Source: Nitrospirota bacterium (GTDB lineage Bacteria > Nitrospirota > Thermodesulfovibrionia > UBA6902 > DSMQ01). Taken from it: a stretch of DNA of 34,903 nt. Shown piece by piece: positions 1-34,903 of this stretch. Numbering within the stretch: position 1 is the stretch's first letter; every line of letters starts with the position of its first letter. The stretch spans positions 1-34,903 of the forward strand of contig JACQZD010000052.1 of NCBI GenBank assembly GCA_016207865.1, written 5' to 3'. Under the pieces are notes generated by a model. It had not been told where the DNA came from. It did not search any database and was given only the letters and a program-made list of their open reading frames with translations. A program made the translations under genes and the position numbers.

Positions 1-92
1 CCAAACATCGGGCACAGACAAGCCGGAAATGTCGCTTTACTTACGATTTCATTAGTAAATGTCAAAAACAGAAAAAATATAGGAGTAATAGA

Positions 93-1220
93 ATGAGAGA
101 TAAAATCTTTTTCACTATTCACTGTTCACTATTCGCCATGTTCTGTCTGCTGTCTCTGCCGTCATGTTCAAAAGACGCGTCAAAACAGGCAATGATGAAA
201 CCTGTTGCGCCGGTTACCGTGGCCCCCGTAATACAAAAAACAGTGCCTATTCAGCTCCGCGTAATCGGAACTGTTGAGGCCTATTCCACTGTTTCAGTAA
301 AGGCGCGCGTAAGCGGAGAACTATTGAGTGTAAATTTTAAAGAAGGGCAGGATGTGAAAAAAGGGGATTTGCTTTTTGCCATAGACCCCGGGCCTTATGA
401 AACTGCGCTTGCAGCTGCAAATGCCAACCTGGCAAAAAATTCAGCGCTGGCTCAAAAAGCCGCGGACGATTTTATCCGTTATACCGGACTGTTTAAGGAC
501 CAGCTTGTCAGCAGGGAGGATTACGAGCGTGTGAAGGCCAATGCAGAGGCCCTTAAGTCTGCTGCTGATGCAGACAGGGCTGCCGTTGATAACGCAAAAC
601 TGCAGTTAAGCTACTGCTTCATATCTTCCCCTGTCACAGGCCGCACAGGCAGCCTTTTGGCAGACCCGGGCAGTATTATCAAGGCAAATGACGACAAGCC
701 GATGGTGGTCATTAACCAGATTCAGCCTGTCTTTGCAGGCTTCTCTGTTCCTGAACAAAACCTCCCTGAAATTAGAAAACGCATGGCCTCCGGGAAATTA
801 AAGGTTGAGGCCTTCCTGTCTAATGAGGACAAAAATCCCGCAGTGGGGACTCTTAACTTTATAGATAATACAGTGGATGCCTCAACAGGAACAATCAAAC
901 TAAAGGCTATCTTTCCCAATAAGGAAAAACGTCTTTGGCCCGGACAATTTGTAAATGCAGTCCTGACGCTTGATATCCGGCATGATGCTATTGTGGCGCC
1001 TTCACGGGCAGTTCAGACCGGACAGCAGGGACCGTTCGTGTTTGTAGTAAAGGAAGATTCCGCAGAGCTTCGTCCGGTTAACACCGGCGTCACATACGAG
1101 GATATGACAGTAATTGAAAAAGGTCTGGTGATGGGAGAGCAGGTAGTAACAGACGGCCAGATGCGTCTTATGCCCGGTGCAAAGGTGGAGATTAAAAACA
1201 TTTCAGAAGGTAGTAAATAG
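93..1220 (+). CDS. RND efflux periplasmic adaptor (membrane fusion protein, AcrA/MexA family), lipoprotein
   Basis: 375-aa ORF with AGGAG a few nt upstream of the ATG. The N-terminus has a lipobox-like LLSLPSC. Motifs GDLLFAIDP, coiled-coil hairpin, SPVTGRTG and a C-terminal beta-barrel are typical of the family. Sits directly upstream of an RND pump gene. Confidence 0.85.
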   Translation: MRDKIFFTIHCSLFAMFCLLSLPSCSKDASKQAMMKPVAPVTVAPVIQKTVPIQLRVIGTVEAYSTVSVKARVSGELLSVNFKEGQDVKKGDLLFAIDPGPYETALAAANANLAKNSALAQKAADDFIRYTGLFKDQLVSREDYERVKANAEALKSAADADRAAVDNAKLQLSYCFISSPVTGRTGSLLADPGSIIKANDDKPMVVINQIQPVFAGFSVPEQNLPEIRKRMASGKLKVEAFLSNEDKNPAVGTLNFIDNTVDASTGTIKLKAIFPNKEKRLWPGQFVNAVLTLDIRHDAIVAPSRAVQTGQQGPFVFVVKEDSAELRPVNTGVTYEDMTVIEKGLVMGEQVVTDGQMRLMPGAKVEIKNISEGSK

Positions 1221-1252
1221 TGTCTGTCCGTAAATTACGATTTTTTATTTTT

Positions 1253-1326
1253 GTCATGCCCGAAGTCTGTAATCGGGCATCCGGAAATTATTAAAAAGAC
1301 TGGATTCCCGTTTTCACGGGAATGAC
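1253..1326. repeat. REP doublet (GTCAT...ATCC hairpin + inverted CTGGATTCC...GGAATGAC hairpin)
   Basis: gtcatgcccgaagtctgtaatcgggcatccgg at 1253-1284 and ctggattcccgttttcacgggaatgac at 1300-1326. The latter is identical to 7752-7778. Confidence 0.8.
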
Positions 1327-1358
1327 GACTTTTGCAAGAGTCTCAAAGATAAATAATA

Positions 1359-4234
1359 ATGAACATTTCCGATATATTTATAAAGCGCCCGATTATGACC
1401 AGTCTGGTCATGCTCGCCATCATGATATTCGGCGTCTTTGCTTATAGAATTCTGCCGGTCAATGACCTGCCGAATATTGATTTTCCGACGATTCAGGTAA
1501 CAGCCAATCTGCCCGGCGCCAGCCCTGAGACAATGGCCAGCGCCGTGGCAACTCCGCTTGAGCGCCAGTTTTCAACTATTGCAGGCGTTGATTCCATGAC
1601 CTCTACCAACGGACAAGGGGTGTCAATTATAACTCTGAAGTTTGCCCTTGAACGCGACATTGACGCCGCTGCACAGGATGTTCAGGCCGCTATCTCCAAA
1701 GCAGCCCGCCAATTGCCTCAGGACATGCCGAGTCCTCCTTCGTACCAGAAGGTCAATCCCGCCGACCAGCCTGTTCTGTATCTCGCTCTGAGTTCTCCAA
1801 TAATGCCTCTTTCTCAGGTAAATGAGTATGCTGACACCATTATTTCGCCGCGCATCTCTATGATCAAAGGAGTAGCTCAGGTGCAGGTCTATGGTTCACA
1901 GAAATATGCAGTGCGGGTACAGCTTAATCCGCAGATGCTGGCAAACCGCAAGATCGGCATAGATGAGATTGCCTCAGCGCTGTCGCAATGGAACGTAAAC
2001 CTGCCCACCGGAGGACTTCAGGGAAAACAGCAGGCATTTACCATCCAGGCAAGCGGCCAGCTTTATAATGCTGAGGCCTTCAAGCCGATGATAGTGGCTT
2101 ACCGGAACGGCTCGCCGGTGCGTCTTCAGGACATCGCAACTGTGACGGACAGCGTGGAAAATGACAAGATTGCCGCCTGGTACAATACCGGAGGCAAATC
2201 CACAAGGGCTATTGTCCTTGCAATCCAGCGCCAGCCCGGCACTAACACCATTGAAGTGGTAGACAGCATCAAAAAACAGATTCCCGACTTTCGCCGCCAG
2301 ATTCCTGCAACTGTTCAGTTAAACACCCTCTTTGACCGCTCGGAGTCCATCAGAGACTCGGTTAAAGATATTAAGTTCACCTTACTGCTCACTATTGCCC
2401 TTGTTATCCTCGTAATCTTTCTGTTCCTGAGAAACCTGTCGGCTACGGTAATCCCGAGCCTTGCATTGCCTCTTTCAATAATCGGGACGTTTGCGGCAAT
2501 GTATGTCCTCGGTTTTTCAGTCAATAATATCACCCTGATGGCGCTCACACTTTCAGTAGGCTGTGTCGTGGATGACGCCATTGTCATGCTTGAAAACATT
2601 GTCCGCCACATGGAGCGCGGTGAAAAACCAATGGATGCGGCCTTCACAGGCTCAAGGGAAATAGGATTCACCATCATCTCCATGACTTCATCGCTGATAG
2701 CGGTTTTCATCCCGGTCCTTTTCATGGCAGGAATGTTAGGCCGAATGCTTCACGAGTTTGCCGTAACCATCACATTCGCAATACTTATATCCGGGGTTGT
2801 TTCTCTGACACTGACCCCCATGCTTTCAAGCCGCTTTCTAAAGGCCTCCGGCAAAGAACAGCACGGACGGCTTTACAACTTCATAGAAAGATTTTTTGAC
2901 GGCCTGCGCAGTCTCTATGAACTTACCCTTAAGCAGGTGTTCCGCTTCCGCCGTACAACCATTACAGTAACTATTGTCATGACAGCGGCCACTGCCTGGC
3001 TTTTTGCCGTAATGCCTACGGGACTTCTGCCGCCGGACGATATCGGCGGCATCTTTGCCTTCACCGAGGGAGCGCAGGGGGCCTCCTTTGAAGAAATGAA
3101 AAAACACCAGCAAAAACTCGTGGAGATTGTATTTCAGGAGCCCAATGTTGAAGCCTTTATGTCAGCCGTAGGCGCAGGAGGCGCAAGGGCGGCATCAAAC
3201 GGCGGCTTTATGTTCATTAAGCTTAAACCGCGCCATGAGCGCAAACTGAATGCCGACCAGATAATAGAGCGTCTCAGGCCAAAAGTAATGGACGTCCCCG
3301 GCATTTTAATGTTTATGCAGAACCCGCCTCCTATACGTCTGGAGGCAACCCTCTCAAAAGCACAGTATCAGTTTGTCCTTCAGAGTCCGGATACAAACGA
3401 CCTGTACGCCAACGCCTCTGCCTTTGAAATGAATCTGCGCAAACTTCCCATGCTGCAGGACGTAACAAGCGACCTGCAGATTAAAAACCCGCAGGTCCAT
3501 CTGGACCTGGACCGCGATAGAGCGGCTGCCTTCGGCATAACTGCAAAACAGATTGAGGACTCCCTGTATTCAGCATACGGGTCCCGTCAGGTCTCAACCA
3601 TATATTCTCCTGCGAACCAATATAAAGTAGTCCTGGAGCTTGAACCGCAGTACCAGATGGATCCGTCAGCGCTCGGCCTGCTGTATGTGCGCTCAAATAC
3701 AGGACAGCTTGTTCCGCTCTCTTCGCTGACTGTGATGAACAAGGGGCTGGGACTGCTGTCTGTAAACCACCTGGGGCAGATTACTGCTGTCACAATCTCC
3801 TTCAACCTCAAGCCTGGCACTCCGCTCGGTAATGCTGTAACCGCTGTTGAGAAGGAGGCAAAAAACCTGCCTGCCTCCATAACCTCGGGGTTCCAGGGTA
3901 CGGCACAGGTCTATCAGGCTTCAACCAAGGGCTTGGCTGTTCTCCTCATCCTTGCAATCGTCGTGATATATATTGTGTTAGGTATCATGTACGAAAGTTA
4001 CATCCATCAATCATGATGACCACAATGGCGGCGCTGATGGGCACATTGCCTATCGCAATCGGATTCGGTTCAGGCGCGGATTCACGCCGTTCTTTAGGTC
4101 TTGCAGTAGTTGGAGGGCTGGTTGTTTCACAGCTTCTGACTCTGTACATAACTCCGGTGGTTTATTACTACATGGACCAGTTTCAGGAAAAGGCGGGCAA
4201 TATGTTTAAGGGTAAGGCCGAAAGAAATCTATAA
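1359..4234 (+). pseudogene. RND (AcrB/MexB-like, HAE1) inner-membrane efflux permease, disrupted by an internal deletion plus frame change at about 4005-4016
   Basis: ORF 1359-4016 (885 aa) is a full RND N-terminal and central region ending ...LGIMYESYIHQS*. ORF 4013-4234, in another frame, reads MMTTMAALMGTLPIAIGFGSGADSRRSLGLAVVGGLVVSQLLTLYITPV, the TM11-TM12 end of the family. The two ORFs sum to 958 aa against roughly 1030-1050 aa for typical family members. The segment between YES(Y/W)IHP and RPIMMT is missing. Confidence 0.8.
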
Positions 4235-4283
4235 TGCAAACGCAATTAGAGTCTGTTTATAAATTACTGTATTACAATAAGCT

Positions 4284-4405
4284 GTCATTGTCCGGCTTGA
4301 CCGGACAATCCAGTACCTTTTTTATTCCGGTTTCCTGTTTTTGCAGGGACGGCGCCTGCATGCCGGCAGGCAGGTCTGGATGCCCCGATTAAATCGGAGC
4401 ATGAC
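4284..4405. repeat. REP doublet
   Basis: gtcattgtccggcttgaccggacaatccag at 4284-4313 and the inverted ctggatgccccgattaaatcggagcatgac at 4376-4405. The spacer contains a GCCTGC/GCAGGC hairpin. Confidence 0.8.
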
Positions 4406-4424
4406 AAAAAGTGCGGGGTACGTT

Positions 4425-5588
4425 ATGAAAAAAATCTTAATCAGCATCGTGATTTTATCAGCTTTAGGAATTGCCGCTTTCATCCTGCTTAAAGACAACG
4501 GCAAAGAACCGGAATTCAGGACTGAAAAAATCATTAGGGGCGAAATAGTAGAGGTAGTTACTGCTTCGGGTACTGTGAATCCGGTGACCTCAGTGCTTGT
4601 GGGGACACAGGTGTCAGGGACCGTGAAAAACATTTATGCGGACTTCAACTCACCCGTAAAAAAAGGACAGTTGATAGCGCAGATAGATCCTGCTTTATTT
4701 GAGGCGCAGGAGGAGCAGGCAAGGGCAACTCTGCTCTCAGCAAAGGCTAATCTGGAAAAATCCGGCGCTGTGCTTCTTGACGCAAAAAGGGTGATGGAAA
4801 GAAACAACAGTCTCTTTTCAGAGAACTTAATCTCAAGAAATGACCTTGATACATCTCTGACAAATTATGAAACGGCAAAGGCAGAGGTAAGCGCGTCAAA
4901 GGCGCAGGCAGCGCAGGCAGAAGCGTCGTTAAAAATCGCAGGGACCAATCTCAGATACACAAAGATACTTTCACCTGTGGATGGAATTGTTGTTTCAAGA
5001 AATGTGGATGTCGGGCAGACGGTTGCGGCGAGTTTTCAGACCCCTACCCTCTTCACTATTGCACAGGACCTCACAAAAATGCAGATAGACACAAATGTGG
5101 ATGAGGCTGATATCGGCAGGGTAAAAGCCGGGCAGGATGTTGAATTTAATGTTGACGCCTATCCGGACGTCATTTTCAAAGGCAGAGTGTCACAGGTAAG
5201 AAATGCTCCGGTAACAATACAAAATGTGGTTACTTATGATGTAGTCATTAAGGTAGACAACCCTGAATTTAAACTAAAGCCGGGTATGACTGCAAATGTT
5301 TCAATAATCTTGTTTGTAAAAAAAGATATTTTAAAAGTTCCGAATGCGGCCTTAAGATTCAGCCCGTTAGATAAAAACAAAACCAATGCGCGTCAAAAAG
5401 ACAAAGGCGTATGGGTAATTGAAAACAATAAACCAAAACGCATATCTGTATCCGCAGGCGTCAGCGACGGCAATTACAGCGAACTTGCCGCCGGAGAGAT
5501 AAAAGAAGGGCAGGAGGTAATTGTAGAATCTCAGGATAAAACAAAGGGGCCGGCTGCGCCGGCTGCTCACAGCCCGAGGATGTTCTAA
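4425..5588 (+). CDS. MacA-like / HlyD-family efflux periplasmic adaptor
   Basis: The start was trimmed to the ATG at 4425 (MKKILISIVILSALG, a membrane anchor) because the upstream part of ORF 4341 is translated repeat sequence. Family motifs seen: GTVNPV, VGTQVSG, GQLIAQIDP, a long coiled coil, ILSPVDGIV. The stop lies 1 nt before the ABC ATPase gene. Confidence 0.8.
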   Translation: MKKILISIVILSALGIAAFILLKDNGKEPEFRTEKIIRGEIVEVVTASGTVNPVTSVLVGTQVSGTVKNIYADFNSPVKKGQLIAQIDPALFEAQEEQARATLLSAKANLEKSGAVLLDAKRVMERNNSLFSENLISRNDLDTSLTNYETAKAEVSASKAQAAQAEASLKIAGTNLRYTKILSPVDGIVVSRNVDVGQTVAASFQTPTLFTIAQDLTKMQIDTNVDEADIGRVKAGQDVEFNVDAYPDVIFKGRVSQVRNAPVTIQNVVTYDVVIKVDNPEFKLKPGMTANVSIILFVKKDILKVPNAALRFSPLDKNKTNARQKDKGVWVIENNKPKRISVSAGVSDGNYSELAAGEIKEGQEVIVESQDKTKGPAAPAAHSPRMF

Positions 5589-5589
5589 A

Positions 5590-6324
5590 ATGCCGCCGCT
5601 TATTGAGGCAAAGGAAATTACAAAGATTTACAGGTTTGGAAATATTGAAGCCCCTGCGCTGTGCGGTGTGTCTTTAAAAATAGAAGAAGGAGAATTCGTC
5701 TCAATCATGGGTCCGTCGGGGTCAGGCAAATCAACCTTTATGAATATTCTGGGATGTCTTGATAAGCCGACAGCCGGACAATACCTTTTAGAAAATATAA
5801 ATATAGGCAATTTGAACAGGGATGAGCGCGCAGGCCTCAGGAACAAAAAAATCGGCTTTGTCTTTCAGGGATTTAACCTGCTTTCAAGGACCTCGGCGCT
5901 TGAAAATGTTGAACTCCCCCTGCTCTATAACGGTTTATCCTCAACGGAAAAAAGAGACAGGGCCAAGGCAGCGCTTACAAGCGTAGGACTTGGGGGCAAA
6001 GAGGAATCTCACCCCAATCAGCTTTCCGGCGGGCAGCAGCAGAGGGTTGCCATAGCAAGGGCGCTTGTGAATGACGCCCCGATAATTCTTGCAGACGAAC
6101 CCACAGGCAATCTTGAAACAAAAACAAGCGCTGAAATAATGAAACTTTTCGTAAAGCTCAACACAGAATCAAACATTACAATAATTCTCGTGACCCATGA
6201 AACCGACATAGCCGCGTACAGCAGGCGGACAATTAAATTCCTGGACGGCGAAATTGTGAGTGATGAAAAAAAGAAAAATAGATTCTCAGCCACAGATTAC
6301 ACAGATTTGCACGGATTTCTTTAA
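5590..6324 (+). CDS. ABC transporter ATP-binding protein (MacB/LolD-type)
   Basis: Walker [10 protein letters not shown], signature [15 protein letters not shown], Walker [13 protein letters not shown]-loop VTHE. The last 11 or so codons ([12 protein letters not shown]) are read from the left arm of an inverted repeat. Confidence 0.9.
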
Positions 6325-6362
6325 AGTCTTTTTTAATCTGTGATAATCTGCGAAATCTGTGG
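6290..6362. repeat. inverted repeat built from three CACAGATT-like units per arm, spanning the ABC ATPase stop codon
   Basis: Left arm ccacagattacacagatttgcacggattt (6290-6318). Right arm aatctgtgataatctgcgaaatctgtgg (6335-6362). The stop TAA at 6322-6324 lies in the loop. Confidence 0.8.
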
Positions 6363-6380
6363 TTAAAATTTTACAGACAG

Positions 6381-7610
6381 ATGATTAACATAACTTCCAC
6401 ATTAAAAATATCCTTCAGGGCGTTAAGGGTGAACAAGATGCGCTCGGCCCTTACAATGCTCGGCGTTATTATCGGGGTAGGCGCAGTGATTGCGATGCTT
6501 GCCGTCGGCACAGGCGCAAGCAGGCAGATAGAGGCGCAGATTTCAAGCATGGGCAGCAACCTCATAATGGTCGTTCCGGGAGCAACCTCGGCAGGCGGCG
6601 TCAGAATGGGGTCCGGAACTCAATCCACCCTTACAATAGGAGATGCTGAAGCCATTTTAAAGGATTGTCCTGCGGTATCAGATATCGCTCCGGTAGTAAG
6701 CGGTGTTGCGCAGGTTGTTTACGGCAATCAAAACTGGTCCACGGGCGTGACAGGGACCACGCCCAGCATGCTGAATGTAAGGGATTGGGTTTTGTCTGCG
6801 GGAAGGCCTTTTACAGAGCAGGACGTTAAGAGCGCCACAAAGGTGTGTTTACTGGGACAGACTGTTGTTGATAACCTTTTTGGCGGCATTAACCCCATCG
6901 GGCAAATGGTCAGGATTAAGAAAATTCCGTTTACGGTAATCGGCATACTGAAAAGTAAAGGGCAGTCGGCTTTAGGACAGGATCAGGATGATACCGTATA
7001 TGTTCCGGTTACAACCGCTCAGAAAAAACTCTTCGGCGCCGCAAGACCGCGCATGATAAGGTTAATCATGGTCCAGGCAAAAAGCACTGAAGACCTTCAG
7101 TCTGCGGAAGGACAGATAACAGAGCTGCTCAGGCAGAGACACCGTATCGGACCGAAAGAGGAGAATGATTTCACAGTCAGAAACCTCACGCAGATGATGC
7201 AGGCGGCAGAGCAGTCCACAAAGGTCATGACCATACTGCTCGGCGCAATAGCATCAGTATCACTGCTTGTCGGAGGAATCGGGATTATGAACATAATGCT
7301 CGTGTCGGTTACTGAAAGGACCAGAGAGATTGGTATAAGAATGGCCGTAGGCGCAAGGACCTGGGATATAAGGCTTCAATTCATTGTGGAGGCGCTTACA
7401 TTGTCATTCACCGGGGGCGTCATCGGCATAATTGCAGGAATAACAACTGCCAGAATTTTATCAACACTTGCAGAATGGACTGTATTGGTGACCCCTGCTT
7501 CAATACTGCTGGCCTTCGGATTTTCAGGACTGGTCGGAATATTCTTCGGATTTTATCCGGCCTACAAGGCTTCACTCCTGGACCCGATAGATGCGCTGAG
7601 ACACGAGTGA
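6381..7610 (+). CDS. ABC transporter permease, MacB-like (FtsX fold with periplasmic domain)
   Basis: 409 aa. It has an N-terminal TM, a large periplasmic domain, and a C-terminal FtsX-type 3-TM bundle (ERTREIGIRMAVGAR, ...YPAYKASLLDPIDALRHE). Confidence 0.9.
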   Translation: MINITSTLKISFRALRVNKMRSALTMLGVIIGVGAVIAMLAVGTGASRQIEAQISSMGSNLIMVVPGATSAGGVRMGSGTQSTLTIGDAEAILKDCPAVSDIAPVVSGVAQVVYGNQNWSTGVTGTTPSMLNVRDWVLSAGRPFTEQDVKSATKVCLLGQTVVDNLFGGINPIGQMVRIKKIPFTVIGILKSKGQSALGQDQDDTVYVPVTTAQKKLFGAARPRMIRLIMVQAKSTEDLQSAEGQITELLRQRHRIGPKEENDFTVRNLTQMMQAAEQSTKVMTILLGAIASVSLLVGGIGIMNIMLVSVTERTREIGIRMAVGARTWDIRLQFIVEALTLSFTGGVIGIIAGITTARILSTLAEWTVLVTPASILLAFGFSGLVGIFFGFYPAYKASLLDPIDALRHE

Positions 7611-7698
7611 AGTAGCCGCAGGCTTTAGCCTGCGTCAAAAGAGTTAAGAGTTAAAAGCAAAAAAGAGCTTGCCTGCCTCTGGCAGGTTGAGAGTTGCT

Positions 7699-7778
7699 GT
7701 CATTCCGTCCCGATGCATCGGGAATGCGGAATCCAGTCCTTTTCATTTTTTCTGGATTCCCGTTTTCACGGGAATGAC
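7699..7778. repeat. REP doublet
   Basis: gtcattccgtcccgatgcatcgggaatgcggaatccag at 7699-7736 and ctggattcccgttttcacgggaatgac at 7752-7778. Confidence 0.8.
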
Positions 7779-7830
7779 GGAACAAATCAAGGTTTCCCAA
7801 CCGCAGTAAACTGCGGGGTATCCTGAAATC

Positions 7831-7919
7831 TCCCCTCTCTTGACGGGAGGGGATGTAGGGGAGGGTGAAAATAATTATTAACCCCCTCACCCTACCCCTC
7901 TCCCGCAAGGGGAGAGGGA
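7831..7919. repeat. palindromic doublet of the CCCCTC...GGGGAG hairpin family
   Basis: tcccctctcttgacgggaggggatgtaggggagggtgaaaa followed by ttaaccccctcaccctacccctctcccgcaaggggagaggg. The two halves are approximate reverse complements. Confidence 0.75.
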
Positions 7920-7941
7920 ATAATTCATAAAAGAGGAGAAT

Positions 7942-9039
7942 ATGGAAGAGCAAACGACAACAACACCTGCAAATCACAGCAAGAAAAAAATAGCCGTCTT
8001 GGTTTTTACAGTCATTTTAATCATCGGCGCGGTTACAGGGTATTTTTATTCCCGGTACAAAAGCACCCACATCTCAACTGACGATGCGTTTGTTGAAGGC
8101 GATATACACACCATCGCATCAAAAGTGCCCGGCACGGTCAGGAATATTTATGTTAAATCCAACCAGCCTGTTAAAAAAGGCGCTGTCCTCCTGGAGTTAG
8201 ACCCTGCTGATTATGAAGTGAAGGTAAAAGAGGCCAGGTCCGCACTTAATGCTGAAAAGGCAAAATCAGCGGTGATTGCCGCAAAAATAGAATCATCACA
8301 AAAACAGATAGCAGAGTTAAATTCCCGGGCAAACGCGATAAAGGGGCTTCTGGCAGTACAGGAGGCAAATCTCCAGCAGGCAGAATCAGACATGAAAAGG
8401 GCAGAAGCCCTTTTCAAAGAAAACCTGATTCCCCATGAAAAATATGAAAAAGCAGCAACCAATTATAAGACCTCTTTTGCGATGGTGCAGGCGGCGGCAG
8501 AGGGACAGAAATATTCAACACTATCAGTTGAAACCCAGAAATCAGTCGTAAAACAGGCAGAAGCGGAAAAGACAGCCCTGCAGTCGGCTATAAAGCAGAA
8601 AGAAGCCTTGCTTGAAGCAACAGAGCTTAATCTCGGATACACAAAAATCTACGCGCCTGCAGACGGTTATGTCACAAAAAAATCTGTTGAATCGGGCAAT
8701 CAGATAAATGCCGGACAGCCTCTCATGGCAGTGGTCCCTCTTGATGAAGTGCATGTGATTGCAAACTTCAAAGAGACCCAGCTTGAGAAGATAAAGCCCG
8801 GGCAAACGGTTGAAATAAAGGTAGACACCTACCCCGGCAAAAAATTCACAGGCACAGTTGAAAGCATCATGGCCGGCACAGGAGCAGCGTTTTCTTTATT
8901 CCCCGCTGAAAACGCCACAGGCAACTTTGTCAAAGTAGTGCAGAGAATACCCGTAAAAATACTTATTGATAAAAACTCAGACCCCGAACATGTTTTACGA
9001 GTCGGGATGTCCGTCGTGCCGGTGGTATTGGTGGAGTAA
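7942..9039 (+). CDS. HlyD/EmrA-like membrane fusion protein of an MFS efflux pump
   Basis: AGAGGAG upstream of the ATG. One TM, motifs TDDAFVEGD, GAVLLELDP, a long coiled coil, YTKIYAPADGYVT, and a C-terminal beta-barrel. Followed 6 nt later by a DHA2 MFS gene. Confidence 0.85.
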   Translation: MEEQTTTTPANHSKKKIAVLVFTVILIIGAVTGYFYSRYKSTHISTDDAFVEGDIHTIASKVPGTVRNIYVKSNQPVKKGAVLLELDPADYEVKVKEARSALNAEKAKSAVIAAKIESSQKQIAELNSRANAIKGLLAVQEANLQQAESDMKRAEALFKENLIPHEKYEKAATNYKTSFAMVQAAAEGQKYSTLSVETQKSVVKQAEAEKTALQSAIKQKEALLEATELNLGYTKIYAPADGYVTKKSVESGNQINAGQPLMAVVPLDEVHVIANFKETQLEKIKPGQTVEIKVDTYPGKKFTGTVESIMAGTGAAFSLFPAENATGNFVKVVQRIPVKILIDKNSDPEHVLRVGMSVVPVVLVE

Positions 9040-9045
9040 TACCCT

Positions 9046-10593
9046 ATGAACAAATGGCTTGTTGCATTGACAGTAATGCTTCCGACTCTGATAGAGATTA
9101 TTGACACCTCTGTCGTCAATGTCTCTCTGGACCACATCCGCGGAAGCCTGTCGGCAGGCATTGATGAATCCACGTGGACGATAACATCCTATCTCGTTTC
9201 AAACGCAATCATAATCCCGATGACCGGGTGGCTCAGCAGATTATTCGGAAGAAAGCGCTATCTGATATTTTCCATATCATTATTTACATTAAGCTCCCTG
9301 CTCTGCGGCTTTGCATGGAACCTGCAGAGCCTTGTGCTGTTCAGAATTTTTCAGGGTATCGGAGGCGGCGCGCTTCAGCCCATATCACAGTCTGTCTTAT
9401 TTGAAACGTTTCCCCGGAAACAGCACGGCATGGCAATGGCAATATTCGGCGTCGGCATTATGTTCGGGCCTATTATTGGTCCCTTGCTCGGAGGCTGGAT
9501 AACAGACAACTGGTCGTGGCACTGGATATTCTTTATAAATATTCCGATAGGGATAATCTCCATTCTGCTTGTAATGTTTTTCATCATGGACCCTCCTTAC
9601 ATGAAGCGCATGAAGATGAAGATTGACTACTGGGGGCTTGCGTTTCTCGTACTCGGGCTCGGCTGCCTTCAGATAGTCCTTGACAAAGGAGAGCGTGAAG
9701 ACTGGTTCTCATCAAACTTCATTGTCTGGATGAGCTTAGTCTCGGCAGTCTCTTTGATACTTTTTATAATTACGGAGCTGTTTGCAGAGCATCCTGTCGT
9801 GAACCTGAAGGCCTTTAAAAATCTCACCTTCAGCACAGGGAATATTGTGATGTTTTTTGCGTTTTTCAATCTCTTCGGCAGTATCGTTCTTCTCCCGATA
9901 TTCCTCCAGACGCTTATGGGTTATACATCAACGCTCGCAGGTGTAGTGCTCGGGCCCGGAGGCGTTGCGACACTCATAGCAATGCCGATTGCAGGGAGGC
10001 TCGTGACAAAGATGAATCCAAAGATATTGCTGGGCTTCGTAATACTGGTATCCGCATATTCAACGCATCTCATGTCCCAATTCACCCTCTCGGCGGATTT
10101 CAACACAATAATATGGACCAGGATTGTTCTGGGCATAGGCATGGGATTTCTTTTTATACCGCTTACGACACTGACCATGTCAGGCGTCAAAAAGGAGGAA
10201 ATGGGCAATGCAACTGCTATTTACAACCTTTTAAGAAATCTCGGCGGAAGTTTCGGTGTTGCATTTATCACCACAATGATTGCAAGACGCTCGCAGTTTC
10301 ATCAAAATCATCTTGTAGAACATCTTACGCCGTTTGATGTAAACTATCAGACAATTTTATCGCAGATTTCTCAATTCCTGCATCTCAGGGGGGTTGAAGA
10401 AAGCGGCTCGCAGCATGCGGGTTTGAGCGCCATTTACGGCCAATTATTAAGACAGGCTTCCATGCTGTCCTTTAATGATGCCTTTTATCTCCTAAGCCTG
10501 CTCATGGTCTGCACCCTGCCTCTTTTGCTGTTAATAAGGAGGAGTGCAATAAGAAATGAATCTCCCCGCCGCAGAGACAGCGGGGTATCTTAA
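9046..10593 (+). CDS. MFS drug efflux transporter, DHA2 (EmrB/QacA) family, 14-TMS type
   Basis: 515 aa with motifs LDTSVVNVSL, GWLSRLFGRKR and FRIFQGIGGGAL, and many TM segments. The C-terminal tail SPRRRDSGVS is read from a hairpin repeat. Confidence 0.9.
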   Translation: MNKWLVALTVMLPTLIEIIDTSVVNVSLDHIRGSLSAGIDESTWTITSYLVSNAIIIPMTGWLSRLFGRKRYLIFSISLFTLSSLLCGFAWNLQSLVLFRIFQGIGGGALQPISQSVLFETFPRKQHGMAMAIFGVGIMFGPIIGPLLGGWITDNWSWHWIFFINIPIGIISILLVMFFIMDPPYMKRMKMKIDYWGLAFLVLGLGCLQIVLDKGEREDWFSSNFIVWMSLVSAVSLILFIITELFAEHPVVNLKAFKNLTFSTGNIVMFFAFFNLFGSIVLLPIFLQTLMGYTSTLAGVVLGPGGVATLIAMPIAGRLVTKMNPKILLGFVILVSAYSTHLMSQFTLSADFNTIIWTRIVLGIGMGFLFIPLTTLTMSGVKKEEMGNATAIYNLLRNLGGSFGVAFITTMIARRSQFHQNHLVEHLTPFDVNYQTILSQISQFLHLRGVEESGSQHAGLSAIYGQLLRQASMLSFNDAFYLLSLLMVCTLPLLLLIRRSAIRNESPRRRDSGVS

Positions 10594-10612
10594 AAATGAT
10601 GTGCAAACTATC

Positions 10613-10704
10613 GTCATTCCCTGACTTGATCGGGGAATCCAGACGCCGTTCTCCGATTTAATCAGGGGAACAGAATGGATTGTCCGGTCAAGCCGGACAA
10701 TGAC
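10613..10704. repeat. REP cluster (forward unit, degenerate unit, inverted unit)
   Basis: gtcattccctgacttgatcggggaatccag at 10613-10642, ctccgatttaatcagggga (degenerate), and tggattgtccggtcaagccggacaatgac at 10676-10704. Confidence 0.8.
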
Positions 10705-10719
10705 AAACTTTCAGAAAAA

Positions 10720-11880
10720 ATGACTATATTTTTAATTTTTTACTGCGTATATGCGGCCGGAAATGTTTATGTTTTTTTGAAAGTCAGGCATGTTTTTAGT
10801 CCGGGCCTTTTGGCAAGCATTCTGTTAGGTTTATTCCTGACATTCATGACTTTCTCGCCAATGTTAATACATTTATGTTCTCTCCACTGTCTGCATACAA
10901 TGACAAAAATTTATGCATATCCGGGCTACATGTGGGTTGCAGTCATTGTGTTTTTTGCCTCAGTTGGAATTTTACTGGACCTCTATAGTCTCATCATCAG
11001 AACAGGCGGATTTCTCCTTCAAAACAATTCAATCAGGAAAATCTCAATCTCTCAGCAGACGTCATTTTTTATCACTGTTTTTTTTACAATAGCGCTCACT
11101 GTCTACGGTTATTTTGAGGCGCAGAATTTACAGGTGGAAAAATTAACAATCAGCACCTCAAAGCTTCCTGAAAATGCAGGCAAATTAACCATAGCGCAGA
11201 TATCAGACTTGCATCTTGGAGTCATTATAAGGGAAAAACATCTGGACAAGGTTTTAAAAGTCATTGAAGCGGCAAACCCTGATTTGATAGTCTCAACCGG
11301 GGACCTTCTTAACGGAACGGTGGATAATATTGACTACCTTGCGGGGCACATTAAAAAAATTAACGCACGGTTAGGTAAATTTGCAGTGACCGGCAATCAC
11401 GAATTTTACGGCGGCCTAGATAATGCCGTAAAATTCATGCAGAACTCCGGCTTTACCGTGTTGCGCGGCGAGGGTGTCAGCATACAAAATCTAATTAATA
11501 TCGCTGGCCTTGACGACTCCGCAGTCAAGGACTTTGAACCGGCTGAAAATGTTCCAAAAAAGTCCGTAAGAAAAATCATCTCGGAACTTCCCCGCAATAC
11601 CTTTACAATATTACTTAACCACAGACCTGAAATAGACGGAGACGCACTCGGAACTTTTGACCTCATGCTCTCAGGACATACGCATAAAGGGCAGATATTT
11701 CCCATCCGCATTATTCCCAAACTAATGTTCCCTATAGACTCCGGTTATGCAAAACTGCCCCAGGGTTCTTCCGTCTATGTAAGCCGGGGCGCCGGGACCG
11801 CAGGGCCGCCCGTGCGTTTTCTTGCCCCTCCGGAGATAACGATTATTGAGATTGTCCCTGAAAAGCAAATTCAAAAATAA
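10720..11880 (+). CDS. membrane-anchored metallophosphoesterase (calcineurin-like)
   Basis: Start trimmed to the ATG at 10720, because the upstream part of ORF 10675 is REP sequence. Multi-TM N-terminus, then motifs QISDLHLG, GDLLNG, GNHEF and SGHTHKGQ. Confidence 0.75.
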   Translation: MTIFLIFYCVYAAGNVYVFLKVRHVFSPGLLASILLGLFLTFMTFSPMLIHLCSLHCLHTMTKIYAYPGYMWVAVIVFFASVGILLDLYSLIIRTGGFLLQNNSIRKISISQQTSFFITVFFTIALTVYGYFEAQNLQVEKLTISTSKLPENAGKLTIAQISDLHLGVIIREKHLDKVLKVIEAANPDLIVSTGDLLNGTVDNIDYLAGHIKKINARLGKFAVTGNHEFYGGLDNAVKFMQNSGFTVLRGEGVSIQNLINIAGLDDSAVKDFEPAENVPKKSVRKIISELPRNTFTILLNHRPEIDGDALGTFDLMLSGHTHKGQIFPIRIIPKLMFPIDSGYAKLPQGSSVYVSRGAGTAGPPVRFLAPPEITIIEIVPEKQIQK

Positions 11881-11890
11881 ACAAACGGAT

Positions 11891-11919
11891 TTGTAGAAAT
11901 TGCCGGATTTCTTTATAAT
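11891..11919 (+). promoter_or_regulatory. candidate sigma70-type promoter for the pheA cluster
   Basis: TTGTAG (11891-11896), 17-nt spacer, TATAAT (11914-11919), about 58 nt upstream of the pheA ATG. Confidence 0.35.
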
Positions 11920-11976
11920 TAAGCTTTGCAATACTTAAGCAGGGCAGACGGCCGATACCCTGTGGGGAGAAAATTT

Positions 11977-13044
11977 ATGGACGAAATTAAAAAACTCAGG
12001 GAAGAAATCAACAACATTGACGCCCACATACTTGATTTATTAAACAAACGTACAGAAGTTGCCCTTGAAGTAGGAAAGACTAAAAAAGACAAGCAGATAA
12101 CCCCTCATTCGCCTGACCGGGAGGTGGAAATACTTCAGAGGCTTGAGCAGTTAAACCCAGGACCCTTTCCCAACAGCGTCCTCAAGGCCATCTACAGGGA
12201 AATCTTCTCGGTGTCAATCTCATTGAGACAGCCTTTAAAAATAGCATACCTTGGACCTTCGGCAACCTTCACGCATCTTGCAGCCCAACGGCAGTTCGGC
12301 TTACTGACAGAATATAAATCCGAAAGCACTATTAAAGGTGTTTTTGAAGCGGTTGAAAGGGAAGAATGCCATTACGGGGTAGTGCCGATTGAAAATTCCA
12401 CGGCAGGGGTCGTCAACTATACATTAGACGTGTTTATAGATTCTGAATTGAAAATTGCCTCTGAGATAATGCTTGAGGTATCGCACAATTTATTATCCAA
12501 AACAGGCAAGAAATTAGACATTAAAAAAATTTACTCGTTTCCTCAGGCCACGGCCCAGTGCAGGGGCTGGCTTGAGGAAAACCTCCCGGGCATACCTGTC
12601 ATAGAGGAAATGAGCACCGCCGCCGCCGCCGAACGCGTTTCAAAAGACCCGGGCGCCGCCGCCGTTGCAAGCGAGCTTGCGGCAAGCATTTACAACCTTC
12701 AATTCGTTGAAAAGGGGATTGAAGACCGCAAATACAATTACACCCGCTTTCTTATAATCGCAAAAGATTTTCCCGCCAAAACCGGGAAGGACAAGACCTC
12801 AATCATGTTCTCAATTAAAGACAAGGCAGGCGCCCTTTACGCAATACTTAAACCATTTGCAAAACACAAAATCAATCTTAAAAAGATTGAATCAAGACCC
12901 TCCAGAAGAAAGGCCTGGGAATATATATTTTTCGTTGACATGGAAGGACATATAGAAGACAAAAAGGTCAAAAAGGCAATTGACGAAATAAAAAAAGAAT
13001 GCCTTTATCTTAAGGTGCTCGGCTCCTATCCGTCGGCGGACTAG
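11977..13044 (+). CDS. pheA: bifunctional chorismate mutase / prephenate dehydratase (P-protein)
   Basis: GGGGAGA lies 6 nt before the ATG at 11977. An N-terminal CM domain (LREEINNIDAHILDLLNKR) is followed by a PDT domain (IAYLGPSATFTH, VVPIENSTAGVV) and a C-terminal ACT domain (TSIMFSIKDKAGALY, ESRP). Confidence 0.9.
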   Translation: MDEIKKLREEINNIDAHILDLLNKRTEVALEVGKTKKDKQITPHSPDREVEILQRLEQLNPGPFPNSVLKAIYREIFSVSISLRQPLKIAYLGPSATFTHLAAQRQFGLLTEYKSESTIKGVFEAVEREECHYGVVPIENSTAGVVNYTLDVFIDSELKIASEIMLEVSHNLLSKTGKKLDIKKIYSFPQATAQCRGWLEENLPGIPVIEEMSTAAAAERVSKDPGAAAVASELAASIYNLQFVEKGIEDRKYNYTRFLIIAKDFPAKTGKDKTSIMFSIKDKAGALYAILKPFAKHKINLKKIESRPSRRKAWEYIFFVDMEGHIEDKKVKKAIDEIKKECLYLKVLGSYPSAD

Positions 13045-13075
13045 TAAGGGAGTCATATGTAAAGCCTCATAATTT

Positions 13076-13148
13076 GTCATTCCCGCAAGCGGAGCGCGTC
13101 GGGAATCCTTCTGAAAACAAAGAAAGATTCCGGACAAGCCGGAATGAC
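13076..13148. repeat. REP doublet
   Basis: gtcattcccgcaagcggagcgcgtcgggaatcc at 13076-13108 and gattccggacaagccggaatgac at 13127-13148. Confidence 0.8.
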
Positions 13149-13206
13149 GAAAAAGCTGACATTACTTACATAATTTTCAATAGTTACAAATAACCAATAA
13201 CAAATT

Positions 13207-14289
13207 ATGGTAACTTCACCTGACCACATAAAAACAATCAAGCCTTACGTACCGGGCAAGCCCGTTGAGGAGCTTGAGCGAGAGCTCGGCATCAAGGGCG
13301 CTATAAAACTTGCATCCAATGAAAGCTCTCTGGGCCCCTCCCCGTCTGTGCTCAGAGCGCTGCGTCATGCGCTTAAGGGAATCAACAGATATCCTGACGG
13401 AAGCTGTTATTACCTTAAAACCTCCCTCGCAGAAAAACTCGGCGTATCTCCCGAAGAAATCATGCTCGGCAACGGCTCCAATGAACTGATTGAGCTTGCG
13501 GTGCGGACATTTTTTAACGCAGGGGATGAGGCGATAATGGCCCATCCGTCTTTTGTCGTCTACTCAATGATAACCCAGGCGGCAGGCGGAAAAAATGTAG
13601 TGGTCCCCCTCAAAGAGTGGCGTCATGACCTTGAGGCCATGGCATCGCGGATAACAGAAAAAACAAAGATTATTTTTATTGCAAACCCGAACAACCCGAC
13701 AGGCACAATCAATACAAAAGCCGAGATGGACGCCTTTATGAATAAGGTGCCCGAAGGCGTGCTTATTGTTGTTGACGAGGCTTATTATGAATATGTTACA
13801 TCTCCTGAATACGCTGACAGCATGAAGCATTTCAGGCAGGGGCGGGATATCTTGATACTCAGGACTTTTTCAAAGATTTACGGGCTTGCAGGGCTGAGAA
13901 TCGGCTACGGCATTGCCAAGCCGTCATTAATTACAGAGCTGAACAAAATCCGCCAGCCGTTTAACGTCAATTCAATGGCTCAGAAGGCGGCGCTTGCATC
14001 ACTTGAAGATGAAAAACATATTTCAAAGGCAAAAAAAATTAATGAAAAAGGGAAAAAATATCTTTACAGGGAATTAAAGGCCTTGCAGTTTGATTTTGTA
14101 CCTACCGAAACAAACTTTATATATGTTATTTTAAAAGATGACAGCGCCGGTCAATTATACGAAAAGCTTTTACGCAAGGGCATTATTGTCAGGCCCATGG
14201 GACCAAGGGAAATCAGGGTGACAATAGGACTGCCGGAGGAGAATGAGAAATTCATAGAAACACTTAAGAAAATTCAAAATGCAGAATGA
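13207..14289 (+). CDS. hisC: histidinol-phosphate / aromatic aminotransferase (class II PLP)
   Basis: 360 aa with motifs KLASNES, YPD, NPNNPTG and TFSKIYGLAGLRIGY (PLP lysine). Its position between pheA and aroF suggests an aromatic aminotransferase role. Confidence 0.85.
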   Translation: MVTSPDHIKTIKPYVPGKPVEELERELGIKGAIKLASNESSLGPSPSVLRALRHALKGINRYPDGSCYYLKTSLAEKLGVSPEEIMLGNGSNELIELAVRTFFNAGDEAIMAHPSFVVYSMITQAAGGKNVVVPLKEWRHDLEAMASRITEKTKIIFIANPNNPTGTINTKAEMDAFMNKVPEGVLIVVDEAYYEYVTSPEYADSMKHFRQGRDILILRTFSKIYGLAGLRIGYGIAKPSLITELNKIRQPFNVNSMAQKAALASLEDEKHISKAKKINEKGKKYLYRELKALQFDFVPTETNFIYVILKDDSAGQLYEKLLRKGIIVRPMGPREIRVTIGLPEENEKFIETLKKIQNAE

Positions 14290-14325
14290 AAAATTGAAAA
14301 TTATGGAACTCATTAATTTTTCATT
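14285..14325 (+). terminator. AT-rich hairpin at the hisC 3' end (weak terminator or repeat)
   Basis: AATGAAAAATT (14285-14295) pairs with AATTTTTCATT (14315-14325), followed by TTTAAT. The stem contains almost no G:C pairs, so this is weak. Confidence 0.25.
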
Positions 14326-14363
14326 TTTAATTTATAACTTTTAATTTATAAATGGGGGAGACA

Positions 14364-15389
14364 ATGGATATTATAGTACTTGGACCTGGAGCAACAGATA
14401 AAAAAATTCAGCGGATAGTCAGGAAACTTGAAGATAAAGGCTTCACTGCCAATATTTCAAGGGGGACGGAGCGGACCGTCATCGGCGTAATCGGCGACAC
14501 TTCAAAAATTACTGATGAGGAAAGCAGTACTTTTGAATCAATGCCGGGAGTTGAAAAGGTCCTCCGCATTATCCAGCCTTATAAGCTTGCAAGCAGGAGT
14601 TTTAAATCAGAAGACACGACTATTAAAATCAACGGGCATGTGATTGGAGGCAGGAAAATACAGGTTATTGCCGGGCCCTGCGCAGTTGAAAATCTGCCTA
14701 CGCTTTTGAAAACGGCGAAGGAAGTAAAAAAAGCCGGGGCGGCATTTATACGGGGCGGCGCATACAAACCGAGGACTTCGCCCTACAGTTTTCAGGGGCT
14801 TGGAGAGGAAGGGCTCAGATACCTCGCAGAGGTGAAAAAGCAGACCGGAATGCCGGTTGTTACAGAGATAATGGATCCGAGAGACATGGAGGCAATCCTT
14901 CAATATGCCGATATAATCCAGATAGGCGCAAGAAACATGCAAAACTTCAGGCTGCTGCTTGAAGTAGGCTCTTACAACAAGCCTGTGCTTTTAAAAAGGG
15001 GACTATGCTCAACCATCAAGGAATTGCTTATGGCGGCAGAATACATCATGTCAAAAGGCAACAATAAGGTTATCCTGTGCGAAAGAGGGATAAGGACCTT
15101 TGAGACAGAAACCAGGAATACGCTGGATTTAAGCGCCGTTCCTGTCTTAAAAGAACTTTCCCATCTGCCGGTCGTAGTGGACCCGAGCCACGGCGTCGGC
15201 AAGCGGCAGCTCGTTGCGCCTATGGCAAAGGCGGCTGTTGCAGCAGGGGCGGACGGACTGATAATTGAGGTGCACGCGCATCCTGAAAAGGCCTTGTCAG
15301 ACGGAGAACAGTCCCTGAAGCCTGAAAAGTTCAAGACCCTGATGAAAGAGCTGCGGGCGGTTGCAAAAGCTGTAGGCAGGGAAATTTAA
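14364..15389 (+). CDS. aroF: 3-deoxy-7-phosphoheptulonate (DAHP) synthase, type I-beta, with an N-terminal ferredoxin-like regulatory domain
   Basis: Collinear with the Thermotoga-type DAHPS as I recall it: MDIIVLGPG..., [76 protein letters not shown]. The alternative ATG at 14352 cannot be excluded. Confidence 0.9.
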
Positions 15390-15421
15390 GTTGCAGTTGA
15401 TGGTGTATTTTAATGATAAAC

Positions 15422-15582
15422 ACCCAACAGCATATATGTTTGAAAAACTTTAAGGCAACACCCTAAAGTCATGCTGCCTTTTTGTAAATAGTTCCGAGCA
15501 ATTACTTAAAACTTTTTGCAGCATGACAGATAATAATCATCGTTGTTTTCTTAAAGTTTTGAAGGCATATATGCTGTTGGGT
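15422..15582. repeat. nested inverted-repeat element (MITE-like or structured RNA) between aroF and tyrA
   Basis: The outer arms 15422-15454 and 15550-15582 are complementary (ACCCAACAGCATATATG...CTTTAAG with CTTAAAG...CATATATGCTGTTGGGT), apart from a 5-nt bubble. The inner arms are GTCATGCTGC (15468-15477) and GCAGCATGAC (15518-15527). Confidence 0.7.
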
Positions 15583-15616
15583 AATAACCACAAGGAACAT
15601 CTGAAAATATTAATTT

Positions 15617-16486
15617 ATGAATGATTTAAATTTTAAGCGTGTTGCAATAATCGGAGTCGGACTTATTGGCGGCTCTTTTGCGCTGGCCCTTAAAAAATAC
15701 GGATTCGCCGGCAAAATAGCAGGAACAGGCAGGAAAAAAGAAAATCTCGCCAGGGCCAAGGAAATGGGACTGATTGACGAATATTCCACATCTGCCTCAG
15801 AAAGTGTTTCAGACGCGGATTTAATCGTGCTTTCAACCCCGGTCGGGCAGTTTGAGGATATTTTTAAAACCATCAGAAAAAACATAAAGGCAGGCGCAAT
15901 CGTCACTGACGTCGGGAGCGTCAAGACCGAGGCAATAAAAATACTTGAGCCGCTCATGCCCCCGGGCGTGAATTTTGTCGGCAGTCATCCTATCGCAGGC
16001 AAAGAACGCTCAGGCATTGACAGCGCATCGCCTGATCTTTTTAAAAACGCGCGCTGTATTGTCACTCCCACGCCGGATACTGATAAAAATTCTCTAAAAA
16101 AAATCCTGGCCCTCTGGACCGAGCTCGGATCCAAGACATCGCTGATGAGCCCGGAGCAGCATGACTGGATTTTTGCCGCAACAAGCCATCTGCCTCATAT
16201 AATTGCCTACGCCCTCATAAATACCATTCTTGATTTAAACCAAAACACCCTGCCTCACAGCGGCCCGAGTCTGAGAGATATGACCAGGATTGCGCTAAGC
16301 TCTCCTGAATTATGGCGCGATATTTGCTTATGCAACAAAGAAAACATACTCAAATCCCTTAATCAGTTTTTGTCTTCCATCACGCACTTGAAAGGGCTTA
16401 TTGAAAAATCCGACGCAGACGGCCTTGAGAAGGAATTTCAAAAAGCGCAGACAGGCCGGCGGCTCCTGGAAAAGGCAGAGCCTTGA
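15617..16486 (+). CDS. tyrA: prephenate dehydrogenase
   Basis: Rossmann motif IIGVGLIGGSFALAL and GSHPIAG. 289 aa. The stop overlaps the aroA start (TTGA). Confidence 0.85.
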   Translation: MNDLNFKRVAIIGVGLIGGSFALALKKYGFAGKIAGTGRKKENLARAKEMGLIDEYSTSASESVSDADLIVLSTPVGQFEDIFKTIRKNIKAGAIVTDVGSVKTEAIKILEPLMPPGVNFVGSHPIAGKERSGIDSASPDLFKNARCIVTPTPDTDKNSLKKILALWTELGSKTSLMSPEQHDWIFAATSHLPHIIAYALINTILDLNQNTLPHSGPSLRDMTRIALSSPELWRDICLCNKENILKSLNQFLSSITHLKGLIEKSDADGLEKEFQKAQTGRRLLEKAEP

Positions 16487-17778
16487 ATGTTATTAAAATA
16501 ACAAACAAGGACGCCCTGAGCGGTGAAATCGCAGCGCCGCCTGATAAGTCCATTTCCCATAGGGCTGTTATCCTTGCAGCCCTTGCTGACGGCAAAAGCT
16601 CCATAAAAAACTTCCTTGCAGCCGAGGACCCTTTGCGGACAGTTGAGGCCTTCCGTCAGATGGGAATTGAAATCACAGAACACAGAACACAGAATACAGA
16701 ATTAATAATTCATGGCAAGGGATTAATGGGTTTAACGGCGCCCAACGGCGTCATAGACTGCGGTAATTCAGGGACCACGATGAGACTTTTGTGCGGCGTG
16801 CTTGCCGGTCAGCCGTTTTCTGCCACACTAACAGGAGACGCCTCTTTAAGCAAAAGACCCATGCAGAGAATTATCGCCCCGCTGACAGGGATGGGCGCAA
16901 AAATTACCTCGCAGGCCAAGGGCTGTCCGCCTCTTAATGTTGCGGGCGGCCGTATGAAGCCTATTAGTTATAAATCCCCGGTAGCAAGCGCGCAGGTCAA
17001 ATCCGCAATTCTGCTTGCAGGGCTTTACTGCGACGGTATTACATCGGTCCTTGAGCCTGACCGTTCAAGAGACCATACGGAGAGGATGCTCGGCGCCGCA
17101 GGCGTTGAGATTAGAATTAAAAACCTTGAAGTAAGCGTCAAAGGCAGGGCGCATCTTAAACCGCTGACTATGACTGTGCCTGGTGATTTTTCCTCTGCCG
17201 CATTTTTTATTGCGGCAGGCGTTGTGGTCCCGGGCTCTGAAATTTTTATCAGAAACGTCGGCGTCAACCCGACCAGAACCGGACTACTTGAAATCTTAAA
17301 ATTAATGGGCGCCCGGATAGAAGTCAAGAATGAACATGAAGTATCAGGTGAGCCGGTTGCAGACTTGCATATAAGATACGCCCCTCTTACAGGTATTGCA
17401 GTCGGAGGCGGGTTAATTCTCAGGGCCATTGACGAATTCCCCATCCTGTGCGCTGCTGCATCGCTGTCTTCCGGGACTACAACAATAAAAGGCGCCCGGG
17501 AATTACGGGTAAAAGAGTCGGACCGGATTAAATCAATGGCTGAAGGGCTGAAAAAGATGGGCGCAGGCATAGAAGAACTTGAAGACGGCATAATAATTCA
17601 CGGCCGGGAGAGGCTTCTGCCTGCCGCGCTTCAGAGTTACGGCGACCACAGGGTTGCAATGTCTATGGCAATAGCCGGGCTCATGACTCAGGGAGAAACT
17701 ATTATTGAGGATTCAGACTGCATAAATACTTCATTCCCCGGTTTTACGGAGATGTTAAACAGGCTGCAAAAATCTTAA
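16483..17778 (+). CDS. aroA: 3-phosphoshikimate 1-carboxyvinyltransferase (EPSP synthase)
   Basis: TTG start. Motifs PPDKSISHRA, CGNSGTTMRLL, VKSAILLAG, RDHTERML, RVKESDR and DHRVAMS. Confidence 0.92.
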   Translation: MNVIKITNKDALSGEIAAPPDKSISHRAVILAALADGKSSIKNFLAAEDPLRTVEAFRQMGIEITEHRTQNTELIIHGKGLMGLTAPNGVIDCGNSGTTMRLLCGVLAGQPFSATLTGDASLSKRPMQRIIAPLTGMGAKITSQAKGCPPLNVAGGRMKPISYKSPVASAQVKSAILLAGLYCDGITSVLEPDRSRDHTERMLGAAGVEIRIKNLEVSVKGRAHLKPLTMTVPGDFSSAAFFIAAGVVVPGSEIFIRNVGVNPTRTGLLEILKLMGARIEVKNEHEVSGEPVADLHIRYAPLTGIAVGGGLILRAIDEFPILCAAASLSSGTTTIKGARELRVKESDRIKSMAEGLKKMGAGIEELEDGIIIHGRERLLPAALQSYGDHRVAMSMAIAGLMTQGETIIEDSDCINTSFPGFTEMLNRLQKS

Positions 17779-17806
17779 TGTAACATAATAAAATCAAACA
17801 ATTTTC

Positions 17807-17835
17807 TTGACAATTACCTGCTTTTGAATTAAATT
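17807..17835 (+). promoter_or_regulatory. candidate sigma70-type promoter for the sensor gene
   Basis: TTGACA (17807-17812), 17-nt spacer, TAAATT (17830-17835). A TTGAATT/AATTCAA inverted repeat overlaps the -10 region. Confidence 0.4.
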
Positions 17836-17875
17836 CAATTCAAAGCAACCAAAAACATTAAACCCTATAAATAAT

Positions 17876-19540
17876 ATGAGCCTGCGGACTAAGTTTTTAA
17901 CAGGAACTTTTGGAATAATAATCCTCCTCGGCATTCTGGTTGTAGTTTTTATTCAGACCATACTGGTGCAAAAGCTTCAGCGCAATCTCTTGCAGGCAGG
18001 AATTTCTATCTCCAGAGACATCATCAATGAAAGCGCTCATTACATAACAGAAGGCGATTTACTGGAGATTCACAGGGAAATAATTGTGCATAAAGATGCC
18101 CTGGATGATATTAATTATATCTTTCTTCTGGATGCTCCGGGAAATGTTATGGCGCATACTTTCAGAGAGACAGTGCCTGATGAGCTGAAAAAAGCAAACA
18201 TCCCTGAGCTGGGGGTAGCACAAAGCATAAAATCCATAGTATTTAAAAATGAAAAGGTATTTGATATTGCATCGGTGAGGGAGGGCGTCCCGGGAATTTT
18301 GCATGTGGGAATCTCCGAAGAAAGCATCAGAAAAACCATTTCCAATATTGTTCTATTGATTGTCGGTATAGTTGTCGGCGTTTTGGTGCTGGGCGGGGGC
18401 ATAGCGTTTGCCTTTGCCGCAAAAATATCAAAACCGCTTTTCATCCTGACAAAAACTGCGGAAATGGTCGGGAAAGGCAACTTGGGGTATAAAGTTCCGG
18501 TAAGCACAACTGACGAAATCGGCAAACTGTCCGAGACCTTTAACACAATGACCGGAGATTTAAAAAGCGCAAAAAAAGAGCTGATGAAATTAAACACCGC
18601 GCTTGAAACAAGCAATATTGAACTTAACATAACAAAAGAACGCCTGCTTCTTGAAAGAAACAGGGTGCAGGATTACCTTGATATCGTCGGCGTCATGATT
18701 ATAGTTATTGATTCGGACCAGAACGTCAGCCTCATAAACAAACATGGGGCTAAGCTTTTAGGGGATGAACCCGACGAAATTATAGGACAGAACTGGTTTG
18801 AGAATTTTATACCGGAAAGAATCAGAAATGAGATAAAGGCAGGTTTTGAAAGATTAATGACCGGCGAAATTGAGCCGTTTGAATATTTTGAAAATTTTAT
18901 CTTAACAAGAACAGGGGAGGAAAGGCTTATCGCATGGCACAACGCCGTCTTGAAAGACGATTCAGGCCATATAATCGGGGCCCTCAGTTCAGGAGAGGAC
19001 ATAACCGAACACAGAAAAATAGAGGATATCATAGCAAAGGCAAAGAAAGAATGGGAGATGACATTTGACAATGCCGATGAATTCATCATACTTGTTGATA
19101 AAAATTTTGTAATCATGCGCTGCAATAAAGGTTTTGCAAACTTCATTGGGAAACCGGTAAAAACCGTGCCGGGGAACAAATACACGGTCATATTCCCGGC
19201 AGGGGCAGGCCTTGTTGAATTATGCAGACAGTACACGCAGACAGCCCCGATTCCAAAGCTGGAAATAAAAACAGAAACCGGCAGGTGGTTGTATGCAAGC
19301 TGCCACCCTGTCTTTGATGAGAAAAATGAGTTTCAGCACGCCATCATAATGCTCACCGACATTACTGAACTTAAGAAGGCACAGCAGGTGCTGACTACAT
19401 CACAAAAAGAACTGGAGAAAAAGGTTGATGAGCTTGAGCGGTTTTATGAAGTCGCAGTTGAGAGGGAGACCAAGATGAAGGAACTCAAGCAGGAGATTGC
19501 AAAATTGAAAATTAATCATAACAAAGACTCAAAATCTTAA
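17876..19540 (+). CDS. membrane sensor protein: 2 TM + extracytoplasmic domain + HAMP + two PAS domains + C-terminal coiled coil, with no recognisable output domain
   Basis: TM1 is GTFGIIILLGILVVVFIQ and TM2 is IVLLIVGIVVGVLVLGGGIAFAFAA. HAMP is recognised from VPVSTTDEIGKLSETFNTMTGDL. Two PAS-like blocks are present (...IIGQNWFENFIP...GEDITEHRK, and ...TFDNADEFIILVD...LTDITELKKA). I see no H-box, HATPase, GGDEF, EAL or MCP signalling motifs. Confidence 0.75.
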   Translation: MSLRTKFLTGTFGIIILLGILVVVFIQTILVQKLQRNLLQAGISISRDIINESAHYITEGDLLEIHREIIVHKDALDDINYIFLLDAPGNVMAHTFRETVPDELKKANIPELGVAQSIKSIVFKNEKVFDIASVREGVPGILHVGISEESIRKTISNIVLLIVGIVVGVLVLGGGIAFAFAAKISKPLFILTKTAEMVGKGNLGYKVPVSTTDEIGKLSETFNTMTGDLKSAKKELMKLNTALETSNIELNITKERLLLERNRVQDYLDIVGVMIIVIDSDQNVSLINKHGAKLLGDEPDEIIGQNWFENFIPERIRNEIKAGFERLMTGEIEPFEYFENFILTRTGEERLIAWHNAVLKDDSGHIIGALSSGEDITEHRKIEDIIAKAKKEWEMTFDNADEFIILVDKNFVIMRCNKGFANFIGKPVKTVPGNKYTVIFPAGAGLVELCRQYTQTAPIPKLEIKTETGRWLYASCHPVFDEKNEFQHAIIMLTDITELKKAQQVLTTSQKELEKKVDELERFYEVAVERETKMKELKQEIAKLKINHNKDSKS

Positions 19541-19597
19541 AAAAGGAGCATGAATATCTGGGTCGTCTCAAAAAACTTGCTGATAAGCAAACTGTCT

Positions 19598-19709
19598 GTC
19601 ATTCCCGCGCAGGCGGGAATCCAGACGGCGTCTCCATAAAACTTATCCCGGTAGGCTTTAAAGGAGATAGAACCTTTTAATGCTGGATTCCTGCTTTCGC
19701 AGGAATGAC
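19598..19709. repeat. REP doublet
   Basis: gtcattcccgcgcaggcgggaatccag at 19598-19624 and ctggattcctgctttcgcaggaatgac at 19683-19709. Confidence 0.85.
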
Positions 19710-19773
19710 AAAACAAAAAATTCCCATACCCTGAAAATTGCAGGGTATGCATAATAAACTCCCTTATTAATAA

Positions 19774-20424
19774 ATGAATACAATTATAACAATAGACGGT
19801 CCTTCAGGCGCAGGCAAAAGCACGATAGCAAAACTGCTTGCTCAAAAACTCGGCTACACATATCTTGACACAGGAGCGCTTTACAGGGCTGTCGCATGGA
19901 AAGTAAGGCATGATAATGCAGACCCTGATGACAGCGGCCGCCTTCAGGACCTTCTCGGAAAAATCGATATCACCCTTTCAGAAAACAAGATTATTGTTAA
20001 CGGGACCGATGTTACTTCCATGATACGGACGCCTGAGATATCAGAATTAAGCTCCAAGGTCTCTGCCGTTCCGGCCGTCAGGAAGCATCTCTTCAAACTG
20101 CAAAGGGAAATCGGGCTTAAAGGCAGGGTGGTCCTTGAAGGAAGAGACACCGGTACTGTTATTTTTCCCGAAGCAGAAAACAAATTTTTTCTGGACGCCG
20201 GTCCGGAAGAAAGAGGCAGAAGGAGATACAAGGAATTGAAGGGGAAAAGCCCTGAGGCAACGCTGAAGGAAACTATTGACGGCATTAAGACAAGGGACGA
20301 AAGGGATTCAACAAGGCAGAGCGCGCCGCTTAAAAGGACTGATGACATGATTTATATAGACACCAGCAATCTTACAATTGAGCAGGTTATCGCAAAAATA
20401 ATGGGGTCGCTGAAAATAGCTTGA
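19774..20424 (+). CDS. cmk: cytidylate kinase
   Basis: P-loop IDGPSGAGKST, DTGALYRA, EGRDTGTVIFP. Confidence 0.92.
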   Translation: MNTIITIDGPSGAGKSTIAKLLAQKLGYTYLDTGALYRAVAWKVRHDNADPDDSGRLQDLLGKIDITLSENKIIVNGTDVTSMIRTPEISELSSKVSAVPAVRKHLFKLQREIGLKGRVVLEGRDTGTVIFPEAENKFFLDAGPEERGRRRYKELKGKSPEATLKETIDGIKTRDERDSTRQSAPLKRTDDMIYIDTSNLTIEQVIAKIMGSLKIA

Positions 20425-21062
20425 AGATAAAATCAGTCAGTGATTTTTTCTATTTTCTGAGCATTACGCTGATAGGGTTTATTTTGCGCAGCCGCGGCCG
20501 TCTGTATATAAAAGGAGCGGACAACATCCCGCTGGAGGGGGGAGTAATTATAGCGGCAAATCACATAAGCTATTTAGACCCTCCGCTTATGGGCGCGGCA
20601 ACTCCGAGGAGGGCGACGTTTATGGCAAGAAAGGGGCTTTTCAGCATTCCCCTGCTCGGCTGGTTTATTAAACACTATGCATTCCCCGTAGACAGGACAA
20701 GGACTCTTCCATCAACAATAAAAGAAGCAGTCCGGAGGCTGAAAAACGGCGAACTGCTCGTCATTTTTCCTGAAGGAAGGAGGAGCGAGACAGGAGAGCT
20801 GACTGAAGGCAAAAGGGGGGTCGGAATGGTAGCGGCGCTAAGCAAGGCTGCGGTTGTGCCTGTTTTTATTTCAGGCACTGACAAAATACTGCCTGTCGGC
20901 GCAAAATGGCTGAAACGGGCTGACATCCATGTAATGTTCGGCAGGCCTTTGGATTTTCATATAACAAACGGCAGGGATGAAGATTTACATATATCCATCA
21001 CTCAAAAAATCATGACTGCAATCGGAGAACTGAAAAAAAGCTATGCAGATAATAGTGGCTAA
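20421..21062 (+). CDS. plsC: 1-acyl-sn-glycerol-3-phosphate acyltransferase
   Basis: NHxxxxD motif (AANHISYLDP), FPEGRRS, and an N-terminal TM. The TTG start overlaps the cmk stop, so the exact start is uncertain. Confidence 0.8.
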   Translation: MKIKSVSDFFYFLSITLIGFILRSRGRLYIKGADNIPLEGGVIIAANHISYLDPPLMGAATPRRATFMARKGLFSIPLLGWFIKHYAFPVDRTRTLPSTIKEAVRRLKNGELLVIFPEGRRSETGELTEGKRGVGMVAALSKAAVVPVFISGTDKILPVGAKWLKRADIHVMFGRPLDFHITNGRDEDLHISITQKIMTAIGELKKSYADNSG

Positions 21063-21879
21063 AAATGCAGGGGTTTGTTTTGGTGTTAAACGAGCTATAG
21101 ATATTACCTTTGCCCTTGCAAAGGATTCCGCAGGAATCTATACCTTAGGCCCGCTCATACATAATCCTCAGGTCATTAGTAAACTCATTTCTCAGGGAGT
21201 CGCCCCGACTGAGGATGTGCATTCTCAAAAAATAAAAACCCTTATCATAAGAACGCACGGCATCTCTCCCCAGCTTTATGAGGAAATATCAAAAATAGGC
21301 TATAAGATTGTGGACGCGACCTGCCCTTTTGTTAAAAAAGCGCAGAAGTACGCCCAGACGCTTAAGGAAGAAGGTTATCAGGTGCTCATCGTCGGCGATA
21401 AGGAACACCCTGAGGTTCAGGCCTTATTAGGTTTTGCGGGTGATAATGTTCTTGTTGTAAACAGCGGCGACCCCCTCCCCCCTTTAAAAAACAGGGTCGG
21501 AATAATTGTTCAGACAACACAGCCTTTTGAAGCGCTTAAAAAAATCGTGAGCGGGGTCCTCGGCATTGCAAAAGAGGTCAAAGTCTACAATACAATATGC
21601 AATTCAACATCACAGCGGCTTGAAGAGACAAAAAACCTGGCAAAGGAAGTTGACGCCATGGTTATCGTCGGCGGTAAAAACAGCGCCAATACAACCCAAC
21701 TTGCCAGGCTTTCAGGGGAAATTTGCGCTAAAGTATATTTCATAGAAGATGCCGGCGAGCTTCGGGAAGAGTGGTTTAAAGGGGTGGAAAAAGTCGGCGT
21801 GACAGGGGGCGCTTCAACCCCTGCCTGGATAATTGACAGGGTAGTTGCAAAACTTAGTGAAATTTCTGTTAAAACATAA
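21043..21879 (+). CDS. ispH: 4-hydroxy-3-methylbut-2-enyl diphosphate reductase
   Basis: MQIIVAKNAGVCFGVKRAI, DATCPFVKK, YNTICNSTSQR, GGKNSANT. Confidence 0.9.
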   Translation: MQIIVAKNAGVCFGVKRAIDITFALAKDSAGIYTLGPLIHNPQVISKLISQGVAPTEDVHSQKIKTLIIRTHGISPQLYEEISKIGYKIVDATCPFVKKAQKYAQTLKEEGYQVLIVGDKEHPEVQALLGFAGDNVLVVNSGDPLPPLKNRVGIIVQTTQPFEALKKIVSGVLGIAKEVKVYNTICNSTSQRLEETKNLAKEVDAMVIVGGKNSANTTQLARLSGEICAKVYFIEDAGELREEWFKGVEKVGVTGGASTPAWIIDRVVAKLSEISVKT

Positions 21880-21892
21880 TATAATACAGCCC

Positions 21893-23242
21893 ATGGAACT
21901 GCAAAGAGAAGATTTAAACAGACTTTACGCCGAAACCTTCAGGGGTGGATTGCATGAAGGCACAATCATCAAGGGAAAGATAATCCTGAAGAAGCAGGAC
22001 GGCATTATTGTAAACATAGGCTGCAAGTGCGAAGGATTCATTCCGTCAACTGAATTCTCCCAGGATGAACTCAGCGCCGCAGTCCCGGGCAATGAGATTG
22101 AAGTCTATGTAACAAGCAAGGATGTTTCAGACGGCTTCATCTCCCTGTCAAAAGACAAGGCTGCAAAAATAAAGATATGGGATGTGTTGGAAGACGCGCT
22201 GCATAAGGGTGTTCCGATGGAGGGGAAAATCGTAGGTAAAGTCAAGGGGGGCTTGAGCGTTGATATTTCAGGGGTTAAAGCCTTTCTCCCCGGCTCTCAG
22301 ATAGATCTGAGGACCTTAAAAGACACAGACCATCTCATAGGACAGGTATTCCCCTTTAAGGTAATAAAGGTTGATAATAAACGCTCCAATGTAATCGTCT
22401 CAAGACGGGCTCTGCTTGAAAATGAGCGCGAAAAACAAAGGGAGACAATCCTTTCAACTATTAAGGAAGGGGCTGTTGTAAAAGGCATCGTTAAAAACAT
22501 AACAGACTACGGGGCCTTTATTGACCTCGGCGGAATAGACGGCCTGCTGCACATATCAGACATGTCCTGGGGCAGGATAAGTCATCCCGGCGAACTGTTC
22601 AGCATCGGCGACACCGCTGAGGTGGTCGTGCTAAAATTTGACAGCGAAACGGCAAGGGTCACCCTCGGCTATAAACAGAAAAAGGCCGATCCATGGATTA
22701 CGGCAGAGGAAAAATTTCCTTGCGGCAAAATGGTTAAGGGAAAAATCATAAACATTGTAGACTACGGAATTTTCATAGAGATTGACGAGGGTCTTGAGGG
22801 CCTTGTGCATATAACCGAACTTGACTGGGCGGAGAAAATCAAGAAACCGTCCAAATACTTTTCCATAGGTGATATTGTTGAGGCAGTCATCCTTAAGGTC
22901 TCCTGCGCCGAGAAAAAAATATCGCTGAGCATAAAACAGCTTAAGCCTAATCCATGGGAGATAGTTAAGCAAAAATACACCGTCGGCCAAAAAGTTACCG
23001 GAAGGGTAAGAAATTTTACGGATTTTGGGGCCTTTATAAGCCTGGAAGAAGGCGTGGACGCACTGCTGCACATATCGGACATCACATCCGCCAAGCCCAT
23101 AAAGCATCCTTCAGACGTCCTTAAGAAAGGACAGGAGATAGAAACTACCGTTATCAGCATTGACGCTGAAAAAGAGAGGATGTCTCTCGGCATAAAGGAA
23201 ATTGCCGGCGAGCCGGCAGCCGAAGAAGCAGCAGAAAGTTAA
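21893..23242 (+). CDS. rpsA: 30S ribosomal protein S1 (five S1 domains)
   Basis: Start trimmed to the ATG at 21893, because ORF 21845 overlaps the ispH 3' end. There are five repeats of the S1 fold (G..V.G.V...T.(Y/F)GAFI(D/S)L.G..GL(L/V)HIS(D/E)). Confidence 0.9.
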   Translation: MELQREDLNRLYAETFRGGLHEGTIIKGKIILKKQDGIIVNIGCKCEGFIPSTEFSQDELSAAVPGNEIEVYVTSKDVSDGFISLSKDKAAKIKIWDVLEDALHKGVPMEGKIVGKVKGGLSVDISGVKAFLPGSQIDLRTLKDTDHLIGQVFPFKVIKVDNKRSNVIVSRRALLENEREKQRETILSTIKEGAVVKGIVKNITDYGAFIDLGGIDGLLHISDMSWGRISHPGELFSIGDTAEVVVLKFDSETARVTLGYKQKKADPWITAEEKFPCGKMVKGKIINIVDYGIFIEIDEGLEGLVHITELDWAEKIKKPSKYFSIGDIVEAVILKVSCAEKKISLSIKQLKPNPWEIVKQKYTVGQKVTGRVRNFTDFGAFISLEEGVDALLHISDITSAKPIKHPSDVLKKGQEIETTVISIDAEKERMSLGIKEIAGEPAAEEAAES

Positions 23243-23243
23243 C

Positions 23244-24098
23244 ATGAAAAAAGCCATAATATTTTTCTCCCTCTTTGCTGTGCTCATTGCGCTGCTTAGC
23301 CTTATACTGGCGCTGACGCACAAAGTGCCGTTAGGCGAGCATATCGCTCTGATAAGGGTAGAAGGCGTAATTATGGACTCACGGAATGCAATAGAAGAAT
23401 TGAAGGAATACTCTGACGACCCTTCAATAAAGGCCATTGTCCTGCGCGTTGACTCCCCGGGCGGAGGGGTGGCCCCGTCTCAGGAGATATATGAAGAGAT
23501 TAAAAAAGTAAAACAAAAGAAAAAAGTGGTTGTTTCAATGGGCTCCGTGGCGGCATCAGGCGGTTACTATATTTCATGTCCGGCAGACAAAATAGTCGCC
23601 AATCCCGGAACTCTTACAGGGTCCATCGGCGTAATAATGGAACTGCCGAACTTTGAAGGGCTTATGAATAAAATCGGCGTAAAAACCGAGGTGATAAAAA
23701 GCGGCAGGCACAAAGATATGGCCTCAGTTTTTAGGACCATGCTGCCTGAAGAGAGAAAACTTCTTCAGGATGTGCTGGACGATGTCCACGAGCAGTTTAT
23801 CAATGCAGTTGCCGACGGCAGGAACATGAAAGTTAAAGATATAAAAGAACTTGCCGACGGCAGGATATTTACCGGGAAAAAAGCAAAGACAATCGGTCTT
23901 GCCGACGAGCTTGGAAATCTTGAGGATGCAATCAATCTTGCGGCAAAACTCGGCGGAATAAAAGGCGAACCCAAGGTTGTTACGAAAAAAGAGAAATTTA
24001 GTTTTTTAAACATGATTGCTGACAGTTCATTAAAAGAGCTGATAAATGTGAAAAACGTTATCCCGACAGTCAGAATAAATTATATGTTTGCGCCGTAA
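23244..24098 (+). CDS. sppA: signal peptide peptidase SppA, 36K type
   Basis: The ATG lies 1 nt after the rpsA stop. An N-terminal TM is followed by VLRVDSPGGGV, ASGGYYISCPADKI, GSIGV and KSG.HKD. Confidence 0.88.
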   Translation: MKKAIIFFSLFAVLIALLSLILALTHKVPLGEHIALIRVEGVIMDSRNAIEELKEYSDDPSIKAIVLRVDSPGGGVAPSQEIYEEIKKVKQKKKVVVSMGSVAASGGYYISCPADKIVANPGTLTGSIGVIMELPNFEGLMNKIGVKTEVIKSGRHKDMASVFRTMLPEERKLLQDVLDDVHEQFINAVADGRNMKVKDIKELADGRIFTGKKAKTIGLADELGNLEDAINLAAKLGGIKGEPKVVTKKEKFSFLNMIADSSLKELINVKNVIPTVRINYMFAP

Positions 24099-24114
24099 AA
24101 TAGTGAACAGTGTG

Positions 24115-24240
24115 GTCATTCCTGCGTAGGCAGGAATCCAGAGATTTATTATTCACTAACGACTATTCACTTGGGTGTGTTGTCATTCCCGCTTGTCGGG
24201 AATCCCTCTTGAAGAGAGATTCTGGACAAGCCAGAATGAC
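24115..24240. repeat. REP cluster (two forward units and one inverted unit)
   Basis: gtcattcctgcgtaggcaggaatccag at 24115-24141, gtcattcccgcttgtcgggaatcc at 24182-24205, and attctggacaagccagaatgac at 24219-24240. Flanked by TTCACT-type repeats. Confidence 0.8.
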
Positions 24241-24303
24241 AGAAATGAGGAAACTCCACAGCAAAGACTATGGGGTATTGCAAAGTTAATAAAAGGGGGA
24301 ATT

Positions 24304-24588
24304 ATGACAAAATCAGTCCTGATTGAAAAAATTGCAGAAAAGGTCAAAGACCTTAATCTTACAAAAAAACAGACGGAAGTCGTGATAGAAACTGTATTTG
24401 AAAGCATAAAAGAAGCCCTTGCCAAAGGCGATAAGGTTGAGGTGCGGGGGTTTGGCAATTTCAGGCTCCGTCACAGGAAATTCAGAAAGGCAAGAAACCC
24501 TAAGACCGGCGAATTCGTAGAAGTCCAGCCTAAAAAAGTTCCCTTTTTTAAAGTCGGCAAAGAACTCAGGGAAATGATAAACAAGTAA
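24304..24588 (+). CDS. ihfB: integration host factor beta subunit / HU-family DNA-binding protein
   Basis: AAAGGGGGA precedes the ATG at 24304. Motifs: MTKSVLIEKIA, RGFGNFRLRHRKFRKARNPKTGEFVEV, VPFFKVGKELR. The upstream part of ORF 24175 is REP sequence. Confidence 0.88.
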   Translation: MTKSVLIEKIAEKVKDLNLTKKQTEVVIETVFESIKEALAKGDKVEVRGFGNFRLRHRKFRKARNPKTGEFVEVQPKKVPFFKVGKELREMINK

Positions 24589-24593
24589 ATAGT

Positions 24594-26225
24594 GTGCCGG
24601 GTAAAGTTTACATAGTAGGAGCCGGCCCCGGTGACATCGGGCTCTTTACGGTAAAAGGGGTTAAATGCCTTCAAAAGGCAGAGGTAGTCGTCTATGACTT
24701 TCACCTCAATGCCCAGATACTGAATTACATAAACCACAATGCCGAGTTTATCTATGCTGGAAAACGCGGCGGACAGCACACCCTCACTCAGGAGCAGATA
24801 AATCAGGTACTTGTTGATAAGGCAAAACAGGGCAAGGTCATCTGCCGTTTAAAAGGGGGCGACCCGTTTGTATTCGGCAGAGGCGGCGAAGAGGCGGAGA
24901 CGCTCTCAAAAAACAATATTGAATTTGAAATTGTTCCCGGTGTAAGCTCTGCAGTTGCCGCGCCTGCTTATGCAGGAATTCCCCTGACCCACCGTCTTTA
25001 TTCATCATCTTTTGCAGTGGTCCCAGGCTATGAAGACGCATCAAAAGAGGAAAGTTCAATCAACTGGGCAAATCATGCAACAGGCGTAGGAACCATAGTC
25101 TTTCAAAAAAAAAAAAAAAATATCAGCACCGCATGCCGGAGGCTTATTGAAAACGGCAGAAACCCTGATACGCCGGTTGCCGTCATAAGATGGGGCACAA
25201 GACCCGAGCAGACGACCATTACAAGCAATCTAAAAAATATAGCCCGGCTAATCAAAGCAGAAGATATAAAACCTCCGGCAGTAATGGTCGTAGGCGATGT
25301 TGTAAAGCTTAGAGACAAGCTTAAGTGGTATGAAAAAAAACCGATGTTCGGGCATAGAGTGCTCGTCACAAGAGAACACTCAGGCGGTTTTGAGCAGTTG
25401 GAAGAATTAGGCGCTGAAATAATGGAGTTTCCCACTGTTGAAATCGTGCCGCCTAAAGACTGGGGTAAACTTGACAAGGCTGTTGCAAAGATAGACTCAT
25501 ACAACTGGTTAATATTCACAAGCGCAAACGCGGTGAAATTTTTATTCCGGCGACTTTTTGAACTGAATAAAGACATCCGCGATTTGAAGGGGTTGAAAAT
25601 CTGCGCCATAGGCGCAAAAACAGCAGAGGCGATTAATATGTTCGGGATACGGGTGGATTTAGTGCCTGAGGAGTTCAATGCGGAAGGACTTGTAGAAACC
25701 TTCAAGAAAGAACTTGAGAAGATAAGAAGTTCAGAAGATAAGAAAAAAGTAAAGGGGTTAACTCTCTCAACTTCTCAGCCTCTCAACTTCTCAACTTCTC
25801 AATTACCAAACTCCGAACTTTTAAAGGGAATGCGCTTTTTATTGCCGCGGGCAGAGGTTGCGCGCGAAATCTTTCCTGAAAAGGTTAGGGAGCTTGGCGG
25901 TGAGATAGATGTTGTTACTGCATACAGGGCAGTAAAGCCTGAAGTGCACGGGAAAAGGCTGAAGAGATTTTTAAAAGAAGGGAAAATCTCAATAGCGACA
26001 TTTACCAGCGCAGGGACTTTTAAAAATTTCGTGGAAATAATGGGCGAGGATGCTTACGGGCTTTTAAAAGGCATCGCAATCGCAGTGATTGGTCCCGTAA
26101 CTGCAAAGGCGGTTCAAAAAGCCGGCTTGATGGTAGACATCATGCCAAAAGAGGCAACCATTGAGGCAATGGTCAAGGCGATAATTGAATGGGCCGGGAA
26201 TGCCCCCTTAAAAAAGGGGGGCTGA
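24594..26225 (+). CDS. cobA: fused uroporphyrinogen-III C-methyltransferase / uroporphyrinogen-III synthase
   Basis: GTG start. The N-terminal SUMT domain has VYIVGAGPGD, RLKGGDPFVFGRGGEE and VPGVSS. The C-terminal HemD-like half has VLVTRE..., IFTSANAV, LLPRAEVAR and TFTSAG. It contains a 16-A homopolymer, an in-frame low-complexity insert, and a repeat-derived C-terminus. Confidence 0.85.
   Translation: MPGKVYIVGAGPGDIGLFTVKGVKCLQKAEVVVYDFHLNAQILNYINHNAEFIYAGKRGGQHTLTQEQINQVLVDKAKQGKVICRLKGGDPFVFGRGGEEAETLSKNNIEFEIVPGVSSAVAAPAYAGIPLTHRLYSSSFAVVPGYEDASKEESSINWANHATGVGTIVFQKKKKNISTACRRLIENGRNPDTPVAVIRWGTRPEQTTITSNLKNIARLIKAEDIKPPAVMVVGDVVKLRDKLKWYEKKPMFGHRVLVTREHSGGFEQLEELGAEIMEFPTVEIVPPKDWGKLDKAVAKIDSYNWLIFTSANAVKFLFRRLFELNKDIRDLKGLKICAIGAKTAEAINMFGIRVDLVPEEFNAEGLVETFKKELEKIRSSEDKKKVKGLTLSTSQPLNFSTSQLPNSELLKGMRFLLPRAEVAREIFPEKVRELGGEIDVVTAYRAVKPEVHGKRLKRFLKEGKISIATFTSAGTFKNFVEIMGEDAYGLLKGIAIAVIGPVTAKAVQKAGLMVDIMPKEATIEAMVKAIIEWAGNAPLKKGG
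25105..25120 (+). repeat. A16 homopolymer inside the cobA coding sequence
   Basis: Counted directly: c at 25104, a at 25105-25120, t at 25121. Translated as QKKKKN. Confidence 0.95.
25762..25803 (+). repeat. CTCAACTTCTCA-type short tandem repeat embedded in-frame in the HemD half
   Basis: ctctctcaacttctcagcctctcaacttctcaacttctcaatt, translated as LSTSQPLNFSTSQL. Confidence 0.85.
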
Positions 26226-26238
26226 GGGGTAGTTGCAC

Positions 26239-26267
26239 TTGACTTAGTCAAGGACTTAGTCTATTAT
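26239..26267 (+). promoter_or_regulatory. near-consensus sigma70 promoter with two palindromic operator-like sites for phd/vapC
   Basis: TTGACT (26239-26244), 17-nt spacer, TATTAT (26262-26267). GACTTAGTC occurs twice (26241-26249 and 26253-26261), each a 4+1+4 palindrome. AGGAGG sits at 26273-26278 and the ATG at 26285. Confidence 0.6.
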
Positions 26268-26284
26268 AAGTCAGGAGGCATTGA

Positions 26285-26518
26285 ATGACTACGGTAAATG
26301 TGCATGAGGCAAAAACTCATTTTTCCAGACTCTTAAACCGGGTCGGCAGCGGTGAAGAAATCATAATCGCAAAGGCAGGGAGGCCCGTAGCCCGCATGCT
26401 TCCCATTATTAAAAGGATTAAGAAACGCGTATCAGGAACAGCCAAAGGGCAGATTATTTTAAAAGACAATTTTGATAAGCCCCTGCCAGGTCATATTTTG
26501 AAAGAATTTGAGCAATGA
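26285..26518 (+). CDS. type II antitoxin, Phd/YefM family
   Basis: 77 aa, MTTVNVHEAKTHFSRLLNRV..GEEIIIAKAGRPVA. Overlaps the downstream PIN gene by ATGA. Confidence 0.85.
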   Translation: MTTVNVHEAKTHFSRLLNRVGSGEEIIIAKAGRPVARMLPIIKRIKKRVSGTAKGQIILKDNFDKPLPGHILKEFEQ

Positions 26519-26907
26519 AAGCTTTGCTGGACACCCACGCGTTTCTCTGGTGGATTCTGGATATTCCTAAATTACCCCCTCAAGTCCGCAGTATAATCAG
26601 TGATGGCAATAATGAATTATTTCTAAGCGCGGCAAGCTGCTGGGAAATTGCAATTAAGGCTCAAATCAACAGGATAAAACTGCCCGCAAAGCCTGACATC
26701 TTTATATCTGAACAATTAGCCATGAATGCTGTTCAGGCCTTGCCGATTCAAATAAGCCATGCCCTTCATGTCTTTAACCTTCCTCTTTTGCACAGCGACC
26801 CTTTTGACCGCATGATTATTGCCCAGGCGCAAATGGAGGATTTGCCGGTTTTAACTTCAGACCCCTTGATTGCCAAGTATAAAGTTAAAGTTATCTGGAA
26901 GGGGTAA
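26515..26907 (+). CDS. vapC: type II toxin, VapC-like PIN-domain ribonuclease
   Basis: 130 aa. LLDTHAFLWW (first acidic residue), SAASCWEIAIK, and DPFDRMIIAQA...LTSD, typical of PIN toxins paired with Phd-type antitoxins. Confidence 0.85.
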   Translation: MKALLDTHAFLWWILDIPKLPPQVRSIISDGNNELFLSAASCWEIAIKAQINRIKLPAKPDIFISEQLAMNAVQALPIQISHALHVFNLPLLHSDPFDRMIIAQAQMEDLPVLTSDPLIAKYKVKVIWKG

Positions 26908-27042
26908 TTGTGAAAATTACCTTTATCAGAACTGGCTTACGGTGTATTATCTACAAAAATTCCTAATACATTCCCCCTTAACAAAGGGGGCGCAGGGGGT
27001 TGTTATTTCGTCATTGACTTGAAAATAGGAATTGTTGTAACC

Positions 27043-27195
27043 GTCATTGTACGGCTTGACCGGACAATCCAGACTTTAGTTGTTTTCCTGGATACCCCGA
27101 TTAAATCGGAGTATGACATTAGAGAGAAATTTTCATACTCTTTTATGACCCCGAGACTTCGGGATCATGTCATTCCCTTGAAAACGGGAATCCAG
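27043..27195. repeat. REP cluster inside module A (four hairpin units)
   Basis: Units at 27043-27072 (forward), 27088-27117 (inverted), 27145-27168 (atgaccccgagacttcgggatcat) and 27169-27195 (forward). Confidence 0.8.
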
Positions 27196-27225
27196 AGTTT
27201 TCTGATGTTATTAAAATAAATATTT

Positions 27226-27357
27226 ATGACAAACATCTCTGCTAAAAAAATCACTTTCCTTTTCCTTGTCATGTTCGTGCTGGGGCTTGCGGGAACTGCC
27301 TTTGCCCAGTCAGAGGACGAGGCGCTGAAGCGCTATCCGCAGAACTGCTGGATATAA
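27226..27357 (+). pseudogene. truncated 5' fragment of a TPR-CHAT paralogue (signal peptide plus about 15 codons)
   Basis: Reads MTNISAKKITFLFLVMFVLGLAGTAFAQSEDEALKRYPQNCWI*. The intact gene reads MRNVSVRKIAFLLLFPLFVIGLAGTAFAQSEDEAVKLYQQGQ at 30008. Confidence 0.75.
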
Positions 27358-27367
27358 TAATGGTTTA

Positions 27368-27376
27368 TGATATAAT
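27368..27376 (+). promoter_or_regulatory. extended -10 promoter element (TGnTATAAT) in the shared junction upstream of MNT/HEPN pair 1
   Basis: TGATATAAT at 27368-27376. An identical element sits at 28545-28553 upstream of pair 2. Confidence 0.45.
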
Positions 27377-27438
27377 GAAACTAAAAACAAGCTTATTTTT
27401 TTGGATACAATTTCGAAAAGGAAGTTTGAAAAAAATAT

Positions 27439-27768
27439 ATGATAAATAAAGAACTCATTAAAAAAGCTGTTGCAAAGATATCTGCTCAGTTCAATCCTCA
27501 GCGTATTATCCTTTTTGGCTCATATGCGAGGGGCACCGCTGATGATAAAAGTGATATTGACCTTTTAGTGATATGTCCTCTAAGGAAAAGGCGACGGACC
27601 TTAATGCTTGAAATGGATAGAGTGCTGAAGGGTTTAAAATTGGCAAGGGATATTGTTGTGCTAAGTCCGGGGGAATTTGAGATTGAAAAAGAAATCTCAG
27701 GCACAATAGCCCGTTATGCATGGAAGGAAGGAAAGCCCCTCTATGAACATAAACAAAAAAGTAAATGA
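27439..27768 (+). CDS. nucleotidyltransferase (MNT, Pol-beta fold) antitoxin of a HEPN/MNT module
   Basis: 109 aa with the GS-x(n)-DxD motif LFGSYARGTADDKSDIDLLVI. Overlaps the downstream HEPN gene. Confidence 0.85.
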   Translation: MINKELIKKAVAKISAQFNPQRIILFGSYARGTADDKSDIDLLVICPLRKRRRTLMLEMDRVLKGLKLARDIVVLSPGEFEIEKEISGTIARYAWKEGKPLYEHKQKSK

Positions 27769-28156
27769 AATTGCAAGAGAATGGATTGGACATGCCGAAG
27801 AAGATTTGCGGCTGGCAAAACATGCATTCAAGCTCTCAAGTTCGTGCCCATATAAACTGGTTGCTTTTCATGCACAGCAGTGTGCTGAGAAATATTTAAA
27901 GGCTTTTCTGACAATTAAAAATGTGGATTTCCCTTATACGCATAACATATCCCTGTTGCTGGAGTTATGTTCTTCCTATGCCGACTGGGCAAAAGATTTG
28001 CACGAAGCTGAGGATTTAACCCCCTATGCAATTACCGCCCGTTATCCCGGAAAAGATAAAGTAACTAAAAAAGACGCCGTTAAAGCTGTAGAGACTGCCA
28101 ATAAAGTTCGTAAGATAATCAGAAAGGTTTTAAAACAACACAGTATAAAACCATAG
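27743..28156 (+). CDS. HEPN-domain protein (toxin partner of MNT)
   Basis: Start set at the ATG at 27743. AEEDLRLAKHAF, FHAQQCAEKYLKAFL, THNISLLLELC and ARYPG match the HEPN family that is typically paired with MNT. Confidence 0.8.
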   Translation: MNINKKVNEIAREWIGHAEEDLRLAKHAFKLSSSCPYKLVAFHAQQCAEKYLKAFLTIKNVDFPYTHNISLLLELCSSYADWAKDLHEAEDLTPYAITARYPGKDKVTKKDAVKAVETANKVRKIIRKVLKQHSIKP

Positions 28157-28333
28157 AACTTCTGCAATGGAAATAGCAACTTATGTCATCCGGTTTATTT
28201 CTCTCCTTAATGTGTGAAAATTACCTTGATAGAGGGCGCCCTGCGGTGTATTATCTATTCAAAAATTCCCCCTTAACAAAGGGGGACTGAGGGGGTTGTT
28301 ATAAAGGATTGTTATAAAAAAACCTATAAATCC

Positions 28334-28363
28334 GTCATTCCCCGATTTAATCGGGGAATCCAG
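28334..28363 (+). repeat. single REP unit inside module B
   Basis: gtcattccccgatttaatcggggaatccag. Confidence 0.8.
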
Positions 28364-28398
28364 TCCTTTCCAATGTTATATAATGAAAAATAAATTCC

Positions 28399-28534
28399 AT
28401 GACAACCATCTCCATTAAAAAAATCACTTTCCTTTTCCTCCTTGCCCTGTTCGTGTTAGGGTATGGCGGGAACTGCCTTTGCCCAGTCAGAGGATGAGAC
28501 ACTGAAGCGCTATCCGCAGAACTGCTGGATATAA
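28399..28534 (+). pseudogene. truncated and frameshifted 5' fragment of a TPR-CHAT paralogue
   Basis: Begins MTTISIKKITFLFLLALFVLG. A 1-nt length difference (GGGTATGGCGGG here, GGGGCTTGCGGG in copy A) shifts the frame, with a stop at 28495-28497. Nucleotide homology to copy A continues to 28534. Confidence 0.75.
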
Positions 28535-28544
28535 TAATGGTTTA

Positions 28545-28553
28545 TGATATAAT
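28545..28553 (+). promoter_or_regulatory. extended -10 promoter element (TGnTATAAT) upstream of MNT/HEPN pair 2
   Basis: TGATATAAT, in the same junction sequence as 27368-27376. Confidence 0.45.
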
Positions 28554-28600
28554 GAAACTAAAAACAAGCTTACTTTTTTGGATACAATAGTGATTTAAAA

Positions 28601-28978
28601 ATGCAAACTCAAAAAGAAACCAAAAAAACTACCGTAGCCTTAAAACTCAAAAAAAATATCAAACGGATTCTCCTAAATATAGCAGGGAAAATCAGGGATA
28701 ATTATCATCCCGAAAAGATAATCCTTTTTGGCTCATACGCCTATGGAACACCTACAGAAGACAGCGACATTGATATTGTCGTTATTAAAAAAGAAAATCG
28801 AGACATCTCTCCAATTGACAGAAGCATAGAAATCAGGAGAATACTTGCTGACGAAAACAGGCAGTGGGCTATAACGCCAATTGTTTATACACCTAAAGAA
28901 TTGGAATACCAGCTCTCAATCGGTGATGACTTTGTCGCTGAAATACTTGAAAAAGGGAAAGTCCTTTATGCCAGATAG
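28601..28978 (+). CDS. nucleotidyltransferase (MNT) antitoxin of a second HEPN/MNT module
   Basis: 125 aa with LFGSYAYGTPTEDSDIDIVVI. Shares only family-level similarity with the MNT at 27439. Confidence 0.85.
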   Translation: MQTQKETKKTTVALKLKKNIKRILLNIAGKIRDNYHPEKIILFGSYAYGTPTEDSDIDIVVIKKENRDISPIDRSIEIRRILADENRQWAITPIVYTPKELEYQLSIGDDFVAEILEKGKVLYAR

Positions 28979-29363
28979 AACAAAGGCGGCTCAGGAGTGG
29001 TTTGAAAAGGGCAGGCATGATATTGAAGGGGCCAGACTGCTTTTTGAAAGAGAACATTTTACTGATACTATTGCAATGCTGATACAACAAGCATTGGAAA
29101 AATATCTAAAAGGCTATCTCATTCTGCATGGGTGGAAATTGAAGAAAATTCATGATTTGATACCCCTTCTTGCAGAGGCCACTACACATAATTCAACCTT
29201 CCAAACATTTGAAGAAGATTGCAGACGCATAAGTGAATATTATTCCCACGCCAGATACCCCGGCAGGATGCCGATAGATTATCCAAGAGAAGAAATCAGA
29301 AAATCACTTGCCGCAGCGGATGAATTGATTAAGCTTCTGGAAATATTAAAGAAAAGGAATTGA
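28968..29363 (+). CDS. HEPN-domain protein (second module)
   Basis: The ATG at 28968 overlaps the MNT stop by 11 nt. Motifs: AQEWFEKGRHDIEGARLLFE, IQQALEKYLKGYL, KIHDLIPLL, HARYPG. Confidence 0.8.
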   Translation: MPDRTKAAQEWFEKGRHDIEGARLLFEREHFTDTIAMLIQQALEKYLKGYLILHGWKLKKIHDLIPLLAEATTHNSTFQTFEEDCRRISEYYSHARYPGRMPIDYPREEIRKSLAAADELIKLLEILKKRN

Positions 29364-29839
29364 AACGAGAGTTATCAAAAGCAAACGAACGTGCAGCTGA
29401 GGCTAACCAAAAAGCTGCTGTGTTGAATAAGCGAGCTGCTACACTTGAAAAAGAGGCAGAACAATCTCGGTTAGAAACAGCACGAATAAAACTACAAATT
29501 TCTTGGCGAGAGATTACGCCAGCACAACGCCATAAAATTATCGGTGTGCTTAAGTCGCATCCTCTTTCAATAGATGTAGTCTGCGTTGGCAGTGACCCAG
29601 AAGCTTGCGAGTATGCCCAGCAATTAGTAGCCGTATTGAAGGCTTCAGGATCAAACCCGAAGTTCGTGAAACTCCTTGCGGCATCAAACAATCCATCTGG
29701 ACTTTTGCTCGGGGGTACAAGTGGCCCTGATATGGAACTTCTGGGAACCGCCTTTCGCACGGCAGGTATCCATTTTTCTGCGGGCAGAAATATTCCTAAT
29801 TTGGAAATTCGGATAGGGACAAAGCCACACGCACAGTAA
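29360..29839 (+). CDS. hypothetical coiled-coil protein, possibly a 5'-truncated remnant
   Basis: 159-aa ORF with only a TTG start, which overlaps the HEPN stop. A coiled coil (ANERAAEANQKAAVLNKRAATLEKEAEQSRLETARIKLQI) is followed by a globular part. I see no SD and no N-terminal anchor. Codon flavour looks different from its neighbours. Confidence 0.4.
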   Translation: MKRELSKANERAAEANQKAAVLNKRAATLEKEAEQSRLETARIKLQISWREITPAQRHKIIGVLKSHPLSIDVVCVGSDPEACEYAQQLVAVLKASGSNPKFVKLLAASNNPSGLLLGGTSGPDMELLGTAFRTAGIHFSAGRNIPNLEIRIGTKPHAQ

Positions 29840-30007
29840 TCATCAAAGAAATAACGCCATGACAAAGTTATACACAATAAGGCGTTCAAGGAGACAGGAT
29901 TAAATGCTTTTTGTTTTCGTTCAATCACCTGTGCCCCTGCGCCTTAACTTTAGCAGTCCCCCTTAACGAAGGCGGATTCAGTGGGATGTTGTAACAGAAT
30001 AAATCTT

Positions 30008-32272
30008 ATGAGAAATGTCTCTGTTAGAAAAATAGCTTTCCTTTTACTCTTTCCCCTGTTTGTGATAGGGCTTGCGGGAACTGCCTTTGCCCAGTCAGAG
30101 GATGAGGCGGTAAAACTATATCAGCAGGGACAAGAAGCGCAAAAATACGGCAGATATCAGGAGGCGCTGTCTTATTTTGAGAAGTCACTAGAAATTAATA
30201 AAAAACTTGGTCATCTTCAAGGTATCTCTGCCAATTTGAATTATATCGGTGCTGTTTACGATTCACTGGGGCAGTATGAAAAGGCACTGACTTATTATGA
30301 AGAATCTTTAAAGATATCTAAAGAACTTAAAATCCCACAATCTGTAGCCGGAAGCCTCAACAACATCGGTGGTGTTTATCTTTATGAGAAAAGATATAAA
30401 GAAGCTGAACAGAAATTCCTTCAAACAAAAGGCGAGCCGGGTCTTGTAGCGGTTTTTTTAGCCACAGGAAGACATAATGAGGCATTAAAACTCCTTAAAA
30501 ATATGCCTCCAGAATGGAATAGCGATAACCCGTATCGCATCCAGTTTTACACCCAATACGGTTTTGCCTTGAAAGGAGTTGGACAACTCAAAGAATCATC
30601 CAGTAAATTTTATAAAGCAGTCTCCATCGCTGAGGAAATGAGGCAGAAGGTTAAGGGAGAAAAGACAGGATTTTTGGGTGGAGGTTACTTAGGCGGGCGT
30701 ATCCGAGCATACAAAGGTCTTGTGGCATCTTTATCTGAACGTGCAATCAACGGTGAAACAAAAGACAAGGAATTTATCTCTTTTGGAAAAGATTTCCCTT
30801 CCAATGCCTTCTACTTCGCTGAATCCACAAAGGCGCGAACACTCCTTGAGGCAATGGTAGAATCGGCAAGGAAAAGCCAGAAGGTTGAGATATCAGAAGA
30901 TTTGAGACAAAGAGAACAATCCCTCATTAATCAGCTTACTGCAATAGAAAATCTATGGGATGATGCTTATAAAAAAGGAGAGGAAGTCTTAAAAAGACTT
31001 CAGGAAAGAAAAGAAGGGCTTACAGTAGAACTTAATACTCTGATAAAAGAGCTAAGACAAAAATATCCCAGATATGCCGCCCTTAATTATCCCAAACCCA
31101 TTCCTGCCGAGGAATTGCCTTTGAAAGACAATGAAGTCCTCATAGAGTATGCAATTGGCGATGATGCAAGTTATGTTTTTGTTGTAAAAAAAGGCGGGGT
31201 AAAAAATCTCTTTAAAATCCCTATCGGCAAGGAGGCGCTTGAGGAAAAGGTAAAGTCATTCATGGAGCCGATGAATACAAAAAATTATGAGGGGTTTTCT
31301 GTAAAAGAGGCAAAAGGACTTTATGATCTTTTGCTTGCGGATGCGTTAAAGGAGGTTCACCCCTCCCCCACCCCCCTCCCGCAAGGGGAGGGGGCAAATG
31401 TAATCATTGTCCCTGACGGAATTTTAGGACTGCTGCCGTTTGAGGCATTGATAGTAAAAGAAGGCAAGGATTACAAGGACAGCCTTTATGCCGGTGACAA
31501 ATACAATATCAGCTATTACCAATCAGCCACAGTGCTTGCGCTTCAGAGAGGTTTGAAAGAAAACAAACCGGAGAAAATGCTTTTTGCGCTCGGCAATCCG
31601 ATTTATTCAACAGACGACCTGCGTTACATTGCATGGAAAGAGAAAAAAGAAAACGTGCTTATTGCCAGCTTGAACAATAAATATTCTTTCAGAGGGCTTG
31701 CGATAAAACCTAAATGGGGCAAGACCACAGAGGCAGATGCAGGCAGTAAGATAGAATTCCCTCCCCTGCCTGAGACAGAGATTGAGGTAAAAGAGATTGC
31801 AAAGATAATGAATGTAAAGACTCAGCCTCCTGATGTTTTACTTTCCATGACGGCAAATGAGACAGAGTTGAGAAAGACAGGTCTTGAGAAATATAAATAT
31901 GTCCACTTTGCCACTCATGCCTCTTTGCCCGGGATGATTCAGGGCATTAATGAGCCGTTCTTGCTTTTGGGACAGGTGGAGAATAATGAAAAGGATGATG
32001 GGTTTCTGACAATAAATGAGGTTTTGGATTTAAGGCTTAATGCCGATGCAGTGGTCTTATCCGCCTGTGTTACAGGTGTGGGTAAAGAAGTTGAAGGCGA
32101 AGGCGTTGCAAACTTTGCAAGGGCATTTCAGCACGCAGGCGCAAGGTCCATTGTTGTCAGCCTCTGGGAAGTGGCGTCAGACCCTGCTGTAGAATATATG
32201 AAGGCGTTTTATGGTCATTTAAAGGCAGGCAAGAGCCGAGGAGAGGCATTGCGGCTTGCACGAAACGAATAA
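30008..32272 (+). CDS. secreted TPR-repeat CHAT-domain (caspase-like) protease; the frame breaks about 20 codons before the family-typical C-terminus, which continues to 32331 in another frame
   Basis: Sec-type signal MRNVSVRKIAFLLLFPLFVIGLAGTAFA/QSEDE. TPR repeats are present (YQEALSYFEKSLEI..., YEKALTYYEESLKI...). The CHAT domain has His (YVHFATHASL) and Cys (VVLSACVTGVG) dyad contexts and VVSLWEV. The frame ends at ...EALRLARNE*. The frame ending at 32331 encodes IKTKYPNPFYWAVFILHGEG*, the usual CHAT C-terminal motif. Confidence 0.85.
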   Translation: MRNVSVRKIAFLLLFPLFVIGLAGTAFAQSEDEAVKLYQQGQEAQKYGRYQEALSYFEKSLEINKKLGHLQGISANLNYIGAVYDSLGQYEKALTYYEESLKISKELKIPQSVAGSLNNIGGVYLYEKRYKEAEQKFLQTKGEPGLVAVFLATGRHNEALKLLKNMPPEWNSDNPYRIQFYTQYGFALKGVGQLKESSSKFYKAVSIAEEMRQKVKGEKTGFLGGGYLGGRIRAYKGLVASLSERAINGETKDKEFISFGKDFPSNAFYFAESTKARTLLEAMVESARKSQKVEISEDLRQREQSLINQLTAIENLWDDAYKKGEEVLKRLQERKEGLTVELNTLIKELRQKYPRYAALNYPKPIPAEELPLKDNEVLIEYAIGDDASYVFVVKKGGVKNLFKIPIGKEALEEKVKSFMEPMNTKNYEGFSVKEAKGLYDLLLADALKEVHPSPTPLPQGEGANVIIVPDGILGLLPFEALIVKEGKDYKDSLYAGDKYNISYYQSATVLALQRGLKENKPEKMLFALGNPIYSTDDLRYIAWKEKKENVLIASLNNKYSFRGLAIKPKWGKTTEADAGSKIEFPPLPETEIEVKEIAKIMNVKTQPPDVLLSMTANETELRKTGLEKYKYVHFATHASLPGMIQGINEPFLLLGQVENNEKDDGFLTINEVLDLRLNADAVVLSACVTGVGKEVEGEGVANFARAFQHAGARSIVVSLWEVASDPAVEYMKAFYGHLKAGKSRGEALRLARNE
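31358..31396 (+). repeat. REP-like hairpin (CCCCTCCC-GCAA-GGGGAGGGG family) embedded in-frame in the CHAT gene
   Basis: caccCCTCCCCCACCCCCCTCCCGCAAGGGGAGGGGGc, translated HPSPTPLPQGEGA. Same family as the intergenic 7886-7919 (ctcaccctacccctctcccgcaaggggagaggg). Confidence 0.8.
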
Positions 32273-32383
32273 AGACAAAATACCCGAATCCATTTTATTG
32301 GGCGGTTTTTATACTGCATGGAGAAGGGTGAGCATTAAAAATTGTATAATAATCGTCATTGACCCGAAAATACCTTTAAACCT

Positions 32384-32460
32384 GTCATTCCGGCAGTTCA
32401 CAAGCCGGAATCCAGTTCCTTGTGAAAAGATTCTGGATTCCGCACCAAGTGCGGAATGAC
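32384..32460. repeat. REP doublet between the CHAT and DUF4384 genes
   Basis: gtcattccggcagttcacaagccggaatccag at 32384-32415 and ctggattccgcaccaagtgcggaatgac at 32433-32460. Confidence 0.85.
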
Positions 32461-32478
32461 AAATATTGGGGAGGACTC

Positions 32479-33336
32479 ATGAAAAAAATACTCATTCCAT
32501 TAATATTAACTCTTTTATTAACCCCTGCCCTCTACGCCGCGCAGTCCACCATCACTGAATCCGAGGGCTATGCCTGTATGGGCGAGGACAAGTCGCGAAA
32601 GCAAACCGAGCAGACGGCAATGGCTGATGCAAAGAGGAATGCAGTTGAATATGCCGCAACTTATATTAAGAGTGAAACACAGGTCAAAGATTTTGAGCTT
32701 CAAAAGGATTTAATTGAGGCGTATTCAAGGGCGTCTGTAAAAATAATTCAGGAGATTAAGAGGGAATGGTATAAAGACGCCTCTGTAGGGGATTGTTTTA
32801 AGATTAAAATTAAGGCAGAGGTTATTCCTGATGAAAAGGCCATGGAAAAGGTTGCCAAAAATGTACAATCTGCCGATGACCCGTCTGCGCCGTTAAGCAT
32901 TCAGCTTTGGACCGACAAAAAGGAATATAAAAAAGGTGATATGGTAAAGGTCTATGTCAAAGGCAATAAGCCTTTTTATGCCCGTGTATTGTATAAAGAT
33001 GCAGGAGGTGAATTACTTCAGCTCCTGCCGAATCCATACAGAAAGGATAATTATTTCAACGGCGGGGTGATTTATGAAATTCCTTCGGGAAATGACAAGT
33101 TTGACCTTGAGGTAAGTTCTCCGTTTGGTGAGGAAAATGTGGTAATCTATGCAAGCACGTCTCCTTTGGGCGAGATAAATCTCAAATCAGAGGGCGGGGT
33201 TTATCAGATAAAGACAACGGCATCGGATGTGGGAGACAAGACCAGGGGGATTACATTTAAAGAAAAGACCGGGGATAAAGCAACACAGGCTTCTGAATTT
33301 TTTGAGGAAAAGGTGGTTGTGAGAACAGAGAAGTAG
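32479..33336 (+). CDS. secreted protein with an LPP20-like N-terminal domain and a DUF4384-like C-terminal domain
   Basis: GGGGAGG precedes the ATG at 32479. Signal MKKILIPLILTLLLTPALYA/AQ. The N-terminal part (SEGYACMGEDKSRKQTEQTAMADAKRNAVEYAATYI) resembles LPP20-type lipoproteins. The C-terminal part (LSIQLWTDKKEYKKGDMVKVYVKGNKPFYARVLY.DAGGELLQLLPN...) matches the DUF4384 pattern often linked to caspase or CHAT proteins. This is assigned from memory of the family. Confidence 0.7.
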   Translation: MKKILIPLILTLLLTPALYAAQSTITESEGYACMGEDKSRKQTEQTAMADAKRNAVEYAATYIKSETQVKDFELQKDLIEAYSRASVKIIQEIKREWYKDASVGDCFKIKIKAEVIPDEKAMEKVAKNVQSADDPSAPLSIQLWTDKKEYKKGDMVKVYVKGNKPFYARVLYKDAGGELLQLLPNPYRKDNYFNGGVIYEIPSGNDKFDLEVSSPFGEENVVIYASTSPLGEINLKSEGGVYQIKTTASDVGDKTRGITFKEKTGDKATQASEFFEEKVVVRTEK

Positions 33337-33340
33337 TATC

Positions 33341-33516
33341 AGCAATGGGACATGAGACATAAAAATCTCTTAAAACGCAATGAGTTATTATTGAGATGCC
33401 ATGCGGCAATCGGTAGCGGTTTGTTCTGGAATAAAAATTATACATTCTTCAATCTGCCGCATGACATATTTTAAGGTATTGCCCTAATAGATTTTTCTGC
33501 CCCATGTCCCATTGCT
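33341..33516. repeat. nested inverted-repeat element between the DUF4384 gene and rlmB
   Basis: AGCAATGGGACATG (33341-33354) pairs with CATGTCCCATTGCT (33503-33516), a perfect 14 bp. The inner pair is CATGCGGCA (33400-33408) with TGCCGCATG (33455-33463). Confidence 0.7.
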
Positions 33517-33583
33517 CATCAGGTTAAACAAGCTTTTCCATTATTCAATAAAACTGTTATAATTCCCCAGGAATTAAAACCCT

Positions 33584-34324
33584 ATGAAACCATCAAACGA
33601 CAACTGGATTTACGGCGTTAACCCCGTGCTTGAGGCATTAAAAGCCGGCGGCAGGATTAAATCCATCCGCATATCATCAGGCAGGCACAAGACCGTTCCT
33701 GAAATAATGCAGGCGTCGGAAAAAGCCGGAATCCCTGTAACGATTGAAACTGAGGATTTTTTTAATAAGACATTCCCAAAGGGGCATCAGGGGGTTGCTG
33801 CAAGGATTTCGCAAAAAGGATATGTTGAGCTTGACGAGTTGTTAAAGATACCTTCAGAGAGAAACGAGCCTGCATTTTTTTTAATCCTGGACTGCATAGA
33901 AGACCCGCAAAACTTAGGCGCAATATTAAGGACCGCCGAAACTGCCGGGGTTCACGGTGTTATAATCCAATCACACAGGGCAGCAGGGTTTAGCCCTGCT
34001 GTTTACAAATCATCCGCCGGCGCAGTAGAATACCTGCCGGTAGCTCAGGTATCCAATATCAAACATGCTATAGACCTCCTGAAAAAAACAGGGGTCTGGA
34101 TATACGGAGCTGACATGCAGGCTAAAGAAACACTATGGGATGCTGATATCAGGGGACCTGCTGCAATAGTAATGGGTTCTGAAGGCTCAGGCCTAAGAAA
34201 AACCGTCAGGGAGCACTGTGATTATCTCCTTAGAATCCCCCTCAAGGGAAGGGTTTCCTCGTTAAATGTCTCTGTTGCCGCAGCATTAATTGTCTTTGAA
34301 GCATTAAGGCAACGCACAAGGTAG
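33584..34324 (+). CDS. rlmB: 23S rRNA (guanosine-2'-O-)-methyltransferase, SpoU/TrmH family
   Basis: 246 aa. IYGVNPVLEAL, HQGV, LDCIEDPQNLGAILRTAE, MGSEGSGLR and SLNVSVAA are SPOUT class motifs. Confidence 0.88.
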   Translation: MKPSNDNWIYGVNPVLEALKAGGRIKSIRISSGRHKTVPEIMQASEKAGIPVTIETEDFFNKTFPKGHQGVAARISQKGYVELDELLKIPSERNEPAFFLILDCIEDPQNLGAILRTAETAGVHGVIIQSHRAAGFSPAVYKSSAGAVEYLPVAQVSNIKHAIDLLKKTGVWIYGADMQAKETLWDADIRGPAAIVMGSEGSGLRKTVREHCDYLLRIPLKGRVSSLNVSVAAALIVFEALRQRTR

Positions 34325-34381
34325 CAAAAACCCTGCCAAATTAAAAAGGTTGTAAAAAATACATCATTGTTGTTATACTAC

Positions 34382-34411
34382 TTGACTAAAAATATATTTT
34401 TTTACTATAAT
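34382..34411 (+). promoter_or_regulatory. near-consensus sigma70 promoter upstream of the tRNA cluster
   Basis: TTGACT (34382-34387), 18-nt spacer, TATAAT (34406-34411). It lies about 225 nt upstream of tRNA-Thr. Confidence 0.45.
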
Positions 34412-34558
34412 TTATAGTTTTAAAAGTCGCGGTTTTTAATAAAAAAATATAAACGTGTGGGGAGCGTCGTTTTTAGCCACCGGCGGGGCGGGGAAATATA
34501 TGCTTTTTCAGTGTATTGCTTATCTCCTCAAAGTGCAAGGCAAATTCCCGATAACAAC

Positions 34559-34633
34559 AGTTAAAAGTTATTAGTTAAAAGTTATTAGTTATTTGTTCTA
34601 ATGACGAATAACTGATAACAATTAACAATTGTT
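34559..34633. repeat. 14-nt tandem repeat plus palindromes in the tRNA leader
   Basis: AGTTAAAAGTTATT appears twice (34559-34586) plus a partial third unit. GTTATTAGTTATT pairs with AATAACTGATAAC as an inverted repeat. AACAATTGTT is a perfect 10-bp palindrome. Confidence 0.6.
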
Positions 34634-34636
34634 ATT

Positions 34637-34712
34637 GCCGATGTAGCTCAGTTGGTAGAGCAGCTGATTTGTAATCAGCGGGTCGGGGGTTCGAATCCCT
34701 TCATCGGCTCCA
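34637..34712 (+). tRNA. tRNA-Thr (anticodon UGU), CCA encoded
   Basis: Manual cloverleaf: acceptor GCCGATG/CATCGGC, D arm GCTC-AGTTGGTA-GAGC, anticodon arm GCTGA-TTTGTAA-TCAGC (TGT), T arm GGGGG-TTCGAAT-CCCTT, then T-CCA. Confidence 0.9.
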
Positions 34713-34817
34713 TGAAAGACAGTGATTGGTAGTTAGGGATTAGGGGTTGGAGTTTAACCCTCTTTTGGTATCAGTCTTTTCTAATCCCTACCCCCTAAAC
34801 CCTTACGACTGTTGTTA

Positions 34818-34902
<85 letters not shown>

Positions 34903-34903
34903 G

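Follow-up and report, generated by a model that had tools for sequence, protein, structure and literature searches.

The TA-rich region upstream of a secreted TPR-CHAT gene is best read, with a probability of about 0.55, as a recombination-scarred, hypervariable toxin-antitoxin (TA) island that lies promoter-proximally in a conserved TPR-CHAT/DUF4384 gene pair, in which leader-stub units would have been duplicated by homologous recombination and cargo replaced behind a retained promoter. The host is an uncultured Nitrospirae bacterium, and the whole stretch of DNA that was analyzed (34,903 nucleotides) is referred to as the window. The coordinates of the features are given in Table 1.

Table 1. 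Features of the island and of the genes at its right side, in window coordinates.
Feature	Position	Strand	Description or basis
Phd/YefM-type antitoxin (26285-26518) and PIN-domain toxin (26515-26907)	26285..26907	+	Pfam PF02604 (8e-12), PF01850 (6.5e-14)
Module A promoter part	26909..26970	+	TGTGAAAATTACC motif, then TTATCA-16-TATTAT
Hairpin repeat, module A	26971..27008	+	CCCCCTT-loop-AAGGGGG, then GGGGGTTGTTAT; family D4
Three MITE-like palindromic repeats in leader A (27043-27072, 27088-27118, 27169-27206)	27043..27206	+	families D5, D9, D8
Stub A	27226..27342	+	first 39 codons of TPR-CHAT gene: Sec-type signal peptide ending AFA/Q and start of first TPR
J copy A	27343..27411	+	69 nt, without CHAT homology; TGGATA-16-TGATATAAT at 27349-27376
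MNT-A (27439-27768, 109 aa) and HEPN-A (27743-28156, 137 aa)	27439..28156	+	overlapping gene pair; Pfam
Spacer from HEPN-A to next leader	28157..28212	+	conserved in L001 with HEPN-A 3' end and leader start
Module B leader	28213..28398	+	TGTGAAAATTACC motif, TTGATA-17-TATTAT (28226-28254), hairpin repeat (28267-28304), one MITE-like palindrome (28334-28363)
Stub B	28399..28519	+	same 39-codon CHAT 5' end, frameshifted by 1-nt insertion
J copy B	28520..28588	+	68/69 positions equal to copy A; promoter-like site 28526-28553
MNT-B (28601-28978, 125 aa) and HEPN-B (28968-29363, 131 aa)	28601..29363	+	Pfam
Orphan ORF, 159 aa (ORF159)	29360..29839	+	overlaps HEPN-B stop; GC above neighbours
Partial leader of surviving CHAT gene	29957..30007	+	degenerate hairpin repeat (29957-29994) and RBS region; family D4, alignment
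Secreted TPR-CHAT gene	30008..32333	+	Pfam CHAT 1.3e-50 and TPR families
DUF4384 lipoprotein-like partner of CHAT/caspase gene	32479..33336	+	Pfam; conserved right anchor of the island

As proposed in a preliminary description of this DNA, decayed 5' ends of the CHAT gene are joined through a common promoter-bearing junction to different MNT/HEPN cargos. The two collinear modules, A (26909-27411) and B (28213-28588), were confirmed: both open with the sequence TGTGAAAATTACCTT, the starts are 1304 nt apart, and these are its only matches in the window at two or fewer mismatches (0.13 expected). Both are collinear copies of the TPR-CHAT promoter, 5' UTR and first 39 codons, and the sequence GGGAACTGCCTTTGCCCAGTCAGAGGA is common to modules A and B and to the CHAT gene start at 30008. 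Homology to the CHAT gene stops directly after CAG, at 27342 in A and at 28519 in B, where both stubs are cut and the 69-nt junction J follows. The identity between A and B climbs toward J, from 0.68 in the promoter part through 0.85 in the hairpin repeat and 0.73 in the 5' part of the stub to about 0.9 in its 3' part and 68/69 in J, and then falls abruptly to none; the 130 nt of 27282-27411 match 28459-28588 with 95% identity (repeat family D2). Module A is longer than B because of MITE-like palindromes (GTCATTCC..GGAATCCAG; families D5, D8 and D9), of which A has three and B one, and further copies are scattered over the window (4284, 4376, 10613, 19598, 24115 and others). Copies of the hairpin repeat are found in the window only inside the island (26202, 26971, 28267 and 29957), and their predicted fold of -12 to -14 kcal/mol is no better than that of shuffled sequences. 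As had been described, stub A reads as a 43-codon ORF (27226-27357, running on into J) and stub B is frameshifted by a 1-nt indel. Stub B has indels of +3 and +1 nt and reads as a 32-aa ORF (28399-28497); the 3-nt insertion is also present in the CHAT gene copy. In the favoured reading, modules A and B are non-functional duplicates of CHAT's own promoter (the TGTGAAAATTACC motif with its -35 and -10 hexamers), 5' UTR and 39 codons.

The TGTGAAAATTACC motif is also followed immediately by a -35/-10 pair in the related sequences L001 (three copies), L005 and L033; in L033, a secreted WD40 gene that comes right after a TA pair has TGTGAAAATTACCTTTACC-17-TGATATAAT in front of it. The motif is a conserved promoter-upstream motif of this secreted protease/WD40 gene family, and not the end of an element. 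This promoter part is missing from the surviving CHAT copy, which keeps its leader only from the hairpin repeat to the ATG, and a promoter scan gave no promoter-like site at 29957..30007. The CHAT gene had been called intact, but its ORF stops at 32272 because an A run near 32270 has lost 1 nt; the final 20 codons (IKTKYPNPFYWAVFILHGEG) are thereby cut off, though they can be read in the +2 frame to about 32333 and are conserved in L005. DUF4384 follows CHAT or caspase genes in L001, L005, L035 and L036, and in L033 it is preceded by a FecR-like gene and followed by a WD40-caspase gene.

J begins with AACTGCTGG directly after CAG and ends with GGATACAAT, and both copies contain the promoter-like site TGGATA-16-TGnTATAAT, whose extended -10 had been noted in the preliminary description. 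The latter had reported one substitution plus a one-T length difference between the copies; the substitution (T>C) stands as the sole difference, and the lengths are equal (TTA followed by seven T in A, TTAC followed by six T in B). J is absent from every other collection searched, namely 185,579 species-representative genomes, viral contigs and plasmids, but further copies of J or of the leader may lie at other loci of these MAGs. We propose that these 69 nt, with their promoter, are the leader of an MNT/HEPN pair; among the sequences found, there was neither a donor with J and MNT/HEPN-B nor a J without cargo. Because T(T)ATGATATAAT precedes the MNT-B relatives in L023 and L037, part of J may be a promoter typical of the family and need not have been passed on by duplication alone.

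The leader is far better conserved than its cargo. Both cargos have Pfam matches to NTP_transf_2/Polbeta (MNT) and HEPN PF05168, but the pairs are unrelated, with 33% protein identity between the MNTs and 24% between the HEPNs. A single 23-nt stretch (E 4e-5) matches between them at the nucleotide level, and by its position we read it as part of the conserved IILFGSYA nucleotidyltransferase motif. The MNT-A protein is identical in L001, L002 and L003; the nearest relatives of MNT-B/HEPN-B (62-79% aa) are located at unrelated loci without J or stubs. The right ends of the cargos are also unlike, with a 56-nt spacer after HEPN-A and the orphan ORF overlapping the HEPN-B stop. A family search gave no assignment for this ORF, which may be an N-terminally truncated fragment that was brought in with, or cut by, the TA-B segment. 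The island opens with the TA pair of the Phd/YefM and PIN genes; the toxin stop codon lies one base before module A, and the adjacency of toxin end and TGTGAAAATTACC is also found, as a remnant, in L005.

Related assemblies with stubs number only three, two of them near-identical, and the direction and order of events are beyond their resolution. L002, another MAG, has the order VapBC-A-TA-A-B-TA-B-ORF159-CHAT with 99.5% identity over 5.2 kb, and the related genome L001 and the Logan contig L003, which breaks exactly at the next leader, span leader-stub-J-MNT/HEPN-A-spacer-leader. In their 3' parts, the stubs that are joined to J (A and B of the window, copy 2 of L001) are 0.92-0.94 identical among themselves and 0.83-0.87 identical to the copies that are linked to a gene (C of the window, copy 3 of L001, L005). 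Since all J-linked stubs have the same breakpoint and carry common derived substitutions, the fusion of stub and J arose only once, which disfavours the earlier suggestion of repeated insertion at one and the same position of paralogous CHAT genes. The three stubs of L001 are cut at about codon 27, at codon 39 and at about codon 60, and are followed by DUF5647, by J with MNT/HEPN-A and by a PEGA-caspase C14 gene in the place of CHAT, respectively; the same genome has a separate Polbeta/HepT-like pair at 13494-14357. Upstream of its leader 1, some 50 nt from the 3' end of HEPN-A, together with the spacer, remain (L001 8773-8900 is 84.7% identical to window 28082-28303), and therefore a second TA-A unit once stood there.

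Gene conversion of the leader, one of the explanations considered previously, is supported by three observations. The upstream leader parts group by genome, as do the 5' parts of the stubs (0.84-0.91 within L001), which indicates concerted evolution. L001 copy 2 is a mosaic that resembles B ahead of the ATG (87% over 9611-9973) and A after it (96.9% over 9803-10828). Finally, L002 copy A has B-type SNPs, although these and its 167-nt deletion could come from short-read assembly mixing, not conversion. For J itself, the basis for concerted evolution consists of tiny counts, as J-A differs at 1/69 from J-B and at 3/69 from its L001 ortholog.

The anatomy is established, as are the single origin of the stub-J join, the mosaic structure, the variety of breakpoints and cargos and the lack of mobility genes; we infer a recombination route by which one J may have come to precede two unrelated cargos. 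One ancestral illegitimate join would have linked codon 39 to J, and the leader-stub-J unit would then have been multiplied via homologous recombination between leader copies, either by unequal crossing-over or by looping-out of a circle and Campbell-type re-integration; after either route, the cargo would be flanked on both sides by a copy of the leader or stub. A single crossover with a circle lacking the promoter part could give a left copy with the promoter and a right (CHAT) copy that starts from the hairpin repeat. In one copy, the cargo would have been swapped behind the retained promoter (MNT/HEPN-A versus MNT/HEPN-B and the orphan ORF), and ongoing gene conversion would keep the 3' end of the stub and J near-identical within the genome, while the cargo stays unrelated. 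Campbell-type integration, unequal crossing-over and homology-facilitated illegitimate recombination, which duplicate a homologous segment around an insert or leave one homologous and one illegitimate joint, would fit the leader/stub copies that flank the cargo, the right copy without the promoter part and the abrupt right end at HEPN-B/ORF159. They are general mechanisms and not a system, and neither a circular intermediate nor a donor sequence was seen.

It is unlikely, but worth weighing, that gene conversion acted alone, two CHAT-type leaders having each received an unrelated MNT/HEPN pair in a separate insertion, at different points, and a later tract from the stub into the TA-A leader having overwritten copy B up to GGATACAAT, which would make the breakpoints identical secondarily. 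The leaders are evidently homogenised within a genome, and the steady rise of A-B identity to J with its abrupt end resembles a tract with one sharp end; such a tract requires homology at both ends, however, and A and B share none past the right end of J. Pairing of the 3' end of J with the A-specific 5' UTR, including an AAGGAAG Shine-Dalgarno-like run, is predicted in copy A (-15 kcal/mol, z = -3.1) but not in copy B (z = +0.7), which hints that J is native to TA-A; yet this pairing, judged by eye, is broken in the L001 ortholog by two substitutions without compensation. Moreover, independent insertion followed by conversion differs from the duplicate-and-replace reading merely in the order of events.

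A second alternative, that J is the conserved left end or attachment site of small MNT/HEPN elements inserting after CAG where CHAT-family genes encode their signal peptide, and thus a new kind of site-specific mobile cassette, is less likely still. The same breakpoint and the same 69-nt end with its own promoter ahead of two unrelated cargos, and the leader-cargo array look of the island in both genomes, would be expected of it, but the derived substitutions common to the J-linked stubs point to one event and not several, and the 3' remainder of the interrupted CHAT gene was never found after cargo. No integrase or transposase ORF was found between cobA-hemD and rlmB, nor were terminal inverted repeats, direct terminal repeats, attC-like sites or a common right end found in the island. 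The other cargos of L001 lie at other breakpoints without J, J is missing from the collections named above, and the nearest MNT-B relatives lack it. Cassette-like exchange of cargo, as proposed in the preliminary description, is supported as a pattern (DUF5647 and caspase behind the other L001 stubs), with no sign of a dedicated mechanism. An assembly artefact, with short reads mis-joined across the repeated leader, is very improbable: the source is a MAG contig, assembly is made difficult by 130-nt repeats at 95% identity and by dispersed MITE-like repeats, L002 copy A has its deletion and mixed SNPs, and L003 ends exactly at a leader, but the gene order recurs in the second MAG assembly, L001 and L003 independently confirm the leader-to-leader unit, and the differences between A and B (positions, indels, MITE content) are sufficient for separate assembly.

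The island resembles several known systems in part. Like integron and super-integron arrays, which often carry TA cassettes, it has co-directional, small, unrelated cargos with TA pairs among them, a recurring sequence between them and a fixed promoter platform adjoining; unlike these, it contains neither an IntI-type integrase nor imperfect palindromes of the attC kind with GTTRRRY cores, what recurs is the promoter and 5' end of a host gene, copied over 380-500 nt, and the cargos have their own promoter. Nothing suggests site-specific recombination here. As with the tRNA/tmRNA 3'-end repeats at island borders, a host gene fragment is repeated at the borders of accessory DNA in a hypervariable locus, here bounded by the conserved genes cobA-hemD and DUF4384/rlmB. 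Known border repeats, however, are short att sites at gene 3' ends made by an island-encoded integrase, whereas these span a 5' end and promoter over hundreds of nt, in at least three copies with differing truncation points and without an integrase. MNT/HEPN pairs are plentiful and highly mobile in environmental bacteria. The modules show the order and size typical of the family related to type VII HepT/MntA, a small NTP_transf_2/Polbeta gene overlapping a downstream HEPN gene, but their HEPN partners belong to PF05168 and not to the HepT/DUF86 family PF01934, and their MNTs score 38-39 bits against an NCBIfam MntA equivalog cut-off of 60 bits, the toxin and antitoxin activities being putative.

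The genes of the island are all co-directional, and the sole plus-strand terminator-like scan match (28236-28249) is weak and lies within leader B. Transcription of each TA pair probably starts both at the captured CHAT-type promoter and at the one in J. That TA promoters lie upstream of the surviving CHAT gene had been recognized correctly, and the CHAT-DUF4384 pair, having lost its own promoter part, probably relies on read-through from the TA units. The stubs would be what duplicate-and-replace recombination has left behind in a hypervariable island, and apparently not the trace of a new mobile system.

The window, a complete contig of 34,903 nt, is chromosomal and belongs to a metagenome-assembled 'Nitrospirae bacterium'. 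From cobA-hemD to the DUF4384 gene, the interval that holds the toxin-antitoxin (TA) island, every gene is on the + strand, and the large ORFs elsewhere in the window encode, judging from their translations, efflux, aromatic amino-acid biosynthesis and other housekeeping proteins. One of them, an AcrB-like RND transporter ORF at 1359-4016 (885 aa, which we take to be shorter than typical members of its family), may be truncated, and MITE-like repeats lie just downstream of it.

All the features listed in the preliminary description were found to be present, and that description was accurate with two small corrections. The module start TGTGAAAATTACCTT occurs at 26909 and 28213 and nowhere else in the window, and the two modules are nearly identical over 130 nt (27282-27411 versus 28459-28588, 95% identity). 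In both, the stub aligns to the start of the TPR-CHAT gene from the ATG to codon 39, where homology stops directly after CAG; stub A is an ORF of 43 codons and stub B is frameshifted. The 69-nt joint that follows the stub (J, 27343-27411 and 28520-28588) opens with AACTGCTGGATATAATAATGGTTTATGATATAATGAAAC, contains the promoter-like site TGGATA-16-TGATATAAT and is present in the window in two copies only. The single substitution between these copies (T>C) was recovered, and the one-T length difference that had been reported alongside it does not exist. Between A and B, identity is 0.68 over the promoter part and increases to 0.99 within J, beyond which it ends abruptly. The cargos are, as had been proposed, alike only at the family level, with protein identities of 33% and 24%; their nucleotide sequences have a single matching stretch of 23 nt, which by its position we read as falling in the IILFGSYA nucleotidyltransferase motif. 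Module A is longer than module B, having three MITE-like palindromes (GTCATTCC...GGAATCCAG) inserted where B holds one copy. Several such palindromic MITE/REP-like families of 28-38 nt, with their complements, occupy many intergenic regions of the window and give rise to spurious small ORFs, and the same repeat type lies 5' of the MNT genes at two other loci, L023 and L037.

Features of the island, its flanks and the associated repeats
Feature	Position	Strand	Remark
Left flank: cmk, ispH, rpsA, sppA, HU, cobA-hemD			Before the island; gene order from translations
Phd/PIN TA pair	26285-26907	+	First in the island
Leader promoter, A	26923-26950	+	Predicted
J promoter, A	27349-27376	+	Predicted
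MNT/HEPN-A	27439-28156	+	Between modules A and B
Leader promoter, B	28226-28254	+	Predicted
J promoter, B	28526-28553	+	Predicted
MNT/HEPN-B	28601-29363	+	Downstream of module B
ORF159 (orphan, 159 aa)	29360-29839	+	After HEPN-B
TPR-CHAT gene	30008-32272	+	Last before DUF4384
Right flank: DUF4384 gene, rlmB, tRNA-Thr, tRNA-Tyr			After the island; gene order from translations
Hairpin repeat, window	26202-26239; 26971-27008; 28267-28304; 29957-29994		First copy before VapB, last before CHAT
Hairpin repeat, relative L027	2069-2171		
Hairpin repeat, relative L001	8949-9049; 9667-9704		
MITE/REP-like repeats	1300; 4284-4406; 7752; 10613-10705; 19598-19710; 24115-24152; 27043-27206; 28334-28363; 32340-32440		

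Exact-protein look-ups, in which rlmB and MNT-B were without record, gave three useful relatives: L002, another MAG with 99.5% identity to the window and an identical order of units; L003, a short Logan contig; and L001, the syntenic locus of GCA_016212185.1, whose flanking genes have about 90-94% nucleotide identity to those of the window. The three MAGs concerned are the window's own assembly, GCA_016208945.1 and GCA_016212185.1. The comparison with L001 is decisive. Between cobA-hemD and DUF4384, L001 has three leader-stub copies. In the first, the cut lies directly after AFAQ (about codon 27), and a DUF5647 gene comes next; upstream of this copy remain the last 50 nt or so of HEPN-A with the spacer that trails HEPN-A, and they are what is left of a second TA-A unit, since lost. 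The second copy is cut at codon 39 and bears J and an MNT-A protein identical to that of the window. The third extends to about codon 60, in the first TPR, as a 79-aa ORF, and after it a PEGA-caspase C14 gene occupies the position that CHAT has in the window. At least four different cargos, at three breakpoints, therefore have the retained CHAT 5' end as their left border. The PEGA-caspase (Peptidase_C14) gene of L001 (11047-12516) stands in place of CHAT ahead of the same DUF4384 partner; at this conserved locus, one caspase-fold protease has taken the place of another.

The more distant loci place this protease in a wider gene set. The order is FecR - TPR-CHAT - DUF4384 - CHASE2 cyclase in L035 and L036, and FecR - DUF4384 - WD40-caspase - CHASE2-cyclase in L033 (JGI Ga0484001_0001095), a distant relative found via the DUF4384 protein. 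TA pairs are interspersed in the FecR/DUF4384 sets of L033 and L005; in L005 they are lodged between FecR and CHAT, and stubs are absent. DUF4384 proteins with 65-75% identity were found in MAGs labelled Nitrospirota, Thermodesulfovibrionales, Deltaproteobacteria and Nitrospinota. The set has the appearance of a conserved secreted caspase-like module for signalling or conflict; a literature search on DUF4384, CHAT and CHASE2 returned nothing specific and no description of such a module.

These loci also bear on what the leader is. In L033 a DUF433/PIN_10 TA pair lies just 5' of the motif TGTGAAAATTACCTTTACC-17-TGATATAAT and a secreted WD40 gene just 3' of it, in L005 the leader motif follows a remnant of the same PIN toxin as that of the window, and in the window and L001 it immediately adjoins a -35/-10 pair. 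The module start was therefore rejected as the end of an inserted element, and these contexts identify the module as the promoter, 5' UTR and signal-peptide region native to a secreted CHAT/caspase/WD40 gene family. The leader of the CHAT copy begins at the hairpin repeat (29957) and has no TGTGAAAATTACC promoter part. This repeat, TTCCCCCTT-loop-AAGGGGG followed by GGGGGTTGTTAT, is found once ahead of each island unit; outside the island the 35-kb window contains only a partial match, at 33777. In L027, reached through the exact HU protein, three tandem copies come after hemD and before a PDZ-WD40 gene, and the island content is quite different. Candidate identities for the repeat are a REP-like element, a terminator on the minus strand and a hot spot for recombination. 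Rfam models identified no RNA family in the leaders or J, either at the gathering threshold or at E<=1. RNA folding gave, for copy A but not copy B, a hairpin that J forms with the A-specific UTR (z = -3.1); it is unconserved in L001, and we therefore do not rely on it.

The preliminary description had offered gene conversion of the leader, exchange of cargo behind a fixed leader, and repeated insertion into paralogous CHAT genes as explanations. We narrow these to a fusion of single origin that duplicate-and-replace recombination then spread within a TA hot spot. In their 3' part, the J-linked stubs (window A, window B and L001 copy 2) have a mutual identity of 0.92-0.94, the gene-linked copies (window CHAT, L001 copy 3 and L005 CHAT) form their own group at 0.87-0.89, and identity between the two groups is 0.83-0.87. 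Moreover, several derived substitutions are common to the J-linked copies (...CTGAAGCGCTATCCGCAG versus ...GTAAAACTATATCAGCAG). A single stub-J fusion event, copied later, would give this pattern; separate insertions into different paralogs at a common point would yield neither the grouping nor the common substitutions, and are disfavoured.

Later exchange among the copies is seen in the 5' part of the stub, where copies cluster by genome instead (0.84-0.91 within L001). L001 copy 2 is a mosaic, B-like 5' of the ATG, with the same single MITE included, and A-like 3' of it; and J-A of the window has one difference from J-B versus three from its L001 ortholog. In L002 the sequence corresponding to window 27133-27299, that is, one MITE and most of stub A, is missing (L002 2037-2045, equivalent to window 27132/27300), and what remains of stub A bears B-type SNPs. 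This is either a real deletion with gene conversion between strains or mixing in a short-read assembly. Taken together, the clustering by genome, the mosaicism, the J differences and L002 indicate that leader copies continue to undergo unequal crossing-over and gene conversion with one another. With stub B frameshifted and stub A partly deleted in L002, the stubs are decaying.

We infer three steps. One illegitimate join would have linked codon 39 to an MNT/HEPN leader that carried a promoter; leader-stub(-J) units would then have multiplied through homologous recombination between leader copies; and the cargo would have been replaced behind the retained promoter. The geometry, in which each cargo is flanked by leader/stub copies, would fit one crossover with a circle that had looped out, as would the right-hand (CHAT) copy without the TGTGAAAATTACC part and the abrupt right end of unit B, where the HEPN-B stop overlaps an ORF of higher GC content (ORF159).

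A bolder proposal, which we consider improbable, is that the leader-stub-J unit is an integrase-free cassette platform. Circles consisting of one leader/stub copy and a J-headed MNT/HEPN pair would loop out via RecA-dependent recombination, move within or between strains, and re-integrate at the conserved promoter/signal-peptide 5' end of any CHAT/caspase/WD40 family gene. If true, the arrays would hijack a host promoter and put the protease operon under TA-linked transcription, as a homology-driven integron analogue specific to a bacterial caspase-like gene family.

Integron and transposon readings were rejected, there being no recombinase, attC sites, terminal repeats or target-site duplications. 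Ten ORFs scanned with Pfam (26285-33336) contained no recombinase family, none is on record among the called genes of L001, and no transposase ORF was found. An inverted-repeat scan of 26150-30150 detected weak AT-rich pairs and the CCCCCTT/AAGGGGG hairpin only, with no attC site and no terminal inverted repeats bracketing J and HEPN. Additionally, the sequence between cargos is a gene 5' end, and the right ends of units A and B are unrelated to each other. A 24-mer of J had no match in GTDB representative genomes or viral contigs, and stub A with unit A (27226-28212) had none in plasmids. A 20-mer of the stub core matched one genome representative, a Bacteroidota MAG, which we take as chance, and 12 loci in JGI metagenomes, among which L005 alone is related. 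The nearest relatives of MNT-B (L017-L024, L037 and L038) lie in his operons and other unrelated loci and have neither J nor stub; the sole similarity 5' of them is a promoter-like string, T(T)ATGATATAAT.

By sequence, the cargos are assigned to ordinary MNT and PF05168-HEPN modules, predicted to be TA systems. MNT-A and MNT-B have the NTP_transf_2/Polbeta fold (PF01909, 2.4e-12 and 1.2e-11; PF18765, 7e-11 and 1e-11), and the downstream HEPN proteins match PF05168 (7.5e-26 for A, 1.3e-23 for B), their genes overlapping by 26 nt (A) and 11 nt (B). In Pfam both HEPN proteins match PF05168 only, HepT/DUF86 (PF01934) being absent, and no NCBIfam model matches either. MNT-A and MNT-B score 39.1 and 38.0 bits against the NCBIfam MntA equivalog NF047752, below its cut-off of 60, so that both pairs fall outside the type VII HepT/MntA equivalogs. 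By eye, HEPN-B has K-x4-H (KLKKIH), and HEPN-A has ...FPYTH with no R/K at -5 to -7, the HEPN RNase motif being Rx4-6H. ORF159 starts with a TTG that overlaps the HEPN-B stop and is annotated in L002 with 138 aa only. Its GC content (0.45-0.48) is above that of its neighbours and its N-terminal part looks coiled-coil by eye; searches of NCBIfam, PADLOC and PDB sequences gave no match, and Pfam one weak, unconvincing hit that missed the gathering threshold. ORF159 may be a fragment of a foreign gene, left by truncation.

The source CHAT protein matches PF12770 (1.3e-50) and TPR_12 (2e-21) and, by inspection, has a Sec signal peptide, ...GLAGTAFA/QSEDE. Its gene had been described as intact; a 1-nt deletion leads to a stop at 32272 and the loss of the conserved last 20 codons. 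The deletion lies in an A run (window 32255-32335), AACGAA-TAAAG compared with AACGAAATAAAG in L005, and the conserved C-terminal IKTKYPNPFYWAVFILHGEG carries on in the +2 frame. The CHAT gene of L002 has the same frameshift, which may reflect either true pseudogenisation or an error common to both assemblies. Upstream of each TA pair are two promoter-like sites, the captured CHAT-type one and that of J, and no strong + strand terminator between units was found in the scan. Read-through probably accounts for the transcription of CHAT-DUF4384, whose own promoter part has been lost.

The likeness of the array to an integron is superficial, every defining feature tested failing here. Among described processes, those that come closest are Campbell-type integration, unequal crossing-over and homology-facilitated illegitimate recombination; a literature search on the last of these in connection with TA systems gave nothing specific. 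The partial gene duplications flanking genomic islands are an analogy. The locus makes a neat case but does not represent a new kind of system, and reveals no new mechanism by itself. For MAG annotation, stub ORFs and repeated leaders will break up assemblies and yield spurious small genes. The locus is also a candidate for the study of promoter capture. If the single-fusion reading is right, this would be a clear, well-resolved example of the growth of a TA island, in which a host promoter and 5' end were duplicated by homologous recombination and reused as a left border for at least four unrelated successive cargos, with three breakpoints across two genomes. In addition, the locus shows a secreted caspase-like protease operon (CHAT or caspase with DUF4384) that has been invaded, or even swapped, repeatedly at its 5' end, and that may now depend on TA promoters for its transcription.

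Follow-up and report, generated by a model that had tools for sequence, protein, structure and literature searches.

We lean towards reading two adjacent genes of a Nitrospirota bacterium, one encoding a predicted exported TPR-CHAT protease and the other a predicted exported DUF4384 protein, as the eroded remnant of a periplasmic protease-coupled cNMP signalling module and not as part of a defence island. The genes lie in the stretch of 34,903 nucleotides that was analysed as a whole (contig JACQZD010000052.1, positions 1 to 34,903, assembly GCA_016207865.1), which we call the window. The FecR / clan-CD protease / DUF4384 / CHASE2-cyclase operon to which the module corresponds is widespread and uncharacterised, and it is defined here from relatives. 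Their genomic context (FecR, CHASE2 cyclase, cNMP-binding proteins) speaks for signalling at the envelope and less for defence or lysis, which the initial annotation had listed among possible roles. In the window the module seems eroded: the CHAT gene has a one-nucleotide deletion, its TPR array is short, there is no FecR or cyclase, and toxin-antitoxin (TA) cassettes and duplicates of the CHAT 5' end have entered upstream; the DUF4384 gene alone looks fully intact.

The TPR-CHAT gene, as found, occupies positions 30008-32272 of the forward strand and encodes 754 residues comprising a predicted signal peptide, a TPR/helical region and a frameshift-truncated CHAT domain. The product matches the Pfam profiles CHAT (PF12770; E 1.3e-50, 173 bits against a cut-off of 24) over residues 434-753 and TPR_12 (E 2e-21). 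The caspase-type dyad is in place as originally described: His637 (HFATHA, codon at 31916-31918, forward strand) and Cys687 (LSACVTG, codon at 32066-32068, forward strand) are both invariant in an alignment of 60 CHAT homologues. The TPR_12 match, the AF2 model of the repaired protein (pLDDT 84.9, pTM 0.83) and Foldseek agree on a helical-repeat region N-terminal to a CHAT fold, the top structural matches being Csx29 (8EEY_B, E 1.9e-13), DdvA (E 2.5e-11) and separase (E about 1e-10). The TPR array of the window protein is short, and its middle region (residues 263-352), previously taken for a coiled coil, is modelled simply as long helices. The N-terminus, MRNVSVRK-IAFLLLFPLFVIGLAGTAFA/QSE, has the appearance of a Sec signal peptide of 28 codons (30008-30091, forward strand) with an n-region, a hydrophobic core of about 20 residues and an AxA site (cleavage AFA/QS), as judged by a hand-made heuristic from hydrophobicity and the -3/-1 rule; no hydrophobic segments follow it in the protein. 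The signal peptides of both products were assessed by hand and with a crude script, and their n, h and c regions and AxA sites are clear and conserved in the family. A signal peptide or lipobox is carried by 110 of 118 TPR-CHAT homologues; export signals extend family-wide over the TPR-CHAT, C14-WD40 and FecR products, and the CHASE2 cyclase has a TM segment.

The protease and DUF4384 genes are adjacent on the same strand of the window (30008-32331 and 32479-33336, both forward), and the expectation that this adjacency is conserved was borne out by a neighbourhood survey, in which 213 GTDB species had a DUF4384 orthologue and 80 species-level loci were examined. A CHAT or C14 gene lies within 300 bp and on the same strand at 29 of the 80 DUF4384 loci, and within 10 kb at 42; protease genes number 2.69 per 10 kb in the first kilobase (0-1 kb) from DUF4384 and 0.06 per 10 kb at a distance of 6-10 kb, a difference of about 40-fold. 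The CHAT-DUF4384 pairing is not a product of chance. The pair recurs in the order of the window at loci L007, L012, L013, L038, L046 and L078. At L013 it belongs to a Pfam-verified operon of FecR (6584-7636), CHAT (7665-9971), DUF4384 (9995-10846) and a CHASE2-cyclase (10914-13073), in which the genes stand 23-67 nt apart and a BrkB-cNMP gene adjoins them. FecR, a CHASE2 cyclase or both also accompany the pair in L012 and L007; neither was seen within the flanks of L046, and L038 and L078 end too near the pair for this to be judged. Genes for cNMP-binding proteins occur at 7 of 12 CHASE2/cyclase loci versus 9 of 68 others (Fisher p 0.0016), and in L005 a Crp-like gene is found directly upstream of DUF4384. 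CHASE2 itself is present within 10 kb at only 15 of the 80 loci.

The protease of this set is exchangeable. A C14-WD40 gene replaces CHAT in the otherwise same set at L001, L019, L020, L025, L034 and L095. The closest other DUF4384 orthologue with a readable upstream neighbourhood (L096) is 87% identical to that of the window and likewise has rlmB downstream, and a WD40-C14 caspase stands there in the CHAT position. The two functions are sometimes fused as well: C14 is found in 5 of 32 multidomain DUF4384 relatives, and the protein P0246 joins the N-domain, DUF4384, WD40 and Peptidase_C14. An envelope-located protease/partner module, as proposed originally, therefore seems a fair description, because both products look exported across the family, and DUF4384 lies beside clan-CD protease genes more often than by chance and is occasionally fused to one. 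Locally the protease does not fit that proposal, being frameshifted and probably inactive. The earlier observation is confirmed in part and its interpretation partly supported.

From this context the core of the module would be an exported clan-CD (caspase-fold) protease together with a dedicated exported partner of LPP20/FlgT_N-like plus DUF4384 type, the protease slot being filled by either TPR-CHAT or a WD40-caspase (C14). The tight operon of intact relatives combines a FecR-like periplasmic protein, the protease, the DUF4384 protein and a membrane CHASE2 adenylate-guanylate cyclase, with cNMP-binding effector genes (Crp-like or BrkB-cNMP) alongside. A periplasmic cue may be caught by the TPR or WD40 repeats, by FecR or by both, and would activate the protease, which would then dock on or cleave the DUF4384 protein; the conserved DDPSAPL interdomain linker and the conserved acidic C-terminal tail of this protein are candidate sites. 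The state of the CHASE2 sensor would shift as a result, and with it the synthesis of cNMP in the cytoplasm and gene expression. We infer the substrate, the signal and the direction of signalling from sequence and gene context. In tblastn searches of the whole window with FecR (L013 and L007) and cyclase (L013) queries nothing scored below E 0.4; both components are absent there, and the signalling reading is drawn from relatives.

The local erosion is most evident at the 3' end of the CHAT gene. At 32267-32272 (forward strand) the window reads GAA/TAA where homologues imply GAA ATA, so that the loss of one A creates a premature stop (TAA, 32270-32272). The initial annotation had missed this deletion. 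The canonical CHAT C-terminus, IKTKYPNPFYWAVFILHGEG followed by a stop, remains encoded out of frame at 32269-32331 (forward strand, frame +2 translation), and once repaired it can be aligned exactly to 12 homologues, whose C-termini are invariant. Twelve of the 20 lost residues are invariant or at least 90% conserved in the 60-sequence alignment, and in the model of the repaired protein the lost segment completes a helix and adds another, short one and the terminal strand (residues 768-771). Owing to the frameshift the CHAT match ends at profile position 264 (3-264/289), whereas the CHAT of the intact relative L013 spans 3-288/289; the window copy lacks a complete domain with its C-terminal YPNPFYWAxFxLxG segment. 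The same one-nucleotide lesion is present in a near-identical second assembly (L011), whose CHAT gene differs from that of the window by three substitutions only, all of them non-synonymous. The copy is frameshifted and its 20 most conserved residues are gone, and therefore it is probably inactive.

One could argue that the pair is nonetheless, as first proposed, an autonomous and functional two-gene system of exported protease and partner, serving on its own in the envelope for defence, surface remodelling or programmed lysis, in which the truncation is tolerated or bypassed. The intact dyad and the otherwise open CHAT frame agree with this, as do the same-order pairs in the six relatives named above and an intact DUF4384 gene with a good Shine-Dalgarno sequence. 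However, what the truncation takes away, terminal beta-strand included, is the part that the family conserves best, there is no slippery heptamer for programmed frameshifting at the lesion, FecR, CHASE2 cyclase or both go with the pair in L012, L013 and L007, and the context offers no pointer to lysis or adhesin substrates. We consider such autonomy unlikely and retain the eroded signalling module as the preferred reading.

The DUF4384 gene (32479-33336, forward strand) is intact and encodes a predicted exported protein of 285 residues with a weakly LPP20/FlgT_N-like N-terminal part. Its DUF4384 domain (residues 149-229; 32923-33165, forward strand) was correctly recognised at the outset and matches PF14326 over the full profile (1-81; E 9.5e-25, 86.9 bits against a cut-off of 27); its structural model is of low confidence (pLDDT about 30). 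The N-terminus, MKK-ILIPLILTLLLTPALYA/AQ, is Sec-like by our hand-made heuristic, with a type-I signal only and no lipobox. The label LPP20-like is weakly supported: the LPP20 profile (PF02169) gave no match at E<=0.1, and what speaks for it is a sub-threshold FlgT_N match (E 0.018), to which Foldseek adds matches of low significance to H. pylori Lpp20 (5OK8) and Tip-alpha (E about 5e-3, target TM 0.34-0.45). Membership of the LPP20 family was rejected on the missing HMM match, the missing lipobox and the weak likeness of fold. The protein has 1949 homologues, with identities of 63-92% in Nitrospirota, Desulfobacterota and Nitrospinota, and conserves Cys33/Cys106 and the DDPSAPL linker motif. 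In the window 147 nt separate it from the CHAT gene, compared with 23 nt in the intact L013 operon, and a convergent REP-like hairpin pair (GTCATTCC...GGAATC; 32384-32460, no strand assigned) is inserted in this gap.

It could be that the DUF4384 protein serves the protease as inhibitor, anchor or chaperone and not as substrate or relay; through its LPP20-like domain it would then keep clan-CD proteases of the periplasm from acting, or hold them in place at the envelope. The partner is constant while the protease is swapped between CHAT and C14, it is extremely conserved (60-75% identity across phyla), and N-domains of the LPP20/FlgT_N/CsgG/GNA1162 type usually belong to lipoprotein-like modules associated with the envelope. 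Moreover, the TPR-CHAT relative separase is under the control of securin, an inhibitor that acts as a pseudosubstrate. Against this, the protein has a type-I signal and no lipobox, and the Syntrophales orthologue persists without an adjacent protease, so that we regard a purely restraining role as improbable in comparison with a relay in the signalling module.

Alternatively, the two genes may be functionally unrelated and brought together by a shared exported-protein regulon or by a region prone to recombination. No protease, FecR or cyclase lies within 10 kb at 28 of the 80 DUF4384 loci, mostly of Syntrophales, where the lone orthologue has pyrK/pyrD on one side and an MBL hydrolase on the other. 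Of four TPR-CHAT homologues sampled, two are found among housekeeping genes without DUF4384, and the region of the window is full of repeats and insertions. The distance-dependent enrichment of proteases, the tight same-strand spacing in L013, the domain fusions and the non-orthologous protease in the CHAT place at the orthologous locus L096 all speak against mere co-localisation, which we judge distinctly improbable.

The VapC and HEPN toxin genes upstream of the pair are present as first reported. A VapB (PhdYeFM)/VapC (PIN) pair at 26285-26907 is followed by two MNT (nucleotidyltransferase)/HEPN pairs at 27439-28156 and 28601-29363, all on the forward strand; Pfam finds NTP_transf_2 plus HEPN in both of the latter, and all three pairs show the domain pairing of type II toxin-antitoxin modules. 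Two truncated duplicates of the CHAT 5' end, also on the forward strand, flank these cassettes: the first (27226-27357; a 43-residue ORF) retains the start codon, the signal peptide and 12 further codons, and the second (28399-28519) is frameshifted by a one-nucleotide insertion. Since the cassettes bring a promoter-like block of their own and have duplicated fragments of the CHAT 5' end at their flanks, they are insertions. In L013 FecR directly abuts CHAT with no TA genes between, in L007 what is left of the same vapBC as in the window lies between FecR and CHAT, and unrelated TA families occupy the equivalent spot in L007, L001, L003 and L092. These arrangements mark the TA genes as opportunistic insertions outside the CHAT/DUF4384 system, with VapBC a neighbour and not a component. 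CHAT proteases do take part in defence, both in type III-E CRISPR and in gasdermin systems, the periplasmic TPR-CHAT DdvA controls a defence island, and the MNT proteins beside the pair match the PADLOC candidate models PDC-S09 and PDC-M05A, but a defence island in which an exported CHAT is coupled to VapC and HEPN toxins, or acts as an abortive-infection effector, is highly improbable given that PADLOC defence models match neither CHAT nor the DUF4384 protein, that the TA families at this position vary or are missing among relatives, that the cassettes are inserted, that housekeeping genes (cobA-hemD, rlmB, tRNAs) make up the flanks and that toxins and protease would occupy different compartments.

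Among known systems, separase resembles the window protein as a helical-repeat plus CHAT protease under a bound partner, securin, and differs in being nuclear or cytoplasmic, much larger and of unrelated biological role. A gasdermin-activating system was also considered and rejected: no gasdermin is among the Pfam matches, and the neighbours are DUF4384, TA genes, rlmB and cobA-hemD. Exported TPR-CHAT proteins are not unprecedented: the periplasmic TPR-CHAT of M. xanthus DdvA has been solved by cryo-EM (PMC11506125), and in 2012 signal or TM segments were remarked on at the N-termini of prokaryotic caspase homologues (PMC3501461). DdvA shares the conserved His/Cys dyad and has the periplasmic location that is predicted for the window protein, and its proposed role is to convert, by proteolysis, a cue from outside the cytoplasm into a response within it. 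However, a TM helix holds it in the membrane, and in the cytoplasm it has a zinc anti-sigma (ZAS) domain that binds an ECF sigma factor, whereas the window protein is predicted to be soluble, with a cleavable signal peptide, no ZAS domain, no TM helix other than the N-terminal signal and no sigma gene nearby, on which grounds a DdvA-like anti-sigma identity was rejected. The relatives of the window protein have DUF4384, FecR and CHASE2 cyclase as partners, and no sequence similarity to DdvA is detectable outside the fold.

The best structural match comes from the Craspase of type III-E CRISPR, in which Csx30 is the substrate of the TPR-CHAT protease Csx29 and some Csx30 C-terminal domains are DUF4384 (bioRxiv 10.1101/2022.08.17.504292). 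It has the same TPR plus CHAT architecture and acts on a dedicated neighbouring protein, and by analogy it is the best available hint that DUF4384 may be a CHAT-docking or substrate module. Craspase is cytoplasmic, RNA-activated via Cas7-11 and encoded with CRISPR genes, whereas both window proteins bear predicted export signals; identity with it was rejected, as a signal peptide is predicted and Cas7-11/gRAMP, Csx30, Csx31 and RpoE are not in the window. Cyanobacterial orthocaspases, too, are reported to have DUF4384 as an accessory domain (PMC7475262). These metacaspase-like C14 proteases are likewise of clan CD, and C14-WD40 fills the TPR-CHAT slot in relatives, but they belong to Peptidase_C14 and not to CHAT, and the characterised examples are cytoplasmic.

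FecR-CHASE2 systems are known from two other groups. In Burkholderia, periplasmic proteins with a FecR domain are paired with CHASE2 sensors in the 'BiofilmReg' operon (PMC5192318), and the CHASE2-cyclase/Clr regulon of S. meliloti includes FecR-domain proteins, a TPR protein that is exported and an uncharacterised periplasmic protein (PMC5498481). No clan-CD protease or DUF4384 protein has been described in either, and the window differs from both in lacking FecR and CHASE2. What the S. meliloti CyaD1/CyaD2/CyaK-Clr cascade has in common with the operon of the relatives is FecR together with a CHASE2 transmembrane sensor, its output being cAMP and a Crp-like regulator.

The initial annotation of this region, which proposed that a secreted TPR-CHAT protease is paired with a secreted DUF4384-like protein, was largely right. 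The product of the first gene (30008-32272, + strand) matched Pfam CHAT (E 1.3e-50) and TPR_12 (E 2e-21), and the proposed catalytic dyad is intact: His637 in HFATHA and Cys687 in LSACVTG are both invariant in a 60-member alignment. The 285-aa product of the second gene (32479-33336, + strand) matched the Pfam DUF4384 profile over its full length (E 9.5e-25). Sec signals are predicted for both proteins, MRNVSVRK with a 20-residue hydrophobic core and AFA/QS for the protease, and MKK with a hydrophobic core and LYA/AQ for its partner. Export signals were also predicted in 110 of 118 TPR-CHAT homologues, and the remainder look like mis-called starts. NCBIfam assigned a family to neither protein (TPR noise only), and sequence comparison with the PDB returned only TPR matches for the CHAT protein and no match for the DUF4384 family profile.

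The idea of an envelope-located protease with a dedicated partner is reasonable, but the protease gene in the window is a frameshifted remnant. The CHAT profile is covered only up to position 264 of 289, and a TAA at 32270-32272 closes the reading frame. Frame +2 of the following 63 nt holds the hallmark CHAT C-terminus, IKTKYPNPFYWAVFILHGEG and a stop codon, and 12 homologues share the C-terminal end ...RLARNEIKAKYPNPFYWAVFILHGEG. The repaired window protein (774 aa) aligns with these homologues residue for residue at the C-terminus, therefore the lesion is a one-nucleotide deletion of an A that turned GAA ATA into GAATA. Of the 20 residues lost, 12 are either invariant or conserved in at least 90% of sequences, and in the confident AF2 model (pLDDT 84.9) the lost segment makes up a helix end, a further short helix and the beta-strand that closes the domain. 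The lesion site is identical in a near-identical second assembly (L011, GCA_016208945.1), which differs from the window by five substitutions in an alignment of the core of about 5 kb; three fall in the CHAT gene, all non-synonymous and one at a conserved Ala. Programmed frameshifting at 32267-32272 was considered but rejected, as the site lacks a slippery motif of the form X XXY YYZ. Because the conserved end is lost, the lesion recurs in L011 and a slippery sequence is missing, we treat the gene as recently inactivated, barring an assembly error common to both assemblies. In L011 itself 80 bp are tandemly duplicated where the DUF4384 gene begins (7186-7341, window 32449-32528), 87 bp are missing after that gene (8068/8069, window 33256-33342), and the hemD and rlmB calls are split; thus L011 seems to represent the same population in an assembly of lower quality.

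In CHAT homologues the TPR arrays are built from tandem units of 120/126 nt with a DNA identity of 80-93% (in three relatives, L007 3834-4220, L078 6754-7966 and L025 16314-17112), which implies that repeats are gained and lost rapidly. Such turnover may lie behind the length range of the homologues (737-1192 aa), in which the 774-aa protein of the window represents the short-array form.

The toxin-antitoxin island in which the pair was placed turned out to be incidental. On this 34.9-kb contig of a Nitrospirae/Nitrospirota MAG the order on the + strand is cobA-hemD (ending at 26225), vapB/vapC (26285-26907; Pfam PhdYeFM and PIN), two MNT/HEPN pairs (27439-28156 and 28601-29363; Pfam NTP_transf_2/HEPN), a 159-aa ORF, the focal pair and rlmB (33584-34324), and tRNA-Thr(TGT) (34637-34712) and tRNA-Tyr(GTA) (34818-34902) lie 3' of rlmB at the contig end. 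These two tRNAs were the only Rfam matches over the window; neither a riboswitch nor any other RNA was found close to the focal genes. The 159-aa ORF (29360-29839, +), which separates the second HEPN gene from CHAT, matches no family in Pfam, NCBIfam or PADLOC, and is overlapped on the opposite strand by a 199-aa ORF (29329-29928, -). In the relative L013 a FecR gene lies immediately 5' of CHAT, and the toxin-antitoxin families vary among relatives: L007, whose CHAT is 75% identical to that of the window and adjoins DUF4384, has the order FecR, a remnant of the window-type vapBC, a different toxin-antitoxin pair and CHAT, and further relatives carry yet other families within the cluster. Therefore the toxin-antitoxin genes are insertions and not partners of the focal pair. 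Neither FecR nor the cyclase found in relatives has left a trace in the window.

The window also bears traces of how these insertions may have arisen. Three directly oriented copies of the CHAT 5' end (ATG, signal peptide and 12 further codons) are present on the + strand: truncated ones at 27226-27357 and 28399 to about 28519 (the latter itself frameshifted), and the real 5' end at 30008-30127. On the 3' side of each truncated copy lies a 95%-identical block that contains a promoter-like site, TGGATA-16-TATAAT, and an MNT/HEPN pair comes next (flanks 27282-27411 and 28459-28588), and the genes of the two pairs are far more diverged than their flanks. Taken together, this looks like repeated recombination-mediated insertion or duplication of toxin-antitoxin cassettes at the FecR/CHAT junction via the CHAT 5' region. 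Two hairpin families were also seen. A REP-like family (GTCATTCC, stem/loop, GGAATC[CAG]) has 14 copies in the window, all read as intergenic and often in convergent pairs (1303, 7699/7755, 10613, 13076/13126, 19598/19686, 24115, 24182, 27169, 28334 and 32384/32436, the last pair lying between the CHAT and DUF4384 genes). A second hairpin, TCCCCCTTAACAAAGGGGG with GGGGGTTGTTAT, is found on the 3' side of cobA-hemD, vapC and the first HEPN gene and just 5' of the CHAT start (26202-26239, 26971-27008, 28267-28304 and 29957-29994), and scores as terminator-like on the minus strand at 28286-28267. Integron-like attC sites were considered and set aside as an explanation of the TCCCCCTTAACAAAGGGGG hairpins, there being no integrase and no R'/R'' core sites.

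The DUF4384 protein is extremely conserved. For it 1949 homologues are detectable, and orthologues from Nitrospirota, Desulfobacterota, Nitrospinota and other groups share 60-75% identity. Exact-sequence look-up of the window protein found no contig on record, and a distant paralogue from the locus L061 gave one match as a homology query. The signal peptide varies among orthologues, while the mature N-terminus (AQSTITE.EG.ACMG.D.S), Cys 33, Cys 106 and the DDPSAPL of the inter-domain linker are invariant and the acidic C-terminal tail (SEFFE) is conserved; the two invariant cysteines fit an oxidising compartment. The AF2 model, made with 18 close orthologues as input, had an overall pLDDT of 52 with a poor DUF4384 half, so the Foldseek matches are suggestive for the N-domain only. 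This domain is modelled as a beta-alpha-alpha-beta-beta unit (pLDDT 68-93), which Foldseek matched weakly to Lpp20 of H. pylori and to Tip-alpha, and it has a sub-threshold match to FlgT_N (E 0.018). The earlier label "LPP20-like" is hence kept as a suggestion at the level of the fold and not as family membership.

The adjacency of the two families is conserved in related genomes, and the protease is interchangeable. We surveyed one genome per GTDB species, which yielded 213 DUF4384 orthologue loci, and analysed 80 of them with HMMs built from Pfam-verified seeds. CHAT or Peptidase_C14 lies within 300 bp and on the same strand in 29/80 loci, within 1.5 kb in 36 and within 10 kb in 42; for CHAT alone the numbers are 7 (300 bp) and 14 (10 kb). 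Among loci with a readable upstream neighbourhood, the nearest other orthologue (L096, 87% identical and followed by rlmB as in the window) has a WD40-Peptidase_C14 caspase (1-2283) in place of the TPR-CHAT protein of the window (30008-32331); a 176-aa ORF is inserted 5' of its DUF4384 gene. FecR (18/80) and CHASE2 (15/80) genes are also often linked, lying within 10 kb of the DUF4384 gene. Short TPR-CHATs of the type found in the window are encoded in tight four-gene operons. In L013 these are, by Pfam, FecR (6584-7636), CHAT (7665-9971), DUF4384 (9995-10846) and a CHASE2 + class-III cyclase (10914-13073), which is adjoined by a convergent, Pfam-verified BrkB-cNMP-binding gene. L012 has the same arrangement with a candidate FecR, its upstream ORF giving only a short FecR-like fragment match to our own HMM. 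FecR, DUF4384, WD40-C14 and the CHASE2-cyclase are kept together in L001, L009, L019, L020, L025, L034 and L095, some of these loci having a TPR-CHAT gene further 3'. Desulfobacterales-type loci have a Crp-like cNMP-binding regulator immediately 5' of DUF4384, and cNMP-binding genes are associated with CHASE2/cyclase loci (Fisher p 0.0016). All cluster products have a predicted signal peptide or lipobox, and the cyclase has TM segments. The clusters of L001 (1134-5915) and L094 (2508-6951) also hold GNA1162-like + TPR lipoprotein and transglutaminase-core genes, with a FlgT_N-like exported protein in L001 and an SLH-domain protein in L094, which suggests a larger envelope assembly around the protease genes.

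In our best reading an envelope cue would be sensed by the repeat domain of the protease and/or by FecR, the protease would then dock on or cleave the DUF4384 protein, and this event would modulate the CHASE2 cyclase and thereby cNMP-dependent expression. We put forward only tentatively, and as an idea that could well be wrong, that exported TPR-CHAT or WD40-C14 proteases, the ultra-conserved LPP20-like/DUF4384 protein and the FecR-like protein form an undescribed periplasmic proteolytic cascade gating a CHASE2 adenylate/guanylate cyclase. This would be a "caspase-to-cyclic-nucleotide" route of outside-in signalling that is common throughout Nitrospirota, Desulfobacterota and Nitrospinota and in which DUF4384 would be a general clan-CD docking/substrate module. 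A less likely rival is that the DUF4384 protein serves as an inhibitor or anchor of the protease. With a similarly low probability the two genes may also form an autonomous pair. A defence role is kept as an unlikely rival as well; the toxin-antitoxin neighbours are insertions, and PADLOC found no defence model for either protein. Finally, co-localisation without any functional tie would suit the 28/80 loci where the DUF4384 orthologue is alone, mostly Syntrophales with the stable housekeeping order EIIA-Man, GNAT, pyrK, pyrD, DUF4384, MBL hydrolase (L063 7196-11632 and L085 7041-11597 lack protease, FecR and cyclase genes within 10 kb), and the two of four sampled TPR-CHAT homologues that stand alone, but it has to face a protease gene density that drops from 2.69 per 10 kb in the first kb around DUF4384 to 0.06 per 10 kb at 6-10 kb, the presence of C14 in 5/32 multidomain DUF4384 relatives, and P0246, a 1412-aa "Rosetta-stone" protein in which the products of the two neighbouring genes are fused, with LPP20-like N-domain, DUF4384, WD40 and Peptidase_C14 in one polypeptide.

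Bacterial caspase-like proteases are mostly viewed as cytoplasmic death or defence effectors. If the proposed cascade holds, an exported TPR-CHAT/C14-WD40 family with a constant DUF4384 partner would extend them to envelope signalling, and the docking/substrate role would also account for DUF4384 in some Csx30 proteins. To our knowledge CHASE2 has no known ligands; the tie to the CHASE2 cyclase, seen in many genomes, would give both DUF4384 and CHASE2 a testable role. The informative biology is in the intact operons of relatives and not in the window copy, an eroded locus whose annotation should read as a CHAT gene with a frameshift next to an intact DUF4384 gene; four-gene operons such as that of L013 are simple sets for reconstitution.

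Our literature search found no paper on an operon of FecR, clan-CD protease, DUF4384 and CHASE2-cyclase. In a tblastn search of the CHAT domain against plasmids (198 matching records), run to see whether S. meliloti SMb20495, the exported TPR protein of the Clr regulon, is a TPR-CHAT, the ten organisms named among the matches listed did not include Sinorhizobium; a Pseudosulfitobacter plasmid carries a different CHAT/caspase/serine-protease cluster, uninformative for the focal pair. The best structural matches of the repaired window protein (Foldseek) were Csx29 (E 1.9e-13), the TPR-CHAT protein of type III-E Craspase, followed by M. xanthus DdvA (E 2.5e-11) and separase. DdvA, a published periplasmic TPR-CHAT protein (PMC11506125), has been proposed to work as a site-1 protease that a signal activates; export of a TPR-CHAT protein as such therefore has a precedent. 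Exported caspase homologues were pointed out in 2012 (PMC3501461), and reviews list DUF4384 among the accessory domains of orthocaspases (PMC7475262). Periplasmic FecR-domain proteins are paired with CHASE2 sensors in Burkholderia (PMC5192318), and the CHASE2-cyclase/Clr cAMP regulon of S. meliloti includes FecR-domain periplasmic proteins and an exported TPR protein (PMC5498481). The system described here is not categorically new, but a new variant of periplasmic TPR-CHAT proteases, exported caspase homologues and FecR-CHASE2 modules.
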